In this document: piece by piece, positions 1 to 64,000 of the stretch
Position numbering within the stretch: position 1 is the first letter of the stretch
Layout of the letters: each line of letters opens with the position of its first letter
DNA from: Candidatus Omnitrophota bacterium
Lineage (GTDB): Bacteria > Omnitrophota > Gorgyraeia > Duberdicusellales > 4484-171
Assembly: GCA_028692655.1 (NCBI GenBank)
Contig: JAQUWY010000001.1
Span: 24,116-88,115, forward strand
Direction: 5' to 3'
Length of the DNA stretch: 64,000 nt
The notes under the pieces: generated by a model
Databases searched by the model: none
Told to the model about the DNA's origin: nothing
Seen by the model: only the letters and a program-made list of their open reading frames with translations
Made by a program: the position numbers and the translations under genes

Positions 1-716
1 CTTAAATATCTGGTCTATTATGTGCCTGGGCCGGGAGCCTTTCTTTATGGATAAAAATAATAATTTAAGGCTGCGTTTCGCTCCGGTATTAAAGAAGAAT
101 TTTTTTACATCTTTGCCCCGAAATGTAAAATTTAACGGTAAAAGCATAAAAATTGAAAAAAATACCTTTGCCTTTAAGCTCTTTTCAAAGACCCTGGTTT
201 GTTACCATAATGACTTGCGTAAAGATACTTTTTGTGATTGCCGGGTTAAAAAAATAGAGGTGGTTTTGAAAAACAAAAAAGATGTATGTTTTTCAAGCAT
301 TTTAAGCCCTTCCTTAAGTTTTGCTGTGCGCCGGGGCGAAGCTGAAAAGATTGATATTTATTTGGGCTGAAACGGCTCTAAAGCCTTAATTATCAAAGCA
401 TTAGCTTAAAAATTAATTTTTTAGAAAACCCTTGACAATAAGGGGTTTATTTGATAAAAATCTTATAGGGTTATTTGGGGGCAAAACTAATAAAATTAAG
501 AACAATTCTGAATCTATCCCCATATAACGAGTTCTTTGATTTAACAGGTAAATAACGGTTATACCATTCAAGGCGTATTCAAACCTGGCAAAAAAGGAGG
601 TGGGGATAAAAGACGCAGCCAGAATATGTCAAAAAAATGGATGATATAACTATAGATTGTCAATAACAAGGGTTGAGAACCTTGTGGTATAGAGATTTTA
701 ATAAAGGAGGATTTGA

Positions 717-2033
717 ATGAGTAGAAAATTGATAATGGCTATTGTAGCCCTTTCTTTTGTCTTTACAGGGGCTGCTTTCGCCGCGGTTGAAAACATCAAA
801 GTAAGCGGAGACATTGGAGAGCAATATCTTGTCAGAGATTTCACTATGGGTGCTTCCACTGATGGTGATGACTCTGATCACCAAGGCATTTTCTCCCAAA
901 TCCGCTTAAGATTTGATGCTGACTTAACCGAAGGCGTTAGCGCTACTGTCCGGTTATTGAATGAAAGACTTTGGGGTGTAGAAGATGGTTTCAATGATAC
1001 AGAATCTTTCAATTTGGATTTAGGCTACATTGAGTTAAAGGAATTTCTTTATCAGCCTCTGACTATGATCATTGGTCGTCAGAACCTTCGCTACGGTAAT
1101 GCTCTTATCATCGGCGACCCTGACACAAACCAGACTGCAGCCGGCGAAACTCCATCGCTTGTTGGTGATTTGTCATGGAAGAAGTCATTTGATGCTGCCA
1201 GGGCAGTTCTTGATTTCTCTCCTTACACAATTGATGTGATTTATGCTCGTTTAGATGAAAATCTTACCGGTTATCGCGATGAGCAGAATATCTACGGTGT
1301 GTATGGAACTTATGACTGGAGTTCTTACAATGGTGTTACCGAAGCCTATTTTATCGGCGCGGATAACTCTGATGGCGGAACTTGGACTGAAAAGAAAGAA
1401 AGAACCTATACTGTAGGTGCCCGGGCTCAGATGGATCCTAACGATCACATCACTCTTGGCCTTGAAGGTGCTTGGCAGTTTGGTAACGACGCCGTTGCTT
1501 CTGATGACAACCGCAGCCGCCGTGCTTATGCTACACAGTTACTTACAGAATACAGATTTCTTAACAAATACAACGCTAAGGTTGGCATAGATTTTACTTA
1601 TCTTAGTGGTGATAAAGGGAAAACAACCGGAAGAACCGAATCTTGGGATCCTTTATACGAAGACCAGACACCGGGAGAATTGGTAAATATATTATTTGCT
1701 AATACAAACCTTTTATTGCCTGGTTTCAAAGTTTCTATGATGCCCAGAGAAGACCTTACTTTGAATTTACGCTACGTTCATGCAAGATATGCTAGAAAAG
1801 TTGCTTCTGATACCTATGAGCCAACTAAAGGCCCATCTTATGGTGAATCTTATAGTGTAGACAGGAACAAAAAGTATCTTGGTGATGAAGTTGATTTTGG
1901 TGCTACTTATGATTACACTGAAGATGTTCAGTTTAACTTAAGCGGCGCTTTGTTTATGCCGGGAGCTTATTTTAAATCAACCCATGACAATACCTCTTAT
2001 TCAGTAAGAGGCGGCGTAACAGTTAACTTCTAA
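717..2033 (+). CDS. outer-membrane beta-barrel protein (porin-like), paralog A
   Basis: 438-aa ORF with a signal peptide ending AFA|AVEN. Strong SD aaaggagg 8 nt upstream. C-terminal ...VRGGVTVNF ends in F, typical of outer-membrane beta-barrels. Tandem paralog of 2301..3617. Confidence 0.6.
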   Translation: MSRKLIMAIVALSFVFTGAAFAAVENIKVSGDIGEQYLVRDFTMGASTDGDDSDHQGIFSQIRLRFDADLTEGVSATVRLLNERLWGVEDGFNDTESFNLDLGYIELKEFLYQPLTMIIGRQNLRYGNALIIGDPDTNQTAAGETPSLVGDLSWKKSFDAARAVLDFSPYTIDVIYARLDENLTGYRDEQNIYGVYGTYDWSSYNGVTEAYFIGADNSDGGTWTEKKERTYTVGARAQMDPNDHITLGLEGAWQFGNDAVASDDNRSRRAYATQLLTEYRFLNKYNAKVGIDFTYLSGDKGKTTGRTESWDPLYEDQTPGELVNILFANTNLLLPGFKVSMMPREDLTLNLRYVHARYARKVASDTYEPTKGPSYGESYSVDRNKKYLGDEVDFGATYDYTEDVQFNLSGALFMPGAYFKSTHDNTSYSVRGGVTVNF

Positions 2034-2052
2034 GTAATTACTTAAGATTATA

Positions 2053-2088
2053 AAAACCCCGTGCTTCTAAAGAGCACGGGGTTTTTTA
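2053..2088 (+). terminator. rho-independent terminator
   Basis: ccccgtgct-tctaaagag-agcacgggg stem-loop followed by a T tract, directly after the stop of ORF 717..2033. Confidence 0.7.
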
Positions 2089-2300
2089 TTGCATCTTGCC
2101 TGCTTGCCACAAGTATAAGCGGGATTATTTTTTTCTTGCCTACCATTAAAATATTCAGTATAATAAAACTAATAATATTTAAATAACCTTTCCTCATCTG
2201 TAGAATTTGCTTTTGATCTGTGTATATCCGTTTTTTAATCCGTGAGAATCCGTGTAGCCATTTGTAATCGGTGTAATCAATCTTTAAAGGAGGGATTTGG

Positions 2301-3617
2301 ATGAGTAGAAAACTGGTATTTTTTCTGGTTGTTTTTTTCTTTTGTTTTTCCGCGGCCGCTTTTGCGGCGGTTGAAAACATCAAGGTAAGCGGAGATATTG
2401 GCGAGCAATACTTTGCCCGCGGCCTTACTCTTGGCCAGAGCTATAACGGAAGTAATTCTCATCAGGGTGTATTCTCTCAAATCCGCTTAAGATTTGATGC
2501 TGACTTAACCGAAGGAGTAAGCGCGACTGTCAGGTTGCTTAATGAAAGGCTTTGGAATGCCGAAGATTCAAATGATGATAAAGAATCTTTAAATTTAGAT
2601 TTAGGTTATATTGAATTAAAAGAGTTTTTCTATCAACCCTTAACTTTAATTGTCGGCCGCCAGAATTTGCGTTACGGAAACGCTATGATTGTAGGTGACC
2701 CTGACACAAACCAGACCGCCGCCGGCGAAACCCCTTCGATTGTAAGTGATTTATCCTGGAAAAAGTCATTTGACTCTATCAGGGCAATCCTTGATTTTTC
2801 TCCCTACACAATTGATGTGATTTACGCCCGTTTAAAAGAAAACGAAACCGGATATCGTGATGAGCAGAATTTATACGGCGTTAACGTAGCCTATGACTGG
2901 GCTATGGGTAATGGCGCGGTAACCGAAGGCTATTTCTTCGGCACTGATAATTCTGATTCTACCGGCACCTGGACCGATAAAAAAGACAGAGTTTATGCCT
3001 TGGGTGCCAGAACCCTGTTTCATTTGAGTGAAAATTTTACCCTTGGCACAGAAGGCGCTTATCAGTTTGGCAGAAGAGCTGTTAGTGCTACCAGCCATCA
3101 GTCACGCCGGGCTTATGCCGGACAATTTATCAGTGAATATCGGTTCAACAATAAATATGATGCCAAGATTGGCATTGATTATTCTTTCTTCTCCGGAGAT
3201 AAGCCCAACAGCGACCGCTATGAAGCCTGGGACCCGATGTATGAAGACCAGACTCCAGCTGAGCTGATGAATGTTTTGCTTACCCAGAGTAACCGTCAAT
3301 TGATAGGCTTTACCGCTTCAATGGTTCCGGTTGAAGATGTAATTTTGAAAGTAAGGTATGCCCGCGGCTGGTGCGTAAAGGGATTTACTTCTTCTATTAT
3401 ACAAGTCGCCGCAGGGCCTGCCGCCGGAAACGTCTATTATGTAAACGTAGGAAAGAAGTTTCTGGGTGATGAAATCGATATCAGCGCCAATTATGATTAC
3501 ACCGAAGATATTAAATTCAGCCTTTCCGGAGCCTGCCTGCTTCCGGGGAAGGTCTTTACCGGTGAAAACAACCATCCTGCCTATTCAGTGAGAGGCGGAG
3601 TAGTGGTTAATTTCTAA
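2301..3617 (+). CDS. outer-membrane beta-barrel protein (porin-like), paralog B
   Basis: 438 aa, same length and architecture as 717..2033. Signal peptide AFA|AVEN. C-terminal ...VRGGVVVNF. Blocks of near-identical nucleotide sequence shared with paralog A. Confidence 0.6.
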   Translation: MSRKLVFFLVVFFFCFSAAAFAAVENIKVSGDIGEQYFARGLTLGQSYNGSNSHQGVFSQIRLRFDADLTEGVSATVRLLNERLWNAEDSNDDKESLNLDLGYIELKEFFYQPLTLIVGRQNLRYGNAMIVGDPDTNQTAAGETPSIVSDLSWKKSFDSIRAILDFSPYTIDVIYARLKENETGYRDEQNLYGVNVAYDWAMGNGAVTEGYFFGTDNSDSTGTWTDKKDRVYALGARTLFHLSENFTLGTEGAYQFGRRAVSATSHQSRRAYAGQFISEYRFNNKYDAKIGIDYSFFSGDKPNSDRYEAWDPMYEDQTPAELMNVLLTQSNRQLIGFTASMVPVEDVILKVRYARGWCVKGFTSSIIQVAAGPAAGNVYYVNVGKKFLGDEIDISANYDYTEDIKFSLSGACLLPGKVFTGENNHPAYSVRGGVVVNF

Positions 3618-3646
3618 AAGAATTTTGTAAAAATTTGCTTAGTTGC

Positions 3647-3683
3647 AACCCCGTACTTTTTAAGAAGTACGGGGTTTTATTTA
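3647..3683 (+). terminator. rho-independent terminator
   Basis: aaccccgtactt-tttaagaa-gtacggggtt stem-loop plus T tract after the stop of ORF 2301..3617. Confidence 0.7.
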
Positions 3684-4203
3684 ATATCTCCATAAAAATT
3701 CCTTTCTTTGATAGTTAAGGCGTACTATGTTACACTTATAGGTGCAATGAGAGCGTAGTTATGATATCCTTAAAGTCAACTGTAACCGTAGCGTAGGATT
3801 ATCGGAATTAAGAATTCCAAAAAAAGTTGACTATGCTTATCTGTGTATTGTAATAAACAGTTGTATAATAAATTATACAGGAGAAAATGCAGGAAAGGTT
3901 TTACTGTAGTACTGATGCCAATAGAGCTGTTCCCTGCTGAACTGTAGGCGATGACCAAACCACGACTGTAACAGCCAATTATATGATTATCTGTGTTAAA
4001 TAGCGGGGGATTAACTTAAGAGTTAATAATGTATTCATTTTTTATCGAAAGTAGCTACGTCTACACACAAAGTCTTTTAACGCTCCAAGCATTTTTAGGC
4101 AGATTGCTAATGCTGAATATTTAATTTGTAATATTAGATATTAGGGGTAAAAATGTTACTGATTTATTGAGTTAGTATAATTTAGGGCTTAAGCATAATT
4201 TTA

Positions 4204-4243
4204 TCTCCGCGTCAATTTTCTATTGGTGCGGAGGTTTTTATTT
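4204..4243 (+). terminator. rho-independent terminator closing an ORF-free ~0.5 kb stretch
   Basis: ctccgc...gcggag stem followed by gtttttattt. No ORF upstream of it between 3700 and 4200. Confidence 0.45.
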
Positions 4244-4312
4244 GGGGTGATTTTGGCCTTGCAAATTGTTATGGCATATGGTACAATTTTCTTGTAAAAG
4301 ATAGTAGGACAT

Positions 4313-5257
4313 ATGTCCTATATAGAATATAAGGGGTTTAGCCAGATTATGAAAAGATATCAACTAAGCGATAAGGAAAAGCTGGAAAAAGTATTGCTGG
4401 AAACGGGTATTTCCCGCTCTGAGCTTGCTCGGCGCTTGGAGGTGGATTATAAGACTGTTTATCGCTGGCTGGATAAAGAGGTTAAGCCTCACCCAGCCCA
4501 GGCTCAGGATATTGACCAGCTTTTTAAAGAATATGTTGACTTGAGGGAGATAGTGCTGCAATTGCAAAATAAACTAAAAAGCCCCATGCATATCTTAAAA
4601 GGCAATCAGGTTATCCGGGAAAAATTTCTTTTAGAGATGACTTATCACTCTAACGCCATTGAGGGAAGCCGGATGACCGTAAAAGAGACCCAGAGGGCTT
4701 TTGACGGCAAACAGGTACGGGGCAAGGAGATGTTTGAAGTATTAGAGGTAATAAACCATAAAAATGCACTACAGTTTTTATTAGAAAATATCCGGTCAGG
4801 CTTTAAAATTGATAGCAATTATATCTTTCAATTGCACAGAACAGTAATGTATAATTTTAATAATAAATTGCCCGGAAAATACAGAACCGGCCATGTCAAC
4901 TTGCTGAATACTGAAAAAGCGCTTCCATCCGCCCAGGAAGTTCCTTTGAGGATGGGTAAGTTAATCAAGAATATCAACAATTACGGTAAGGATGCGATAA
5001 GTAAGATTGCCCGCGACCATTATGAATTTGAAGCCATTCATCCTTTTTTTGACGGAAACGGCAGAGTAGGCAGGCTGATAATGATAACCCAGCTTTTAAT
5101 TAAAGGGTTTGCGCCGGCAATTGTCCAGGTTGAGGATAGGTATAAATATTATATGGCTTTGAGCAAGGCTGATTTTGGTAATTTTGAAAATATGGTGCAA
5201 GTGGTTTGTGATAGTATTGTGAAAGGCTATAGGTTGTTAACGGGCAGCATTAAATAG
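4313..5257 (+). CDS. Fic family protein (Fic/Doc AMPylation fold) with N-terminal HTH-like region
   Basis: Canonical Fic motif HPFFDGNGRVGR at residues ~240-251. sigma70-like promoter ttgcaa-17-tacaat at 4259-4287. Alternative start at 4349 has the better SD (aagggg). Confidence 0.8.
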   Translation: MSYIEYKGFSQIMKRYQLSDKEKLEKVLLETGISRSELARRLEVDYKTVYRWLDKEVKPHPAQAQDIDQLFKEYVDLREIVLQLQNKLKSPMHILKGNQVIREKFLLEMTYHSNAIEGSRMTVKETQRAFDGKQVRGKEMFEVLEVINHKNALQFLLENIRSGFKIDSNYIFQLHRTVMYNFNNKLPGKYRTGHVNLLNTEKALPSAQEVPLRMGKLIKNINNYGKDAISKIARDHYEFEAIHPFFDGNGRVGRLIMITQLLIKGFAPAIVQVEDRYKYYMALSKADFGNFENMVQVVCDSIVKGYRLLTGSIK

Positions 5258-5465
5258 GGACAGCGACCATTTTCTTAGAAATTCTAAGGTCTCTATTAAA
5301 TCTCTGCGCAATTATTGTTTTTTCTGCGTAACGAATCTTTATTTTGTTTTGTGTTTCTGTTAAGTAAACGGCTTAAGGAATGAGGCTTTAACGAAACAGA
5401 TTGACATATACGAAAAAGCTAATATAATGGATTTGTGTCCAAAATTTTAGAAAGTTGAGGAACCT

Positions 5466-6002
5466 ATGCTAAAAGAGGTATTTTATAGTACGAGTGCCCA
5501 AAAAGTCTTATGTTTCCTTTTGGCTAATCCTGAAAAGAGATTTTACGATAGGGAAGTCTCAAGGCTTACGAAAATAGGTCGAGCAGCCGGTAATTATTCG
5601 TTGCGTACTTTGATAGCGACAGGCATTGTTAAAAGGGAAAAAAGAGGCAGGATGTATTTTTACCATGTGAGCCTCGATGATCCAATTATAAGGCAGTTAA
5701 AAATAACTCAGAATCTCATCAACATTAAGCCATTAGCTGACAAATTAAGAGATATTTCTCTGAAGATAGTTCTTTATGGAAGCTCCGCAGGCGGGACTAA
5801 TCACGCAGAAAGCGATATAGATCTGTTTGTCCTTACCCGGGATGTTAAGAAGGTCAAGGATATCGTTTATAAGAGCTCTCTTAAGCAAAAGCTTCAGCAC
5901 GTAGTTACAACTCCACAGGACTTGATTAAACTAAAGAAAGATAATCCCGTATTCTATAAGGAAGTTTCCAGCGGGATAGTTCTCCACGAGGAGAAAAGAT
6001 GA
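5466..6002 (+). CDS. minimal nucleotidyltransferase (MNT) with N-terminal winged-helix, antitoxin-type
   Basis: NTase signature LYGSSAGG...ESDIDLFVL (GS...DxD). Stop overlaps the start of the downstream HEPN ORF (ATGA). Confidence 0.75.
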   Translation: MLKEVFYSTSAQKVLCFLLANPEKRFYDREVSRLTKIGRAAGNYSLRTLIATGIVKREKRGRMYFYHVSLDDPIIRQLKITQNLINIKPLADKLRDISLKIVLYGSSAGGTNHAESDIDLFVLTRDVKKVKDIVYKSSLKQKLQHVVTTPQDLIKLKKDNPVFYKEVSSGIVLHEEKR

Positions 6003-6430
6003 GCATTGAGTTCCAAAAGGCCATAGAGAAGAAACGGATATTACACTTTGCGCCAGGGAAAAATCAGGTTAAGAAAGAGCTTCTGGAGGCAGAAAACGAC
6101 TTATCCGAGGCGTTTAATAGGTTTGAGAGTGAAAAATACAAATACGCTACTATTACCGGCTACTATTCGATGTTTCATTCTGCCAGGGCCCTTATTTACT
6201 CAAAGGGATATCGTGAGAAAAGTCATTATTATCTGCTGGTTGCTTTAAACAGCCTTTTTGTAAACGCGGGGATCTTGTCTGAGGAGATAACCTCAGAATT
6301 TCATGATGCTATGGTTTTACGCGAGGATGCCGATTATCACGGCAATTTTACTAAAGAAGGCGCGGAAGCAGTGCTCAAAACAGCAAAGGAATTTTTGGCT
6401 ACTGCTAAGACTGTCTTAAAAACCAAATAA
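5999..6430 (+). CDS. HEPN domain protein (toxin-type partner of the MNT)
   Basis: 143 aa. R-x4-H HEPN motif in LREDADYHG. Translationally coupled to the upstream NTase, the classic HEPN/MNT arrangement. Confidence 0.7.
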   Translation: MSIEFQKAIEKKRILHFAPGKNQVKKELLEAENDLSEAFNRFESEKYKYATITGYYSMFHSARALIYSKGYREKSHYYLLVALNSLFVNAGILSEEITSEFHDAMVLREDADYHGNFTKEGAEAVLKTAKEFLATAKTVLKTK

Positions 6431-6601
6431 GATGAAAAGGGGGCAGATGTTAATGCTCAACAATTGGGTAATTCTTTTGATATGGTATAATGCCATAAAT
6501 TAAAGGAGAACCTAATGCAACACTCACAACAAATTATTGAAAAGAGTCTTCAGCTTGTTTGTGCGGTGTGCAAATTGTTTTAAACAGATAAGGAGGGTTA
6601 T

Positions 6602-6928
6602 ATGGAAGAAAAAAAATTCACTGAGGTAGAAATTAAGGAAGGTGCGCCTTTTGCGGCATTGTCTTATGTGTTTTTTTTGTGGATACTGACTTTTATTTTC
6701 AAAAAAGACAATGCCTTTGCTTTATATCATGCCCGCCAGGGGATAGTGATATTTATAGGAGATGTAATCTGTTTGACATTTATGTTTATACCGATTATAG
6801 GCGTTTTGTTTGGGCTGCTGGCATTAATTTTAGCGGTAGTCCGTGTGTATGGAATTCTACTCTCACTTACCGGCAAGAGCGACAAAATTTATGTAATTAG
6901 TGATTTGGCAGAAAAATTAGTTGTATGA
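6602..6928 (+). CDS. small integral membrane protein (DUF4870-like)
   Basis: 108 aa, two or three hydrophobic helices. Motif ALSYVFF...ALYHARQG typical of DUF4870-type proteins. SD aaggaggg upstream. Confidence 0.5.
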   Translation: MEEKKFTEVEIKEGAPFAALSYVFFLWILTFIFKKDNAFALYHARQGIVIFIGDVICLTFMFIPIIGVLFGLLALILAVVRVYGILLSLTGKSDKIYVISDLAEKLVV

Positions 6929-6985
6929 GGCTGAGAAACCAAAAAACGAAAAAACAGAAAAACAAGAAAACGAAAAGCATAAAGC

Positions 6986-7369
6986 ATGAGTGATATATTT
7001 CGCTTTCAGAAGTTTCCAGTATATAATGAAGCGAAATTATTTCGTCGGAAGTTAAAAGATTTAAGCAGTAGCAAATTTCCCAAGCAAGAACAGTATTGTT
7101 TGCTTTCTCAATTATGGAGAGCCTTAGATTCCATTTTACTTAATATTGCTGAGGGTTCGGATAGATACTCTGATATAGATTTTAGCAGGTTTTTAAATAA
7201 TGCGCTAACTTCTCTGAATGAAGCAGTCGCGTGCTTAGATTGTGCTTTGAGTGACTCTTATATTAATCCGGAGGAATACAGAAATTATCTTTTGGAGGCA
7301 GAGAGCCTATCTAAACAATTAAAAGCTTTTTCTTCAAAGGTAAGAAAATCGGATAGTAAGCAAAAATAG
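6986..7369 (+). CDS. four-helix-bundle protein (23S rRNA intervening-sequence protein family, TIGR02436-like), copy 1
   Basis: 127 aa. Family hallmarks: FPK.E.Y.L..QL.RA..SI..NIAEG and later ...NEA...L. Flanked by A-rich and T-rich low-complexity inverted repeats. Confidence 0.8.
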   Translation: MSDIFRFQKFPVYNEAKLFRRKLKDLSSSKFPKQEQYCLLSQLWRALDSILLNIAEGSDRYSDIDFSRFLNNALTSLNEAVACLDCALSDSYINPEEYRNYLLEAESLSKQLKAFSSKVRKSDSKQK

Positions 7370-7493
7370 ATTTTATTTATGTTTTTCCTGTTTTTAAAGC
7401 TTTTAGTTTCTTAGTTTTTATGTTTTTGGGTTTTTCAGTTTTTATGTCGTTATATCAAAAAAGTACAATTCAACGAAGGAGAAGAGGTTAATT

Positions 7494-8216
7494 ATGGCAA
7501 ATAAGAAAAGAAAAATAATTTATCCTGTCTCCGGGCCCAGCCAGCTGACTACAACTTTTGATGAGCATTTTGCCAGTTCAGACACCTGGAGAGTCTTCAG
7601 AATTATGAGCGAGTTTGTTGACGGGTTTGAAAGCCTTTCCCGGGTAAAACACGGAGTCTGTTTCTTCGGTTCACGCTGCACCCCAAAGAAACACCCCTAT
7701 TACAAATGCGCGTATGAAGCCGCGCGCCTATTAGCCAAAAAAGGTTATAGCATTATTACCGGTGCCGGCGGAGGCATAATGGAGGCTTCCAACAAAGGGG
7801 CTGATGAAGCCGGGGGGGTATCAGTGGGGCTAAATATACTTATACCTCAAAAGCAAAACGCCAACCCCTATGTTAATTATCTTATGGAATTCAGGTATTT
7901 TTTTGTCCGCAAAGTTATGTTTACCAAGAATTCCCATGCTTCAATCGTCTTTCCCGGCGGTTTTGGCACGCTTGATGAGCTTTTTGAGACATTAGCGTTG
8001 GTCCAAACGCACAGAGTGCCCCGGATTCCTGTGATCTTGGTCCATAAAGAATACTGGCAGGGGCTCGTTAATTGGCTCAAAACAAAGCTAATACAGGAAG
8101 GGACTATAGAGAAAAAAGATTTAGATTTGTTTGTGGTAGTTGACACTCCTCAGGAAATTTTATCGGCAGTAGAAAAGTTTTACGGCAAACCTAAAACTAA
8201 AAAAAAGGCAGAATAA
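7494..8216 (+). CDS. LOG family / TIGR00730 Rossmann-fold nucleotide-binding protein
   Basis: ITGAGGGIMEASNKGA and PGGFGTLDELFE motifs, the LOG-family signatures. Confidence 0.8.
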   Translation: MANKKRKIIYPVSGPSQLTTTFDEHFASSDTWRVFRIMSEFVDGFESLSRVKHGVCFFGSRCTPKKHPYYKCAYEAARLLAKKGYSIITGAGGGIMEASNKGADEAGGVSVGLNILIPQKQNANPYVNYLMEFRYFFVRKVMFTKNSHASIVFPGGFGTLDELFETLALVQTHRVPRIPVILVHKEYWQGLVNWLKTKLIQEGTIEKKDLDLFVVVDTPQEILSAVEKFYGKPKTKKKAE

Positions 8217-8515
8217 TGACTGGTCTGATCAGAGTCTGGAAAGAGCTGGATTTACAGGATATCGAAAAAAATCTAATTGTCGTAGGCGAGCTTTCCAGCG
8301 AATGTTTTGCATGCCACAAGATTGGTATTGATTTGCATTCTATACAATGTCCCGGCTGCGGTATATATTTCAAATATGTAGGTTTCAGGCGGAGAGTTCA
8401 GGCGGGATACTTGAAAAAGCTTAAAGACCAGCATCCTCAACTTTTATTCATAGATTTTGAAGATTTCAAAAAATCTCTGGGTAAGCGCGATGCCCGGAAA
8501 TTACTGGATATCTAG
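8216..8515 (+). CDS. hypothetical zinc-ribbon protein
   Basis: 99 aa. CxxH...CPGC cysteine pairs. Start overlaps the stop of the upstream gene (TAATG). Confidence 0.4.
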   Translation: MTGLIRVWKELDLQDIEKNLIVVGELSSECFACHKIGIDLHSIQCPGCGIYFKYVGFRRRVQAGYLKKLKDQHPQLLFIDFEDFKKSLGKRDARKLLDI

Positions 8516-8814
8516 TGGAGATATTCTTGCAACTCCTTCTTTTCTAACCTCTTGATATTGAATAATTTACCTAAAATTATCTGCAAAGCTCTACGTTTTA
8601 TTTTTGATATATACCATCCGAATTCTTAGGATTTTCCCCCTCATGGTAAAAAGACAAAAAGATTTTTATATTCCCAAAGCTCTATTTTTGCGCTAAAATA
8701 TTACATAATTTAGCGTAAGCTGGGGAGCGTACATTCAAAAGAGCCGTTTCGGATGTCTGCTTCCAGATAAATAAAAAGGTTTCATAATGGCAAGTCAATG
8801 TGATTATTTAAGTT

Positions 8815-9561
8815 ATGAAGAAATTTAAAGATAAGGTAATAGTCGTTACCGGAGGCTCACGGGGTATTGGCAAAGCCTGCTGTGAGGCTTTTGCCAGAGA
8901 AGGTGCCAATATAGTTTTTACTTACAACTCAAGTCAAGAGGCTGCCAAGAGCCTGAAACAGGAAATAGAAACTTCAGGTTCGCAAGTTTTAGCCTTACAG
9001 TTAGATGTGAAAAAATATGACGCCTGCCGCAAATTTGTTGAAAAAGTTTTAGACAAATTCCAGAAAATAGACGTGCTCATCAACAATGCCGGGATCATCA
9101 ACGATAAAGCCCTTATGATGATGAGCGAAAGCGACTGGCTGGATGTTATCAATACCAACCTTAACGGCACCTTTAACGTAACCAAGAACTCTATAATCTC
9201 CTTTATGAAGCAGAGAAAAGGTAATATTATCAATATTTCTTCCTTGAGCGGGATTCTGGGCCTGCCGCGCCAGGCTAATTATGCTGCCTCAAAAGGCGGG
9301 ATGATTTCTTTTACGCGCTCCCTGGCTAGGGAAGTAGCCCCGTTAAATATAAGGGTCAATGCCATAGCCCCCGGTTTCATACAAACCGATATGATAAAGG
9401 GCTTGAGGGAAGATTACGTTAAAGATGTTCTGCCGCAGATCCCCTTAGGGCGCTTCGGTGAGGCAAAAGAAGTGGCTCAAGTTGCTTTATTTTTAGCGGG
9501 AGATGAGTCGGACTATATAACCGGACAAGTCTTAAGGGTTGACGGGGGGTTGGGAATGTGA
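8815..9561 (+). CDS. fabG: 3-oxoacyl-ACP reductase (SDR family)
   Basis: VTGGSRGIGKA Rossmann motif. NNAG. Y-x3-K catalytic pair in YAASKGG. 248 aa. Confidence 0.8.
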   Translation: MKKFKDKVIVVTGGSRGIGKACCEAFAREGANIVFTYNSSQEAAKSLKQEIETSGSQVLALQLDVKKYDACRKFVEKVLDKFQKIDVLINNAGIINDKALMMMSESDWLDVINTNLNGTFNVTKNSIISFMKQRKGNIINISSLSGILGLPRQANYAASKGGMISFTRSLAREVAPLNIRVNAIAPGFIQTDMIKGLREDYVKDVLPQIPLGRFGEAKEVAQVALFLAGDESDYITGQVLRVDGGLGM

Positions 9562-9980
9562 GGCCGCAGATGATCACTGAAGGAAAAGCGCAGATGATCA
9601 CTAATAAGAAAGATTATATTTACAAAGACTTAACTTATAGAGTAATCGGGTGTTTGTATGTTGTGCATAAAGAATTAGGCAACGTCCATAAAGAAATTAT
9701 TTATCATAAAGCTTTGGCGATAGAATTAAAGAGCAAAAATATAGCATTTGTTGACGAAAAATCCATTGATGTAAAATATAAAGGTAAAAAAATAGGAGCA
9801 TACAGGCCTGATTTTATAATAGAGGATAAAGTTATTCTAGAAATCAAGGTTTCACCGGCTATAACCAGAGCTATGCAGGATCAAGTTTATTTTTATGTAA
9901 AGGGAACTAAATACAAGTTGGTTTTATTGGCTAATTTTGGAACAAGCAAAGTTGGTATCAAAAGATTAATTTATTCATAA
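9558..9980 (+). CDS. GxxExxY family protein (PD-(D/E)xK-like), copy 1
   Basis: KDLTYRVIGCLYVVHKELG...GAYRPDFIIEDKVILEIKV matches the TIGR04256-type GxxExxY family. True start is probably internal (MITNKK...). Flanked by CAGATGATCAC / GTGATCATCTG inverted repeats. Confidence 0.7.
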   Translation: MRPQMITEGKAQMITNKKDYIYKDLTYRVIGCLYVVHKELGNVHKEIIYHKALAIELKSKNIAFVDEKSIDVKYKGKKIGAYRPDFIIEDKVILEIKVSPAITRAMQDQVYFYVKGTKYKLVLLANFGTSKVGIKRLIYS

Positions 9981-10030
9981 TCTGCGATTATCTGTAGTAT
10001 TCAATTTGTGATCATCTGTGTAAAAAAGAT

Positions 10031-11257
10031 ATGAAAAAGAAAGCTGTAATAACCGGCATTGGGGTGATTTCGCCTTTAGGTAAGAGCAAGGAAGAGTTTT
10101 GGGAAAATCTGTTTAAAGGTGAATCTGTATTCCATGAGATTGCCTTGTTTGATACTGAAGGCCTTAAGGTTAAAAAAGCCGGTGAGATTTGCAATTTTGA
10201 GCCGAAAGCCATATTGGGAGATAAAGGCCTAATGGATGTTGACCGGGCCAGCCTTATTTTAATGTCGGCGGCAAAACTTGCCCTTGATGATGCGGGTTTT
10301 AAAATTACCCAGGAAAATACTCATTCTACAGGGGTATCAATTGGAACAACTTTTGGAAGCCTTTATAGTATTTCTAAGTTTGACCAAGAGTCGTTAACCG
10401 AAGGCCCTCGATATGTGAACCCTTCTATATTTCCCAGCACAGTCGGTAATTCTCCGGCCAGTCGCCTGGGTATTCGTTACAATATTAAAGGGTTTAATAC
10501 AACCATATCAACCGGAATGTGCGCCGGGCTTGATGCCCTGGATTATTCCCGGGATTTTATTAATTTAGACAGAGCCGATACTGTTGTATCCGGAGGCTTG
10601 GGAGATTTAAACATTCAGACCTTTTTAGGTTTTTATAAACTGGGGTATCTTGCCGGCTTAAAGTATGGCTCAACGGAAGAGATGTGTCCTTTTGATAAGC
10701 GAAGAAACGGGATTATCCTTTCCGAAGGAGCGGTTATTTTTATTATTCAAAACAAAGATGCAGCCAATAGCCAGAAAAAAAGAATTTATGGAGAAATCTT
10801 AGGAACGGGCTCCTGTTTTGAACCGGGTAAGTTTTATAAGTATAGCCGTAAGGGTGAGGGGATGAAAAGGGCTATGGAGCTTGCCTTGGAAGACTCAGGT
10901 ATTAAGGCCTGTGATATAGACTGCATTTTCGCTAATGCCAATTCCACTAAAGACGCTGATTTAATCGAATCAAAAGCCATAAAAGAGGTTTTCGGGGAAA
11001 ACGTTCCTGTCACGGCAGTAAAATCACTCGTAGGAGAAACCTTTAGCGCTTCAGGTACGATGTCAGTTTTGGCAGCACTGGGAGCTTTTGAAAAGCAAAG
11101 CATTCCCGCAATAGCAAATTACCGCGAGAAAGATGAAGATTGCGATTTAGATTATGTAGTCGGAGAATCTCGCAAGAAAAGCATATCAAAAGTAATGATA
11201 AATTCATTCGATCCTAACGGCGCTAGTAGTTGTATGATTGTAGGTAAACCTGTATGA
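10031..11257 (+). CDS. beta-ketoacyl synthase family protein lacking both catalytic His (CLF-like but retaining the active-site Cys)
   Basis: Thiolase-fold KS with active-site Cys in TGMCAGLDA. The HGTGT box is replaced by NANST and the downstream GH by GE. Confidence 0.65.
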   Translation: MKKKAVITGIGVISPLGKSKEEFWENLFKGESVFHEIALFDTEGLKVKKAGEICNFEPKAILGDKGLMDVDRASLILMSAAKLALDDAGFKITQENTHSTGVSIGTTFGSLYSISKFDQESLTEGPRYVNPSIFPSTVGNSPASRLGIRYNIKGFNTTISTGMCAGLDALDYSRDFINLDRADTVVSGGLGDLNIQTFLGFYKLGYLAGLKYGSTEEMCPFDKRRNGIILSEGAVIFIIQNKDAANSQKKRIYGEILGTGSCFEPGKFYKYSRKGEGMKRAMELALEDSGIKACDIDCIFANANSTKDADLIESKAIKEVFGENVPVTAVKSLVGETFSASGTMSVLAALGAFEKQSIPAIANYREKDEDCDLDYVVGESRKKSISKVMINSFDPNGASSCMIVGKPV

Positions 11258-11308
11258 CACGGATGAACACGGATTTTTAAGAAACACGGATATACACGGA
11301 TAGATATT

Positions 11309-11683
11309 GTGGGAAAACTTGAGCAAGAAGATTTGACCTATAGAATAAGAGGCGCGATTTTCGAAGTGTATAATATATTAGGTCCGGGGTTTAAAGAGAT
11401 AATCTACCATAACTCTTTACGAGAAGAATTTGATAAGCGAAAGATTAAATATGCAGAGAAAAAAAGAGTTAAGATTGACTACAAAGGTAAACAAGTAGGT
11501 TTGTATGAACCGGACTTTGTAGTTGAAGGCAAGGTGATTATAGAGACAAAAGCGGTGGAAGTTATGCCTAAGGCGTTTGAAAAACAGTTGTATAATTATC
11601 TGAAAGCTACAGAGTATAAAATCGGAATTCTGGTTAATTTCGGTAGTGAAAAACTGGATATGAGGCGCCGTATCTACGGATAA
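11309..11683 (+). CDS. GxxExxY family protein, copy 2 (GTG start)
   Basis: LTYRIRGAIFEVYNILGPG...GLYEPDFVVEGKVIIETKAV, paralog of 9558..9980. Flanked by CACGGAT x4 upstream and ATCCGTG-type repeats downstream. Confidence 0.7.
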   Translation: MGKLEQEDLTYRIRGAIFEVYNILGPGFKEIIYHNSLREEFDKRKIKYAEKKRVKIDYKGKQVGLYEPDFVVEGKVIIETKAVEVMPKAFEKQLYNYLKATEYKIGILVNFGSEKLDMRRRIYG

Positions 11684-11816
11684 AATTATCCGTGACAGAG
11701 ATGCAGACACACAAGGATTTAAAATGGATGGATATAGATGAATATATTCTGTGTTAATCTGTATATTCAATCCGTGGGAATCCGTGTATGCAATCTGTGT
11801 GTATCCGTGTAATAAA

Positions 11817-12254
11817 ATGAAACAACTAAACATAGAAGAAATCCAGAAAATACTACCCCAGAGGTATCCGTTTTTGCTTATTGATAAAATAATAGAAATT
11901 GAGCCAGGCCAAAGAGTGGTAGCGATTAAGAATGTAAGCAATACCGAGGGGTTTTTTTCGGGGCATTTTCCCGGTAAACCCGTTATGCCAGGAGCTTTGA
12001 TAATTGAGGCAATGGCGCAAGCCTCGATAGTTCTTTACTGGAGTAAATATAAAGATGAATTAGTTAAAACACCTAATTATTATCTTGTTTCGGTCAAGGT
12101 AGATTTAGAAAACCCGGTTTACCCAGGTGATAGTTTAATGATTGAGTCTAAAGCGCTAAAAATTATTCCCAAGGCCGGTTTTGTTGAAGTGAACGCATCT
12201 ATAGACAAAACTATTATTGCCAAAGGCCAGGCTACATTTGCGATAGAAAGATGA
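11817..12254 (+). CDS. fabZ: 3-hydroxyacyl-ACP dehydratase
   Basis: LPQRYPFLLIDKIIE...GHFPGKPVMPGALIIEAMAQ hot-dog fold FabZ signature. ATG at 11817. The track ORF extends upstream through the repeat region. Confidence 0.85.
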   Translation: MKQLNIEEIQKILPQRYPFLLIDKIIEIEPGQRVVAIKNVSNTEGFFSGHFPGKPVMPGALIIEAMAQASIVLYWSKYKDELVKTPNYYLVSVKVDLENPVYPGDSLMIESKALKIIPKAGFVEVNASIDKTIIAKGQATFAIER

Positions 12255-13456
12255 AAAAAAGAATAGTAATAACAGGCTTAGGTTTGGTAACTTCCATAGG
12301 AATTGGTAAAGACGATTTTTGGAAAGCGCTCATTTCCGGAAAGTCCGGGATATCAGAGATAGACTCTTTTGATACTTCAGAACACACTACTCATTTTGGC
12401 GGCCAAGTTAAGAATTTTAAAGCTGAAATGTTTTTAGATAGAAGGAAAATAAAAGCAATGGCTAGAGCGTCACACTTAGCCATTGCTGCGACAAAATTAG
12501 CAATTGAAGATGCCAATATAGGCCTTAAAAAGCGAAACACTAATAAAGTTGCAGTTATGTTTGGGACTACTGGTGGAGAAATCCAGGAAATGGAAAAAAT
12601 GGATATCATCTGGTTAAAACAAGGCAAAGAAGCTGTGGGCTTAAAATCAATAGTTCAATATCCGGTAAATAACATTTCAGCTAATGTAGCTAAGGAATTA
12701 AAACTTAAAGGCTTTAATAGAATGTTTACCACTGCTTGTGCCGCCGGAAATTATGCCCTTGGCTATGGGCTTGACCTTATGAGGTTAGGAAAAACCGACA
12801 TAGCTGTTGTTGGCGGTTCAGATGCTTTTTCTTATCTTTCCTTTACCGGCTTTAATCAGGTTCGGGCGGTTGCGCCTTTAAAGTGCCAGCCTTTTGATAA
12901 AAACAGAAAAGGTATGATTCCCGGGGAAGGCTCAGGCGTTTTAATTTTAGAAACCTTAGAGTCAGCCATGGAGCGAAAAGCCAATATATATGCTGAAGTC
13001 TTAGGTTATGGGCTAAGCTGTGATGCTTACCATATGACACAACCCAATGTTGAAGGGGTAAGCAAATGTATGCAAAAAGCTTTAGATGATTCAGGCATAA
13101 AGCCTGAGGAAGTAGATTATATTTGTGCGCATGGAACAGGAACCCGCCATAATGACAAAGTTGAGTGTGCAGCGATAAAAAACGTCTTTGGAGATAGAAA
13201 AATAGCAGTCAGCTCTATTAAGTCAATGCTTGGCCATTGCATGGGTGCGGCTTCGGCAATCGAGATGGCAGCTTGTTGTTTGGCAATAAAGGAAGGGATT
13301 CTGCCTCCTACGATAAGTTTTGAAACACCTGATTTAGAATGTAATATTGATTGTGTTCCTAATAAAGCAAGAAAACAGAAAGTAAAAGTTGTTCTAAACA
13401 ATGGTTTTGCTTTTGGTGGAAATAACTGTTGTGTAGCAATTAGAAAATTCAATTAA
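12251..13456 (+). CDS. fabF: beta-ketoacyl-ACP synthase II
   Basis: Cys in TTACAAGN. HGTGT present (CAHGTGTRHND). GHCMGAAS. Overlaps fabZ by ATGA. Confidence 0.85.
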   Translation: MKKRIVITGLGLVTSIGIGKDDFWKALISGKSGISEIDSFDTSEHTTHFGGQVKNFKAEMFLDRRKIKAMARASHLAIAATKLAIEDANIGLKKRNTNKVAVMFGTTGGEIQEMEKMDIIWLKQGKEAVGLKSIVQYPVNNISANVAKELKLKGFNRMFTTACAAGNYALGYGLDLMRLGKTDIAVVGGSDAFSYLSFTGFNQVRAVAPLKCQPFDKNRKGMIPGEGSGVLILETLESAMERKANIYAEVLGYGLSCDAYHMTQPNVEGVSKCMQKALDDSGIKPEEVDYICAHGTGTRHNDKVECAAIKNVFGDRKIAVSSIKSMLGHCMGAASAIEMAACCLAIKEGILPPTISFETPDLECNIDCVPNKARKQKVKVVLNNGFAFGGNNCCVAIRKFN

Positions 13457-13467
13457 AGGAGGAGACT

Positions 13468-13734
13468 ATGTCAGAAAATGCGTTTGAAGGATTAGGAAAA
13501 GAAATTCAGCAGTTAATTGCCGAAGTTACTGGAAAAAGTATGGAGGATTTAAGACCCGAAGCTAATTTTTGGGAAGATTTGGGTATTGATTCAATTAAGG
13601 CCATTGAGATAACAGTAGCCATAGAGAGAAAATACAAGATAAGGATAGGCGATGAGCAAATACCACAAATAATGACCGTTGGCAAAGCTGTTGAGGTGGT
13701 TCGACAAGCTCTGGAGAAAAAGAAAAATGCATAA
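13468..13734 (+). CDS. acpP: acyl carrier protein
   Basis: 88 aa. Phosphopantetheine-attachment region LGIDSIKAIE (conserved Ser). SD aaaggagg upstream. Confidence 0.8.
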   Translation: MSENAFEGLGKEIQQLIAEVTGKSMEDLRPEANFWEDLGIDSIKAIEITVAIERKYKIRIGDEQIPQIMTVGKAVEVVRQALEKKKNA

Positions 13735-15025
13735 AAAAAGAATAGTTGTTACTGGAATTGGACCCATGGCTTCAGTAGGTGTGGGGAAGGATTTATTTTG
13801 GAAGGGAATTTTAGATAAGAATATTAATATTAGTTTAGAAAAAACCTGTATAGACTCAGAACTTTGGGATGAGTTTTATCTTCATAAAATAAATAATTTT
13901 TCCATAAACGACTTCGGCATCGATAAAGAGAGATTAAATGACATAAAAGAATGGAAAGATGGAGGAAGTGTTTTAGAATTAGATTATCTTATTGCCCTGG
14001 TCAAACTAGCATTAGACGACAGCAAACTCAATTATAATGCTAGCAATAATGACATTGGTTTAGTCCTAGCTCATGAGAATTTAGGCATAATGCAGTTTGC
14101 TTATCAAATAAGTGATTTAGCATACGAAGGCCTGATTGATAAAAAAAGATCTGATCTATCTAAGAGAGATTTTTTTGATGAGTTTTACCGTAAATTTTTA
14201 AAGATTGGGTACGATATTCAAACTTTTCCTGATTTATTTCATATCGCAAGGGTTTTTAATATTCGTAATTATTCTTTATTCATAAATAATGCCTGTGCTT
14301 CAGGGCTTTATGCGTTAGAGGCAGCGAGCAATGTAATAAATAGTGGCCAGGCTAAAGCTATGGTTATCGCTGTCTCAGACTGTCCAGAAATATATAAATA
14401 TATTTGGTTTAAAAGTTTGGGGATATATTCTGTTGATGGAATATGCCGGCCATTTTGTAAGAATAGCAACGGCCTTGTTTTTGGCGACGGGGGTGTGGGC
14501 ATGGTGGTTGAAGATTTAGAGCATGCCAGAGAAAGAGGTGCGGAGATTTATGCCGAATACTTAGGGGGAGGTTTTGATTTGGAAGGTTGGAAAATTACCG
14601 TTCCTCAGCTAGGCAGTGATTCTTATCAAAAAGCAATGCAGAAAGCATTCGCGCAAAGTAATGTTAATAAGGATGAAATTGATTTGCTTTGTCCGCATGG
14701 GGTAGGCTCACAAGTCATAGATTATTATGAAGCTAAGGCTATAACAGATATATTTGGTAAAAATCCGCAAAAACCCTTAATGACTACATTTAAGCCTTAT
14801 GTTGGGCATAATTTAGGAGGTAGCGCGCTTTTAGAAACTGCGATACTTTTACTTTCCTTAAAAAATAATGTTATTCCGCCTACTTTAAATTATGATGAGC
14901 CTGACCCTAAATTTAATATTTCTTTGGTTAAAGAAAAAAAAGAAGTAGAGCTAAAAACTGTTATGAAAGCGTGCTGTGCTTTTGCAGGGTTTAACGCGGC
15001 GGCGATATTTAGAAAAATTGACTGA
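13727..15025 (+). CDS. beta-ketoacyl synthase family protein (atypical, with N-terminal insertion)
   Basis: Cys in NNACASGLYA. His in CPHGVGS and in VGHNLGGSA. Overlaps the ACP stop. About 430 aa. Confidence 0.7.
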   Translation: MHKKRIVVTGIGPMASVGVGKDLFWKGILDKNINISLEKTCIDSELWDEFYLHKINNFSINDFGIDKERLNDIKEWKDGGSVLELDYLIALVKLALDDSKLNYNASNNDIGLVLAHENLGIMQFAYQISDLAYEGLIDKKRSDLSKRDFFDEFYRKFLKIGYDIQTFPDLFHIARVFNIRNYSLFINNACASGLYALEAASNVINSGQAKAMVIAVSDCPEIYKYIWFKSLGIYSVDGICRPFCKNSNGLVFGDGGVGMVVEDLEHARERGAEIYAEYLGGGFDLEGWKITVPQLGSDSYQKAMQKAFAQSNVNKDEIDLLCPHGVGSQVIDYYEAKAITDIFGKNPQKPLMTTFKPYVGHNLGGSALLETAILLLSLKNNVIPPTLNYDEPDPKFNISLVKEKKEVELKTVMKACCAFAGFNAAAIFRKID

Positions 15026-15027
15026 CT

Positions 15028-16578
15028 ATGAAAAAAACCGACTATGATGTAATTATTATTGGCGCGGGAATTGGTGGTTTGGTTTCTGGCAATATTTTAG
15101 CTAAAAATGGATTAAGGGTTTTATTATTGGAGAAAAATAACGTACCGGGCGGTTCAGTTTCTACATTTTATAAAGATGGTTACCCCATTGACATAACTCA
15201 TTCTTTTTGTGGAATGAAGCAAGGTTCGTTTATCAGGAAGATTTTTGATTATCTAGATATTTATAGAAAGTTAGAACTTATTGAGTTAAAAAAAGCTTTT
15301 ATATATATATCTGAGCATCGAAATGAACCAATCTTTTGTTATACAGATACAGAACGATACAAAAAAGAACTTAAATCCCATTTTCCATATGAAAGGAAAA
15401 GTATAGATGGATTTTTTAGAGAAATTGAATTAATCTGGAATGAAGAGATTCTAAAAAGTTATTACAACCCTTCCTTTTATCAGTTATTAAGTTACCCTTT
15501 TCTATTTCCTCGTCTTTGTAAATACAGAAATTATACTTTCGAAAGGTTTCTTAGTATTTTTACTGGTTCTAAAGAATTGAAAGAAGTGCTGTCTGTGGGC
15601 TGGCCTTATTTAGGTTTAGACAGATTTTCGGTTTCTGCTTTATACATGGTGTGTTTAATAATGGCCTATTGGAAAGAAGGCAGTTTTTACGTTAAGGGAG
15701 GGGTTGGAAAAATTGCTGAAGCATTAGCTTGTAATTTTAAAAATATGGGAGGCTATCTTCTTTACAATGTAGATATTGAATCTATAATAGTGAATGACAA
15801 AAGAACAGCGTTGGGCGTAAGGGATAAAAATAATGAAGTTTATCGTGGAGAAAAGATAGTCTCAAATGTTGATACTAAAAAAACATTTTTTGAATTAGTA
15901 GGACGTACATTTCTATCAAAAAAAACTTTGAGAAAGATTCAAAAGTCGATAGCATCTTGTTCTCTTATTCAAGTTCATATAGCGGCGGAGGCTCAAATTA
16001 AGGAAGATTACCTATCCGCAGGCTCAATAGTATTACCGTTTCGTATCGATTTAGAAGAAACCATAAAGGCTTTATTAGGTGTTGACACAAGCCCCTTTGG
16101 TAATTCTTCAATGATGGTAAGCATTAATTCTCTGGATTGTTTTTCGAATGATAGTAAAGAAAATGAATATATGTTCAATGTGGCATGGTTCCCCGCACAT
16201 TATAGTTTATGGAAAAAACTTATGGTTTTTTACGGGAGGAGGAAATATGAGATTTTGAAAGAAGAAATTGCTCAAAAAGTCATCAAGATATTACAGAAAT
16301 CAAAAATCATTGGTAGATTTAAATTCAGCAATGTATTGACGCCTCTTTCTGTAGAGAATTGGCTTAATGCATCTGAGGGAGCAATCTATGATTTTGCCGC
16401 TATTCCTCAACAAATGCTTCTTTCACGTTTCAAACATACAACATGTATAGATAAACTGTATCTTGTAGGTGCAAAAACATTTCCTGGCGCCGGTATCGCC
16501 GGCGCTTTTTGTTCTGCCGTCTGTCTTTCAGATATTCTTTTAAAAGGAGGCCTTTCCAAGGGCAAATTTACGTTATAA
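15028..16578 (+). CDS. FAD-dependent oxidoreductase, phytoene-desaturase (CrtI/COG1233) family, paralog 1
   Basis: N-terminal dinucleotide fold DVIIIGAGIGGLVSGNILAKNGLRVLLLEKNNVPGG. 516 aa. C-terminal GAGIAGA motif. Confidence 0.7.
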   Translation: MKKTDYDVIIIGAGIGGLVSGNILAKNGLRVLLLEKNNVPGGSVSTFYKDGYPIDITHSFCGMKQGSFIRKIFDYLDIYRKLELIELKKAFIYISEHRNEPIFCYTDTERYKKELKSHFPYERKSIDGFFREIELIWNEEILKSYYNPSFYQLLSYPFLFPRLCKYRNYTFERFLSIFTGSKELKEVLSVGWPYLGLDRFSVSALYMVCLIMAYWKEGSFYVKGGVGKIAEALACNFKNMGGYLLYNVDIESIIVNDKRTALGVRDKNNEVYRGEKIVSNVDTKKTFFELVGRTFLSKKTLRKIQKSIASCSLIQVHIAAEAQIKEDYLSAGSIVLPFRIDLEETIKALLGVDTSPFGNSSMMVSINSLDCFSNDSKENEYMFNVAWFPAHYSLWKKLMVFYGRRKYEILKEEIAQKVIKILQKSKIIGRFKFSNVLTPLSVENWLNASEGAIYDFAAIPQQMLLSRFKHTTCIDKLYLVGAKTFPGAGIAGAFCSAVCLSDILLKGGLSKGKFTL

Positions 16579-16588
16579 TAACAATATT

Positions 16589-18022
16589 ATGAAAAAAAAG
16601 CGTGATTACGATGTTGCGATTATTGGTTCTGGTATAGGGGGCTTAGTTTGCGGTTGCTATTTGGCAAAAGCGGGCTTGAAGACAGCAATAATTGAAAAAC
16701 ATCATTCTCCGGGAGGGTATTGCACTTCTTTTAAACGAAGAGGGTATAGATTTGATACATCTGTGCACTATATAGGGGGGATAAAAAAAGGAGCGCTAAG
16801 TGAAATATTGATGAATTTAGAGATGGAAACCTCATTAAAGTTTCATCAAGATGATCCCTCAGACGGCATTTTTTTACCGGATACGTCAACTTATATTAGA
16901 GCCAATTCTCAGGATACAATTAAAGAATTTAAGAAGAGTTTTCCTTCGGAGAGCAAAGACATTGAAAGGTTTTTTAGATTCATCATGCAAAATGATATCG
17001 CATCTATTTATAGAAAAACGATAGAAATTACTTTAGAAGAATTACTAAATGATTTTTTTAGTGATACGAATCTTCGAGCAACCATAGGAATTCCTTTTTT
17101 AGGAAATATGGGTTTGCCGCCCGGTAAAATTTCTGCTTTTGCTGCCATTGTTTTCTTTCGGGAATTTCTATTAGACCCAGGATATTATCCTGTTGGAGGG
17201 ATGCAAGCTTTTGCTGACTGTTTAGCTAACAGATTTAAAGGCTATGGTGGCGATTTAGTTTTGTCGAAAGAAATTTCCAAAATAATATTAAATAACAATG
17301 TTGCCGAAGGGGTAGTGACTTCATCTGGAAAAGAAATCAAGTCCAAATTCGTAGTTTCTAATATCGATGCTACGCGAACTTTCAAACATCTTATTAAGTC
17401 TAAAACCAAAGAGGCGCTAGTCGTAGACAAGATGGTGCCATCTAATTCTATTTTTGCTGTTTATGTAGGCCTCAAAAGAACTTTTAAAGATAGCTTTAAA
17501 AATCTTTATGATACTTGGCTATTCAAAAATTATGATTTAAATGATAGCTATAAATATTTGACAAAGAACATAGCTGAAGGCCAAATTTCTGGAGTCATGG
17601 TATCATTTCCTTCCTTCAAAGACCTTTCTTTTACAAAGACATCTAAGTTTACTGCCGAAATTTTTACAATGGCCCCATATGTGAGTGAAAATTTTTGGGC
17701 TATCAATCAAGAATTAGTAACTGAGGCGGTTTTAAACTTTGTAGACGAAAATATTCCAGGTTTCAAAAAATACGTAGATTTTAAGTTAGTCGCGACTCCT
17801 CACACGTATTATAGGTATACTATGAATAGGGAAGGAGCTGCTTTTGGTTGGGCGTCAATCATAAACCAGATAAAATCTTCTTTGTTGCCCCAAGTTTCGT
17901 CAGTCAAGAATTTATTTGTAGTTGGGCATTGGTGCACTATGGGAACGGGGCAAGGTGGTGTGTCAACCGTGGCTTTAGCTGGGAAAAAGGTTTACGAAAG
18001 GATAACTAACTTGTTACTATGA
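16589..18022 (+). CDS. FAD-dependent oxidoreductase, phytoene-desaturase (CrtI/COG1233) family, paralog 2
   Basis: DVAIIGSGIGGLVCGCYLAKAGLKTAIIEKHHSPGG. 477 aa. Tandem to paralog 1. Confidence 0.7.
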   Translation: MKKKRDYDVAIIGSGIGGLVCGCYLAKAGLKTAIIEKHHSPGGYCTSFKRRGYRFDTSVHYIGGIKKGALSEILMNLEMETSLKFHQDDPSDGIFLPDTSTYIRANSQDTIKEFKKSFPSESKDIERFFRFIMQNDIASIYRKTIEITLEELLNDFFSDTNLRATIGIPFLGNMGLPPGKISAFAAIVFFREFLLDPGYYPVGGMQAFADCLANRFKGYGGDLVLSKEISKIILNNNVAEGVVTSSGKEIKSKFVVSNIDATRTFKHLIKSKTKEALVVDKMVPSNSIFAVYVGLKRTFKDSFKNLYDTWLFKNYDLNDSYKYLTKNIAEGQISGVMVSFPSFKDLSFTKTSKFTAEIFTMAPYVSENFWAINQELVTEAVLNFVDENIPGFKKYVDFKLVATPHTYYRYTMNREGAAFGWASIINQIKSSLLPQVSSVKNLFVVGHWCTMGTGQGGVSTVALAGKKVYERITNLLL

Positions 18023-20184
18023 ACTTTTTTACGTTTTCTTCTATATTTTCAACCTTTTCAACTTTCGCTATAGCTTTATTACTTTTCGTTAAAGTAAAAA
18101 ATAAAAGTCCAAGCTATAATTTTGCCTACACTTCTTTAGCTTCAGGAATTTGGACCTTGGGAGCGTGGGGATTTTCGACAACTACTTCGTATGATACAGC
18201 GTTGATATGGATCAAGGTTGCTCACATAGGAACAATTTTAACCCCTGCTTTCTTTTTCCATTTCGTTTCGGGTCTTACGAAAAAATATAATAAATTCCTA
18301 ATTTTGTTAAATTATTGTCTTGCAGCGCTGTTTGTTTTTTATACTTTTTTTTATAAAGATTTTATTCATATCAAATATGTTTTTGGTCAATTCTATTTTC
18401 CCATCTATGTTAATCCAGCTTCTGTATTATTTTATATAAGTGTTTACGGAATATTTCTCCCGTATGCGTTTTTTCTATTAATAACTTTTTTTAGAACTAC
18501 CAGGGGCATTTTACGAAATCAGCTTAAATATTTTATAATTGGTCTTATAGTAGCGTGGTCAGGTCCTGAAGGGTTATTCTTGTTTGCCTTAGGGGTTCCG
18601 ATTTATCCTTGTTCGAATATTCTTATAGGTGTCTATCCTTTAATATTTGCTTACGCTATCCTTAAATACCATCTAATGGATATCCGAATTTTTATCTCTC
18701 GGGCGGCGGCGTTTCTCATCAGTTATCCTTTCTTTTTAGGAGTTCCCTTTATATTCGCTTATCGAATGGAGCCGGTTCTGTTTCCTTTATTGGGAATGAA
18801 TTGGTGGCTTGTGCCTACAAGCTTAATTGTTTTCTTTGCCACCCTTGCCCCTTTGGCCTACGGGCAGATAAGAAGCAAAATGGAAAATGCCTTTTTGGCT
18901 GAACAAAAAAGATACCAGAAACTTTTACTTCAAGCTGCAAGCGGTATGGCGACAGAACATGATCTAAATCGTCTGGCAAAGCTGATTGTTTATATTGTAA
19001 AGAAGGCCGTAAGAATTGATTTTGCGGCTATTTTCCTTGATGATAAATCCAACGAGATTTATCGGCTCAAGGCTTATCGTGATAGAGGAAGCAAAATATC
19101 AAAGGATATGGTTTTTCTTTATGAACATCCCCTTGTGCAATATTTAAAGAAGCAAAAAGAACCTGTGCTTTATGAAGAACTGCCTCCTGAGTTAAGAGAA
19201 TCTTTAGGTGAATTCTCCAAAACCAGCCTTATTGTTCCTTCCGGTATTGAAGATAATCTGCTGGGCTTTGTGTTTTTTGGTGAAAAACTTAATCGCCAAC
19301 CTTATACTAACGATGATATTGATGTGTTTAAAATACTTTCCCATCAGGCGGCTTTGGCTATAGAAAATTGTCTTTTTATGGAGGAATCGCGCCAGGCTCA
19401 GGAGAAAATATTTGCCGCTGAAAAACTGGCTTCAATCGGAGGCATCGCTGACGGTGTGGCTCATCAGATTAAAAACCGTTTGAATCAATTTTCTGTTGCC
19501 AGCGGAGAGCTTCGCTATGAAATAAAAGATTTTGCCCAGAAGCATTCCGAGCTGATATTGAAGAATCCTGACCTTAAAAAAACCTTTGATTATTTGGCCG
19601 AAATCGCTACATCTTTTCTTAATAATGTCAAAAGGACTGACGGCATTGTTAAGGGAATACTTAATTTTGCAAGGGTGGAGGAGAAAGAGACTTTTTTCAG
19701 CAAGTTTTCTTTAAAAGAGGTGATAGATGTTTCTACTGAACTTCTGCAGATAAAGCATGAAATTTCCCAGGTACCTCTAAAGCTTAATCTAGGTTCTTCA
19801 GATATTATTTATGGTGTTAAAGCCCAAATGACCGAAGTCGTGTATAATATGCTCGACAACGCCTATGAGGCTATACAGGATAAAGTTATGCGTCTTGAGC
19901 CGGAAGAAAAACTGAAATTTTCTCCTGAAATTAAATTACGCTTGCTTCACGAGCAATCAATAGACGTTATAGAAATCTCTGATAATGGTATTGGAGTCAG
20001 CAAAGAAAATGAGCGCAAAATATTCGCTCCGTTTTTTACCACAAAATCTTCATACAAATCAGGCACAGGCATTGGAATGTATGTTGTAAAGCGTATGGTG
20101 GAGGAAAATCATAAAGGAAAAGTTTGGTTTGAATCTACGCATATGAAAGGAATCAAGTTTTTTGTGGAATTGCCACGGAAATAA
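18019..20184 (+). CDS. sensor histidine kinase with large multi-TM N-terminal domain and GAF-like region
   Basis: About 300 aa of hydrophobic helices. H-box GVAHQIKNRLN. HATPase_c motifs DNGIGV and GTGIGMYVV. Overlaps the upstream gene stop. Confidence 0.8.
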   Translation: MNFFTFSSIFSTFSTFAIALLLFVKVKNKSPSYNFAYTSLASGIWTLGAWGFSTTTSYDTALIWIKVAHIGTILTPAFFFHFVSGLTKKYNKFLILLNYCLAALFVFYTFFYKDFIHIKYVFGQFYFPIYVNPASVLFYISVYGIFLPYAFFLLITFFRTTRGILRNQLKYFIIGLIVAWSGPEGLFLFALGVPIYPCSNILIGVYPLIFAYAILKYHLMDIRIFISRAAAFLISYPFFLGVPFIFAYRMEPVLFPLLGMNWWLVPTSLIVFFATLAPLAYGQIRSKMENAFLAEQKRYQKLLLQAASGMATEHDLNRLAKLIVYIVKKAVRIDFAAIFLDDKSNEIYRLKAYRDRGSKISKDMVFLYEHPLVQYLKKQKEPVLYEELPPELRESLGEFSKTSLIVPSGIEDNLLGFVFFGEKLNRQPYTNDDIDVFKILSHQAALAIENCLFMEESRQAQEKIFAAEKLASIGGIADGVAHQIKNRLNQFSVASGELRYEIKDFAQKHSELILKNPDLKKTFDYLAEIATSFLNNVKRTDGIVKGILNFARVEEKETFFSKFSLKEVIDVSTELLQIKHEISQVPLKLNLGSSDIIYGVKAQMTEVVYNMLDNAYEAIQDKVMRLEPEEKLKFSPEIKLRLLHEQSIDVIEISDNGIGVSKENERKIFAPFFTTKSSYKSGTGIGMYVVKRMVEENHKGKVWFESTHMKGIKFFVELPRK

Positions 20185-20268
20185 TATTTTATGATTACGT
20201 AGTCTGGTATATGTTGACCGTTGAAAGGTTGCGTAGCTGGAAACGTTAAAGGTTTAGCGTTAATCGTT

Positions 20269-20700
20269 ATGGAAGATAAAAAAATAAGAAGCTTTCACGA
20301 TTTAGATGTATATCAAAATTCATATGGAGCCATGCTGATAGTTTATAAAGAAATAATGCCTAAATTACCCAAAGAAGAGGAATATGACCTTAAAGATCAG
20401 CTTAGAAGGTCAACTAAAGCTATTCCAAGATTGATAGCCGAAGGGCATTCTAAAAGACATCAAAAGAGGGGATTTCAGAAATATATAGACGATTCTTTAG
20501 CAGAGTCTAACGAGACAATTGTTTCACTAAGTCAGGCTCGCGATTTGTACGCAAATTACGTAGATACTAAATTATGCAATGAACTGATTGATAGATACGA
20601 TAAAATAAGCAGGCAGTTATATAATTTAGCTTTGGCTTGGGATAAATTTAATAGGCGCAGCCGTAAAACGACAAACGATTCGAGCTACACAACCGTATAG
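20269..20700 (+). CDS. four-helix-bundle protein (23S rRNA IVS protein family), copy 2
   Basis: FHDLDVYQNSY...LRRSTKAIPRLIAEGHSKRH...AESNETI. ATG at 20269. The track ORF starts at 20221. Flanked by ggttgcgtagctgg / cgagctacacaacc inverted repeats. Confidence 0.75.
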   Translation: MEDKKIRSFHDLDVYQNSYGAMLIVYKEIMPKLPKEEEYDLKDQLRRSTKAIPRLIAEGHSKRHQKRGFQKYIDDSLAESNETIVSLSQARDLYANYVDTKLCNELIDRYDKISRQLYNLALAWDKFNRRSRKTTNDSSYTTV

Positions 20701-20766
20701 CTTATTACGGAAAAGCTAATTGTTAATTTTTTATTTTACATTCCCGAATAAGATGAGGGGTGAATT

Positions 20767-21135
20767 ATGAGCAAAGTATTAGTAATTGATGATGAAGTGG
20801 AAGTGGTAGATTTTCTATTTAATTTTCTCAGGAGATTCAAAATTCAGGTTGAGAAAGCTGTGAGCGGTAAAGGGGCTCTTGAGGCTTTTATGAAGGTCAA
20901 GCCCGATTGGGTATTTTTGGACATCAAAATGCCGGATATAGACGGTTTCGAAGTTTTAAAAGCGATAAAATCTATGTCGCCGGAAGTCAACGTTATAATG
21001 ATAACCGGAAAGGAAGATAAAGAATCCCAGGATAAGGCCAGGAAGCTTGGAGCATTTGATTACATAATTAAGCCTTTGGATTTAGAGCAGCTACATAAGA
21101 AAATTCAGGTTAATATACTGGATAAAAATAATTAA
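20767..21135 (+). CDS. response regulator receiver domain protein (CheY-like, stand-alone)
   Basis: VLVIDDE. Phospho-acceptor in LDIKMPDIDGF. Conserved K in IIKP. 122 aa. Confidence 0.85.
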   Translation: MSKVLVIDDEVEVVDFLFNFLRRFKIQVEKAVSGKGALEAFMKVKPDWVFLDIKMPDIDGFEVLKAIKSMSPEVNVIMITGKEDKESQDKARKLGAFDYIIKPLDLEQLHKKIQVNILDKNN

Positions 21136-21189
21136 CATTAGTAAAAAACTCTTTTTGTAAATGTAAGCCTGTGTATAATATAAAGAATT

Positions 21190-22371
21190 ATGAAAGCACA
21201 TCCCGACTATAGGAAAGACTTGGAGATTGCCGCGAAGCAGATGATTCTTATCCACCGTGTGGATACTTTGATTAAACTGATTCTGCGCACTATAGTCAGG
21301 TCACTTAAGGTTAAACATGCCGGGCTTCTTTTATATGATAAAGATAGAGATGAATATGTGGTTAAGGTGTCCCGCGGTAAGGGTGGATTCAAGATTCCTT
21401 CCGGATTTACCAAAATAAATAAAGATAACGCTTTAATAAGATATTTTACTGAAGATAGCCTGCGTATTTTCGGCAAGGATGTTTTACTTCTGCGCCGGTT
21501 GAATGCTTTTTTAAGCTCAAAAAAGACCAAAAAGGATAAAAACTTAAGAACTTTTCTTGAAAGTATTAAGCTGCAGTTTTCTTTATATAACGCAAAGGCT
21601 TGCATTCCGGGATTTTTTAGGGATAAACTTATTTGTATTTTTTTTCTTGGCCAAAAGTTAGACGGTAAAGATTTCAACCGGGACGAGTTAGGATTTCTTT
21701 CGGTTCTAAGCTCAGACGCAGTAATGGCTATCCAAAATGCTTGGTTTTTCCAGGATTTGAATAACCAGCTTGGTATAAATAAAAAGCTCTTTTTACAGAC
21801 TGTGATGGCGCTTGCTTCAGCAATTGAAGCCAAAGATAAATATACAATAGGCCACACAGAAAGAGTATCAAAATATTCTTTGATAGTTGCCCAGGAAATT
21901 AAAGCAATGAAGAAAGTTCCTTCTAAGGACAGGGAAGATTTTCTGGAAAATTTAAGGATAGCGTCTTTGCTTCACGACATAGGAAAAATCGGCGTCAGGG
22001 AAGATGTGCTTAACAAAAATGGGTTTCTTGATCAAGAAGAACGCCGCGAAATCGAAAAACACCCAACGATAGGGTTTTCGATATTGAAACAAGTTGATGA
22101 ATTTCATGAGCCTATTTTAGGGGTGAAATACCACCATGAGCGTTATGATGGCAAAGGATATCCCGAAGGCATAAAGGGAAAGAAAATTCCTCTTATTGCC
22201 CAGATAATTGCCGTAGCAGATACCTTTGATGCGATGACCTCTGATAGGCCATATCGTAAGGGTTTATCCAAGGAAGAAGCAGCTAGGGTAATTGAGGAAA
22301 ATAAAGGCAAGCAATTTTCTCCTTTGATCGTGGATGCGTTCTTAAGGGTGTATAAGGCAGGGAAGCTGTAA
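21190..22371 (+). CDS. GAF domain / HD-GYP phosphohydrolase
   Basis: HD motif LLHDIGKIGV. HD-GYP signature HHERYDGKGYP. Confidence 0.8.
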   Translation: MKAHPDYRKDLEIAAKQMILIHRVDTLIKLILRTIVRSLKVKHAGLLLYDKDRDEYVVKVSRGKGGFKIPSGFTKINKDNALIRYFTEDSLRIFGKDVLLLRRLNAFLSSKKTKKDKNLRTFLESIKLQFSLYNAKACIPGFFRDKLICIFFLGQKLDGKDFNRDELGFLSVLSSDAVMAIQNAWFFQDLNNQLGINKKLFLQTVMALASAIEAKDKYTIGHTERVSKYSLIVAQEIKAMKKVPSKDREDFLENLRIASLLHDIGKIGVREDVLNKNGFLDQEERREIEKHPTIGFSILKQVDEFHEPILGVKYHHERYDGKGYPEGIKGKKIPLIAQIIAVADTFDAMTSDRPYRKGLSKEEAARVIEENKGKQFSPLIVDAFLRVYKAGKL

Positions 22372-22815
22372 TAGTCGATAGTCCATAGTCCATAGATGAT
22401 AGGCTGTACAGGTTAAGGTTAAGGTTGAGGTTGAGAAAGACAGAAAAACCGAAAAACCAAAGAATCGAAAAACGGAAGAACTAAAAACTGAAAGACCAAA
22501 AAACCGAAGAACATAAAAACTAAAAGACTGAAAAACATAAAGAATAGGGAAGTTAAGACCTTGTCTACCGGCAGGCAGGCGCTAACCGAAAACCGAAAGA
22601 ATATTTCTTTAGTAGAAATACGATAGAAATATATGGAAATACATAGAAATAAATTGTTTTGAATTTTATTCATTTGAATTTGTTTAGGGATTAGAATTTC
22701 GGATTTAGTATTTGGTTGGTTAGTATTATTGGAATTTTTGATGTTCTGGCGCTCTGGTGACTAGTGTACTGGTGTTCTTAAAATATTTATTTAACGCGTA
22801 AGCATTCTGCGAATA

Positions 22816-22903
22816 GGAGAGGTCGCATAGCCCGGTCGAGTGCGCGTGTTTGGAGAACACGTATCCGCTTTGCGGATCCAGGGTTCGAATCCCTGCCTCT
22901 CCG
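22816..22903 (+). tRNA. tRNA-Ser (anticodon GGA)
   Basis: Acceptor GGAGAGG/CCTCTCC. Anticodon stem CGTGT/ACACG with loop TTGGAGA. Long variable arm ATCCGC-TTT-GCGGAT. T arm CAGGG-TTCGAAT-CCCTG. No encoded CCA. Confidence 0.8.
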
Positions 22904-23021
22904 TTTTTTGACCTTTGGTCAAAAAACGGAGCAATTGAGCAATAGACAATAGAACAATAGATGCGTTTGCTCAATTGCGGTCTAATGCTCAATTGTTCTA
23001 TTGTTCTAAAGAAGGTGACAA

Positions 23022-23342
23022 ATGCCTTTCATGTTCGAAAATCTGGAGGTTTATAAGAAGGCTATCGATATCGCCGAAGAGCTTGGCGTTCTCACGGAAT
23101 CTTTTCCAAAAGGTAACTATTATTTAGCCGATCAGTTGAATCGAGCGGCTCTATTAATCGCGACAAATATTGCCGAGGGCAATGGTAAGTATCATAAAGC
23201 AGATAGGATTAACTTTTTTCGCATCGCTCGTGGTTCTGCGTTTGAATGTATTCCCATATTAGAATTATGTAAGCGCAAAAGATTAATCAAAGAAGAGGAC
23301 GCTTCAGGCATCAATTCGGCTAAGGCCTCTTTGAAATGGTAA
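23022..23342 (+). CDS. four-helix-bundle protein (23S rRNA IVS protein family), copy 3
   Basis: LEVYKKAIDIAEEL...FPKGNYYLADQLNRAALLIATNIAEGNGKYH...FRIARGSAFE. Confidence 0.8.
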   Translation: MPFMFENLEVYKKAIDIAEELGVLTESFPKGNYYLADQLNRAALLIATNIAEGNGKYHKADRINFFRIARGSAFECIPILELCKRKRLIKEEDASGINSAKASLKW

Positions 23343-23562
23343 TTTCAAAAGGCCTAGTCTCATTGAGACAACGGACTCCGGACGAGGCTTGGTCCGAGCC
23401 GGAGTTTTAATAGTCGTAGAGCTGTTTTGAATCTAAGCCTTTTTCTTTATCTACGAAATAGCCAGGTTTTTCTCGAAATAAGATTTTTCCTTGACACCTG
23501 CGCTATAAATATGTTATATTAACTCCGGTTAATTTATAGGTTAAACCTTTACGGTTAAGGAT

Positions 23563-23655
23563 ATGCGGACAAAAAACCATTACAAGGCAATTTTTTCTCT
23601 AGTTGTAGGGGTAGTAGTCTCTGCGTTCTGCCGTAGGGGTCTAGCTAATAAGTAG
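23563..23655 (+). promoter_or_regulatory. candidate ilv leader peptide 1 (MRTKNHYKAIFSLVVGVVVSAFCRRGLANK)
   Basis: 30-codon ORF with a Val-rich core LVVGVVV, followed 25 nt later by an intrinsic terminator. Lies upstream of ilvB. Confidence 0.45.
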
Positions 23656-23681
23656 ATTAACCGAAAATTAGCGAAAACAAA

Positions 23682-23719
23682 GCCCTTGTCGGTAGAAACG
23701 ACAGGGGCTTTTTTATTTT
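23682..23719 (+). terminator. attenuator terminator 1 (ilv leader)
   Basis: gcccttgtcg-gtagaaa-cgacaggggc stem followed by ttttttatttt. Confidence 0.55.
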
Positions 23720-23752
23720 ATACTGCATAAAAATAGCAAAATGCCAAATAAT

Positions 23753-23821
23753 ATGGAGAAAAATAGGCTTAATAATCAGGTTAAACTAGAATTGGTCGTA
23801 GTCAACAAGGCACCGCCTTAA
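23753..23821 (+). promoter_or_regulatory. candidate ilv leader peptide 2 (MEKNRLNNQVKLELVVVNKAPP)
   Basis: 22-codon ORF with LELVVV, followed about 25 nt later by a second intrinsic terminator. An in-frame alternative start lies at 23741. Confidence 0.4.
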
Positions 23822-23844
23822 GGCGCTTATGTTTTGTAAGCATA

Positions 23845-23885
23845 GGCCCCTGCCGGCGGTAAACGAGGCAGGGGTTTTTTATTTT
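23845..23885 (+). terminator. attenuator terminator 2 (ilv leader)
   Basis: cccctgcc-ggcggtaaacga-ggcagggg stem followed by ttttttatttt, 28 nt before the ilvB start. Confidence 0.55.
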
Positions 23886-23912
23886 CAAAAGGGATTTTAG
23901 AAGGAGGGGAAA

Positions 23913-25583
23913 ATGTATTACAGCGGAGCGCAGATTCTTATTAAATTATTGGAGAAATTCGGAATAAGAAAAATTCCCGGAATTCCCGGGGGCGCGAATC
24001 TTCCAATTTATAGCGCCCTGGCAGACAGTTCTATAGAGCATATCTTGGCACGGCATGAGCAGGGAGCTGGATTTATTGCTCAAGGCATGGCACGCTCAAC
24101 CGGTAAGCCTGCAGTTTGTTTTGCCACTTCCGGCCCGGGTGCTACGAATTTATTAACAGCCATTGCCGACGCAAAATTAGATTCGGTGCCGATAATTGCT
24201 ATTACCGGACAGGTGCCTACAACTTATTTGGGGACAGATGCTTTCCAGGAAATCGATACCTACGGCCTTACTTTGCCGATTACAAAACACAATTTTCTCA
24301 TTCGTTCGCCAGCGGAGCTGCTGGAAGTTATTCCTGAAGCTTTCAGGATTGCTAGAGACGGCCGGCCGGGGCCGGTTGCAATTGATATTCCTAAGGATGT
24401 ACAGTTTGAGAAGATTAAAGTTTCTAAATGGCCATCTCCGAAAAGGACAAAAATTAAAAAAATTGACCAAAAAACTATTAGGAAAATAGCGCAAGAAATC
24501 AATAAAGCAAAAAAGCCCTTGCTTTATATCGGCGGCGGGATTATCAGCTCAGGGGCTCATTTGGCTTTGCGTAAGTTTTCCGGTAAGAATTCTATTCCGG
24601 TTACATCAACCCTTATGGGCCTGGGAGCTTTTTTGCCTCAGGGCTCCTTATATTTGGGGATGCTGGGAATGCATGGGGCGCGCTATACAAATCTTCTTCT
24701 TAAGGAAACAGATTTACTTTTGGCTTTTGGGGTTAGATTTGATGACAGGGCAACTGGCAACATAAAAGAATTCTGCAGCCAGGCTAAGATAATCCATATC
24801 GATATTGACTATGCAGAAATAGACAAATTGAAGAAAACTAATATTTCCATAGCAGGGGATATCAAGCAGGCGTTAGAGCAGATCCTTCCTTATTTAAGGC
24901 GCGATGCCCGAAGGCAGTGGCTTGCTCATATAGAAAAGTTTAAGAAAGAATATCCTTTTTTTATGCCGGCAAAAAAATATTTTTTTCAACCGCTTAACTT
25001 TATACAGGCTATAAACAGGCATCTTGCGCCTCAGGATATTATTACTACTGATGTTGGCCAACACCAGATGTGGGTTGCCCAGGCTTATACTTTCAGCTAT
25101 CCCAGGACTTTTTTGACATCCGGAGGCCTGGGAACAATGGGTTTTGGGTTCCCGGCGGCTATCGGTGCGGCTCTGGCTAATCCCGGCAGGCGTGCGGTTT
25201 GTATTAGTGGAGACGGCTCATTCCTTATGAATATACAGGAATTAGCCACTCTGGCCGATTTGAATTTAGATGTTGCCGTAATAATAATGAATAATAAAAA
25301 TTTAGGATTGGTTCGTCAACAGCAGGAACTTTTTTACGGTAAAAAATACATAGGGACCTTCTTTAAGAGTAATCCTGATTTTACGAAAATAGCTGAAAGC
25401 TTTGGCATAAGGGGCTATGATTTGGGAAAGGCAAAGCAACCAGCGAAGATGCTGGATGAGGCTTTACGGAAAAAGGGCCCTTGTGTTATCAATGCCCCGA
25501 TCCATTATGCCGAAAACGTTATGCCTATGGTTGCTCCGGGAGCGGCCAATAGCGAAATGATAGGAGGCCAGGAATATGAATAA
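23913..25583 (+). CDS. ilvB: acetolactate synthase large subunit (ThDP-dependent)
   Basis: 556 aa. TPP-enzyme N/M/C domains. GDGSFLMNIQEL ThDP-binding motif. SD aaggagggg. Confidence 0.9.
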   Translation: MYYSGAQILIKLLEKFGIRKIPGIPGGANLPIYSALADSSIEHILARHEQGAGFIAQGMARSTGKPAVCFATSGPGATNLLTAIADAKLDSVPIIAITGQVPTTYLGTDAFQEIDTYGLTLPITKHNFLIRSPAELLEVIPEAFRIARDGRPGPVAIDIPKDVQFEKIKVSKWPSPKRTKIKKIDQKTIRKIAQEINKAKKPLLYIGGGIISSGAHLALRKFSGKNSIPVTSTLMGLGAFLPQGSLYLGMLGMHGARYTNLLLKETDLLLAFGVRFDDRATGNIKEFCSQAKIIHIDIDYAEIDKLKKTNISIAGDIKQALEQILPYLRRDARRQWLAHIEKFKKEYPFFMPAKKYFFQPLNFIQAINRHLAPQDIITTDVGQHQMWVAQAYTFSYPRTFLTSGGLGTMGFGFPAAIGAALANPGRRAVCISGDGSFLMNIQELATLADLNLDVAVIIMNNKNLGLVRQQQELFYGKKYIGTFFKSNPDFTKIAESFGIRGYDLGKAKQPAKMLDEALRKKGPCVINAPIHYAENVMPMVAPGAANSEMIGGQEYE

Positions 25584-25875
25584 AATTGCCAGCACTATAA
25601 TAGAGTTGACGGTTAGGAATCATCCGGGGGCCATGTCGCACATAACCGGTTTGTTTTCCCGCAGGGGATTTAATCTGGAGGGAATACTATGTGCTTCCAT
25701 AGGCAATGGCGAAAATAGCCGCATGTATTTACTGGTCGAAAACAATAGCCGTCTTGAGCAGATAGTAAAACAACTACAGAAATTATACGATGTTCTAAAA
25801 CTGCGAATAAGGCATGATTATGACCACACTTTATTTAATCGCCTGCATGAGCTTATTAAGGGAGAAGGACTATAA
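25576..25875 (+). CDS. ilvN: acetolactate synthase small subunit (ACT domain, short form)
   Basis: 99 aa. ACT-domain start LTVRNHPGAMSHITGLFSRRGFNLEG. Overlaps the ilvB stop. Confidence 0.8.
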   Translation: MNKIASTIIELTVRNHPGAMSHITGLFSRRGFNLEGILCASIGNGENSRMYLLVENNSRLEQIVKQLQKLYDVLKLRIRHDYDHTLFNRLHELIKGEGL

Positions 25876-26006
25876 GTCGACAGAAGCAGGTAGAGGCTAA
25901 GGCAAAGGCATAGACACAAAGCTTCATTTTCAGCTTAATAAAATCTCGTCAGTATTTGATTGATGGACGAGCAGGCATGTTTAAATAAGGTTTAGCTTTT
26001 ATTTAA

Positions 26007-26642
26007 GTGGGCCGAAACTGTTTGCTAATCTTGGCCTTTTGCGGTAAAATTCCATCAATGGAGAAGAAAAATATATATATAATATCTGGGCCAAATGGTT
26101 CAGGCAAGACTACTTTTGCCAAGGAATTCTTGCCTGATTATGCAAATTGTCCCAATTTTATAAATGCTGACCTTATCGCTCAGGGGTTATCTCCCTTTTC
26201 GCCTCAACAAGTGGCAATCAAAGCCGGCAAACTCGTTCTTGAACAAATCACTCAATTTTCCGAAAAAGGCCTTGATTTTGGGTTTGAGACTACTCTATCC
26301 GGAAAAACTTACCTTAAACATTTTAAGGTTTTTAAGAAAAAGGGTTACCGGCTAAATTTATTTTTTCTCTGGATTCCCAGCCCGCAGTTGTCTATAGTCC
26401 GTATTCAAGATAGAGTTAAACAAGGCGGGCATGATGTGCCAATAGCAGATATCAAGCGTAGGTTTGACAGAAGTATAGAAAAGTTTTTTAAAGAATACCG
26501 CTTATTGGCAGACAAATGGATATTATTTAATAATTCTGGGGAAAAGCCGAAGATTATTGCAAAAAAACAAAACGCACATATCGATATAATTGATAGAGAA
26601 CTAATGACGAAAATTACTAAAAAAGCCGGAGTAAAATTATGA
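26007..26642 (+). CDS. zeta-toxin-like P-loop kinase (AAA-type ATPase)
   Basis: Walker A ISGPNGSGKTTFAKE. Zeta/PezT-like length and layout. GTG start at 26007 or ATG at 26058. Confidence 0.5.
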   Translation: MGRNCLLILAFCGKIPSMEKKNIYIISGPNGSGKTTFAKEFLPDYANCPNFINADLIAQGLSPFSPQQVAIKAGKLVLEQITQFSEKGLDFGFETTLSGKTYLKHFKVFKKKGYRLNLFFLWIPSPQLSIVRIQDRVKQGGHDVPIADIKRRFDRSIEKFFKEYRLLADKWILFNNSGEKPKIIAKKQNAHIDIIDRELMTKITKKAGVKL

Positions 26643-26790
26643 AAAAGAAACGCTTAACGATACTAGACAAAGCCGAGCTTGCCATGAAACAAGCCATAAA
26701 AAAAGTTGTGGCCCAACATAAAAAAGACGGCCGCCCGTTGGCGGTATGGGAAAACGGCAGGGTTAAAAGAATCTACGTTAAGTAATACTT
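26639..26790 (+). CDS. small hypothetical protein (50 aa) translationally coupled to the zeta-like kinase
   Basis: ATG overlaps the upstream stop (ATGA). Basic, lysine-rich. Not in the supplied ORF track because it is under 60 aa. Confidence 0.3.
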
Positions 26791-26906
26791 GCTATTTATT
26801 ATCCGGTGTTTGATTTTATCTTATCCAGCCAAATAGCTTACAGTTTACTTCCTGCATAACCATTTATCTTGTCAAGAGATAGCAGGTATGTTAAAATCTA
26901 AGCACT

Positions 26907-28466
26907 ATGAGCGAAATTATCTATCATATTGGCTTGCCTAAAAACGGACGATTAAAATCAATTCCTAAAAATCTTCTCAATGCTTCTTTTAAAAGAATAT
27001 CTAAACTAAAAGATATTGAGAAAACGGGGCCGTCTCTTGTAGTGGTAGATGAAAGCCTTCTCAGAAAAAAAACCAAATTTAATCTCGCCCTTTTAACTGG
27101 TAAAGTTTGTCTTGCTCATTTCAAAGAAGCCAGTAAAAAACATTTCAGCACAATTAAAAAATTTAATTGTTTCGGTTATTTTACTGATCAGGATTCAAAA
27201 ACAGAGGTTTCTTTTAAATTTAAGAGGGCATTGAAGGTCCTTACGTCTGTGCGACAGCTCTATAAAGCAAGGGATGAACTGACCAAAAAAGAAGAACAGA
27301 TCCAAAAAATGACCTTGGTTGACCCTTTGACCGGCTGTTACAACTGGCGCTATTTTTTGAATCGTCTTTCCCAGGAGATAAGCCGCAGCCGCAGGTATCT
27401 TTATAGCGTTTCGTTTGTCGGTATAGACATAGATAATTTCCGCCAGATAAATGAGATTTACGGCGTCAAAGTTGCAGATCAAGTTACCAAAGATTTAGTG
27501 GCTCTTTTGAATAGGACGTTGAGGAAGGAGGATGTCCTTTGCCGCTGGAGAGGGGATGAGTTTTTTATTATCGCTCCTCATATTGAAAGTAAGAATGGCT
27601 ACAGGATGGCGGCGAGGATAAGGAACAAGATAAATTCTTATAAATTTAAGTATCGCAATTTAACAATAAGCATAAAAGCCAGCATAGGCGTTACTTCTTC
27701 TCCGGAAGACAGCCTTTTTAATGCCAGGGATATTGTTGGAGCTTTAAACAGGTGCCTTGTCCTGGCTAAACGCAAGGGCGGAAATACTATAGTGTTGCAT
27801 TCTGAATCCAAATTCAAGTTTATCCGAAAAGAAAAGGATAAAGCTAATGTTGTGGATTTAAGAGGCAAAATCGAGAAGATGAATGTTCTCATGACCAGGG
27901 ATTTTCTTGAAATGATCTATGGATTTGCCCGGGCCATAGAAGCTAAAGATTCTTATACCGGCAAACACGTTGAATATACGGCTGTTTTAGCTGAAGAAAT
28001 AGCTAACAGCTTAAAGCTTTCTAAAAGTGAGGTTGAAAACATTAAGCATGCCGCGGTTTTACATGATTTGGGTAAGGTTGGCATAGATGGCAGTATCCTT
28101 TCCAAAAAAGGCTCTTTGACCGCCAAAGAGAGAAACATTATAAAAACTCATCCTTCCATTGCTGCCGGAATCTTAAAAGATATCCATAGCTTGCGAGGAG
28201 CTGTCCCGGCGATTCTTTACCATCACGAACGCTATGACGGCAAGGGCTATCCGCTGGGCCTCAAAGGAGAAGAGATACCTTTAAGTGCCCGAATTGTTTC
28301 TGTGGCGGACGTATATCAAGCGCTTATTTCCGACAGGCCTTATCGTAAAGGCTTTAGCAGAAAAGAAGCGATACGAATTGTTAAAAGCGAATCCGGAAAG
28401 CAATTTGACCCTAAAATCGTAAAAATATTTGAAAAGGTAGTTAAAAAGATAAATGGCCGAAGATGA
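26907..28466 (+). CDS. degenerate GGDEF domain + HD-GYP domain protein
   Basis: GGDEF-like region DPLTGCYNWRYF...RWRGDEF (first Gly of GG(D/E)EF replaced by Arg). HD-GYP motifs HDLGKVGI and HHERYDGKGYP. Confidence 0.8.
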   Translation: MSEIIYHIGLPKNGRLKSIPKNLLNASFKRISKLKDIEKTGPSLVVVDESLLRKKTKFNLALLTGKVCLAHFKEASKKHFSTIKKFNCFGYFTDQDSKTEVSFKFKRALKVLTSVRQLYKARDELTKKEEQIQKMTLVDPLTGCYNWRYFLNRLSQEISRSRRYLYSVSFVGIDIDNFRQINEIYGVKVADQVTKDLVALLNRTLRKEDVLCRWRGDEFFIIAPHIESKNGYRMAARIRNKINSYKFKYRNLTISIKASIGVTSSPEDSLFNARDIVGALNRCLVLAKRKGGNTIVLHSESKFKFIRKEKDKANVVDLRGKIEKMNVLMTRDFLEMIYGFARAIEAKDSYTGKHVEYTAVLAEEIANSLKLSKSEVENIKHAAVLHDLGKVGIDGSILSKKGSLTAKERNIIKTHPSIAAGILKDIHSLRGAVPAILYHHERYDGKGYPLGLKGEEIPLSARIVSVADVYQALISDRPYRKGFSRKEAIRIVKSESGKQFDPKIVKIFEKVVKKINGRR

Positions 28467-28908
28467 ACTGCATATGCAAAGAGCCCTCGTTCAGGCTCGC
28501 CGCGCGTTTGAAGAGGATGAGGTTCCTGTAGGGGCTGTTATTGTCTATAAAAATAAAATTATAGCTAAAAGTTATAATCAGGTCGAAAAACTCAAAGATC
28601 CTACCGCTCACGCCGAGATGATTGCTATTACTCAAGCCGCTAGTTTCCTCAAATCAAAGTGGCTGACTGATTGCGTGATGTATGTTACTATCGAGCCTTG
28701 TGCTATGTGTGCCGGGGCACTAGTCTTAAGCCGCATAAAGAAATTAGTTTTTGGGGTAAAGGATTCTAAGACCGGGGCTTTTGGTTCAAAGCTTGATATG
28801 AACTCCTTTGGCTTAAATCATCAGATAAAAGTTAAGAAAGGCGTACTTTGTGATGAATGCTCAGCTATCATTAAGAGTTTTTTTAAAGGCAAGCGAAAAA
28901 TAGCCTAA
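28453..28908 (+). CDS. tadA: tRNA-specific adenosine deaminase
   Basis: HAEMIAI and PCAMCAGAL zinc-binding motifs of CMP/dCMP-type deaminases. 151 aa. Confidence 0.85.
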   Translation: MAEDELHMQRALVQARRAFEEDEVPVGAVIVYKNKIIAKSYNQVEKLKDPTAHAEMIAITQAASFLKSKWLTDCVMYVTIEPCAMCAGALVLSRIKKLVFGVKDSKTGAFGSKLDMNSFGLNHQIKVKKGVLCDECSAIIKSFFKGKRKIA

Positions 28909-29118
28909 AACCTGCCATTTATAACCTCCTGTTCAAAACTCCTATTTAGCCTTTAAAACCTTCATTTTAGAAGATTTTTTAACTTTTTTAGAGAAAATAA
29001 GCAGATTGCCTTGAAAAAACAATATAAATATGTTACCTTTTCTACGGGTATGGTTTAGTAATTCCGAACTTGTTGTTAAAAAGCCACGGGTTCGGATTTT
29101 GTTTTTAAGGAGTTTTGA

Positions 29119-29457
29119 ATGAATGCTTTAGAAGAAAGAAGGCAGTTTCCGAGGGTGAAAGTATCGTTTCCGGTTGAATGCAAAACCCTTCCTTCCCGCA
29201 AGTATTTTTATACAGTCAGCAAAGATGTTAGCATGGTAGGTATGAAGATTCTTATTAACGGTTTCATTCCCCGCGATAAGCTTCTGCGCCTGGATTTAAA
29301 CCTTATCGATACAGTTTTGGAATTAAAAGCAAAAATAGTCTGGTGCAATCGCGAAAGAATGTCTGACAAGTATTCAGCAGGCTTACAATTCGTTGAAGTA
29401 GGCCAAGATTGCCGTAAAGCTTTAACCCAGTTTTTAAGCAATGTCTGTCTTGCCTGA
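29119..29457 (+). CDS. PilZ domain protein (c-di-GMP receptor type)
   Basis: RRQFPRVKV (RxxxR) near the N-terminus. DVSMVGM (D/NxSxxG). 112 aa. Confidence 0.65.
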   Translation: MNALEERRQFPRVKVSFPVECKTLPSRKYFYTVSKDVSMVGMKILINGFIPRDKLLRLDLNLIDTVLELKAKIVWCNRERMSDKYSAGLQFVEVGQDCRKALTQFLSNVCLA

Positions 29458-29820
29458 GCCTCAGTATCTATTCTAAAAAACCTCAAAAAACTTTAAAAAA
29501 AGCCCATAAACTAAAAATAGGGGCTTTTTTAGCCCCTATTTTAGGAGAATTGAATGAGTTCGTTTAAGGCCTCTCCCGTGGCTGGCAGTGCCTCTTTACA
29601 CTTAATGTATAAAACAAATAAAGGCAGTTTTCAATACTCTGAGGGTGTGGGTTTGAAAGCGCTTCAATTCCAGCATGCATATGTTTTAAGTCTCTGGCTT
29701 TGCTTATTAAGTCTTTTTTTGATTAATTATAAATATTTTTCTGTTGAAAGAATCAGTTTGTAGTAGTATTATTATTCAATAGATATTTACCAAAAGTCTG
29801 AATACCAAGGGGGGTGGACG

Positions 29821-30129
29821 ATGGTTGAGGTAGTGCATGAAAGGGGAATGAGTTGGAAAACTTTCTTCCAGGTAATTTTACTGATGTGTGCTTTGGGGTT
29901 TCTGTTCTATCTTGTATATCCTAAATATCAACACGGATTTAAACTGCCCTACAGGGCCAATAAGATTACTGGAAAAGTTGAATATTGGATGAATGGCAAA
30001 TGGTATGTACTTAAAGATAAAGACAAGCAAAGTTTGTTCGCTAAACTTGGGAACAGCAATCTTTACAGAATTCCCGGGAAAAAACTTGCTTTAATGAAAC
30101 AAGCTCTTAATAGGCAGGCAGATAAATAG
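29821..30129 (+). CDS. hypothetical small membrane protein
   Basis: 102 aa with one N-terminal TM helix. SD gggggtgg upstream. Confidence 0.3.
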   Translation: MVEVVHERGMSWKTFFQVILLMCALGFLFYLVYPKYQHGFKLPYRANKITGKVEYWMNGKWYVLKDKDKQSLFAKLGNSNLYRIPGKKLALMKQALNRQADK

Positions 30130-30797
30130 CTTTGGTTTTATAACAAGCCGCATTCTTTAGATAACAATATAATGCTTCTGTTCCCGCCGGCCACAGTCCA
30201 CAGTCCACAGTCGATAGTCCACGGTCCACAGACTATAGGATATCCAGGATGAGGTTAAGGTTGAGAAAAACTAAAAAACCAAAAGACAAAAAAACAGAAA
30301 ACTAAAGAACTAAAAACAGAAAAACTGAAAGACCAAAAAACCGAAGAACATAAAAACTAAAAGATTGAAAAACATAAAGAATAGGGAAGTTAAGACCTTG
30401 CCTACCGGCAGGCAGGCGCTAACCGAAAAACGAAAGAACATTTCTTTAGCGGAAATACGGTAGAGATATATGGAAACAAATAGAAATAGATTGTTTGAAA
30501 AAATTCTTCGGGTCACAGGTCGCAAGCCACAGGTATCAGGTAACAGGTTATTTAAAATAACCAATAACCAAGCAACAAGAAACAAATAAATTACAATATT
30601 CAATAACCAAACAGAATGAAAAATCCAAAATCCAAATACTACCAAATCCCAAACAAATTCAAAATCCCAAATCCCAATTTTGGATTTGGTAATTGGGATT
30701 TATTTGGTAGTATTGGCATTATTGGAATTTGGGATTTTTAGCATTTTCGCTCTAACAACTTTGTTATTGAAGATAATGCGTAAGCATTCTGCGAATA

Positions 30798-30890
30798 GGA
30801 GGGGTGGCCGAGCTCGGTTTAAGGCGGCGGTTTGCTAAACCGTTGTACGGTCGAAAGTCCGTACCTGGGGTTCAAATCCCCACCCCTCCG
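30798..30890 (+). tRNA. tRNA-Ser (anticodon GCU)
   Basis: Acceptor GGAGGGG/CCCCTCC. Anticodon stem GCGGT/ACCGT with loop TTGCTAA. Long variable arm GTACGG-TCGAAAGT-CCGTAC. T arm TGGGG-TTCAAAT-CCCCA. CCA encoded at 30891-30893. Confidence 0.8.
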
Positions 30891-31092
30891 CCAATTTAAA
30901 CCTTTGGTTTAAATTGGCGGAGCAATCGATAATCGAAATTCGATTATAAGAGGTTATCGATTGCGGTCAAATTTTAACTATCGATTTTCAGAAAATTGTA
31001 ATCGCTATGCCGACGATTGTACCGAATGATCTAAGATAAACAAATTTCAACACACTGCCAAAAACACAGTGTTTAGTGTATAATAGGGTTAA

Positions 31093-32055
31093 ATGGAAGT
31101 CATTTCAAATTTTATAATTTTCTTCGTTGGCTTGTTGATTTTGATTTTTTCTTCGGGCTGGATGATACAGGCAAGTGTCAAAGTATCCTATCTTTTCAGG
31201 TTATCCCCCTTATTCATAGGTTTAATTTTGGTTGCTTTCGGAACTTCTGTGCCTGAGGCTGGAGTGGGAATAGTGGCGGCTATCCGTAATTACAGAGGCG
31301 TTGCTTTAGGCAATATAATAGGAAGCAATATTGCTAATATTGGCCTTATACTGGGGATTTGTGCTCTTTTTAGGCCGTTGGGTGTAAACAAGAGCATCTT
31401 TAAACGAGAAATGCCAATGATGCTGGCTTCGGTGCTTTTGCTTTTTATCCTAAGCGCTGATTTATGCATAAGCCGCATTGACGGTATTATTTTGCTGGCA
31501 GGTTTTGTAGCTTTTTGTATTATAGCTTATACAGGCGGCAAGAAGTCTTTTGATACCAGCGAAATTGACAATTTTAAACTAAAAAGTTTTCTGAAAAAAA
31601 GCGCCTCAACGCCGTTAGTTCTAATAATTATATTATTGTCATTGTTGGGAGTATTCTGGGGGGCTAACTTAATGGTTAATTCCGGAGTCCTGCTGGCCGC
31701 GGCCTTTGGAATCAGTCCTTGGGTTGTGGGCTTAACTGTTTTTGCTATAGGCACATCGTTGCCTGAACTTTCGGCTTCGCTTACAGCTGCTTTTAAGAAA
31801 GTTCCCAGCATAAGCGTGGGCAATATTGTCGGCAGTAATATTTTTAATATTTTATTTATATTGGGAGTGGTGGCGCTTGTAAGGCCGATCACTATTTCTG
31901 CGGAGATATTTAGTTTAGAGTTGCCGGTATTGCTGATTTATAGCTTGGCGATTTTAGTTGTTATGAGAACCGGTTTTAAGATAACCCGTTGGGAAGGGGG
32001 AGCTTTGCTTTTAGGATATGTAGGATTCTTGGCGGCTTTATTTTTAAAAAGATAA
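31093..32055 (+). CDS. Ca2+/Na+ antiporter (CaCA family, YrbG-like)
   Basis: Two alpha-repeats with GTSVPE and GTSLPE motifs. 320 aa, about 10 TM. Confidence 0.8.
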   Translation: MEVISNFIIFFVGLLILIFSSGWMIQASVKVSYLFRLSPLFIGLILVAFGTSVPEAGVGIVAAIRNYRGVALGNIIGSNIANIGLILGICALFRPLGVNKSIFKREMPMMLASVLLLFILSADLCISRIDGIILLAGFVAFCIIAYTGGKKSFDTSEIDNFKLKSFLKKSASTPLVLIIILLSLLGVFWGANLMVNSGVLLAAAFGISPWVVGLTVFAIGTSLPELSASLTAAFKKVPSISVGNIVGSNIFNILFILGVVALVRPITISAEIFSLELPVLLIYSLAILVVMRTGFKITRWEGGALLLGYVGFLAALFLKR

Positions 32056-32057
32056 AT

Positions 32058-33782
32058 ATGGAATATGTAGTTTTTGCTTTAAAGTATCGACCGGCTGATT
32101 TTGACGGTGTTGTAGGGCAGGAAAATGTGGTTATGTCCTTAAAGAACGCCATAATTAGCAAAAGAGTTCATCACGCTTATCTTTTCAGCGGGCCCAGGGG
32201 AGTGGGTAAAACTTCTTTAGCCAGAATCTTTGCTAAATCCCTGAATTGTTTTGAGGGCCCGAAACCTAAGCCATGTGGGAAATGCCTAAGCTGTGTTGAA
32301 ATCGCCAAAAACCAATCATTGGATGTGATTGAAATAGACGGCGCTTCCAACCGGGGTATCGATGAGATAAGGACTTTACGAGAAAATGTTAAGCTTTCAG
32401 CGGCTCATTCGCGGTACAAAATATATATTATCGATGAAGTTCATATGTTGACTCAAGAGGCTTTCAATGCTCTCCTTAAAACTTTAGAAGAGCCTCCGGC
32501 GCACGTTAAATTTATTTTTGCTACCACTCATCCGCATAAAGTACCACCGACAATATTATCCCGTTGCCAGAAGTTTCAGTTTAACCTTTTGCCGGTGGAG
32601 AAGGTGGTGTTTAAACTTAAAAAAATCGTTGAAGCTGAAAAATTGGATATCAAAGACAGCCTTCTTCATACAATAGCTCAAGCCAGTGGCGGCAGTATCC
32701 GTGATGCCGAATCTTTGCTGGATCAGGTGGTGCCGGTAATTCTTGAAAAAGGTTCCCTGGAAGACGTTTTTTCTTTTCTGGGCATAGTAGACGAAGAGAG
32801 CCTAAACCAGGCTTTGGATAAGATTATAAAAAAAGACTTGCCTTCTTGCCTGGAATTTATCGAAAAGTTATCCGCAGACGGAAAAGATTTGGGGATTTTT
32901 TTAAACGGACTCATTGAACACGCCCGCAACCTTCTTCTGGCAAAGATTTCTCCTAAAAACTTTAAAGAGCTCAGTGAATTGTCTCCCCAGGGCAAAGATG
33001 CTGCCATGGCTTTGACAAAGGTTTCATCTACCGCGGACATATTAAGATTTATAGATTTATTGATAGAGGCCAAAGATCTTTCTCGTACACTCAATACGGC
33101 TCGAATTCCTTTCGAACTTGCCCTCATAAAGTATTGTCATAAACCCGAAACCCGGCAGTCCAAAATACCCGTGAAGAATACTGAAAGTGTTAGTATTCAG
33201 CCTAAAAAGAATTTAGCCGAGAAAATAAATCCGATTAAAAATGTAACGCCGATTGAAGCTTTGGGCAAAGAAATAGACGATGCTGATTTTGATTTGCCGA
33301 TTAATAAGGCTAAAGCCTCTGAATCTAAAGCTGATATCCCGGCGCAAGCCCCGCTGGATTTCGGCCCCGAAGACGATGCGTTATTACCTTTAATAAAAGC
33401 AAGATGGAACCAGATAATAACCTATATACAAAAGGTAAGGGCTGCGATAGCTTCGCATTTGCATTTCTCTCAGCCTGTTTCATCCAGGGGTTGTGTTGTG
33501 ACTATAGGGTTTTTACCGGCCAACTATTTTCATAAAGAAATCGTTGAGACTGCAAAGAATGTCCAATTCATCGAAGAGGCAATGTCAAAGATTATGGAAA
33601 AAAAAGTTGGAGTAAAGTTTGAGCTAAAAGATACTCTCGGAGATTCTAGGCAAACGGATTTTCCCCAGGAAGCTGAAGAAAAGCCAATTCCTGAGGAAAG
33701 TAAGGCGCATAGCGAAGGCGATGATGAATTTTTAAATGATTTACTTGATACTTTTGGAGGAAAATTCCAGACGGAAGAGTAG
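32058..33782 (+). CDS. dnaX: DNA polymerase III subunit gamma/tau
   Basis: Walker A GPRGVGKTS. Zn module CGKCLSC. DEVHML. ATG at 32058. The track ORF begins at 31989. Confidence 0.85.
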   Translation: MEYVVFALKYRPADFDGVVGQENVVMSLKNAIISKRVHHAYLFSGPRGVGKTSLARIFAKSLNCFEGPKPKPCGKCLSCVEIAKNQSLDVIEIDGASNRGIDEIRTLRENVKLSAAHSRYKIYIIDEVHMLTQEAFNALLKTLEEPPAHVKFIFATTHPHKVPPTILSRCQKFQFNLLPVEKVVFKLKKIVEAEKLDIKDSLLHTIAQASGGSIRDAESLLDQVVPVILEKGSLEDVFSFLGIVDEESLNQALDKIIKKDLPSCLEFIEKLSADGKDLGIFLNGLIEHARNLLLAKISPKNFKELSELSPQGKDAAMALTKVSSTADILRFIDLLIEAKDLSRTLNTARIPFELALIKYCHKPETRQSKIPVKNTESVSIQPKKNLAEKINPIKNVTPIEALGKEIDDADFDLPINKAKASESKADIPAQAPLDFGPEDDALLPLIKARWNQIITYIQKVRAAIASHLHFSQPVSSRGCVVTIGFLPANYFHKEIVETAKNVQFIEEAMSKIMEKKVGVKFELKDTLGDSRQTDFPQEAEEKPIPEESKAHSEGDDEFLNDLLDTFGGKFQTEE

Positions 33783-33834
33783 CGTTCGTATATAGTATGT
33801 CGTATATAGCATTTCGCATATAGGATATCGTGGG

Positions 33835-34200
33835 TTGCAGATGGAGAAGATAAATAGCTTTAAGCAGTTAAAAATTTGGCAAAAGGGAATTGAGATTGTC
33901 AAAGACATATATAGCATTACAGAAAAATTTCCCAATAAAGAGACTCGCGGTTTAATTTCGCAGATGCGAAGAGCGTCCGTATCTATACCGTCTAATATAG
34001 CTGAAGGTTTTAAGAGATATCACAATAAAGAATATAAGCAATTTCTGTTTATTGCTTTAGGCTCTTGCGCGGAATTAGAAACTCAGTTTATCATTTCAAA
34101 TGAGCTCAGGTATATAGACAAAATAAATATGGAATTCATTTGTGAAAAATTAGACCATCTTTCAAGAATGGCTACGGTTTTAATTGGTAAACTCAAATAA
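33835..34200 (+). CDS. four-helix-bundle protein (23S rRNA IVS protein family), copy 4
   Basis: FPNKETRGLISQMRRASVSIPSNIAEG...LGSCAELETQ. Likely ATG at 33841. Flanked by an 18-bp perfect inverted repeat ttcgtatatagtatgtcg / cgacatactatatacgaa. Confidence 0.8.
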   Translation: MQMEKINSFKQLKIWQKGIEIVKDIYSITEKFPNKETRGLISQMRRASVSIPSNIAEGFKRYHNKEYKQFLFIALGSCAELETQFIISNELRYIDKINMEFICEKLDHLSRMATVLIGKLK

Positions 34201-34247
34201 CCATCACGCTGTGCACGACATACTATATACTATATACGAATTAATCT

Positions 34248-34847
34248 ATGGGTTTTAACAAAGCATTTAATGATTTAGCAAAGAGTTTTTCGAAATTTCC
34301 CGGCGTGGGCAGGCGCAGCGCCGAGAGGATGGCTTTTTATATCCTGAAAATGAAGCCTGAAGAGGTTAAAGATATGGCTCTAAAGATGGAGGAAATCCAT
34401 AATCACATAAAGCCTTGCAGCTTATGTAATAATTTTTCAACCAAAGATATCTGCTCTATCTGTTCTGACCCAAAAAGAGAGAAAGACGTGATATGCATTG
34501 TGGAGGAGCCCAAAGATATAATGGCAATTGAAAAAACTTCCCGTTACCGGGGGCTTTACTATGTCCTCTTAGGTTCTATTTCTCCCATAGAAGGCATAAA
34601 TGCTGAGAATCTTAATTTGCAAAAGCTGATTAATCGTCTTGAAAAAAAGGAGATCAGAGAAATCATTATTTCTACCGACCCAGATAACGACGGAGAAATT
34701 ACCGCCCAGTATCTTATCAAATTGCTTTCTTCTTACGATGTGAAGATTTATCGCATAGCCATCGGCGTCCCTCTGGGTACCCAAATCGAATATATTGACT
34801 CAGCTACCCTCGGCCAGGCCCTTACTGAAAGAAAGGCCATTGCCTGA
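34248..34847 (+). CDS. recR: recombination protein RecR
   Basis: Zinc finger CSLCNNFSTKDICSIC. Toprim domain. 199 aa. Confidence 0.9.
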   Translation: MGFNKAFNDLAKSFSKFPGVGRRSAERMAFYILKMKPEEVKDMALKMEEIHNHIKPCSLCNNFSTKDICSICSDPKREKDVICIVEEPKDIMAIEKTSRYRGLYYVLLGSISPIEGINAENLNLQKLINRLEKKEIREIIISTDPDNDGEITAQYLIKLLSSYDVKIYRIAIGVPLGTQIEYIDSATLGQALTERKAIA

Positions 34848-34954
34848 AAAATATTCTTTAAAATCATAATCCCATTGCTTTAAGGAGAGTTTCCAGATAT
34901 AATAAATACAGGTACTATATTGTATAAGGCTTAACCGTTAAATCATTCTAAGAG

Positions 34955-36286
34955 ATGCCGGAAAAAAAAGAAAAGTTGTTCATAATAGACACCAACGTCA
35001 TTCTGCATGATTCATCCTGCATTTACCAATTCGCCGAGAATAACATCGTCATCCCGATTACTGTCTTAGAAGAGCTTGATAAATTTAAAAAGGGCCATCA
35101 GACAGTAAATTTAAATGCCCGCCAATTTCTTCGCGCTCTGGACTCAATAAACGGAGACCGTATCTTTGATGAAGGGGCAAAGATAAGCCCTGAACACGGC
35201 AAGATAATCATTAAGCTGGATAGAAATTTTGATGATAAATTTGCTTTAAGCTTCTCTCCCAGCAATCCCGATCATCATATCCTTAATACCGCCTATTGCC
35301 TGACTAAAGATTATCCCGGAGAGCAGGTTATCCTGGTATCAAAAGACGTTAACCTGCGCATGAAAGCCAGGGCTTTGGGTGTGAAAACAACTGATTATAC
35401 AACCGACCATGTTAAAGATATCTCCGACCTTTATACCGGTTACCGCGTGCAGGAAGGGGTTTCTCAGGAGACGATCAACCGGCTGTATAAAAAGCCTTTC
35501 GAGATTGATTCTTCTGAGGTTGGCTTTGACAAAGAATTATCTCCTAATGAATATATTATACTGCGCAACGGAAAACATTCGGTGCTCACGCGCTTTGAGC
35601 ATGCTAAGAGAAAAATAAAACATGTTGATAAGATTTATGCCAACGGCATTGCTCCCCGTAATGCCGAGCAAATCTTTGCTTTGGATGCGTTAATGAACAA
35701 TAAAATTCAACTAGTTACTTTAACCGGTAAAGCCGGAACCGGTAAAACCCTTCTTGCTTTAGCCGCGGCTCTTGAGAGTAAAAAAGCTTATCGCCAAGTT
35801 TTTCTGGCCCGGCCGGTAGTGCCTTTGAGCAATCGGGATATAGGGTTTTTGCCGGGAGATATTGCTGATAAACTAGATCCTTACATGCAGCCCTTGTTTG
35901 ATAACTTAGGTGTTATTAAAAATGAATACTTGGGCTCAGACATTCGCCACCAGCAGACAAAGAACCTGTTAACAAAAGAGAAGCTGATTATCGCTCCTTT
36001 AGCTTACATCAGAGGAAGGAGCCTGGTAAATATTTATTTTATCGTCGATGAAGCCCAGAACTTAACACCCCATGAAGTTAAAACCATAATTACCCGTGCC
36101 GGGGAAAATACCAAGCTTGTTTTTACCGGCGATATCTTCCAGATAGATCACCCGTATTTAGACACCTATTCTAACGGCCTAAGCTACCTGATTGATAAAA
36201 TGCGGGGCCAGAGGCTTTACGCTCACATAAACCTTGAGAAAGGTGAGCGTTCAGAATTGGCTGATTTAGCCAGCAATATACTTTAA
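34955..36286 (+). CDS. PhoH-like ATPase with N-terminal PIN domain (YlaK-like)
   Basis: N-terminal PIN (FIIDTNVILHD). Walker A LTGKAGTGKTLLA. PhoH-family C-terminal region. Confidence 0.8.
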   Translation: MPEKKEKLFIIDTNVILHDSSCIYQFAENNIVIPITVLEELDKFKKGHQTVNLNARQFLRALDSINGDRIFDEGAKISPEHGKIIIKLDRNFDDKFALSFSPSNPDHHILNTAYCLTKDYPGEQVILVSKDVNLRMKARALGVKTTDYTTDHVKDISDLYTGYRVQEGVSQETINRLYKKPFEIDSSEVGFDKELSPNEYIILRNGKHSVLTRFEHAKRKIKHVDKIYANGIAPRNAEQIFALDALMNNKIQLVTLTGKAGTGKTLLALAAALESKKAYRQVFLARPVVPLSNRDIGFLPGDIADKLDPYMQPLFDNLGVIKNEYLGSDIRHQQTKNLLTKEKLIIAPLAYIRGRSLVNIYFIVDEAQNLTPHEVKTIITRAGENTKLVFTGDIFQIDHPYLDTYSNGLSYLIDKMRGQRLYAHINLEKGERSELADLASNIL

Positions 36287-36304
36287 CAAAAGAATAAAGC
36301 TATT

Positions 36305-36886
36305 ATGACTGCTGAGGAAATTCAAAAACTCAACCAGGAAATTCATTCTTGTCAGAAATGTCCATTGGGTGCAACCCGCACAAACGCGGTTCCCGGACAA
36401 GGAAACCTGAACGCTAAGGTTATGTTTATCGGAGAAGCCCCCGGTGCCACAGAAGATGCTCAAGGCATACCTTTTTGTGGTAAGGCCGGAGGAGTCCTTG
36501 ATGAATTGCTGGCGATTGCCGGGTTAAAGAGGGAGGAGATATTTATCGGCAATATTTTAAAATGCCGTCCGCCTAATAACCGCAACCCTCAAGAAATTGA
36601 AATAAAAACCTGCACTCCTTATCTTGATAGGCAAATTGAGCTTATTAAGCCGTCTGTTTTATGCTGTCTTGGGAATTTCTCAACCGGCTATATCATGAAG
36701 AAGTTTTCTCTTGGAGCAAAAGTGCAGGGGATAACCAAAATCCACGGAAAAATCTTCCTCAGTGATGTAGCTTACGGAAAGATAAAGATAATGCCTTTGT
36801 TTCATCCGGCAGTAGTAACTTATGATATGAGTAAGAAGAGCGTCCTCGCCGAAGACTTCCGTCTGTTGAAGAATATACCGAAGTAG
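36305..36886 (+). CDS. uracil-DNA glycosylase, family 4
   Basis: CQKCPL Fe-S Cys. GEAPGATED motif A. FHPAVV motif B. Confidence 0.85.
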   Translation: MTAEEIQKLNQEIHSCQKCPLGATRTNAVPGQGNLNAKVMFIGEAPGATEDAQGIPFCGKAGGVLDELLAIAGLKREEIFIGNILKCRPPNNRNPQEIEIKTCTPYLDRQIELIKPSVLCCLGNFSTGYIMKKFSLGAKVQGITKIHGKIFLSDVAYGKIKIMPLFHPAVVTYDMSKKSVLAEDFRLLKNIPK

Positions 36887-37003
36887 ATAAGAGCAGGTTG
36901 AGGCAGAGGTAGAGGTTGAGGAAATTCCAAATTCAAATATTGCCAAATTCCAAATAATTTCCAAACCTCAATTTCCAAAGCCTAAACGGATTCAATTAGT
37001 TTA

Positions 37004-37222
37004 CTACTTAGACTGTGCTGCCAGAACTATGCAAATGACAGATAAAATTACTCCGATGATAAGAGCTGGCCAGCCTAAAGGCATAAGATAATTTGCTAGA
37101 AGTATTCCCAGGCCCAAGCCTACAAGAAGTTTTGAAACCGCAAAAACAATAAACATAGGTTCAGATAGCTTTTTGACTCCGGCGATAAGGTTTTTCATAC
37201 ACCCTCCTTTTTTCAAGTCCAT
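37004..37222 (-). CDS. hypothetical small membrane protein
   Basis: 72 aa with two predicted TM helices. Weak evidence. Confidence 0.3.
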   Translation of the reverse strand: MDLKKGGCMKNLIAGVKKLSEPMFIVFAVSKLLVGLGLGILLANYLMPLGWPALIIGVILSVICIVLAAQSK

Positions 37223-37462
37223 AAAAGGCCACCAATCTATTATACTACGAAATGTAAGGGGGAGAAGCTGGAAGTTGAAGATTGTGTGGGGAAGGGTTTC
37301 GTACGGAGACCTCGACGCTTACTCAGATATTTCGTTTTCGGTTACTCAACCTAGCTCGCCTTTGGCGAATCGTTTTGAAAATAGAAAATCGACATTAGAC
37401 CGCAATAGAAAATTTTTCCTTCAATTTTCGATTCTCTATTTTCTATTGCTCTGCTTCATAAA

Positions 37463-37494
37463 AAAAGCCCGCATTTCTGCGGGCCTTTTTATGA
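37463..37494. terminator. bidirectional intrinsic terminator
   Basis: aaaaaaagcccgc-atttct-gcgggcttttt. Lies immediately 3' of the minus-strand tRNA-Asn. Confidence 0.6.
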
Positions 37495-37500
37495 AGCCAA

Positions 37501-37805
37501 CTCCCCGGGTAGGGCTCGAACCTACGACCTATTGGTTACGATCTGACTCACATTACTGTGAGAGTCGGACTATCCCTTTACCATGACTGAACAACTTACC
37601 CCTTATTTTATTCGGGATAAAACTTCGCTTCGTTCAGTTTTAGGTAGCGAGTGTCTAGTCTCTGCACCTTCCCTTTTGGGGCTTGGCTCAGGATTGCCCT
37701 TCGCTTGAAGGGTTTCCCTGAATTTACTCGCTGTTTCAATCTCAATTTCTTGAGAAAGCTGCTAACCTTAACAGCCAACCGCTCTACCAATTGAGCTACC
37801 GGGGA
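37501..37805 (-). tRNA. tRNA-Asn (anticodon GUU) interrupted by a group I intron in the anticodon loop
   Basis: Minus-strand exons. 5' exon (37805..37771): TCCCCGG-TA-GCTC-AATTGGTA-GAGC-G-GTTGG-CTGT. 3' exon (37538..37501): TAA-CCAAT-AGGTC-GTAGG-TTCGAGC-CCTAC-CCGGGGA-G. Spliced product is a 73-nt cloverleaf with anticodon loop CUGUUAA. Confidence 0.7.
37539..37770 (-). ncRNA. group I self-splicing intron (cyanobacterial/plastid tRNA-intron-like), 232 nt
   Basis: Intron begins after exon U. Ends in omega-G (...GAGUCAGAUCG). Core AAAUUCAGGGAAACCCUUCAAGCGAAGGGCAAUCCUGAGCCAAGCC plus P7-like GCAGAGACUAGACACUCGC strongly resemble the tRNA-Leu(UAA)-type group I intron core (GGGCAAUCCUGAGCCAA). Confidence 0.7.
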
Positions 37806-38040
37806 ATAAATTATCTAAGAACTTTCTTCCTTGACCAGACTTGAGAAATTTCTCTCTTTGCTTGGCCTCTTTTATATTAGAGAATTCTTCGTAATGCAAT
37901 AAATCAAATGGACGATTCAACCTTGTCCAGCGTGTATTTCCCGAGTTATGTTCTTTTAAGCGAATCCTCACATTCTTTGATGTGTAGCCTACGTATCTTT
38001 TACCATTATGTTTGCTTTTTAATACATAAATAAATGGCAT
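37768..38040 (-). CDS. GIY-YIG nuclease domain protein (YhbQ/UPF0213-like)
   Basis: FIYVLKSKHNGKRYVGYTSKNVRIRLKEHNSG matches the GIY...YIG...R...E...N core. Same strand as the intron-containing tRNA and directly 5' of it. The ORF's last ~38 nt overlap the tRNA 5' exon, so the true C-terminus is uncertain. Confidence 0.55.
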   Translation of the reverse strand: MPFIYVLKSKHNGKRYVGYTSKNVRIRLKEHNSGNTRWTRLNRPFDLLHYEEFSNIKEAKQREKFLKSGQGRKFLDNLFPGSSIGRAVGC

Positions 38041-38323
38041 AAGCGCTGCCTATTTAGAGCTTCCGCCAGAGGCGGATCAGCCTATGGCTGAACCGGGGAA
38101 TTCAATGAAACCGTGATTTTTAAGTATCTAGTAAAAATCGCTTGGTTGAATTAATTCCGACTGCTATCGGGAAAACTTGCTTAAAAGAGCACTAATCTGT
38201 GTAATCTTTTTCGAATCGGTGTAATCGAATATCTCATTAAGACTGCTAATTATAGCGTATTTGATAAAAAGCGTCAAGATTTTGATTTTTGTGGCCTAAA
38301 CCTGAGGAAAAGCTCTAGGAAAA

Positions 38324-38488
38324 CAGGAGAAAATTTACAAGAGAGAGTACAAAAATATCTCCTTGTAAATATTTAAAGAAAGTACTATAATTCCTTTTGT
38401 TACGGTTAAACGGATATCTATGCATTGGCAATATACCCAAATTATTTAAGTAAATCAAAGCGCTAGGAACACCTAGCGCTTTTTTTTG
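38324..38488 (+). repeat. promoter-leader-terminator module, copy A (candidate small RNA or attenuated leader)
   Basis: 126 nt identical to 41537-41662. Contains a perfect sigma70 promoter ttgtaa-17-tataat. Ends in hairpin gcgctagg...cctagcgc plus a T8 tract. Lies upstream of lipoprotein gene 38551. Confidence 0.6.
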
Positions 38489-38550
38489 TTTTTGGTGAGC
38501 TGATAAGCTAATCTTGTCTTTTCTTTTTACAATCAAGAATTTGGCTGAAA

Positions 38551-39099
38551 ATGAGAAATATTTTTATAGTTTTGCTTATCACGGTTTCATTAATAACATC
38601 AGGATGTACAGTACTTTTAGTTGGTGCCGCTGTGGGCTTAACAGCTCTAGCTGTAAAGAAAATGGCTTCCAATCCTTACGATTTAACAGAAGAGGAAAGA
38701 AAAAAAACAGAATATCGTGAAATAAAGGGAAACGAAAAAGATGTATTGTGTGCTGCGAAACAAGCATTAAAGAATATGGGATACGCAGTAAAAGAGACGT
38801 CAGTTGGGCAAATCAAGAATGTTGAACAATATAGGCAAGGAACGAATATAAGTTTTGGAAAAAGAGATGAAATTGCGACAAATAATAGAGTTGTGAAGAA
38901 GGGAAAAGACTTTTCGGAGGGGCTGATTGTTGGTGTCAGGCATGATCCATTTTTGCAGATAACGGCTGTTGTTAAAAAAACAGTGGCAGACCACGTCGGA
39001 TTGAGATTAATCGCTGAGAATGAGGAAGGGATAGTGGAAAACAAGCGGCTATATGAAGTATTGTTTGATAAAATTATGGAAGAGTTAAGAGAAACGTAA
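38551..39099 (+). CDS. hypothetical lipoprotein
   Basis: Lipobox LITSGC at residues 13-18. 182 aa. Confidence 0.5.
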   Translation: MRNIFIVLLITVSLITSGCTVLLVGAAVGLTALAVKKMASNPYDLTEEERKKTEYREIKGNEKDVLCAAKQALKNMGYAVKETSVGQIKNVEQYRQGTNISFGKRDEIATNNRVVKKGKDFSEGLIVGVRHDPFLQITAVVKKTVADHVGLRLIAENEEGIVENKRLYEVLFDKIMEELRET

Positions 39100-39101
39100 G
39101 A

Positions 39102-40430
39102 ATGGAGGCTGGCGTGACGAAAAAATCAGTTAAATTAATTTTGATAGTTTTGTTGTCAATGTCGTTGTTTGGTTGTGCTAGAGCGGTTAGAATCAAAAAT
39201 ATAACTAGAATGCCGGTAATTGTGCCCAAAAGCCAAGAAACAAAACCTGTAATGTTAAAAAAGGTTGTTATAAAGCTTAGCAGAGGCCAATTTATTGGAA
39301 GTGTTCAAGCTGGGATGTTTTGCATACCTCAAGCGCAGTTATTTTACAGACGTGGTAGATACAATGTGCCTGATGAAGAATATACCGAAATTTTGAATGA
39401 AGAGCTTGAAAAAAATGGATATACTGTTGTCGGGGACCCCACATCTCTTTGGGATGATGAAGAAGGTGATTGTGCAAATTTCCTAATAGGTGCACTCATA
39501 ACAGACATAAAGGCAAATGTATGTTATCCGAATTTAGGCTGGGGAGATTTCTTAACATCAAGTGGTGAAGCATATATGGAAATTGAGTGGCAAATTTATA
39601 GCCGTTTAACGCGAGATGTGGTGTTACGATTTAAGACAGAAGGAAGTTCAAAAACAAAAAATATGGAATATGGAAGTGATGAAGCGTTCTATCAAGCCTT
39701 TTCTGTGGCCACTAATAATATGCTAGCAGATAGAAACTTTTTTCAATTAGTTGCTTTACATCAGGATATTGGAGAGAAGGTAGATAAGAAAGAGTTAAAG
39801 CCTATACAGGTTAGTTATAAAAAAATGAATGAAAAGAATATCGGAGACTTTTCCGACAAGAACATGATTAAAAAAGCTAGAAATGCTGCCGTTACAATTT
39901 TTGCTGGGGATGGATGGGGATCTGGATTTTTAATATCCAATGATGGATACATTTTAACCAATGCGCATGTTGTGGGTGGTGCTAATTTTGTTCAGGTTAA
40001 GCTAGTTACTGGATCAGAAAGAACCGGTGAAGTTATTCGTAAAGACAAGAGAAGAGATGTTGCCCTCGTGAAGCTAGAAGCTGACCTATACCCGTATATT
40101 GTTTTGAGCGACAGCTCTCTTTTATCAATTAGCGATGAAGTTTTCGCTATTGGTACACCTAAGAAAGAAAAATATTCTAATACTGTTTCCAAGGGTATCG
40201 TTAGTAGCTTTCGAGTCGATGAAGGTATCAGATATATACAAAGTGATGTTACTGTACATCCAGGTAATTCAGGTGGTCCTCTAATTTCAGAAAAAAGTGG
40301 GGCTGTTGGAATAACGGTACAGGCATATCCCATTATTGCTGCTGGCAGGGACAGAGTTGGAATTGGTTTGAATTATTTTATTCCTGTCGAGGAAGCTTTA
40401 GACATATTGAAAATTAAAAAAGCAGAATAG
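39102..40430 (+). CDS. trypsin-like serine protease (S1 family) lipoprotein with ~230-aa N-terminal domain
   Basis: Lipobox LFGCARA. Catalytic-triad contexts TNAHVV (His), RDVAL (Asp) and GNSGGPL (Ser). Confidence 0.75.
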   Translation: MEAGVTKKSVKLILIVLLSMSLFGCARAVRIKNITRMPVIVPKSQETKPVMLKKVVIKLSRGQFIGSVQAGMFCIPQAQLFYRRGRYNVPDEEYTEILNEELEKNGYTVVGDPTSLWDDEEGDCANFLIGALITDIKANVCYPNLGWGDFLTSSGEAYMEIEWQIYSRLTRDVVLRFKTEGSSKTKNMEYGSDEAFYQAFSVATNNMLADRNFFQLVALHQDIGEKVDKKELKPIQVSYKKMNEKNIGDFSDKNMIKKARNAAVTIFAGDGWGSGFLISNDGYILTNAHVVGGANFVQVKLVTGSERTGEVIRKDKRRDVALVKLEADLYPYIVLSDSSLLSISDEVFAIGTPKKEKYSNTVSKGIVSSFRVDEGIRYIQSDVTVHPGNSGGPLISEKSGAVGITVQAYPIIAAGRDRVGIGLNYFIPVEEALDILKIKKAE

Positions 40431-40456
40431 AGACTCTTAATAATAAAAGGGACATA

Positions 40457-41530
40457 AAAGGGACGGAGTTAACTTAATAACTTATGGACATAGTTAATAC
40501 TTTCTGTAAAATGATTATATGCCAAGAAACAAACGATTAAACGTTATTGGCGGTGTATATCATGTATTTACTCGGGGAATAGAGCGTAAAGAGATATTTA
40601 AAGATTCAACCGACCGTGAAGAATTCTTATCCCGCCTTGCTGATACGCTAGATAAAACAAAATCAACCTGTTATGCCTGGGCATTGATGCCTAATCATGT
40701 TCATATTATGCTTCGTCCTGGCAAGAGAACCTTAACTGATATAGCCCGAAGAATATTCACCGGCTATGCTGTATATTTCAACATCAGACATAAACGTAGA
40801 GGGTATCTTTACCAGAACCGATATAAATCAATTCTTTGCCAAGAGGACATATATTTTGAAGAACTTATAAGATATATCCACTTAAACCCTTTAAAAGCTA
40901 AAATAGTATCAACAATCAGCCAATTAGATAAATACCCTTGGACTGGTCATTTTACAATAATGAGTAGTAAAAATTGTCCTTGGCAGAATATAGATGAAGT
41001 ATTGCTTCGCTTTTCGAAGAAAAAGGGAAAAGCGGTAGCTGCCTACAGAGATTTTATAAAAGAAGGCGTAGGCAAAAAGTCTATGGTAGACTTTTTAGGT
41101 GGCGGATTGATAAGAAGTGCCGGCGGCTGGAGCGAACTTGCTGCCATGAGGCGTAAAAAAGATTATTGGCGGGGAGACGAGAGAATACTAGGGGGCGATT
41201 CATTTGTTAATCAGGTATTGAATGAATACGAGGAGAAAATGGATCAAAAAGATAAGCTAAGGAGAGCGGGCTGGGATTTAACTAAGGTAATCCATAAGGT
41301 ATGTTGCGAATTGGCCATAAGTGAGGAAGACATCTACAAAAAAGGCAGAAACAATATATACTCAGAAGCCAAAGCCTTGATTTGTTACCTTGCCAATAAA
41401 AAGCTCGGTATCAGCGGAGCCCAAATAGCCAAAAGGCTTAGAATATCTCAACCGGCGGTAGCCAAGTATATGATTAAAGAGATTGTGAGGGAGAGGGGAA
41501 ATAAGTTATTAAGTTAACTCCGTCCCCTCC
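40457..41530 (+). mobile_element. IS element with ~25-bp terminal inverted repeats carrying an IS200-like (HUH/Y1) transposase gene
   Basis: Left end aagggacggagttaacttaataactta (40457-40483). Right end taagttattaagttaactccgtccc (41503-41527), a perfect inverted copy. Single ORF between them. Confidence 0.6.
40519..41517 (+). CDS. IS200-like / REP-associated tyrosine (HUH) transposase with C-terminal DnaA-domain-IV-like HTH
   Basis: GVYHVFTRG. HUH motif NHVHIML. YLYQNRY catalytic Tyr region. C-terminal ...AKALICYLANKKLGISGAQIAKRLRISQPAV resembles a DnaA C-terminal HTH. Confidence 0.7.
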   Translation: MPRNKRLNVIGGVYHVFTRGIERKEIFKDSTDREEFLSRLADTLDKTKSTCYAWALMPNHVHIMLRPGKRTLTDIARRIFTGYAVYFNIRHKRRGYLYQNRYKSILCQEDIYFEELIRYIHLNPLKAKIVSTISQLDKYPWTGHFTIMSSKNCPWQNIDEVLLRFSKKKGKAVAAYRDFIKEGVGKKSMVDFLGGGLIRSAGGWSELAAMRRKKDYWRGDERILGGDSFVNQVLNEYEEKMDQKDKLRRAGWDLTKVIHKVCCELAISEEDIYKKGRNNIYSEAKALICYLANKKLGISGAQIAKRLRISQPAVAKYMIKEIVRERGNKLLS

Positions 41531-41536
41531 TCCTCA

Positions 41537-41699
41537 CAGGAGAAAATTTACAAGAGAGAGTACAAAAATATCTCCTTGTAAATATTTAAAGAAAGTACTA
41601 TAATTCCTTTTGTTACGGTTAAACGGATATCTATGCATTGGCAATATACCCAAATTATTTAAAGAATTTAAAGCGCTAGGTGCCCCTAGCGCTTTTTTT
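41537..41699 (+). repeat. promoter-leader-terminator module, copy B
   Basis: Same 126-nt sequence as copy A, then a variant terminator hairpin gcgctagg-tgcc-cctagcgc plus a T tract. Lies upstream of lipoprotein operon 41750. Confidence 0.6.
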
Positions 41700-41749
41700 G
41701 CTTCGAGGTACTTTTTAAGGTTTTTTTATAGACATTAAAAGGAGGCAGG

Positions 41750-42154
41750 ATGAAGATATTCTATATAACTTTTGTTGCTCTAATGATTTTTAGTGGCTGT
41801 GCATCTGCTAGCAAGCATAGGCAGAATGTCCAAGATGATACCGGAGAGCGCATAACGGTTGGAAAGGTTCAACGAGAAATACGCGTAGGCATGCCATCAG
41901 CTCAGGTTGCTGAAATTCTGGGATCTCCAAATGTTGTGAGTACCGATGAAGAGAGGCGAGAAGTTTGGCTTTACGACAAAATTTCTACTGATGTCAGTTA
42001 TTCAAAAAGTGAAGCTGGCGCAGGACTCCTAATTATTGGCGGTAGTGGGGCTTCAGGAGCGCAATCAACATCACAGAGGACTCTGACAGTTATAATAAAA
42101 TTCGATAAAGATAATAAGGTTCGTGACTTTGCATATCATACATCACGATTTTAA
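41750..42154 (+). CDS. lipoprotein with BamE/SmpA-OmlA-like domain
   Basis: Lipobox IFSGCASA. GMPSAQVAEILGSPN resembles the BamE motif (GMT..QV...LGTP). Confidence 0.45.
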   Translation: MKIFYITFVALMIFSGCASASKHRQNVQDDTGERITVGKVQREIRVGMPSAQVAEILGSPNVVSTDEERREVWLYDKISTDVSYSKSEAGAGLLIIGGSGASGAQSTSQRTLTVIIKFDKDNKVRDFAYHTSRF

Positions 42155-42158
42155 AATA

Positions 42159-42713
42159 ATGTTGTTACGTGTCTCAAAATTACTCCCGTTAATTATTATC
42201 AGTTGTTTTTTGTCCGGGTGTGTTAGTGCTCCAAAAGGTTTTCTAAAGTTTCCTGAAACATATCTTGAAAAGCGGCAATTGCAAATACGGCAATATGATA
42301 CAACAGATGAAGAAAAAATTATTATTTCTGTAGCAGGAGTTTTGCAAGATTTAGGATTTATGCTTGATGATAGCGAAACAGAAGTGGGTTTGGTGGTTGC
42401 TTCAAAAAAAGCTGATGCTACTGACGGTGGGCAAATTGCAACTGCTTTTTTTATCGACTTGCTAGCCGCGTTGGGTGGTTCGTATTCAAACGCATCAGCC
42501 AATGTTGATGCTGTACAGCATGTTAAAGCCTCTGTAATTGTTAAACCTAGCCTTGAAGGTGGCAGAACTGTTGTTCGTGTGACTTTTCAGCGTATTGTTT
42601 GGAATGTCAGCAATAAAATTAATAGAGTGGAAACTGTAGACGAACCCGAGATTTACCAGAAGTTTTTTGATAGTCTATCAAAATCGATATTTTTGGAGGC
42701 ACATTCAATATGA
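42159..42713 (+). CDS. hypothetical lipoprotein (paralog family with 42710..43138)
   Basis: Lipobox FLSGCVSAP. Shares DTTDEE...QDLGF...YQKFFDSLSKSIFLEAH with the next ORF. Confidence 0.45.
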   Translation: MLLRVSKLLPLIIISCFLSGCVSAPKGFLKFPETYLEKRQLQIRQYDTTDEEKIIISVAGVLQDLGFMLDDSETEVGLVVASKKADATDGGQIATAFFIDLLAALGGSYSNASANVDAVQHVKASVIVKPSLEGGRTVVRVTFQRIVWNVSNKINRVETVDEPEIYQKFFDSLSKSIFLEAHSI

Positions 42714-43138
42714 ATAGACAGAGTAAAAAAATGTTTTTTACAATATTCTTAGTTGTTTTTCTTGCAGGTTGCGCTTCGACTTCACAAAAGGCATTTGTGA
42801 CTAACGAGAGCCAGGTTATGCTGAGAAGTATGCAGACGAGGGCATTTGATACAACAAATAAAAAAGCGATGATGCAAACAGTTATTAGCACAATGCAGGA
42901 TTTAGAATTTGTTATTGATAAAGCAGATTTTATGCTTGGGTCGGTGACCGGTACAAAATTTTTAGGATATGCCGTTATAAAAATGACAGTAACGATTAGG
43001 CCTCGAGGAAAGACTCAATTATTAGTAAGAGCAAACGCTCAGCATGGGATAAATTCTATTAATGATGCCGAAACCTATCAAGATTTCTTTACCGCTTTAG
43101 GAAAGTCATTATTTCTTACAGCTCACCAAGTGGATTAG
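42710..43138 (+). CDS. hypothetical lipoprotein (paralog of 42159..42713)
   Basis: Lipobox FLAGCAST. C-terminal YQDFFTALGKSLFLTAH. Overlaps the upstream stop. Confidence 0.45.
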   Translation: MNRQSKKMFFTIFLVVFLAGCASTSQKAFVTNESQVMLRSMQTRAFDTTNKKAMMQTVISTMQDLEFVIDKADFMLGSVTGTKFLGYAVIKMTVTIRPRGKTQLLVRANAQHGINSINDAETYQDFFTALGKSLFLTAHQVD

Positions 43139-43184
43139 ATGTTTTTACAACCGATAGAATTCAGGAGGGCAGAGTACTTATTTC

Positions 43185-43212
43185 GAATTAAGTAATACGT
43201 CCCCTCCTCCAA
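43185..43212 (+). repeat. possible solo IS-end remnant
   Basis: gaattaagtaatacgtcccctcctcc shares cgtcccctcctcc plus a taagt(a/t)a prefix with the right end of the IS at 41503-41536. Confidence 0.3.
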
Positions 43213-43392
43213 CGGATTAACGATTTTAAAATAAACATACCGGGGGTGCTCATTGTTGTTTGCGTGGCTTTTATCATTTTTGGCTTATCTTTACGGAGTA
43301 GTAAATTTATAAGTGTAAAAACTCAAAATAAGGTCATGGGTATTTTATCACTAGACAAAGAGAAGAATTAACTTCCTTTATAAATTAAGGAG

Positions 43393-44154
43393 GTGTTAAA
43401 ATGGCCGAAGGTGGCTTTTAGTGAGGTTTATGGATGGAGAGATATATATATGAATTACGGTATTCTATCGCACAGTGAAGCGAGGGCGTTTTTCAAAAAA
43501 GAAATAAATTCACAGAAATTGTGTAATGAATGTCGATCGGCAAGGTCAGAATTTCGTTTAAAGGATCAAAAATATAATTCTTCTTACAGCAATCTCCTTC
43601 CTGGCTTTTCAAGTTCTAAAGTAAAGATACCAATAGATGTATTAGTTATTGCTGAGGCCCATGGCGGCGGTCGAGAAAAGTGCTTTCGTAAACAGCTATC
43701 TCTGGAAAAAGAAGTTACTGAGATAGGTAATTATTATCGCAGTGACTCTATTGAGAAATTCCATCAATATGAAATGAGAAAATTGTTTAAACGATTAGAT
43801 CAAAAGGGAAAGAGCTGGATTTTTGCTGATTTAATACGTTGTTTTGTTTGGCAAGGAATAGACATAGCCGCTAATTTGGACGGCAGAATTAATGTTCAAA
43901 AAGCTATAGGCTACTGCCGGAAATATCTAGACAAAGAGATTGCTTTTTTGAAGCCTAAAAAAATAATTTGTTTAGGAAATAAAGTCGCCAGAGATTATTT
44001 TGGAATAGACGAAAGAATGATACACGGTATGGAGTATAAATACAATAGCAAAAATACTGAGTCCGTCGTTATCCGGTCGTACTTCCCAAGCAGAAATACA
44101 GCTGATATATGGGTGACGGTTGGAGGGTGGAAAGAAATTCTCGCTAAAATCTAA
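43393..44154 (+). CDS. hypothetical protein, possibly UDG-superfamily-like
   Basis: VLVIAEAHGGGRE resembles UDG motif A (GEAPG) and SYFPSRN resembles motif B (HPSP). CNECRS cysteine pair. Start uncertain: GTG at 43393 or ATG at 43450. Confidence 0.35.
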   Translation: MLKWPKVAFSEVYGWRDIYMNYGILSHSEARAFFKKEINSQKLCNECRSARSEFRLKDQKYNSSYSNLLPGFSSSKVKIPIDVLVIAEAHGGGREKCFRKQLSLEKEVTEIGNYYRSDSIEKFHQYEMRKLFKRLDQKGKSWIFADLIRCFVWQGIDIAANLDGRINVQKAIGYCRKYLDKEIAFLKPKKIICLGNKVARDYFGIDERMIHGMEYKYNSKNTESVVIRSYFPSRNTADIWVTVGGWKEILAKI

Positions 44155-44240
44155 TTCCTTGACAGAATTTCCGATCAGAGCTATATTAAAAGTAACAATT
44201 AGGCAAAAGTCCCGAGTTAGAGGATTAAATCCCGGACTTA

Positions 44241-44288
44241 AAAAAAGTAAAACCTTCACTGGAAACGGTGAGGGATTTTTTATTTTAT
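44241..44288 (+). terminator. intrinsic terminator, copy 1 of a 44-bp duplicated sequence
   Basis: aaaaaagtaaaaccttcactggaaacggtgagggattttttatttta. Repeated at 44893-44942. Confidence 0.55.
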
Positions 44289-44904
44289 GGAAATGAAACA
44301 AAAATATTGGTTATTTAATGTTTTGTTTTTATTGTTTTTTGCTAACGCAATAGCATCGGAAGTTAATCCTTCGGCAAAGCCTAAGATTTATGTTAGTACG
44401 CATAGAGGGATAGATTATTATCATATGAAATATACACTGACTCCCGATAATGTAGAATTAACCTTGCCTACTTATCATAAATATGGACCTAGCGAATATT
44501 TCTTTGAATATGGAAACTTTCAACTATTTATTCCCAAGGAAAAATTTCCCATCTCAGCGCCTAATTGCAACACGCATATTATTTTACGTATGCCTATGAC
44601 AATGGGCGATGTTTTTGCGAAAAGGTATTACACTTCTGAACAAGAGCGCTATATTGCAGAGAAAAGAGCTGTTTACGACAAAATTAAACAAATAAAGGAA
44701 TCAGGCAGGGGCGAGTTAGAGGTAGTGGTTGAGTTAAACCCGTATGTGAAAGTAAAGCAAGAGGAGCCGTTAGAGGTTGAATTAGAGTGGTGCAATGTTT
44801 TTTTCAGAGATGCTTATGGTCAATATATTGATTATGTGGGTCCGTTAAAATGGACAATTCCGCGGATAAATAAAAAGTTGTTTAAACGTCTTGAGAAAAA
44901 GTAA
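44287..44904 (+). CDS. hypothetical secreted protein
   Basis: 205 aa with signal peptide ending ANAIA|SE. Bounded on both sides by the duplicated terminator sequence. Confidence 0.4.
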   Translation: MEMKQKYWLFNVLFLLFFANAIASEVNPSAKPKIYVSTHRGIDYYHMKYTLTPDNVELTLPTYHKYGPSEYFFEYGNFQLFIPKEKFPISAPNCNTHIILRMPMTMGDVFAKRYYTSEQERYIAEKRAVYDKIKQIKESGRGELEVVVELNPYVKVKQEEPLEVELEWCNVFFRDAYGQYIDYVGPLKWTIPRINKKLFKRLEKK

Positions 44905-44942
44905 AACCTTCACTGGAAATGGTGAGGGATTTTTATTTTAAG
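44893..44942 (+). terminator. intrinsic terminator, copy 2 of the 44-bp duplicated sequence
   Basis: aaaaagtaaaaccttcactggaaatggtgagggatttttatttta. Its stop codon taa is embedded in the repeat. Confidence 0.55.
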
Positions 44943-44965
44943 AATACATAAAATAAAAGGGATAT

Positions 44966-45166
44966 ATGAAAATCAAAAAATGCAGAAAATGTGGAGGGGA
45001 TAATTTTATCATTCAGGAAACTATTCTTCACGAAGCTGCACTTTGCTTGGAAGATAAAGAATTGACTGTTTACAAGGAACGCACTGGAGGCATAGAAAAA
45101 ATAATATGCAAAAATTGTAATACAGATTACTCTGAGGAAGATTTTTCAAGAATAAACTTTCGGTAA
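44966..45166 (+). CDS. small zinc-ribbon protein
   Basis: 66 aa. CRKCGG...CKNCN. Confidence 0.3.
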   Translation: MKIKKCRKCGGDNFIIQETILHEAALCLEDKELTVYKERTGGIEKIICKNCNTDYSEEDFSRINFR

Positions 45167-45423
45167 TAAAGTTATTATAAAAAATAAGTACGTTTGTTTA
45201 CAGCAGGGTTTACACATATTCAGTTGCTAAAAAAGCGTGGTTGCCGGAGGAAAGATTTTATATATTGACACTGGATTTCAGTACATTAAGATAATCATAA
45301 TGCTTTGGGCAAGGAAGAGGAATCTATGCGTAAAAATAAGCAAAACCTTTGCAAAACAAGCGAAGGTTTTTGTATTTTTATAGGGGTAGTGAAAAAGTGA
45401 AAAATTTGGTATAATAACAACAT

Positions 45424-46713
45424 ATGAAAACGATGCATAAAATTATCATTGGTGATTCGCGAAAGATGAAGGAGCTTTCTGATGAAAGCATCCATATAGT
45501 TGTAACTTCTCCGCCATATTGGCAACTGAAAGATTACGGAGTTAAAGATCAAATAGGATTTAATGATAGTTATGAGAGCTACATCAATAACCTTAATTTA
45601 GTCTGGAAAGAATGCCATAGGGTTTTACATAAAGGTTGTCGTTTATGCGTCAACATTGGAGATCAATTCGCACGTTCAGTTTACTATGGAAGATATAAGA
45701 TTATTCCTATCCGAACGGAGATTATTAGGTTTTGCGAAACGATCGGGTTTGATTATATGGGCGCTATAATCTGGCAAAAAGTAACTACCTGCAATACTAC
45801 AGGTGGTGCGACAATAATGGGTTCATTTCCTTACCCCCGGAATGGGATTTTAAAGTTAGATTACGAATTTATTCTGTTATTTAAAAAACCAGGCATTTCT
45901 CCACGACCATTTAGAGAGATTAGAGAACGCTCAAAGATGACAACTGAGGAATGGAATAAGTATTTTGCTGGACATTGGCAATTTACCGGAGAAAGACAGA
46001 ATAAGCATTTGGCAATGTTTCCGGAGGAATTACCTAAACGTCTTTTAAGAATGTTTACTTTTGTCGGCGATACGGTATTAGACCCTTTCCTAGGGAGCGG
46101 TACGACTTCTTTGGCAGCAAGGAATTTAGAAAGAAACTCTGTCGGATACGAGATAAATAAAGATTTTTTGTCTGTTATAAAATCAAAACTCGGAATGAAG
46201 CAGCACAATTTTTTTCATACGCATAATTTCGAAGTTATACAACAAGAAAAAATAGCGAATAATTTAACCGAGGAAATTAATAAATTGCCTTATGTTTTTA
46301 AGGATCCAATAAAATTTGATAAAAAAGTTGATCCTAGAAAGTTGCAGTTTGGTTCAAGAATCGATAAAAATAGTGGGGAGCGACACCAATCCTTTGTTGT
46401 AAAGGAAGTTATTAGCCCCGAATTACTAAAACTCAACAATGGTCTTACTATACGACTTCTAGGCATCAAGCAGAACCTTGACAAAAATGGAAAAGCTACT
46501 CAGTTTTTGAGCGATAAGGTTAAGGGAACAAGAGTTTTTCTTAAATACGATAAAGCAAAACATGATGAAAAAAATAACCTGCTTTGTTACCTTTATTTAC
46601 AAAATAAGACTTTTGTGAATGCACATCTAGTAAAAAATAACCTAGTGGACGTTGATGCAGCAACGGATTATAGATATAAGACAAAATTTTTATCTTTGGC
46701 AGGAGCTAAATAA
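45424..46713 (+). CDS. DNA methyltransferase, beta-class amino-MTase (N4-C or N6-A)
   Basis: Motif IV SPPYW precedes motif I DPFLGSGTT, the beta-class permutation. About 150-aa C-terminal extension. Confidence 0.8.
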   Translation: MKTMHKIIIGDSRKMKELSDESIHIVVTSPPYWQLKDYGVKDQIGFNDSYESYINNLNLVWKECHRVLHKGCRLCVNIGDQFARSVYYGRYKIIPIRTEIIRFCETIGFDYMGAIIWQKVTTCNTTGGATIMGSFPYPRNGILKLDYEFILLFKKPGISPRPFREIRERSKMTTEEWNKYFAGHWQFTGERQNKHLAMFPEELPKRLLRMFTFVGDTVLDPFLGSGTTSLAARNLERNSVGYEINKDFLSVIKSKLGMKQHNFFHTHNFEVIQQEKIANNLTEEINKLPYVFKDPIKFDKKVDPRKLQFGSRIDKNSGERHQSFVVKEVISPELLKLNNGLTIRLLGIKQNLDKNGKATQFLSDKVKGTRVFLKYDKAKHDEKNNLLCYLYLQNKTFVNAHLVKNNLVDVDAATDYRYKTKFLSLAGAK

Positions 46714-47345
46714 TGGCAAAAGAATGGATATTAAATCAGGCAAATATGCGATGGGGGTTAACTAGAAAGAGTAAAGTTGGTCCTGTTGCAGAACTAATAA
46801 GGAAATGTTCACCCAAGACATTAAAAGAATGGGAAGAGTTTTATTTGCATAAAGCTTATTCAAAGCAACACCTTGAACAGCTCGGGAAAATATTGTTCAT
46901 TAAGGTAACTGATATTTGCAAGGCAGAAATAGAAGATATTACCGAAGAAGATTGCATAGGATTTGTATATAATTTGGTAATTAACAGAACCTTTGATGGA
47001 TATCAGTCAGAAATTCAAACAATATATGGCCAACTTGAAAAGATTCTTGGGGTAAAAATTGAATCCGCTCCTGACGAATGGGATAGAGGCTATAACGTTG
47101 ATTATTTCATTCGAATTGATGGTAAACATATCGGTCTTCAAATAAAACCCGCAGGTTATGAGTATATAACGCAAATAATTAATGAGAGAGAGCAGCAGAA
47201 GAAAACTCACGAAAAATTTTCAGCAAAGTATGGAGGTAAAGTGTTCTATATTATTTCAATAACTGAAGGTAAAAATAAGTTAATTCATAATCCCGAAGTA
47301 ATCGAGGAAATAAAAAAAGAGATCGAAAGGCTAAAAAGAGTATAA
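46713..47345 (+). CDS. hypothetical protein, candidate cognate restriction endonuclease
   Basis: Translationally coupled (ATGA) to the MTase. VDYFIRIDGKHIGLQIK could be a PD-(D/E)xK-like core. Assignment by position only. Confidence 0.3.
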   Translation: MAKEWILNQANMRWGLTRKSKVGPVAELIRKCSPKTLKEWEEFYLHKAYSKQHLEQLGKILFIKVTDICKAEIEDITEEDCIGFVYNLVINRTFDGYQSEIQTIYGQLEKILGVKIESAPDEWDRGYNVDYFIRIDGKHIGLQIKPAGYEYITQIINEREQQKKTHEKFSAKYGGKVFYIISITEGKNKLIHNPEVIEEIKKEIERLKRV

Positions 47346-47707
47346 AGATCAGTGATAAAAAGGGGAATTTCTACCCCGAAATTCTTCGGGCTGGGTGGGT
47401 ATTTAGTGTTCCACTCACTTGCAGGTTCGGAGTCCCGAACCAGAATAGATTCGGTTCGGGGTAAACTCCGGTAGGCCCGAGCAGAGCGAAGCCTTCTTTT
47501 AGGGGTTGAGACTGCAACAAGCAACCACGATGTATATGCACCCCACCAGAGACGCCAACAGGCTACCACGATGAGGCTGGCCCTTGGCCGTTTCTTAAAC
47601 AACAAAGATGAACTCCAGCCATTTTTCACATTTCGAACTATTCTGCCGTCCATTTCTAAGAGGATTTTCTCCCTTCACGAATTTGCCAATAATGATATAC
47701 TTAAAAT

Positions 47708-48247
47708 ATGCAAAACATAAAAGCCGGTGACATTATTCTTTTTAAGCCCGGGGGAGATTTGCTTTCAAGGATTATTGCCTGGGGCACAAAAAGCGCCTAT
47801 TCTCATGTTGCTGTTTGTGTATCGGCAGAAATGAACCTGGCCATTGAGGCAAACACAAGAGGCGGAGTGAGAGCAATTGACTTACGCAAAATTAAACGCA
47901 GGATAGATATTTACCGCATCAAAAACGAGCATCAATTCCGGCTGGATGGAGTAATTTCTTTTTTAGTTGAGCAGTTAAATAACAAGTATGACTTTTTAGG
48001 CGTAATATACTTAGCAATTTTAAAGAGTTTAGCTATTGTTTTACGCAGGCCCCTTAAAAATGCCGCCAATAGATGGCAGAAAGGCAAAGACTATTTTTGC
48101 TCAGAGCTCTGCTATGAAGCTTTTTTAAAGGGCGGCGATTTAGATATCGTACCGCAAAGCGATAAAGCGGATGTAACTTCTCCCGGTGATATTGCCAAAA
48201 GCCCGATTGTCGAATTAGTGGAGCAAAAAAGAACTTTCTACAATTAG
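47708..48247 (+). CDS. permuted papain-fold hydrolase-like protein (YiiX/DUF830-like)
   Basis: GDIILF near the N-terminus. SHVAVCV. FCSELCYEAF. Order and spacing are typical of permuted NlpC/P60-like amidases. Confidence 0.4.
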   Translation: MQNIKAGDIILFKPGGDLLSRIIAWGTKSAYSHVAVCVSAEMNLAIEANTRGGVRAIDLRKIKRRIDIYRIKNEHQFRLDGVISFLVEQLNNKYDFLGVIYLAILKSLAIVLRRPLKNAANRWQKGKDYFCSELCYEAFLKGGDLDIVPQSDKADVTSPGDIAKSPIVELVEQKRTFYN

Positions 48248-48490
48248 GCTGGGATTTGCCTACTGCTTAATCATTTACGGTCATTTTTATATTAAAAAAG
48301 TTATTTATAATGTAAGATATTGCAGAGGGTTTTCTTTTTCGTGATATAATATAAAAATGTAATTCCGGCCGCTTATATAGCGGGTTAAATCTTGCCCTGT
48401 TTTGCGCCGTAACTTTTAACCCTAAGCGGTTCGGACATAATTCACCCTTGACATTAAAGATATCAAGGGTTCATTAAAAGGAGGTTAGAT

Positions 48491-48745
48491 ATGCAAGAGC
48501 AAGAGATTGGAGTAGTTGACCATTTTTTTGGCAAGATTTCTGTTGGGATGATCAACCTAAGCGGCGAGCTTAAAGTAGGAGAGACCATTCGCATTAAAGG
48601 AAAGCAGGCGGATTTTTCTCAAAAGGTCGAATCGATGCGGATAGGGTTTGATGATGTAACTGAGGCTAAAGAAGGGGACAAGGTAGGCATAAAAGTTTCC
48701 GAAGCTGTCCATGCTAACGATAAAGTATATAAAGTGATTGCTTAA
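48491..48745 (+). CDS. small EF-Tu domain-2-like beta-barrel protein
   Basis: 84 aa. GKISVGMINLSGELKVGETIRIKG resembles the translation-factor beta-barrel domain 2. SD aaaggagg. Confidence 0.4.
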   Translation: MQEQEIGVVDHFFGKISVGMINLSGELKVGETIRIKGKQADFSQKVESMRIGFDDVTEAKEGDKVGIKVSEAVHANDKVYKVIA

Positions 48746-48793
48746 ATCCCGGCGATAAATATTATTTTCCCAAGAAACTTTTAAAATAAGTCT

Positions 48794-49951
48794 ATGCAAT
48801 TCAGTGAGCTTAATTTACCGCAATCTATATTAAAATCTCTGCAAAGAATGGGGTTTAAGGAGCTTACTCCTATACAGGAAGCAACTTACCCGATTATTTT
48901 GACCGGGCGTGATATCTGCGCATTGGCTGAGACCGGTTCAGGTAAGACTAGCGCTTGCGCGATTCCGCTTATTCAGATAGTTGATTCTAATATTAAAAGT
49001 ATCCAAGGGCTGGTGATTGTGCCTACACGCGAGCTCTGCATTCAATATGTCGATGAAATTCATAAGATTGCGCTTAAAACTCAGGTTGCAGTTTTTGCCG
49101 CTTACGGCGGTTTTGATAAGTCAATACAAGTAACCAAGCTTAAACATGGGGTGCATATCCTGGTGGCTACTCCCGGACGGCTTATAGACCTGATTTATGA
49201 CGGAGTAGTTGATTTAACCGGTATAAAATGCGTGATATTGGATGAAGCTGACCGGCTGCTCGACGATGGTTTTTTAGAAGGTATTGAGCTTATTCTTTCC
49301 TGTATAAGGCAGGAACACCAGATACTTATGTTTTCAGCCACGATGAACGAGGAGACGAAAAAACTCGCCAATGACTGCCTTAAAAACCCCAAGCATATAT
49401 CGTTGATTAACAAGCAGGCTACACCCAAGAGTATTGAGCATTATTTTGCTTATGTTAAACGGGAAACTAAAGAAAAAGCCCTCTTTGATTATTTGCGCCG
49501 CGAAAGAGTTAACCAGGCGATTATTTTTTGCAATGCCCGGAGCATGGTGGATACCCTGCACAGGATTGTGCGCAAGCATTTTCGTGATGTAGAGTATATT
49601 CATGCCGGCCTTGAACAGGGCAAGCGTTCTTCAATAGTGCGCCGATTCAGGGCTAAAAAGATTCGCTATTTGATTGCAACAGATGTTGCCGGCCGCGGCC
49701 TTGATTTTTCCCATATTTCTCATATTGTTAACTGGAATTTTCCCCGAGGCGAGCAATATACGCATCGTACCGGACGAGTCGGGCGTATGGGCAGAAAAGG
49801 CAGGGCATTATCTTTGATAACCCATCATGACATTCCTGCGGTGCGGGAAATGCTAAGCGCTACTAAAATTAAACCTCATTGGTTCGGGATAGATCCATTG
49901 AGCCAGTTATCAGCGCCGCATCGTTCCAGCCGTCGGCCGCCGAGAGGTTAA
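48794..49951 (+). CDS. DEAD-box ATP-dependent RNA helicase
   Basis: Q motif region. AETGSGKT. DEAD. SAT. HRTGRVGR motifs in order. Confidence 0.9.
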   Translation: MQFSELNLPQSILKSLQRMGFKELTPIQEATYPIILTGRDICALAETGSGKTSACAIPLIQIVDSNIKSIQGLVIVPTRELCIQYVDEIHKIALKTQVAVFAAYGGFDKSIQVTKLKHGVHILVATPGRLIDLIYDGVVDLTGIKCVILDEADRLLDDGFLEGIELILSCIRQEHQILMFSATMNEETKKLANDCLKNPKHISLINKQATPKSIEHYFAYVKRETKEKALFDYLRRERVNQAIIFCNARSMVDTLHRIVRKHFRDVEYIHAGLEQGKRSSIVRRFRAKKIRYLIATDVAGRGLDFSHISHIVNWNFPRGEQYTHRTGRVGRMGRKGRALSLITHHDIPAVREMLSATKIKPHWFGIDPLSQLSAPHRSSRRPPRG

Positions 49952-50147
49952 CAAGTTAAGCAATTTATGCGCTTATCAGAAATGGATGAGCCTGAGGAGA
50001 TGGAGGGTTATTTAGAATTTTTGCTTAAGGCGTGCAGAGAATTGGTTGTTACTTTTTTGTGTTAATAAAAATGTTAAAAGTTGTCTTTTTTACCATTTGT
50101 GGTAGCGTAAAAGAGAGAAGGATTTAAAATAAAAAAAGGAGGCGGGA

Positions 50148-50663
50148 ATGAGGCAAAAGATGATATTGGCGGTTTTATTGTCACTGGGTTTTATTTTTGT
50201 TACTTCATCAGTTAACGCCGGCCAGGCGGAAGGATTAGAGGCAAATAAAGAAATTGCCGTAAAGTATGTAGAGGAAATTTTAGAAGAAGGCAATATTGAT
50301 TTTATTGTTGATAATTATCTTGCCCCTGAGATTGAAATTGAGTTTCCTGAAAATTTCATAATTCCGGCATTAGGAACTAACCAGGTTAAAGGGAAGGAGG
50401 CCCATCGTAGGGCAGCTAAGGCTTGGAAGAGCGAAACGGCGCATAACGTTGATATCTCTGAGGTCATTGCCGAGGATGATAAAGTGGTAGTATTGGTTTA
50501 TGTTGATCGAGCATTCAAAATAATAGAAGGTAAGGAAAGATTATTCAATGACCATCCGATGGTATTTATTTTTAAGTTTAAGGATGGCCAGATTATTAAT
50601 GCTAAGATAATTTTTGACGTGTTGGATGAAATTGAACAGATGAAAGCAAAAAAATATAATTAG
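50148..50663 (+). CDS. secreted SnoaL/ketosteroid-isomerase-like fold protein
   Basis: Signal peptide ending VNA|GQ. About 150-aa mature domain of NTF2-like composition. Weak evidence. Confidence 0.35.
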   Translation: MRQKMILAVLLSLGFIFVTSSVNAGQAEGLEANKEIAVKYVEEILEEGNIDFIVDNYLAPEIEIEFPENFIIPALGTNQVKGKEAHRRAAKAWKSETAHNVDISEVIAEDDKVVVLVYVDRAFKIIEGKERLFNDHPMVFIFKFKDGQIINAKIIFDVLDEIEQMKAKKYN

Positions 50664-50738
50664 CTAATAGAGTTAATAAGCAATAAAATATTTATTTTTA
50701 GCTGACAAGAATATCTCTATGCTTAGAGAGGGGTATAA

Positions 50739-51515
50739 GTGATTTTACGTAAGGTTTCTATATTATTTTTCTCGATAGTTTTTCTGTCAGTTATTTTTTT
50801 CATTAAATACGCCAGTGCTGAGGGCAAATGGCAAATTACCGGCCAAAGGCATTTTGGTACGCGTGTTGTCGATGACAGCGATTTTGCGAAGGTAAAAAGT
50901 ATACCTGCTTGGTGCGGAGTGGCTCGGATAGTAAACTGCGGCGGCAGGCAGGCCTTAGAATACGCCTGTTTAGAGGATGCTCTCTGGACTCCTTATACAG
51001 AAAGCAGCCTTATCGGCCCGATAGGGTTTGATTTTCAGGGTTATAACGAGTTAGTGGTTTATATTTATTCTACCGCGGCAAATTCTCCGGGCCGTTTCCT
51101 AAGGCTTAAAGGAATAGACTTAGATAAAACAATGATCGGCAAGGTAGGAGAATTCACCGGGAAAATAACTCCCTGGGTTAAAGGCAAAAGCCCGGGAGTG
51201 ATGGAGGTGGAAGAATACCACTGGCTGCCTCCAGTCTGCATAAAAGGCATTGTGAGAGAAGAAAACAGATGCCAGGGGGAGCGGAAAGAATCCACAGCTC
51301 TTGTTTTTGATGTGAAAGGAAGAAAAGGTACGGTTACATTTTTTATCAGCCAGAATTCACCGGTTTATTCAGAGCTTAGACAGCATCTTGGAGAAGAGAT
51401 TAGCTTAGCTGCCTATGTTTGCAATAAATGGCTAAGCGAGCATATCTTCCCCGAGATGAGTTGGACATGTTTCCTTGGTATGCCGGCGATGAGTGTGCAG
51501 TGGCTTTGCGATTAG
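50739..51515 (+). CDS. hypothetical secreted protein
   Basis: 258 aa, N-terminal TM/signal, several Cys. Confidence 0.3.
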   Translation: MILRKVSILFFSIVFLSVIFFIKYASAEGKWQITGQRHFGTRVVDDSDFAKVKSIPAWCGVARIVNCGGRQALEYACLEDALWTPYTESSLIGPIGFDFQGYNELVVYIYSTAANSPGRFLRLKGIDLDKTMIGKVGEFTGKITPWVKGKSPGVMEVEEYHWLPPVCIKGIVREENRCQGERKESTALVFDVKGRKGTVTFFISQNSPVYSELRQHLGEEISLAAYVCNKWLSEHIFPEMSWTCFLGMPAMSVQWLCD

Positions 51516-51528
51516 ATTGTCCATGAGC

Positions 51529-51876
51529 AGAGCGGGAAACATAGAAAGCCTTTTACAAAAATCAAAATTCAGGTCGAGCTTTAAACTTACCCTCAAAGAC
51601 TTAGCTTATATAAAAAGAGTTGGGCTTGCAAAAATTAAGAGTCATGCCCACGATTTTATCGTTACAAGATTAAAACCGGCAAATCCTGAAAATGACGGAA
51701 AGCAAACCCCTTTTAGGGGCCACCCAGTTTTTAAGGCTCAACACGCTACTGCTACATGCTGCCGCAAGTGCCTTTATAAGTGGTATGAAATACCAGAAAA
51801 AAGACAGCTGAGTGAAACTGAAACAACATTTATTGAAAAGCGTATTATGAATTGGATTAATGCGCGCTTACAATAA
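51529..51876 (+). CDS. hypothetical protein (DUF4186-like)
   Basis: CCRKCLYKWYEIPEKRQL motif. The track ORF starts at 51493. Confidence 0.3.
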   Translation, partial: RAGNIESLLQKSKFRSSFKLTLKDLAYIKRVGLAKIKSHAHDFIVTRLKPANPENDGKQTPFRGHPVFKAQHATATCCRKCLYKWYEIPEKRQLSETETTFIEKRIMNWINARLQ

Positions 51877-52083
51877 ATATAGCTTTGCCGGTGAAAGCGG
51901 TTGGAAACGGCTGTTTATTTTTGAAAAAGTAATTAAACCAGAAGAATCGCAGCAGTTTTTGCCAGATATAAGCAATATATATTGTTTTATTCTTGTAAGA
52001 GAGTTCAAGCAGCGATAAAATGTTTAGAAGTCGCCGGAGTAATTAATGTAGGATTATTTTGTTTATTGCATAGGAGGTTTTTA

Positions 52084-53136
52084 ATGGAAAAAGAGTCCTT
52101 AGAGTTTCTAAAAAAATTGATTAATACTGCCAGCCCTTCAGGTTCTGAAGAAGAAGCAGGCATAATATGGAGAGAGGAAGTAGCCAAGAGCATCAGTAAG
52201 GTTAAAAATGATATTCACGGCAATAGCATTGCGGTTATAAATGAGGCTAAAACTCCCAAGGTGATGCTTGCGGCTCATATTGATGAAATTGGGTTTATGG
52301 TGAAATATATCGACAAAGAGGGATTTATTTATTTTTCGGCAGTCGGCGGCATTGACGCGCGTTTAGTTTCCGGGCAGAGGGTAAAAATCAAAACCAAAAA
52401 AGGAAATGTTTTAGGCGTTGTCGGAAAAAAACCAATTCATTTATTAAAACCGGAGGAAAAGAAAAAGGCAGAAGAAATAACCGACCTTTGGATAGACATT
52501 GGGGCAGAAAATCAAGCCCAAGCTAAAGCAAAAGTTGATATTGGAGATGTGGCGGTTATTGATGTAGGGTTTGACAGCTTATGCTCTGATCGGATAGTCG
52601 GAAGGGGCTTGGATGATAAGGCAGGGGTTTTTGTTGCGGCGGAAGTTTTAAAATCTATCTTCAAAGAAAGTTTTGACACTTGCTTGGTTGGCGTAGCTAC
52701 GGTTCAGGAAGAGATAGGCCTGCGCGGTGCGAAAACAAGCGCTTACGGAATTTCTCCTGATATCGGAATCGCTGTTGACGTAACTTTTGCTTCGGATTTT
52801 CCCACAATGGATAAAAAAGAAACGGGAGATATTAAAATCGGAGCTGGACCGGTAATCGCTAAAGGCCCTAATATTAATTCTAAAATATTTGATTTACTGG
52901 TCAATACGGCAAAGGAGAAAAATATTCCTTATCAGATAGAGGCAATATCCCGGGCTACCGGAACTGATGCCAATGTTATCCAGCTTACGAAATCGGGAGT
53001 AGCTACGGGACTGGTGAGTATTCCTTTAAGGTATATGCATACCCCGGTAGAAATAGTCAGCCTCAAGGATTTAGAAAATACGATTGCATTGATAAAACAG
53101 TTTATTTTAAAAGTTGATAAAAACTTACTGGTTTAA
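52084..53136 (+). CDS. M42 family aminopeptidase (FrvX/CelM-like)
   Basis: AHIDEIGFMV metal-binding motif. 350 aa. ATG at 52084 with SD taggagg. Confidence 0.8.
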   Translation: MEKESLEFLKKLINTASPSGSEEEAGIIWREEVAKSISKVKNDIHGNSIAVINEAKTPKVMLAAHIDEIGFMVKYIDKEGFIYFSAVGGIDARLVSGQRVKIKTKKGNVLGVVGKKPIHLLKPEEKKKAEEITDLWIDIGAENQAQAKAKVDIGDVAVIDVGFDSLCSDRIVGRGLDDKAGVFVAAEVLKSIFKESFDTCLVGVATVQEEIGLRGAKTSAYGISPDIGIAVDVTFASDFPTMDKKETGDIKIGAGPVIAKGPNINSKIFDLLVNTAKEKNIPYQIEAISRATGTDANVIQLTKSGVATGLVSIPLRYMHTPVEIVSLKDLENTIALIKQFILKVDKNLLV

Positions 53137-53169
53137 GCAAAGATGGGTTTTAAAAGATTAAGGAGGCAA

Positions 53170-54141
53170 ATGATGGCAGGTATCCGAGAAGTAAAAGCAG
53201 AAGGCATGGATGCGGAAGGTTTTATAAACGAGAAAGTTAAAGAGATATCTGCAGCTGTCGGTGATGGCGTTGCTATTAACGCTTTATCTGGAGGGGTAGA
53301 TTCTTCAGCGGTAACGATGCTGGGGCACCGGGCTTTAGCAGGCAGGTTGAAAACTTACTTTATTGATAATGGAATAATGAGGGAGAACGAACCTGAACAG
53401 ATAGCCGGAATATTTAAAAAATTAGGCGTGCCGGTAGAGATAATAGATGCTCGCAAGGAGTTTTTTACTGCTCTTAAAGGCCTAACTGATCCGGAAGAAA
53501 AAAGAGAAGCAATCACCCAAACTTTTTACAAGGATGTCTTTGGAAAATTGGTAAAGAATAGCGGGGCAAAATATCTTTTACAGGGAACAATCTTAACCGA
53601 TGTGGATGAAACTGTTGCCGGAATCAAAAGGCAGCATAATGTATTTGAACAGCTGGGCATAGACCCGCAAAGCACTTTTGGCTACAAAATCATTGAGCCT
53701 TTAATACAGTTGCGTAAGGATGGAGTAAGAAAAATCGCCAAAGCAACAGGCTTGCCGGAGTCTTTGTTCAACCGGATGCCGTTCCCCGGGCCGGCTCTTG
53801 CGGCGCGGGTAATTGGCGAAGTGACACCCGAGAAAATAGAAGTCGTCAGAATTACTACCAAGATAGTTGAGGCAGAGCTTGTTTCTTCAGGAGCCTTCCA
53901 ATATATGGCCATTTTACATAACGATAGAGTAACCGGAATGCGCCAGGGAAAAAGAGATTTTGGTTTGCAAATTGAGATAAGGTGCTGGGATAGCGTTGAT
54001 GCCCGCAGGGCCACACCGACTAATTTGCCTTACGAGCTTCTTTGTAAGCTTGGCGATAGAATTTCTACCGAGGTTCCCGGGGTGGTGAGCGTTACTTACA
54101 ATATAGTTAATAAACCCCCCTCAACCATGGAAGCGATATAA
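53170..54141 (+). CDS. GMP synthase ATP-pyrophosphatase subunit (stand-alone GuaA C-terminal half)
   Basis: PP-loop SGGVDSSAV. C-terminal GMP-synthase dimerisation region PGPALAARVIGEVT. No glutamine-amidotransferase domain in this ORF. Confidence 0.7.
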   Translation: MMAGIREVKAEGMDAEGFINEKVKEISAAVGDGVAINALSGGVDSSAVTMLGHRALAGRLKTYFIDNGIMRENEPEQIAGIFKKLGVPVEIIDARKEFFTALKGLTDPEEKREAITQTFYKDVFGKLVKNSGAKYLLQGTILTDVDETVAGIKRQHNVFEQLGIDPQSTFGYKIIEPLIQLRKDGVRKIAKATGLPESLFNRMPFPGPALAARVIGEVTPEKIEVVRITTKIVEAELVSSGAFQYMAILHNDRVTGMRQGKRDFGLQIEIRCWDSVDARRATPTNLPYELLCKLGDRISTEVPGVVSVTYNIVNKPPSTMEAI

Positions 54142-54170
54142 AAATAACTTTTTGAAAAAATGGAGGGAGA

Positions 54171-55154
54171 ATGAAATTCCGGCAGCTATTAAGAGCCAGT
54201 TTGCTTTTTTTGAGCCTATGTTTTTGTTTTGTTAATGAAGGTGTATGCCTTGATACTAAAAGCGTAGTTTTGCCGGAGCCGGATTACGTGAATTCTATAA
54301 ATTGGATGTTTTTACCCGGAGATTCTAATGCTCAAGCAGCCGATATTTTCTGGGTGTATCCGACTATATATGTTTCAGAGGATAACTGGAATATGCCCCT
54401 TGATGATAAAGAGGCTATGGCGAAAGCAAAAGAGGTTACTTCTAAATATCTTGATATGTTCAAAGACAATGGAAACCTTTACGCACCTTACTACCGGCAG
54501 GCGAGCCTGAAGGTTCTTTCCGCAAACGAGCAGGAAAAAGAAAAATATTTAGGCATAGCGATTGAGGATATCAAAAATGCCTTTAATTTTTACCTTGATA
54601 ATTACAATCACGGCAAGCCGTTTATCCTTGCCGGCCACAGCCAGGGAGCTAATGTGCTTCTTGAAATGATGAAGGATATGTTTGCCAGTGAGCAAATACG
54701 CAAAAAATTAGTAGCAGCCTATATAGTAGGCTGGTCGGTTACAGAAGATGATCTCAAAGAGTATCCTTTCTTGAAAATTGCCCAGGCACCCGATGATACC
54801 GGGGTGATAATAACTTATAACGTTGTTGCTGACGGATTCCAGGATAAGTCGCCTACACTTTTGGCGGGAGCGGTCGCGGTTAACCCGCTTTGCTGGCTGA
54901 AATCGGATATTTTTATGCCGGCGATGCTTAATGAGGGAGCGGTGTTTTTTGATGATAAGATGATTGAGACAATAATTCCTTATTACACAGGTGCTCAGGT
55001 AAAAAATGGCGCTTTGGTTATACCGAAGATAGAAGACGAGAGCCAATTTGATATGCTTTTTGGGCCGGGGGTGTATCATGTTTATGACTATTATTTCTTT
55101 TATGAGAATATCCGTAAAAATATGAAACAGCGCTTAAGGGCTTTTTTGCAGTAA
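54171..55154 (+). CDS. secreted alpha/beta-hydrolase (lipase/esterase-like)
   Basis: Signal peptide. Nucleophile elbow GHSQG. Confidence 0.55.
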   Translation: MKFRQLLRASLLFLSLCFCFVNEGVCLDTKSVVLPEPDYVNSINWMFLPGDSNAQAADIFWVYPTIYVSEDNWNMPLDDKEAMAKAKEVTSKYLDMFKDNGNLYAPYYRQASLKVLSANEQEKEKYLGIAIEDIKNAFNFYLDNYNHGKPFILAGHSQGANVLLEMMKDMFASEQIRKKLVAAYIVGWSVTEDDLKEYPFLKIAQAPDDTGVIITYNVVADGFQDKSPTLLAGAVAVNPLCWLKSDIFMPAMLNEGAVFFDDKMIETIIPYYTGAQVKNGALVIPKIEDESQFDMLFGPGVYHVYDYYFFYENIRKNMKQRLRAFLQ

Positions 55155-55219
55155 AAATATTTCAGGGGCTTATGATTGTTTTAAACTAGATATGAATATG
55201 GAAGGATAATTAAAGTTAT

Positions 55220-55582
55220 ATGCCAATGGATAAACAGGTAAATATCCAGCATAAAAATTTAGCTGCCGGGCGATGGAAGGAAATATCTCTTTGCGAGCAG
55301 ATGGCAAATATTGGCAGTGAAATATCCAGAGCGCTTAATTGGCAAAATAAGGGCAGAGAAGAGATGTCCAAAAAAGCTGTTTTAAGAGCTCTGGAATTGT
55401 TGGATTTAAGTTTAGATTCATCTAAAAAAATATCTCGCCTTAAGGAAATGGCCCGTTTACGAGAAGCAATAGTTGATTATTTTTATAGCTCTAATGAGTT
55501 TTCTTCTTTAGAGAAGCTGTTTCGCGGATATTTTGACCATTTCAATTATGCCGCACGGCATTCTTGCCGCCGGCTGGGTTGA
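55220..55582 (+). CDS. hypothetical protein
   Basis: 120-aa ORF, no recognisable motif. Confidence 0.25.
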   Translation: MPMDKQVNIQHKNLAAGRWKEISLCEQMANIGSEISRALNWQNKGREEMSKKAVLRALELLDLSLDSSKKISRLKEMARLREAIVDYFYSSNEFSSLEKLFRGYFDHFNYAARHSCRRLG

Positions 55583-55627
55583 GCGGGATAACGGTTTATG
55601 ATATAATTTTAAAAAAAGGAGGGAGGA

Positions 55628-56107
55628 GTGAATATTTTTAAAATAGCTATTTTTGGATTATGCGCTTTTATGTTTATGACCGGTTGTGAAACCATGGATA
55701 CTGCTTCAAAATTTACCAGGCCGGTTATAAAAAAGAGGGTTTTTGATGCTTCATACGATGTTGTTTGGAACGCAGTATTGGAGACTGTGTCTTCTCAGGG
55801 AGTTGAGATTACTGCCGCGGATAAAAATAAAGGCGTTATTACTTTTAAGAAAGCACTTACTAACAAAGAAGCCAAAGAGTATATCGCTCCTGACTCCAGA
55901 ATTGCCTGGTATCGTGCCAATGCTAATGGCGAGGTGTTAATCAAAGAAGAGGATGTTGGGAAGATTACTGTTGTTATAAATATGAGTTTCAGAGGAAGTA
56001 TCAGCGGCTCCTCCGGCCCTTTAGCGCAGAGTCATGGGGGTGATACAAGCGGAGTTTTTGAAGAAAAAGTTTTCTACGGAATAAAAAATCTGGTTAGTGG
56101 GAATTAA
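55628..56107 (+). CDS. hypothetical lipoprotein
   Basis: Lipobox FMTGCET. SD aaaggaggg. Confidence 0.4.
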   Translation: MNIFKIAIFGLCAFMFMTGCETMDTASKFTRPVIKKRVFDASYDVVWNAVLETVSSQGVEITAADKNKGVITFKKALTNKEAKEYIAPDSRIAWYRANANGEVLIKEEDVGKITVVINMSFRGSISGSSGPLAQSHGGDTSGVFEEKVFYGIKNLVSGN

Positions 56108-56226
56108 TAACTGTCCAGGGGAAAATCGCGATAAGTAACTAAGCTCAGAAGAAAATCTTTTAGCTTGCGTTAGTATATTATTCTAAGTACAATATTTAAC
56201 GGATATTAATTAAAAAGGAGGGGAGG

Positions 56227-56607
56227 ATGCTTAAAAGATTCTTAGTTGTATTTTTTATGGCAGCTTTGGTCATATCTTCTTCAGGTTGTGTTGGAGGGCT
56301 CATAGTCGGTGCCGGAGGAGCAGCCCTGTGGCAGTCAGGAAAAGTTATTTCCGAGGAAACAGTATCCTTTGACAGGGCTGTAGCTGTGGTTGAAGCTACG
56401 TTTAAGGCGCAGAAGATTACACTTACCGATAAGCTTGTCAAAGAGAAGACTGCCCAGATAAGAGGGGATGATAAAGATGGCAAAAAAGTTGCCGTGGATA
56501 TTTTTGATAAAGGCCCGAAAGTGGTCAGCATTGAGATACGCTACGGGTTAGTAGGAAAAGAAAAGCCGGCCCGTGAGCTCTTAGGCCAGATAAAGAAACG
56601 TCTGTAA
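56227..56607 (+). CDS. hypothetical lipoprotein
   Basis: Lipobox SSSGCVG. SD aaaggagggg. Confidence 0.4.
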   Translation: MLKRFLVVFFMAALVISSSGCVGGLIVGAGGAALWQSGKVISEETVSFDRAVAVVEATFKAQKITLTDKLVKEKTAQIRGDDKDGKKVAVDIFDKGPKVVSIEIRYGLVGKEKPARELLGQIKKRL

Positions 56608-56735
56608 AAACGAAAGTTTTCAAGAGATAATTTTAAACCCACCGCGTTTAAATGAGGCGCGGTGGGTTTTTAAATTATTGATAAGGTTTTGGAATGATTG
56701 TTATGAATAGAAGCATACAGAGGAAAGAAAAACCG

Positions 56736-58145
56736 ATGGTAAAGGGCGGCGTGCGAGAAATGATTTCTATCGCGATGCCAATGGTAATATCGCAGGCCTG
56801 CTATACAATCATGACTTTTACCGACCGGATGTTTCTATCGCGCCTTGGCCCTGAATATATGAATGCGGCTATGGCCGGAGGCCTGACGGCTTTTATGATG
56901 ATGACGTTTTTCCTAGGCTTAATCGGTTATACTACAGCTCTCGCGGCTCAGTATTTAGGCTCCGGCAAAAAAGATAAATGCGCTGTTACTGTAAGCCAGG
57001 CCGCGATTATAGCTTTGGTGGCTTATCCGCTGATTCTTTCCTGCCGGCCTCTGGCTCATGGCCTTTTTGAATTTATGGGGATAATTCCCGGCCAACTGGC
57101 ACTGCAAAAGATTTATTTCGATATATTATTATGGGCGGTGTTCGTCAGCTTATTGCGAAATTGCCTTAGCGGTTTTTTCTCCGGTATAGGCAAAACAAAG
57201 ATTGTAATGATTTCGGCATTTGCCGCTATGCTTGTAAATGTCGTAATTAACTATGTCCTTATTTTCGGTAAGTTGGGTTTCCCGGCTTTAGGCATAAGGG
57301 GGGCGGCCTATGGAACCATTGCCGGGGGAGTAAGCGGCTTGATAATTTTGTTGGTTTCATATCTTGGAAAAACTAATCGCAGAGAATACAAAGTTTTAAA
57401 ATCTTTATATTTTGATAAAACCGTGATGACAAGGTTGCTATGGTTTGGCTATCCGGCCGGTCTTGAGATGTTTCTTAATCTCTTAGCGTTTGATATAGTA
57501 ATAATGATTTTTCATTCCGCAGGTGCTATTGCCGCTACAGCCGCGACTATTGTCTTTAACTGGGACATGGTTTCCTTTGTGCCTTTATTGGGGGTAGAGG
57601 TGGGAGTGATGAGCTTGGTTGGCCGTTATATGGGAGCAAGAGACCCTGATACTGCCCATAAAGTTACTATGTCCGGGCTTAAAATGGGGGCAGCGTATTC
57701 GGCAATAGTTTTTGTTTTATTTTTCGGATTTCCGCAATTTTTGACTGAAATTTTCCGGCCCAGTAATTCCGCAAGCGTATTTATAGCCGCTAAGCCGGTA
57801 ATAGTTTTTATGATACGGCTGGCGTCGATCTATGTTTTAGTTGAGGCGATGATAGTAGTTTTTATCGGAGCCTTAAGAGGAGCCGGAGATACTTTCTGGG
57901 CAATGCTTATTTCAGTTTCCCTGCATTGGGTTCTGGTGCCGGTACTATTTGTGCTGTTGAAAATATACGGAGTATCATTACAGATTAGCTGGAGCGTGGT
58001 GGTAGGAATATTTCTTATGTTCTCGTTTCTTGTTTACTGGCGCTATTCAATTGGTAAATGGAGGAAGATATCTGTGGTAAGCGCGTCGCCGGTAGTTCCG
58101 GCAGTTACCGTATATGAAGACTTTCATGAATCTTTGGACCTATGA
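56736..58145 (+). CDS. MATE family efflux transporter
   Basis: 12 TM. N-terminal MVKGGVREMISIAMPMV typical of the MATE start. The track ORF begins at 56694. Confidence 0.8.
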   Translation: MVKGGVREMISIAMPMVISQACYTIMTFTDRMFLSRLGPEYMNAAMAGGLTAFMMMTFFLGLIGYTTALAAQYLGSGKKDKCAVTVSQAAIIALVAYPLILSCRPLAHGLFEFMGIIPGQLALQKIYFDILLWAVFVSLLRNCLSGFFSGIGKTKIVMISAFAAMLVNVVINYVLIFGKLGFPALGIRGAAYGTIAGGVSGLIILLVSYLGKTNRREYKVLKSLYFDKTVMTRLLWFGYPAGLEMFLNLLAFDIVIMIFHSAGAIAATAATIVFNWDMVSFVPLLGVEVGVMSLVGRYMGARDPDTAHKVTMSGLKMGAAYSAIVFVLFFGFPQFLTEIFRPSNSASVFIAAKPVIVFMIRLASIYVLVEAMIVVFIGALRGAGDTFWAMLISVSLHWVLVPVLFVLLKIYGVSLQISWSVVVGIFLMFSFLVYWRYSIGKWRKISVVSASPVVPAVTVYEDFHESLDL

Positions 58146-58231
58146 TTTTATATCTTCAAACCTTTTGGTTGCAATAAGCCTCATTTCTTATAAAATATAG
58201 TTCTAAAGTTTTTTTTAACCCCGAGATCAGT

Positions 58232-58789
58232 ATGTTTTCTCAAAAATCTAAAATTAGTGATTTTGGATTCATCGCTGAGGGCAATTCCCTTTTTCAAATT
58301 TATCCAAGAACATATGGCATTATTCTGTTATTACTCATAATGCTGTCCGGAAGCCTTCTTATTGCCGGATTATTTATGCCGGTTCTAACTTTTAAAGAAA
58401 TGGCCTGGTTTAAAACTACCTTTTCGGTTCTTTCGGGGATACAGAACTTATGGCAGGAAAAGCAGCCATTTTTAGCTTTGATAATTGTCCTTTTTTCGGT
58501 GATATTTCCTGTGATTAAACTATTCGCTCTGGCTTGGCTTTGGCTGGCGAAACTTTCGAGTAAACGCAGAATGGTTATAATTGAACGGCTTGAGCTTTTG
58601 GGGAAATGGTCGATGCTGGATGTTTTTGTAGTCGCGGTTACGGTTGTTGCGGTTAAACTCGGGTTTTTAATTAAAGCAAGGCCCCGAGCCGGCATTTATG
58701 TCTTTGCCTCTTCTATTATACTTACCATGTTTATAATGATGTGGTTGAGTAAACTTGCGCTTAAAGCATCTCGCCGTCAGGATCAATAA
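58232..58789 (+). CDS. PqiA-like integral membrane protein
   Basis: Four TM. WSMLDVFVVA-type motif. Weak evidence. Confidence 0.35.
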   Translation: MFSQKSKISDFGFIAEGNSLFQIYPRTYGIILLLLIMLSGSLLIAGLFMPVLTFKEMAWFKTTFSVLSGIQNLWQEKQPFLALIIVLFSVIFPVIKLFALAWLWLAKLSSKRRMVIIERLELLGKWSMLDVFVVAVTVVAVKLGFLIKARPRAGIYVFASSIILTMFIMMWLSKLALKASRRQDQ

Positions 58790-58833
58790 CGGCAGGCGGA
58801 TACAACTATAAAGGTATAACATTATATTTATAG

Positions 58834-60126
58834 ATGCAAAACGGAGGTTGTATGGGTAAGCGGCTTATTCTGGCGTTTGTCTTTATTTTTTTTATTTCTT
58901 TTCAAAATCTCCTTGAAGCCAGCGAGATAGATATATTAGTTGATAAATTAGTGGAAAAAGGCATTTTGAGCCGGGACGAAGCCAAAGAAATCCTGGATGA
59001 AACCAGAAACGAGGCCGCTAAAGAGGCCGAAAAAACGGTTCTTGGCCGGGAGGCTAAGGGTAGTTTTGAGAAAAAAACTTTTGATTTGCCGCAGTGGGCC
59101 AAAAACCTGAATATTAAAGGAGACTTGCGCCTGCGTTATCAGTATGATGATACAAAACATGATTCTACTGATGGAAGAAATCTTGGCAAAATACAATATC
59201 GTTTAGGGTTTGACGTTAAGATAAACGATAGAATAGCATTGGCCGGAGGGCTTGCTTCAGGAGGAAGTGATCCCCGTTCGCGTAATATTACCTTTGACGG
59301 AACTTTTGACGGCAAAGCAATATGCCTTGATTATGCTTACCTCAGGTATGCTCCGCTTCCCTGGTTTATTTTTGAAGCCGGTAAAATGAAACGCAATACC
59401 GTTATGTGGGAGCCCACGGATCTTTTATGGGATACATCTATTACTCCTGAAGGCGGGGCGGTTGTATTTTTAAAAGAAACCCCGGAGATTAAGTATTTCT
59501 CGAATATGAATATGTATGTTCTTGAGGCTGATTCGGGAAGCGATAACGGTGCTTATGTGGCTTTTGTGCAACCGGGGATAGATTGGGCGGTGGATGAAGG
59601 TACGAATCTTAAGGCAGCAGTTACCTATTATAATGTTAATACTAAAGGTAAAACTCTTACTCATCCGGGTGCGGGAAACACTATGGCGGGAGATAGCCAG
59701 AGATACGATTATGATTCTGTGAGCCCGGCTTTTGAATTAGGGTTTGATAATCCTTTAGGGTTATTACCTTATGCGTCTTTAACCGGTGAATACATTCACG
59801 CCTTAAAGCCCAAGAAGAACGAGAATGGTTTTATAGCCGGATTCAAACTCGGCGATAAAGATATTGAGAATTTCGGCAATTGGCAATTCGGCTACTACTA
59901 TAGGAGGCTTGAGGCTGATTGCTGGCTGGATGCTCTTCCTAATTCTGATACATATAGCGGTGATACCAACACTAAAGGACATACCTGGTTTTTGGGGTAT
60001 GGACTGGGAAAGAATGCACTGTTTAATCTTACCTGTTATTATGCTCAACCGATAAAGAGCATTAATTCCATGGATACCGAGGCTAAGCAGATTGTCGTGC
60101 AGTCTGACTTTATAGTTAAGTTTTAA
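58834..60126 (+). CDS. outer-membrane beta-barrel porin-like protein with N-terminal coiled-coil segment
   Basis: Signal peptide. Charged helical segment. Alternating beta-strand pattern. C-terminal ...DFIVKF. Confidence 0.5.
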   Translation: MQNGGCMGKRLILAFVFIFFISFQNLLEASEIDILVDKLVEKGILSRDEAKEILDETRNEAAKEAEKTVLGREAKGSFEKKTFDLPQWAKNLNIKGDLRLRYQYDDTKHDSTDGRNLGKIQYRLGFDVKINDRIALAGGLASGGSDPRSRNITFDGTFDGKAICLDYAYLRYAPLPWFIFEAGKMKRNTVMWEPTDLLWDTSITPEGGAVVFLKETPEIKYFSNMNMYVLEADSGSDNGAYVAFVQPGIDWAVDEGTNLKAAVTYYNVNTKGKTLTHPGAGNTMAGDSQRYDYDSVSPAFELGFDNPLGLLPYASLTGEYIHALKPKKNENGFIAGFKLGDKDIENFGNWQFGYYYRRLEADCWLDALPNSDTYSGDTNTKGHTWFLGYGLGKNALFNLTCYYAQPIKSINSMDTEAKQIVVQSDFIVKF

Positions 60127-60211
60127 AGCATTAATATCCCTTGACTCTAAAAAATCCCTGCCATATAATTCATCTTTGCATTATTAACCATTTTTTGAAA
60201 TAAGAGGAAAA

Positions 60212-61132
60212 ATGATTAGTTTAAACGACTATATAAAACCGGAAGCCATTGTAACCGGAATGAAAGCCCAGACTAAAGAAGAGGCTATAAAAATTCTGAT
60301 CAAACGTGTTTTTCAGGAGGATAATTCCTGCTGTGGTTCGGTAAGCTTTGAAGATGTTTGCAGGGAAGTTCTATACCGGGAAAGCATGCAGACGACCGGC
60401 GTGGGAGAACATATGGCTTTCCCTCATGCCCGTATAGCCGGATGGAAGAAGCTATCCGTAGCCTTGGGTATTTGTAATGAAGGTATTGACTTTAAAAGCC
60501 TGGACAAAAACCCGGTTAACTTTGTCTGTCTCATGGTTTCATCATTGGATGAGCCTTATGTAATTCTTCAGACTATGGCTTCTATAATAAGATGCCTGCG
60601 CCGAATGAAAAAAAGCGGCGGGTCTTTTGAAAATATGGATTCCCGACAAATAGCGGACAGTTTTACGTCTTACGATGTGCGAACAAGTGAAAATATTCTT
60701 GCCGGGGATATAATGAGGCCGGTAAAAGCATCTGTTAAATTAGATTCAAGCCTTGAAGATGTGGCCCGGCTGATGCATCTTAACCATCTCGACGTTCTCC
60801 CGGTAGTAAACGGAGGAGATAGGCTGTGTGGTGAAATATCCTGCCTTGATATTTTTTCTTACGGTATGCCGGATTTTTTTAAGCAGTTAAGTACGGTTTC
60901 ATTTGTGCGCCATATTGACCCTTTCGAAAATTATTTTAAAATCAAACGCGGAGTAAAAGTAAAAAATCTTTTAAGTAAAGATGTTTCGGCTATAGCCAAG
61001 GATGCTACATTACTTGAGATAGTATTTCAACTTACGGTTAAAAACAGGCAAAAACTTTTTGTGGTCGATGAGGGCAGGTTAGTAGGAGAGTTGGACCGTT
61101 TTAATATAATCGATAAAATATTGTTTTTTTAA
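60212..61132 (+). CDS. PTS EIIA(Ntr)-type domain fused to CBS pair
   Basis: N-terminal PTS EIIA type-2 with His in MAFPHARI. Two C-terminal CBS motifs. Confidence 0.65.
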   Translation: MISLNDYIKPEAIVTGMKAQTKEEAIKILIKRVFQEDNSCCGSVSFEDVCREVLYRESMQTTGVGEHMAFPHARIAGWKKLSVALGICNEGIDFKSLDKNPVNFVCLMVSSLDEPYVILQTMASIIRCLRRMKKSGGSFENMDSRQIADSFTSYDVRTSENILAGDIMRPVKASVKLDSSLEDVARLMHLNHLDVLPVVNGGDRLCGEISCLDIFSYGMPDFFKQLSTVSFVRHIDPFENYFKIKRGVKVKNLLSKDVSAIAKDATLLEIVFQLTVKNRQKLFVVDEGRLVGELDRFNIIDKILFF

Positions 61133-61141
61133 AATTAAAAC

Positions 61142-62443
61142 ATGATACCGTCACTAGTTATATTTATAATTGCGTATATTCTCATTGCCACAGACAGGCT
61201 TGATAAGACTACCGTTGTGCTTATAGGAGCCGGGTTGATGCTTTTTTTCCGCTTGATAACTTTTGAAAATGCGGTAGCGGCGATAGATCTAAATGTTATT
61301 TTTCTTCTTGTGGGCATGATGACCAGTGTTTTTGTTTTGGCAAAAACAGGATTTTTTGAGTGGGTTGCCATTATTGTGGCAAAGCTGGCCAGGGGAAATC
61401 CGATGCTAATAACCCTTTTATTCCTGATAGTGACGGCTATTCTTTCAGCTTTCCTGGATAATGTTACCACAATAATTCTTTTGGCGCCGGTTACCATACT
61501 TATAATGCAGATTTTAGAAATTTCCCCCGTACCTCTGCTTATTCTGGAAGTTATCGCTTCTAATATTGGCGGAGCAGCCACTCTTATTGGAGACCCTCCC
61601 AATATCATCGTGGGTTCACAGGCCAACCTGTCTTTTAACGATTTTTTGATTAATCTATTTCCGGTAGTCAGTGTCATGTTTGTTGTATTTCTGCTTACAG
61701 TATATATTCTGTTTCGCAGGCGCTGGAACATATCCGGGCAAATCAGAAAGAGGGTGATTGAGTCTGTACCACATTTGGCTATTATTGACCGCAAGAATAT
61801 GATCAAAGCTTTGGTCGTTTTAAGTTTTATATTTTTGGGATTTTTTACCCATACCTTGACAGGCGTGAAACCGGGGGTTATAGCTCTTTTTGGGGCGATG
61901 GTTATGACTTTAGTCTGTAAAGTCGAGATTGATAGGACATTTAAATCAGTTGAGTGGAGTGTAGTATTTTTTTTCATAGGCTTATTCATGATGGTGGCGG
62001 CTTTGGAACATAACGGGGTTATAGAATTTTTGGCTCAAGGGTTATTAAATGCTGCCGGGTCAAATTTATTTATTTTATGCGTTGTCATTCTTTGCGGCAG
62101 TGCGCTTTTGTCTTCAGTTTTGGACAACATACCTTTTGTTGTAACCATGATACCGATGGTTAAAAGCATTATCGGAAAAGTTTCTCTTTCTTATGGCCTG
62201 GCTGATGCTTCTCTTATCCAGGCTCAAATAGCTTACCCTCTTTGGTGGTCGTTGGTTCTGGGAGTGTGCCTGGGGGGTAACGGTACTTTAATCGGGGCTT
62301 CAGCGAATGTAGTTATGGCTAAGATCAGCCAGCGTAATAAATATCCTGTTAGTTTTATGAAATTTTCCAAATACGGGTTTCCTTTTATGCTGCAGACTTT
62401 AGTTATTTCTGTTCTGTATATCTGGATAAGGTATTTTCTCTAA
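61142..62443 (+). CDS. ArsB/NhaD-superfamily anion permease
   Basis: 433 aa, about 12 TM. Duplicated GDPPN/ GASAN-type hairpin motifs. Confidence 0.65.
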   Translation: MIPSLVIFIIAYILIATDRLDKTTVVLIGAGLMLFFRLITFENAVAAIDLNVIFLLVGMMTSVFVLAKTGFFEWVAIIVAKLARGNPMLITLLFLIVTAILSAFLDNVTTIILLAPVTILIMQILEISPVPLLILEVIASNIGGAATLIGDPPNIIVGSQANLSFNDFLINLFPVVSVMFVVFLLTVYILFRRRWNISGQIRKRVIESVPHLAIIDRKNMIKALVVLSFIFLGFFTHTLTGVKPGVIALFGAMVMTLVCKVEIDRTFKSVEWSVVFFFIGLFMMVAALEHNGVIEFLAQGLLNAAGSNLFILCVVILCGSALLSSVLDNIPFVVTMIPMVKSIIGKVSLSYGLADASLIQAQIAYPLWWSLVLGVCLGGNGTLIGASANVVMAKISQRNKYPVSFMKFSKYGFPFMLQTLVISVLYIWIRYFL

Positions 62444-62530
62444 TTGTTTTAGCAATGCGCCTTTAAAATGGATTTAGCTGCGATGTGGCTAGTCTAAGCT
62501 TAAAGGCGTTTTTTATTAAGGAGAAACAGT

Positions 62531-63544
62531 TTGGCCGCAAAAAAAATACTCATTGTTTTCACCAGGGATGAAGAGATTAAGAAAAACATAAAGGATACGG
62601 TTCTGGCCGTTGATGAAATAAAAAAGGCTCTTGTTGCTGGTGGATTTGAAGTAGAAGCCAGATGCCTTACGGAAGAAGATTTCAAGGACGTTGGACGCCT
62701 TAAGAGAAAAATATTTGTAAAAAGACCCGATTGTATTTTTAATCTTTTTGAAGGGTTCGTTGATGACTCATCGAAAGAGATAGAATTGGTTCGCATAATT
62801 GAAAGCGAAGGCCTACCTTATACGGGTAACGGCTCTATGGCTTTAGAAAATTGTTTGGACAAAGCAGCCTGCAAGAAAATACTCAAAGAAGCAGGCGTAA
62901 GCGTGCCTAGAGGCATATTTATTAATAAATCCGGAGATTTTAATTTAGGAGATTTAGCGCCTCCTTTTTTTGTTAAACCCTGCTTTGAAGATGCCAGTTA
63001 TGGCATAGACGAGCAATGCCTGGTTTATGAGGAGAAAGAGCTAGCCAGTGTCATTGAAAGGGCTCTTGAAATGTTTCCCCGGGGGATTGTGGTGGAAGAA
63101 TTTATTGGGGGTAAAGAATATCATGTGGGTTTACTTGGCGAGTATCCTTATGAGTTGCTGGGAATTTCAACTACCGACTATTCTCTTTATAAGGACTTTA
63201 AGCCTTTCTTGACATATAAAGCCAAGTGGGATAGGAATACTCCTGAGTACAGACGAATAATGCCGTCTCTTATTGAGCCCATAGAGGGGCAGATAGAAAA
63301 TAAGCTACACGAAACTGCTTCTTTTTGCGCGAAAGCGTTAGGTTGTAAAGGCTACCTGAGAGTTGACATACGCGAAAAACGGGGCGGTTTTTTCGTTCTG
63401 GATGTTAACCCTAACCCGGATATATCGGTTGAGAGCGGTTTTATAAAGCAGGCCTATCAAAAAGGGTATGATTATCAGAAAATAATAGTTAAAATTGTTC
63501 AATTGGCAAACATTGGGCCGGGAGAAACAAAATGCAACAGATAA
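62531..63544 (+). CDS. ATP-grasp enzyme (D-Ala-D-Ala ligase-like)
   Basis: ATP-grasp layout: FVKP...E.FI.G.E..V....., then LRVDIR and DVNPNPD. Confidence 0.6.
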   Translation: MAAKKILIVFTRDEEIKKNIKDTVLAVDEIKKALVAGGFEVEARCLTEEDFKDVGRLKRKIFVKRPDCIFNLFEGFVDDSSKEIELVRIIESEGLPYTGNGSMALENCLDKAACKKILKEAGVSVPRGIFINKSGDFNLGDLAPPFFVKPCFEDASYGIDEQCLVYEEKELASVIERALEMFPRGIVVEEFIGGKEYHVGLLGEYPYELLGISTTDYSLYKDFKPFLTYKAKWDRNTPEYRRIMPSLIEPIEGQIENKLHETASFCAKALGCKGYLRVDIREKRGGFFVLDVNPNPDISVESGFIKQAYQKGYDYQKIIVKIVQLANIGPGETKCNR

Positions 63545-64000
63545 GTAGCATATATTTAAAGATTGCTGACAATGCGAGAGTTTTTACTCCGGTTGAGCTG
63601 GGTGTTTTAAGAGAGGTACTTCTGGACATAAATGTCAATTCCAACAGTACATATAAACTGGTTGAGGAAAAAGAAGGAGAGCGTGTCGCCGGGTTTGCAG
63701 TGTTAGGCAGAATTCCCATGACAGCTTTTGGCTGGGATATATATTGGATGGCCATTGATAAGGATTTACAGGGTAAAGGTATCGGGACCAGGCTTTTGAG
63801 GCGGGTTGAAGCGCTTATTCTAAGCGCAGCGGATAAAGCTATAGTAAGAGTTGAAACCTCAGCTAGGAAAGATTATGTTTTGGCTCAGAATTTCTATTGT
63901 AAAAGAGGTTTTATTCAAGCGGGGATAATACCAGATTTTTACGGCACTTGTGATGATCTGATGGTTTTTTATAAGAAGATAACCAATCGCAGTCTTAAGT
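63532..64000 (+). CDS. GNAT family N-acetyltransferase (3'-truncated by window end)
   Basis: Motif A LQGKGIGTRLL. Overlaps the ATP-grasp stop. Not in the ORF track because it runs off the window. Confidence 0.55.
   Translation, partial: MQQISSIYLKIADNARVFTPVELGVLREVLLDINVNSNSTYKLVEEKEGERVAGFAVLGRIPMTAFGWDIYWMAIDKDLQGKGIGTRLLRRVEALILSAADKAIVRVETSARKDYVLAQNFYCKRGFIQAGIIPDFYGTCDDLMVFYKKITNRSLK

Follow-up and report, generated by a model that had tools for sequence, protein, structure and literature searches.

The stretch under study belongs to a Candidatus Omnitrophota chromosome and lies between a lipoprotein operon and a helicase gene, within a 64-kb window (the whole stretch of DNA that was analysed). 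Reading rightwards, it holds an imperfect palindrome, a gene for a uracil-DNA glycosylase (UDG)-like protein, a promoter-leader unit (E1), the secreted-protein gene sec205 with a second terminator, a gene for a small Zn-ribbon-type protein, a degenerate E copy (E3), a restriction–modification (R-M) pair, a GC-rich non-coding spacer, and a permuted-papain (C92) gene accompanied by an EF-Tu-domain-2-like gene. The genes, E units and terminators lie on the plus strand, and the palindrome and spacer are unstranded. The features listed in a first-pass annotation were all recovered at their positions; its reading of them as one small genomic island is weighed below.

A mobile R-M pair of the MjaI family

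Positions 45403–47359 form a Type II R-M module of the MjaI family, one transferable unit consisting of a beta-class DNA methyltransferase (MTase, 429 aa; 45424–46713) and a restriction endonuclease (REase, 210 aa; 46713–47345). The MTase matches N6_N4_Mtase (Pfam PF01555, E 3.9e-43) and, along all 429 aa, PADLOC MTase_II (PDLC03259, E 4.8e-197). SPPYW (~residue 29) precedes DPFLGSGTT (~residue 219), the motif order of the beta class, and the protein also matches 2zie (E 2e-55) and the N4-cytosine MTases 8s9m and 1boo; it is an SPPY-type, probably m4C-forming enzyme. About 150 aa extend past the core aligned to 2zie, and the protein carries a C-terminal SNase-like domain (PF00565, E 1.4e-4) that is probably non-catalytic; a manual alignment to staphylococcal nuclease suggests that the catalytic residues have been replaced. 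The REase matches RE_MjaI (PF09568) over profile positions 1–163 of 164 (E 5.6e-45; 153.6 bits, cutoff 22.7) and PADLOC REase_II (E 7.5e-27), and its homologues are named ‘MjaI family restriction endonuclease’ in their source records. The REase start codon (ATG) and the stop codon of the MTase overlap in TAATG, and an extended −10-like TGGTATAAT, read by eye, lies upstream of the MTase at 45405–45413. The proposal that a beta-class MTase with a ~150-aa C-terminal extension and an overlapping 210-aa ORF of unknown function form an R-M pair is thus borne out, the partner being an MjaI-family REase. An RE_MjaI domain, a beta-class cognate MTase, and adjacent, co-inherited genes together place the pair among the Type II systems of this family.

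Because the partner is an MjaI-family protein, and given the SPPY motif, the recognition site is likely CTAG, with m4C protection. M.MjaI, M.MthZI and M.BfaI, which are 303–364 aa long (PMC5867850), belong to the beta class and place m4C at CTAG (PMC5867850; PMC11033074). As in those systems, the REase matches RE_MjaI across the profile, the MTase is of the beta class with SPPY as motif IV, and the paired genes adjoin and overlap in the same orientation. In contrast, the MTase described here has 429 aa with an SNase-like C-terminal domain that the three shorter enzymes lack, the likeness being drawn by family; the host is an omnitrophotan rather than a methanogen or Bacteroides, and specificity is assigned here by family.

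The whole module shows 84.7% nucleotide identity to positions 6189–8144 of contig L014, with homology stopping 14 nt beyond the REase stop, whereas only the ORFs (45424 to ~47325) align, at 72–74% nucleotide identity, to contigs L015/L016 and L042–L044. In all contexts examined (L014, L015, L016, L042–L044), this REase is accompanied by a homologous MTase (422–430 aa), and the pair has unrelated neighbours in L014, L015/L016 and L042–L044. The REase has 4781 homologues and is 75–96% identical across Omnitrophota, CPR, DPANN, Thermoplasmatota, Ignavibacteria, Bacilli and Zixibacteria (75–88% in CPR bacteria and archaea; 96% for that of L014); the host DEAD-box helicase is only 61–64% identical to that of Syntrophales and 78–81% identical within Omnitrophota. 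Since REase identity remains this high across bacterial and archaeal phyla, we infer horizontal transfer; the differing neighbours agree with the earlier view of the pair as accessory and mobile, and the module would move as a two-gene unit. This is the clearest module of the patchwork, an ordinary, horizontally spread and probably CTAG-cutting system of the MjaI type.

sec205 lies between members of a proposed lineage-specific repeat family

sec205 (44287–44904) encodes a 205-aa secreted protein with an N-terminal signal peptide recognised by inspection; its family is very small and its core is weakly OB-fold-like. E1 (44156–44287), a conserved promoter-leader unit ending at the sec205 ATG, comprises TTGACA-17-TATATT (44159–44187; promoter score 11/12), hairpin 1 (~44207–44239), an A-rich linker, and terminator copy 1 (44242–44285), which was detected in the terminator scan; its fold z-score is −2.6. 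Terminator copy 2 (44896–44939) is the native sec205 terminator and contains the TAA stop codon (44902–44904). Only one substitution and one T-run indel separate the two copies, a match not encountered in 100 shuffles, and both score as intrinsic terminators. Downstream, a gene at 44966–45166 encodes a 66-aa protein with two CxxC pairs of the Zn-ribbon type. Its Pfam Zn-ribbon matches are weak, and a search of 1.84 billion sequences yielded 68 representatives at E<=1e-3, nearly all ~65 aa long; by sequence it is a real small-protein family. E3 (45265–45404), a degenerate third copy that aligns with copies 1 and 2, lies directly upstream of the R-M module, with a promoter-like TTGACA-16-TAAGAT and a terminator-like hairpin (45342–45370).

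The terminator duplication had been taken as a signature of cassette-like insertion. The two near-identical copies, the second holding the stop codon, are real, but they do not mark a fresh insertion. The whole of E1 (132 nt), copy 1 included, is 80.5% identical over 133 nt to L019 451–579 and L018 762–890, both of which precede the homologous operon of marine contigs. The marine homologue is followed, at L019 1835–1877, by an orthologous terminator whose AAAAAGTAAAACC stop context is the same. Further matches occur in L014: the 5′ part of E1 is 85% identical to 8197–8260, and E3 is 90% identical to 4259–4307 over 45329–45377 and 81% identical to 8319–8387 over 45333–45404. Within the 64-kb window, E-type sequences are confined to this region. 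They belong to no Rfam 15 family, giving only sub-threshold noise, and their promoters and terminators are predicted elements.

Alignment of the E copies revealed some features common only within one genome: the sequence is GGGATTTTT(T)ATTTTA in the two window copies and AGGTTTTTT(T)AGTTTTAGG in each of the three from L019. In a marine relative, a 20-nt junction repeat lies on either side of p209, a gene that differs by presence and absence. Taken together, sec205 would sit between two members of a lineage-specific ‘E’ family (promoter–hairpin–terminator or terminator) in an inherited arrangement. The flanking copies would be kept alike within each genome, with gene conversion or recombination between them as the likely cause, a suggestion drawn from two lineages only. 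Because the same short repeats bound the presence or absence of p209, the E repeats may act as homologous-recombination junctions for the gain and loss of small genes.

The arrangement recalls integron cassette arrays in that short genes are each trailed by one hairpin-repeat family and the p209 difference is bounded by repeats. However, the repeats are 7–9-bp GC-rich stems followed by T-runs, that is, intrinsic terminators, whereas an attC site is a longer, imperfect palindrome that has extrahelical bases and a GTTRRRY core. None of the nine ORFs scanned over 40.5–48.7 kb has an integrase-type Pfam domain that could point to IntI. The integron assignment was rejected, and homologous recombination is the more likely mechanism.

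A different reading, possible but held only tentatively, is that the E units are functional RNA elements, either an sRNA of ~85–150 nt or an attenuating leader of the downstream gene, so that similarity at both ends of sec205 would reflect shared regulation and not recombination. Three lineages (the window, L019 and the downstream copy in L014) conserve hairpin 1 and the −35/−10 elements spaced by 17 nt, the units fold better than shuffled sequences (z −2.6 to −7.5), and a terminator separates promoter and ORF in both the window and L019. However, the upstream L014 copy lacks a promoter, hairpin 1 of E3 is degenerate, an alternative antiterminator structure is not obvious, Rfam holds no such family, and the 3–5 copies known are too few for covariation. 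An RNA function for the E units is compatible with a mosaic origin of the region and does not exclude it.

A divergent UDG-superfamily protein with altered motifs

The gene at 43450–44154 encodes a divergent UDG-superfamily protein of 234 aa starting at the ATG at 43450; the GTG start at 43393 (253 aa) is unsupported by homologues. Its match to the Pfam UDG family (E 3.6e-5) lies exactly at the cutoff. Earlier labelled an orphan, the protein has homologues in 36 clusters besides its own (37 in all, 41–100% identity). Four cysteines (C25, C28, C131, C156) do not vary across 22 sequences of the family, as expected of [4Fe-4S] ligands, and such a cluster is predicted. The AlphaFold2 model (pLDDT 92.5) gives 4zbx, a family 4 UDG, as its best Foldseek match (E 1.9e-6, probability 1.00), followed by UdgX entries (~1e-5).

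The protein shares with family 4 UDGs and UdgX the alpha/beta UDG fold and four invariant cysteines, arranged as one N-terminal CxxC pair plus two later residues, which is the Fe–S ligand layout of family 4 UDGs. Against this, motif A reads AEAHGGGRE instead of GE(A/G)PG, motif B reads FPSRNTAD instead of HP(A/S), with His replaced by Phe, and the TIGR00758 score is 27.8 against a cutoff of 125.3; the TM-score is only ~0.5, and an N-terminal helical extension of ~40 aa is present. A canonical family 4 paralogue at 36305–36886 has GEAPG and HPA. By sequence and structural model, the gene is a paralogue from a rare Fe–S-type UDG-fold family with altered catalytic motifs, and its product may be a glycosylase for a base other than uracil.

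A role as an antiphage DNA glycosylase of Brig1/Brig2 type, working together with the nearby R-M system as a small defence cluster, we regard as unlikely. Published work demonstrates defence functions for UDG-fold proteins and places them near defence and mobile genes (PMC11078745; bioRxiv 10.1101/2025.10.29.685425), and several features would suit such a role: the altered motifs on a UDG fold in a genome already equipped with a canonical family 4 UDG, an R-M system 1.3 kb away in an AT-rich stretch, and toxin–antitoxin-like genes beside homologues. However, two unrelated genes and three terminators separate the gene from the R-M pair, and two other contexts examined showed no conserved linkage to R-M or another defence gene. 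PADLOC, in a library older than Brig1, returned no match, and the 50 PDB fold matches listed do not include Brig1, whose structure may be missing from that library.

A GC-rich spacer precedes a separate C92 module

Between the R-M module and the C92 module lies a 316-nt orphan spacer (47360–47675) outside both adjoining homology blocks. Its core (47361–47620; 52–58% GC) is the longest stretch in the window at >=52% GC and, as proposed in the first-pass annotation, is non-coding, having no credible ORF and no Pfam match in any frame. Two 25-nt direct repeats occur at 47508–47532 and 47549–47573. It seems improbable that positions 47360–47620 encode a new structured ncRNA or serve the R-M operon as a structured 3′ UTR. 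This would fit a long GC-rich non-coding stretch in an AT-rich window, the folding of 47355–47490 (z ~−3), mutually exclusive GGTTCGG/CCGAACC/GGTTCGG pairings, and a weak terminator-like hairpin at 47575–47590. However, the z-score of 47355–47490 is equal on both strands, as palindromic DNA would give, the remainder is not significant, and the whole block reaches only −1.5 on the plus strand and −0.3 on the minus strand. A search of 47346–47707 against Rfam 15 gave no match even at E<=10. No homologue was found in the fetched loci, plasmids, phages or viral contigs searched (an 18-nt core motif had no exact match in the last), hence conservation and covariation lend no support, and the block is missing beside both the 96%-identical REase of L014 and the 91%-identical C92 of L027. 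It could instead be the decayed remnant of some GC-richer gene, or a scar left by recombination.

The adjoining module (47676–48745) comprises the C92 gene (47708–48247) and its partner, an 84-aa EF-Tu-domain-2-like gene (48491–48745). The permuted-papain assignment is confirmed by a PF05708 match (E 5.1e-9) and by His (SHV) preceding Cys (FCSEL), seen by inspection, features shared with the YaeF/YiiX permuted papain-like (C92, NlpC/P60-related) amidases. Unlike those enzymes, the protein scores far under the YaeF and YiiX equivalog cutoffs, and its gene is linked to the EF-Tu-domain-2-like gene outside the R-M module. Metagenome contig L027 is ~90% identical at the nucleotide level over 47676–48208 and 48478–48744, and carries a RumA-like gene, and no R-M, upstream of the C92 homology. 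The C92 gene, previously counted in the island, travels with the gene to its right, separately from R-M, and would be part of that neighbouring module.

Composition and boundaries of the region

GC content in the region is ~34.5% versus ~39%, with tetranucleotide z-scores of 1.3–1.55. The observed/expected ratio of CTAG is 0.33–0.35 in the flanks, 1.43 across 35.5–46.8 kb, and 2.0 inside the R-M genes. CTAG is thus depleted threefold in the flanks and undepleted over 35.5–46.8 kb, so that the region, somewhat atypical in GC, tetranucleotides and CTAG, extends beyond the limits proposed for the island. To the left, undepleted CTAG reaches ~35.5 kb across native-looking genes (the canonical UDG, lipoprotein operons), and GATC depletion continues over most of that stretch; because of this, the CTAG signal is no clean marker of foreign DNA. 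The counts are compatible with a CTAG-specific R-M system without being diagnostic of one.

The palindrome after the lipoprotein operon (43164–43207), read in the first-pass annotation as an IS-end-like remnant at 43185, has neither a second copy in the window with <=3 mismatches allowed nor a matching right end in a repeat search of the window. The folding of this 44-nt element does not exceed that of shuffled sequence (z −0.25), it lacks a following T-run, and it is probably an operon-end hairpin. An island bounded by an IS or transposon, which should have terminal inverted repeats or a target-site duplication at both ends together with an intact or remnant transposase, was rejected: the palindrome is unique, the repeat search gave no right end to match it, and the Y1 transposase-like gene closest by (40519–41517) lies outside the region, flanked by its own 164-nt repeat.

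L014 homology stops at 47359 and L027 homology begins at 47676, and because of these breakpoints, at the end of R-M and the start of the C92/EF-Tu-domain-2-like pair, we read the region as separate modules; a further break lies at 45403. The idea that 43.1–48.3 kb is one small island bounded on the left by the IS-end remnant, with sec205 added as a cassette and its terminator duplicated on insertion, would account for the lower GC and mildly deviant tetranucleotide profile over 43–47 kb, undepleted CTAG and GATC over 44–48 kb, terminator copies with two differences in 44 nt, and the finding that these genes are non-syntenic in relatives at 80% identity, but it is very improbable given the partnerless palindrome, the three breakpoints that divide 43393–48250, the C92 linkage in a contig free of R-M, the conservation of the copy 1-containing unit with the marine operon, and a sole long inverted pair across the region (42976–42992/48275–48291) that has one arm within the lipo142 coding sequence and is estimated at about chance level. 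Nor is the synteny loss specific to an island, since the flanks are likewise non-syntenic in the same relatives: those with 78–81% helicase identity share synteny on neither side, and the only closer contigs are 100% identical. No genome was found that combines closeness with enough difference to reveal an empty site.

Discussion

We consider it likely that the region is a mosaic variable stretch of the Candidatus Omnitrophota chromosome, assembled from at least four independently inherited pieces, and not a single IS-delimited island. A 2026 preprint on Omnitrophota describes hypervariable regions with R-M cargo, mainly of types I and III, as common in the phylum (bioRxiv 10.64898/2026.06.07.730766). 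In this patchwork, the MTase would protect host DNA, presumably by m4C at CTAG, and the overlapping MjaI-family endonuclease would attack incoming DNA by cutting unmethylated CTAG.

A bolder proposal, to which we give a low probability, is that the E units constitute a new lineage-specific Omnitrophota element, serving both as a leader or sRNA and as a recombination junction for the gain, loss and homogenisation of sec205, p209, the Zn-ribbon gene and the R-M module; alternatively or additionally, the GC-rich block would be a new structured RNA. If this were true, the E units would be the counterpart of a cassette array, based on terminators and independent of an integrase.

The R-M pair and its predicted specificity

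The first-pass annotation had paired a beta-class methyltransferase (MTase, 45424–46713) with a candidate restriction endonuclease (REase, 46713–47345), and this pairing is borne out by profile searches. The 210-aa ORF, then an unknown, is an MjaI-family restriction endonuclease (PF09568), which covers the whole Pfam profile (E = 5.6e-45) and also matches the PADLOC profile REase_II (E = 7.5e-27). The MTase matches PF01555 (E = 3.9e-43), and the order of its motifs, SPPYW followed by DPFLGSGTT, is that of the beta class. Its closest solved structure is 2zie (E = 2e-55), with N4-cytosine MTases among the further matches. The PADLOC MTase_II profile PDLC03259, of 423 positions, covers the MTase end to end (E = 4.8e-197); thus, the C-terminal extension is regularly present in a known family of Type II MTases. 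This extension is weakly SNase-like in Pfam (E = 1.4e-4), and a PDB sequence search with the SNase-like domain returned no match. In a manual alignment to staphylococcal nuclease, its Ca-binding and catalytic residues are replaced, and from its sequence it is probably a DNA-binding OB-fold rather than a nuclease. M.MjaI, M.MthZI and M.BfaI, which act on CTAG, are m4C enzymes of the beta class (PMC5867850; PMC11033074). By analogy with these enzymes, the pair is predicted to combine CTAG cleavage with m4C methylation, and the system can now be assigned a testable specificity.

Spread and conservation of the R-M module

Homologues of the REase number 4781; identity to it is 74–96% among the best 120, and those with a named source include proteins from Omnitrophota, Gribaldobacteria, Staskawiczbacteria, Minisyncoccales, Aenigmatarchaeota, Thermoplasmatota, Methanoliparum, Ignavibacteria, Bacilli, Zixibacteria and Hydrogenedentota. 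In contrast, the host helicase is only 61–64% identical to that of Syntrophales. The MTase–REase pair lies in unrelated neighbourhoods in the comparison loci L014, L015/16 and L042–44. Against L014, from an Omnitrophota MAG with a 96% identical REase, nucleotide homology (84.7%) spans 45403–47359 and ends 14 nt past the REase stop codon. MjaI-family REases are unusually conserved (at least 75%) across bacterial and archaeal candidate phyla, and this conservation suggests that uncultivated groundwater and sediment lineages have recently been exchanging them intensively. The module had no match, as DNA or as protein, in plasmid and phage collections, which are culture-biased sets.

REases are usually expected to diverge faster than MTases; the comparisons with L014 and L015 show the reverse. 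Amino acid identities of REase and MTase are 96% and 86% in L014, and 88% and 68% in L015, the REase being the more conserved in each. Downstream of the L015 REase (L015 5640–5880), a tandem repeat (AAATTGAAACAGAAATAAAG) is broken by a run of N, probably an assembly gap.

Composition and boundaries

The ORFs listed for the proposed accessory island (43393–48250) are all as described. Its compositional distinctness stands in part: tetranucleotide usage does deviate over 43–47 kb, but mildly (z 1.3–1.55), and other parts of the window, whose GC content averages ~39%, deviate more. The observed/expected ratio of CTAG is 0.35 over 1–35.5 kb and 0.33 over 46.8–64 kb, compared with 1.43 over 35.5–46.8 kb and 2.0 within the R-M genes. 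GATC depletion (~0.4) is relaxed only over 44–48 kb and persists elsewhere, including the rest of 35501–46800. By the CTAG profile, the atypical stretch reaches further left than proposed and ends at the R-M module. Over 35501–46800, CTAG could have escaped depletion either because the stretch was acquired recently or because constraint is weaker on accessory genes.

The IS-end-like left boundary did not hold, as the palindrome at 43164–43207 occurs once in the window and does not fold better than expected by chance, and no IS evidence was found. A 17-nt inverted pair (42976–92 and 48275–91) was also rejected as island ends; one arm lies inside the coding sequence of lipo142, the lipoprotein gene left of the island, and by our own estimate its size is also about that expected by chance in AT-rich DNA.

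Terminator repeats around the secreted gene

Two near-identical terminator copies, one substitution and one T-run indel apart, do flank the secreted 205-aa ORF (sec205, 44287–44904), at 44242–44285 and 44896–44939. Both are called as intrinsic terminators, the stop codon of sec205 lies inside the second copy, as had been noted, and shuffled sequence gave no repeat match like this pair. A single unit, termed E, fills the 132 nt from the UDG-like gene to sec205 (44156–44287); it consists in order of a promoter (TTGACA-17-TATATT, score 11/12), hairpin 1, an A-rich linker and terminator copy 1. E is 80.5% identical to a sequence in marine Tara contigs (L019 451–579), where it stands upstream of a homologous operon ordered E, p209, sec205 homologue (78% amino acid identity) and terminator.

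The first-pass annotation had taken the terminator pair as a signature of cassette-like insertion. Alignment of the copies (alignment A4) showed that the window and L019 lineages have orthologous downstream terminators, the AAAAAGTAA stop context included, and that, in each genome, the flanking copies have derived states in common. Both window copies read CCTTCACTGGAAA[C/T]GGTGAGGGATTTTT(T)ATTTTA, and the L019 copies read ...AAGGTTTTTT(T)AGTTTTAGG. The orthologous downstream copy and the states shared within each genome therefore mark the arrangement as old and homogenised, not as the trace of a fresh insertion, against which the conservation of E also counts. The same alignment contains a third partial copy in L019, between p209 and sec205, which leaves p209 between 20-nt direct repeats. 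These repeats coincide with a gene indel, so a weaker form of the cassette-like idea survives.

A degenerate third copy of the unit, E3 (45265–45404), precedes the MTase and is 90% identical to L014 4259–4307, and the 5′ part of E recurs a short way downstream of the REase in L014. A group II intron separates the E3-like hairpin from the MTase in that MAG (Rfam matches 4393–4564 and 6087–6164). Within L014 4259–6190, this intron (RT ORF 4684–6075; Rfam D1–D4 and D5–6) directly follows the pre-R-M terminator hairpin, and the window carries the intron-less site. No further E-type sequences occur in the 64-kb window, and E units matched no Rfam family. Four matches of the E-unit motif in viral contigs were dismissed as chance, none extending past the 16-mer.

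By eye, L025 1617–2246, upstream of a sec205 homologue, resembles L007 9453–9908, a gene directly upstream of the helicase in an Omnitrophota relative; the two have in common the stretch ...YKDW.P....DG.P...DS.LFL..Y.RELEK.... This likeness hints at an older linkage of the sec205 neighbourhood with the helicase.

The GC-rich block and the C92 module

The GC-rich non-coding block was confirmed: no other run of at least 52% GC in the window is as long as 47361–47620. This stretch has no credible ORF, no Pfam match in any frame and no Rfam match even at E ≤ 10. It falls between neighbouring homology blocks, one ending at 47359 and the next restarting at 47676. No homologue was found by blastn against plasmids and phages, by sensitive blastn and tblastx searches of the window and 43 fetched loci, or by an 18-mer scan of viral contigs, nor did its 122-aa antisense ORF match plasmids in tblastn. 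Folding stands out only in the first 136 nt, with z of about −3 on both strands, and not in the remainder or over the block as a whole.

The permuted-papain C92 gene (47708–48247) has a homologue on the metagenome contig L027 (91% protein and ~90% nucleotide identity), where it is preceded by a RumA-like gene and followed, as in the window, by an EF-Tu-D2-like gene (48491–48745 in the window). Homology between L027 and the window begins at 47676. Though ~90% identical at the nucleotide level, L027 is without the DEAD-box helicase and the SnoaL_2 gene over the span compared (window 48745–50762); thus, the ‘core’ helicase is itself variable here. At L027 4345–4471, the EF-Tu-D2-like gene is directly joined to sequence matching window 50650–50762.

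The UDG-like gene

For the UDG-like gene (43450–44154), homologues favour the start at 43450, which gives a 234-aa protein. Its family comprises 37 clusters, its own included, with four invariant cysteines and the motifs AEAHGGGRE (A) and FPSRNTAD (B). The AF2 model is confident (pLDDT 92.5) and, in fold, comes closest to family 4 UDG and UdgX (TM-scores ~0.5). The homologues lie in varied gene contexts, some of which contain TA-like genes. A defence role like that of Brig1/Brig2 (PMC11078745; bioRxiv 10.1101/2025.10.29.685425) is possible but unsupported. The window also has a canonical family 4 uracil-DNA glycosylase gene 6.6 kb upstream of this one (36305–36886), whose product carries the GEAPG and HPA motifs. 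The 66-aa Zn-ribbon ORF is a member of a real small-protein family.

Other repeats and introns

A 164-nt direct repeat (38323–38486 and 41536–41699, 96% identical) has a strong bidirectional terminator hairpin at the end of each copy, and each copy lies just upstream of a different lipoprotein operon. The intervening 3.2 kb encode a lipoprotein, a trypsin-like protease and a Y1 (IS200-like plus DnaA-HTH) transposase-like gene, and a MAG contig breaks exactly at 41536, the start of the second copy. On the minus strand, a group I intron (37546–37780; Rfam 82.7 bits) apparently precedes a 90-aa ORF (37768–38040), GIY-YIG-like by inspection; the sequence around them suggests an intron-interrupted tRNA gene uncalled by ARAGORN. 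A-rich repeats of 8-nt period (e.g. AAAAACYR) and a 216-nt repeat (88% identical) lie ~150 nt upstream of both tRNA-Ser genes (22816 and 30798), at 22425–22659 and 30255–30496, with a further site at 6923–6984. A 61-nt repeat covers the upstream flank and 5′ end of each tRNA-Ser. An inverted relative is present at 7382–7452.

A mosaic variable region

Exact-protein look-ups returned only contigs 100% identical to the window: JAQUSC010000014.1 of MAG GCA_028715335.1, with identical MTase, sec205 and lipoprotein sequences, and two Logan contigs with the same lipoprotein; the EF-Tu-D2-like protein returned none. Cluster-mates are named Candidatus Omnitrophica proteins by NCBI, and the closest DEAD-box helicase relatives (78–81% identity) are mostly from MAGs labelled Omnitrophota. 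Among 12 genome loci with helicases 61–87% identical, searched for an empty site or synteny, no flanking gene is common with the window on either side. Gene order here is rapidly rearranged in general, in keeping with the hypervariable loci reported for the phylum. The R-M module is an ordinary one of MjaI type within a mosaic variable region.

CTAG depletion could mark local residence time in a genome carrying a CTAG R-M system. The co-evolution of flanking terminators within a genome, and their position at the borders of gene indels, suggest that such repeats serve as recombination substrates. Chiefly, the analysis tidies up the picture: the supposed ‘island’ breaks down into ordinary modules, in a phylum, Omnitrophota, in which abundant hypervariable, R-M-bearing loci have been reported (bioRxiv 10.64898/2026.06.07.730766).

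Follow-up and report, generated by a model that had tools for sequence, protein, structure and literature searches.

What is the GC-rich DNA that separates a restriction-modification (RM) cassette from a hydrolase gene in the chromosome of this Omnitrophota bacterium? The locus lies in a 64-kb chromosome segment, the whole of which was analysed and is referred to here as the window. Nearly all genes of this segment, among them dnaX and the genes for a PhoH-like protein and a DEAD-box helicase, are located on the + strand (accessions of window proteins, MDD3295795–MDD3295799). The original prediction, made from the sequence alone, had described a GC-rich, ORF-poor and hairpin-dense block at 47346–47700, and had proposed that it was an unclassified ncRNA, a riboswitch or leader for the gene at 47708, or a decayed foreign gene fragment.

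Boundaries and base composition of the block

The DNA upstream of the block is a mobile MjaI-type RM cassette (45403–47359, + strand), which comprises an N4/N6 DNA methylase gene (45424–46713) and an MjaI endonuclease gene (46713–47345). Pfam matches in the cassette were N6_N4_Mtase (3.9e-43) and RE_MjaI (5.6e-45). The closest copy of the cassette, at 4692–6647 of locus L007, aligned with positions 45403–47359 of the window at 85% DNA identity, and its endonuclease was 96% identical in amino acid (aa) sequence. The homology to L007 stopped at 47359, which is 14 nt past the endonuclease stop codon and forms the left edge of the block. The cassette is mobile and highly promiscuous: MjaI endonucleases of 75–96% identity were found in several archaeal lineages as well as in Omnitrophota, Ignavibacteria and candidate phyla radiation (CPR) bacteria. 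We also compared ten other MjaI-cassette loci (including L007–L009 and L011–L016), which showed 72–85% DNA identity where aligned and 87–96% aa identity in the endonuclease. In all ten, the endonuclease gene was followed by unrelated sequence and not by the block. The possibility that the block is an integral part of the RM cassette was rejected, because the cassette ends at 47359 and the block was absent from these ten loci.

On the downstream side, the gene starting from the ATG at 47708 encodes a YiiX/C92-like hydrolase. Its closest relative was observed in another Omnitrophota MAG (locus L002), where the C92 protein is 91% identical and the adjoining DNA approximately 90% identical. DNA homology to L002 began at approximately 47658–47676, the right edge of the block. 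L002 keeps just the last ~50 nt of the upstream DNA, corresponding to the resident C92 upstream region (47658–47707, + strand; L002 3418–3465), and the block is precisely missing from L002 at the orthologous locus. Since the cassette homology ends at 47359 and the L002 homology starts at approximately 47658, the unique orphan segment spans approximately 47360–47657 (298 nt; strand unspecified), and it was absent from all relatives examined. The first 14 nt of the predicted span (47346–47359) belong to the RM cassette, and ~47658–47707 is the promoter region of the next gene; both are outside the block. The predicted span therefore contained a real GC-rich element, of which the unique part is shorter. 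Judging from these alignments, the block is part of neither the RM cassette nor the downstream gene.

The block is also distinct in base composition. The mean GC content of the 64-kb window was 0.388, and the highest 200-nt value (0.56, starting at 47384) and the highest 250-nt value (0.536, starting at 47371) of the entire window both fell within the block, in accordance with its description as conspicuously GC-rich. The accompanying description of the genome as AT-rich was slightly overstated, since the window has 39% GC. Among the 25 intergenic regions of at least 120 nt, 47346–47707 had the highest GC content (0.47), followed by a region with 0.41. The GC content of the block itself was 51% overall, with a peak of 56%, as compared to 0.34 in the cassette and 0.39 in the genome. 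Values so far above those of the cassette and the genome argue that the block is not native intergenic sequence.

Relation to the C92 gene, coding potential and known RNA families

A riboswitch or leader for the C92 gene was one of the roles originally proposed. The block is located directly upstream of this gene on the same strand, and its alternative hairpins resemble an expression platform. However, the promoter scan detected a promoter-like site, matched by consensus (TTCACG-16-TGaTATACT, 47674–47701), downstream of the block; its −10 element ends 7 nt before the ATG, leaving essentially no 5′ UTR. The site is conserved in L002, whose C92 orthologue (91% aa and 90% DNA identity) is preceded by the proximal ~50 nt only. 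The four other orthologous loci, which are more distant than L002, likewise lacked a GC-rich upstream block, and the block was thus found upstream of the C92 gene in none of the five loci (L002–L006). The block is similar to riboswitch and attenuator expression platforms in that it has two sets of mutually exclusive hairpins sharing an arm. It differs from them in having neither a conserved aptamer nor a controlled downstream gene, in lying ahead of the promoter, in being absent from the orthologous loci, and in that no U run follows either alternative hairpin. The block belongs to neither the cassette nor the C92 gene and cannot be the C92 leader; we regard a cis-regulatory leader or riboswitch for this gene as very improbable.

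With respect to coding potential, all forward frames of the block are interrupted by several stops. The antisense ORF noted in the original prediction (47285–47653, − strand, 122 aa) was also called by a metagenome gene caller, and overlaps the end of the endonuclease gene. This frame, the one used to query the large protein collections (5.8e9 clustered proteins and 1.84e9 representatives), matched only itself, forming a one-member cluster, and we consider it spurious. The one additional match, P0122, was rejected, because it consists of a perfect 37-aa tandem repeat, and its E-value was inflated by 8 identical repeats. Searches of Pfam, NCBIfam and PHROGs with five stop-free frame pieces of the block gave no match. 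These results are in agreement with the earlier statement that the block contains no credible ORF. The suggestion of a decayed foreign gene fragment held in one respect, because no relative contains the segment, which is an orphan, but not in the other, because none of the five frame pieces had protein similarity. The orphan status and the atypical GC content would fit foreign DNA, and a short open frame that ends with TGA at 47569–47571, just before the terminal hairpin, gives the usual layout of a gene end. Nevertheless, considering the several stops in every forward frame, the failure of the stop-free pieces and of the block-spanning 122-aa frame to match any protein in these collections, and a run of perfect palindromes that is not expected in coding DNA, it is improbable that the block is a decayed, frameshifted remnant of a protein gene, either foreign or a former upstream neighbour truncated by the RM insertion.

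Comparison with Rfam had been suggested in the original prediction, which also held that the block is not RNase P RNA, tmRNA or SRP RNA. Using Rfam 15 at gathering thresholds with the whole window, nothing was detected in the block; the hits elsewhere in the window were one group I intron and two tRNAs. When sub-windows of 701 nt and 261 nt were searched at E≤10, no family was found, and only two sub-threshold chance matches (a viral frameshift element and a mouse lncRNA) were obtained. ARAGORN detected no tRNA or tmRNA in the block and two tRNA-Ser genes in the whole window. The negative results of both programs support the exclusion of the three housekeeping RNAs. A group II intron remnant was likewise rejected as a candidate, since the block showed no similarity to the intron of L007 and no Rfam intron match. 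That group II intron adjoins the cassette copy of L007.

The RNase P look-alike segments mentioned in the original prediction do exist. RNase P RNA, which occurs as types A and B, has conserved regions in the order I-II-III-IV-V within a P1–P18 architecture. In the block, GGTAAACTCC is identical to positions 228–238 of E. coli rnpB, and GCAACA..AGCAA.CC, read by eye against rnpB, resembles the conserved CR-II region. The alignment of E. coli rnpB with the block consisted of one 10-mer only, and was equalled by 75 of 300 shuffles, indicating that the similarity is at chance level. The CR-III and CR-II look-alikes are in reverse order, which no circular permutation yields, and both P4 strands (GGAAAGUCC in CR-I and ACAGAA..GGCUUA in CR-V) are absent from the block sequence. 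The block therefore resembles type A RNase P RNA (RF00010) in the 10-nt CR-III identity, in a loose similarity to CR-II, and in GC content and length, but differs in having no covariance-model match, no P4 and the wrong order of motifs. The tmRNA molecule combines a tRNA-like domain (a G-U acceptor stem pair, a T arm and a CCA end) with a tag reading frame, and none of the reading frames of the block terminates in a peptide resembling such a tag. Rfam can miss divergent 6S RNAs; the predicted folds of the block are multi-branched, unlike the 6S RNA rod with its central bubble. In size and GC content the block is typical of genes for housekeeping RNAs, and a divergent, rearranged or fragmentary form of one (RNase P RNA, tmRNA, SRP RNA or 6S RNA) was considered. 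Given that even the 261-nt query at E≤10 matched no Rfam family, and that the loss of such a gene at this locus in a relative with ~90% DNA identity would be unexpected unless it had been relocated, this explanation is scarcely credible.

No relative of the block was found outside these families either. There was no match in a blastn search with 'distant' settings against phages, plasmids and E. coli genomes, or in nhmmer and blastn searches against 18 fetched loci, a set that excludes L001, which is the contig of this genome itself. The viral and metagenome collections were scanned by exact patterns, which cannot reach distant RNA homologues. The 18-mer hairpin pattern and two further patterns each gave 0 matches in the viral collection, and the consensus of the 25-nt box described below gave 0 viral and 0 metagenome matches. 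A three-arm pattern matched twice in the metagenome collection; these matches were attributed to chance, because both were in one repeat-rich contig without real ORFs and had no flank similarity. The pattern GGGGTAAACTCCGGTAGG also matched twice in the viral collection, in the same coding region of one phage, and was likewise attributed to chance, because the identity was limited to the 18-mer. Both counts were in line with chance expectation. A full-text literature search that combined Omnitrophota with 'noncoding RNA' retrieved no paper. The closest C92 relative among the 5.8e9 proteins was 89% identical; the lineage is thus thinly sampled, and the lack of homologues is weaker evidence for that reason.

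Regions without homologues also occur in systematic surveys of GC-rich intergenic regions (GC-IGRs). A high-GC intergenic outlier has been used as a signature for finding structured RNAs in low-GC genomes (PMC6429828). In these surveys, approximately 20% of the regions became good ncRNA candidates, about a quarter of the long GC-rich unknown intergenic regions were rare or unclassifiable, and homologues were entirely lacking for 31 of the 78 GC-IGR candidates of Thermovirga lienii (Stav et al. 2019, PMC6429828). The block resembles the GC-IGRs listed as 'Unnamed: insufficient evidence to classify' (Stav et al. 2019, BMC Microbiol 19:66, PMC6429828), as it is long and of high GC content, and has no ORF, known RNA or homologue. 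That group is a holding category and not a mechanism, whereas the context of the block, with a mobile RM cassette on one side and a resident promoter on the other, is informative. The GC-rich, ORF-poor heuristic behind the original prediction is sound, and the block falls in the unclassifiable class.

Hairpins and a duplicated 25-nt box

The perfect hairpins described in the original prediction were located at 47375–47390 (CCCGAA-ATTC-TTCGGG) and 47424–47441 (GGTTCGG-AGTC-CCGAACC), and they exceed chance. In 47365–47460, six registers, which represent four distinct perfect stems of 6 bp or more, were present, as compared to 0.75 expected, and none of 500 dinucleotide shuffles equalled this number. 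The folding excess was limited to the 5′ third of the block. Relative to shuffled sequences, the folding z-score of 47360–47475 was −3.1 on the + strand and −4.1 on the − strand, as opposed to −0.7 (+) and +1.3 (−) for 47476–47600; the value for 47360–47600 was −2.5. Folding of the whole intergenic region was not significant (z of −1.5 and −0.3 on the + and − strands, respectively). Since the − strand of the 5′ domain scores better, the hairpins are mostly perfect DNA palindromes and do not indicate a strand.

Hairpin enumeration on the + strand revealed a first mutually exclusive pair at 47365–47390, in which either GAATTTC/GAAATTC (47365–47371/47378–47384) or CCCGAA/TTCGGG (47375–47380/47385–47390) can form. 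A second switch-like set occupies 47424–47471 on the same strand: GGTTCGG pairs with CCGAACC (47424–47430/47435–47441), or CCCGAACC pairs with GGTTCGGG (47434–47441/47453–47460). The latter option lengthens to a long hairpin, CGGAGU...ACUCCG. Between the two sets is an 8-bp hairpin, UGGGUGGG/UCCACUCA (47391–47418, + strand), which contains two G-U pairs and was present in both the MFE and the centroid folds of the + strand. This hairpin is stable in + strand RNA only, because its G-U pairs become A-C mismatches on the − strand, where the fold of 47391–47418 retained just a 4-bp core with flanking pairs, weakened by an A-C mismatch. In addition, a 9-bp long-range complement between TACCCCGAA (47372–47380) and TTCGGGGTA (47455–47463) gives a third fold with a three-way junction. 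When this junction was forced, the predicted energy was −40.4 kcal/mol as compared to −45.2 kcal/mol for the MFE, a cost of approximately 5 kcal/mol.

The 3′ part of the block contains a direct repeat. The motif ACCACGATG, whose duplication had been noticed in the original prediction, occurs at 47524 and 47565, its sole two copies in the window (0.10 expected); both copies belong to a longer 25-nt direct repeat. The two copies of this 25-nt box, GAGACTGCAACAAGCAACCACGATG at 47508–47532 and GAGACGCCAACAGGCTACCACGATG at 47549–47573 (both + strand), are 41 nt apart and identical at 21 of 25 positions, and they were the only two matches in the window when up to 3 mismatches were allowed, with 0 expected. 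The 16 nt that follow each copy, as read from the sequence, are identical at just 5 of 16 positions, and because so few of these positions are shared, the box was either selectively kept or separately copied. The sequence GGGGTAAACTCC is located at 47457–47468 and TGCAACAAGCAACCACGATG at 47513–47532; all features listed in the original prediction were confirmed in place.

Immediately downstream of the second box, the terminator scan detected a weak terminator-like hairpin, GGCTGGCC-CTT-GGCC, followed by GTTTCTT (47575–47597, + strand). Its stem of 5–6 bp and its interrupted U tract make it a weak terminator, and in the MFE fold it lies within a longer stem. The hairpin portion (47575–47590) is the sole + strand terminator-like site between the endonuclease stop codon and the next promoter.

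Origin and possible role of the block

The block is an unclassifiable one-off, at best a candidate RNA gene. Our preferred reading, held tentatively and at a little less than even confidence, is that it is orphan non-coding junction DNA of foreign or unknown origin which, if transcribed, would form the 3′ tail of the RM operon, with terminator or insulator hairpins. We infer a foreign origin from the GC content and the absence from relatives only, as no donor sequence was found; transcription and a role as terminator or insulator are likewise inferred. The block most likely arrived in the rearrangement that placed the RM cassette beside the C92 promoter, and may be either flanking DNA carried along from a GC-richer donor or filler; on this reading it is not a conserved gene. 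RM systems reportedly act as mobile elements whose insertion is accompanied by rearrangements, according to Kobayashi, Furuta and colleagues. The block is comparable to the junction or flanking DNA of such elements, because the MjaI cassette occurs with sharp boundaries in many unrelated contexts and the block starts where the cassette homology ends. On the other hand, no donor was found, there is no long target duplication around the cassette, and the block is more palindrome-rich than generic flanks.

As for transcription, the organism uses canonical σ70 promoters, such as TTGACA-17-TATATT at 44159–44187, and the promoter scan found no promoter-like site at the 5′ edge of the block. There is also no strong terminator after the endonuclease gene. 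Because a σ70-like promoter before the block and a strong endonuclease terminator are both missing, the block, if transcribed, would most likely form the 3′ end of the mRNA for the methylase and the endonuclease. At this position, the GC-rich hairpins together with the terminal hairpin and its U-rich tract (47575–47597) might stop or slow read-through, the stems might protect the mRNA 3′ end as a barrier to 3′ exonucleases, and the hairpins might insulate the downstream C92 promoter. This arrangement resembles intrinsic terminators and structured 3′ UTRs, in that the stem-loops lie 3′ of a stop codon on the coding strand and end with a hairpin and a U-rich tract before the next promoter. Bona fide terminators of this window, such as those at 44242–44285, 44896–44939 and 45335–45378, each consist of one compact hairpin with a clean U run, whereas the block has ~240 nt, five or more stems and a poor U tract.

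Several observations do not sit easily with junction DNA. The strong hairpin excess in 47365–47460, which no shuffle reproduced, and the exclusive pairs and the long-range complement look designed and not random; the occurrence of the 25-nt box twice with differing flanks suggests selection; one hairpin depends on G-U pairs, and hence on + strand RNA; and the terminal hairpin is weak. The same features would be accommodated by an independent gene for a structured, lineage-specific small RNA on the + strand (~47362–47597, ~235 nt), in which the 5′ domain would switch between alternative hairpins and the three-way junction, the 3′ domain would present the two boxes as single-stranded 25-nt elements (putative protein- or RNA-binding sites), and the hairpin with its U tract would form the end. 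The block is the top GC outlier among the intergenic regions, which is the signature of PMC6429828, and the folding of the 5′ domain (z of −3.1) and of 47360–47600 as a whole is better than that of shuffled sequences. The + strand-only G-U hairpin, the duplicated box with divergent flanks and the terminator-like 3′ end point in the same direction. However, no homologue and no Rfam family match were found and covariation support is zero; the block is missing from the closest relative at this locus and has no upstream promoter-like site; folding of the 3′ half was not better than that of shuffled sequences (z of −0.7), and in the 5′ domain the − strand had the better score. As a whole, this information makes an independent small RNA gene possible but rather unlikely. 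A more specific version, which we consider unlikely, is a young, lineage-restricted regulatory RNA of ~235 nt with toggling 5′ hairpins or junction and two 25-nt box binding sites, which may have entered along with the RM cassette and might target it. Such an RNA could, for example, regulate read-through or the stability of the mRNA during establishment of the restriction system in a new host.

Alternatively, the block could be a small non-autonomous mobile or inserted element (MITE-like) that entered upstream of the C92 gene and duplicated a target of ~25 bp. An imperfect direct repeat brackets the block, AAGGGGAATTTCTACCCCGAAATT (47359–47382) and AAGAGGATTTTCTCCCTTCACGAATTT (47657–47683), with a score equalled by 2 of 500 and 6 of 1000 shuffles; its right copy is orthologous to L002 sequence, and the block is exactly what L002 does not have. 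The repeat is only ~78% identical, however, which is marginal given the number of comparisons, and its left copy aligns weakly with the post-cassette sequence of L007 and may belong to the cassette flank. Moreover, there are no terminal inverted repeats, and no second copy was found in the 64-kb window, in other Omnitrophota loci totalling ~100 kb or in the scanned collections. We therefore consider a MITE-like insertion quite unlikely. A REP/RAYT element was examined and rejected as well: a Y1 transposase gene lies 6 kb upstream of the block, its flanking repeats are unrelated, and the block motifs occur nowhere else in the window.

For annotation, the block should be recorded neither as RNase P RNA, tmRNA or SRP RNA, nor as a riboswitch of the adjacent hydrolase gene, nor as a protein. 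As it stands, the block matters little, being another GC-rich intergenic region without homologues, and the useful results are negative ones. If expression data showed a discrete RNA, the block would represent a newly arisen or acquired structured RNA in the little-studied Omnitrophota, linked to a promiscuous RM cassette, and it would be of modest interest for the insulation or regulation of mobile defence genes after transfer.

Gene calls at and beside the GC-rich block

A public metagenome gene call covers a 122-aa antisense ORF that spans the hairpin-dense block (47285–47653 on the minus strand of the window, corresponding to 2578–2946 in L001, the contig of the same genome). This call is almost certainly a false prediction. 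To the right of the block (window 47674–47710), an extended −10 element (TGaTATACT), whose last base is 47701, precedes the start codon of the C92/YiiX-like hydrolase gene, an ATG at 47708. The same −10/ATG arrangement is kept in L002, the closest related orthologue locus. The C92/YiiX-like gene would thus seem to have no leader, or almost none.

Terminators and mobile elements

Near-identical terminator hairpins (AAAACCTTCACTGGAAACGGTGAGGGATTTTTT and variants) recur as a family behind successive genes of the window, with copies at 44242–44285, 44896–44939 and 45335–45378, two of which share 93% identity. In L007, the locus with the closest copy of the methylase-endonuclease (RM) cassette, the stretch 2811–4691 holds a complete group II intron directly 5′ of the methylase gene, marked by RF02001 (2896–3067), a reverse transcriptase (3187–4578) and RF00029 (4590–4667). 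This intron is preceded by a terminator-like repeat that is found again at L007 6822–6890 and at window 45329–45404, so the RM cassette seems to land beside terminator modules. At 40519–41517 the window also has a gene in which an IS200-like Y1 transposase is joined to a DnaA-C-type helix-turn-helix domain; perfect inverted repeats of 26 bp bracket it (GGGACGGAGTTAACTTAATAACTTAT at 40460–40485, complement at 41501–41526), and gene and repeats together occupy 40460–41526.

A tRNA-Asn gene split by a group I intron

A tRNA-Asn(GUU) gene at 37501–37805 on the minus strand has its anticodon loop split by a group I intron, which Rfam places at 37546–37780 (82.7 bits). The exon sequence is UCCCCGG..GUUGG-CUGU before the intron and UAA-CCAAU..GGUUCGAGCC..CCGGGGA-G after it, with a clean terminator behind the second exon. 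ARAGORN made no call for this split gene, which is the sole clear minus-strand gene in the 64-kb window. tRNA-Asn is not known as one of the classic bacterial group I intron hosts (Leu-UAA, fMet, Arg-CCU and Ile-CAU).

A conserved non-coding module

Three distinct Omnitrophota MAGs share a non-coding module, located at window 44159–44285, at 3385–3530 in the C92 orthologue locus L006 and at L007 6698–6960. A canonical TTGACA-17-TATATT promoter opens the module; next come a conserved stretch (CAGGCAAAGTCCCGAGTTAGA..) and a hairpin with a U run, and after these a ribosome-binding site and a gene of unknown function. The hairpin stem shows compensatory changes between genomes (CCTTCACTG/CGGTGAGGG; CCTTCGTAG/GACGAAGG; CCTTCGCAA/GCGAAGG). 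Rfam scans of the window and L007 at gathering score returned no family for the module. As a candidate for a leader, an attenuator or a small RNA, the module is better backed by sequence comparison than the GC-rich block.
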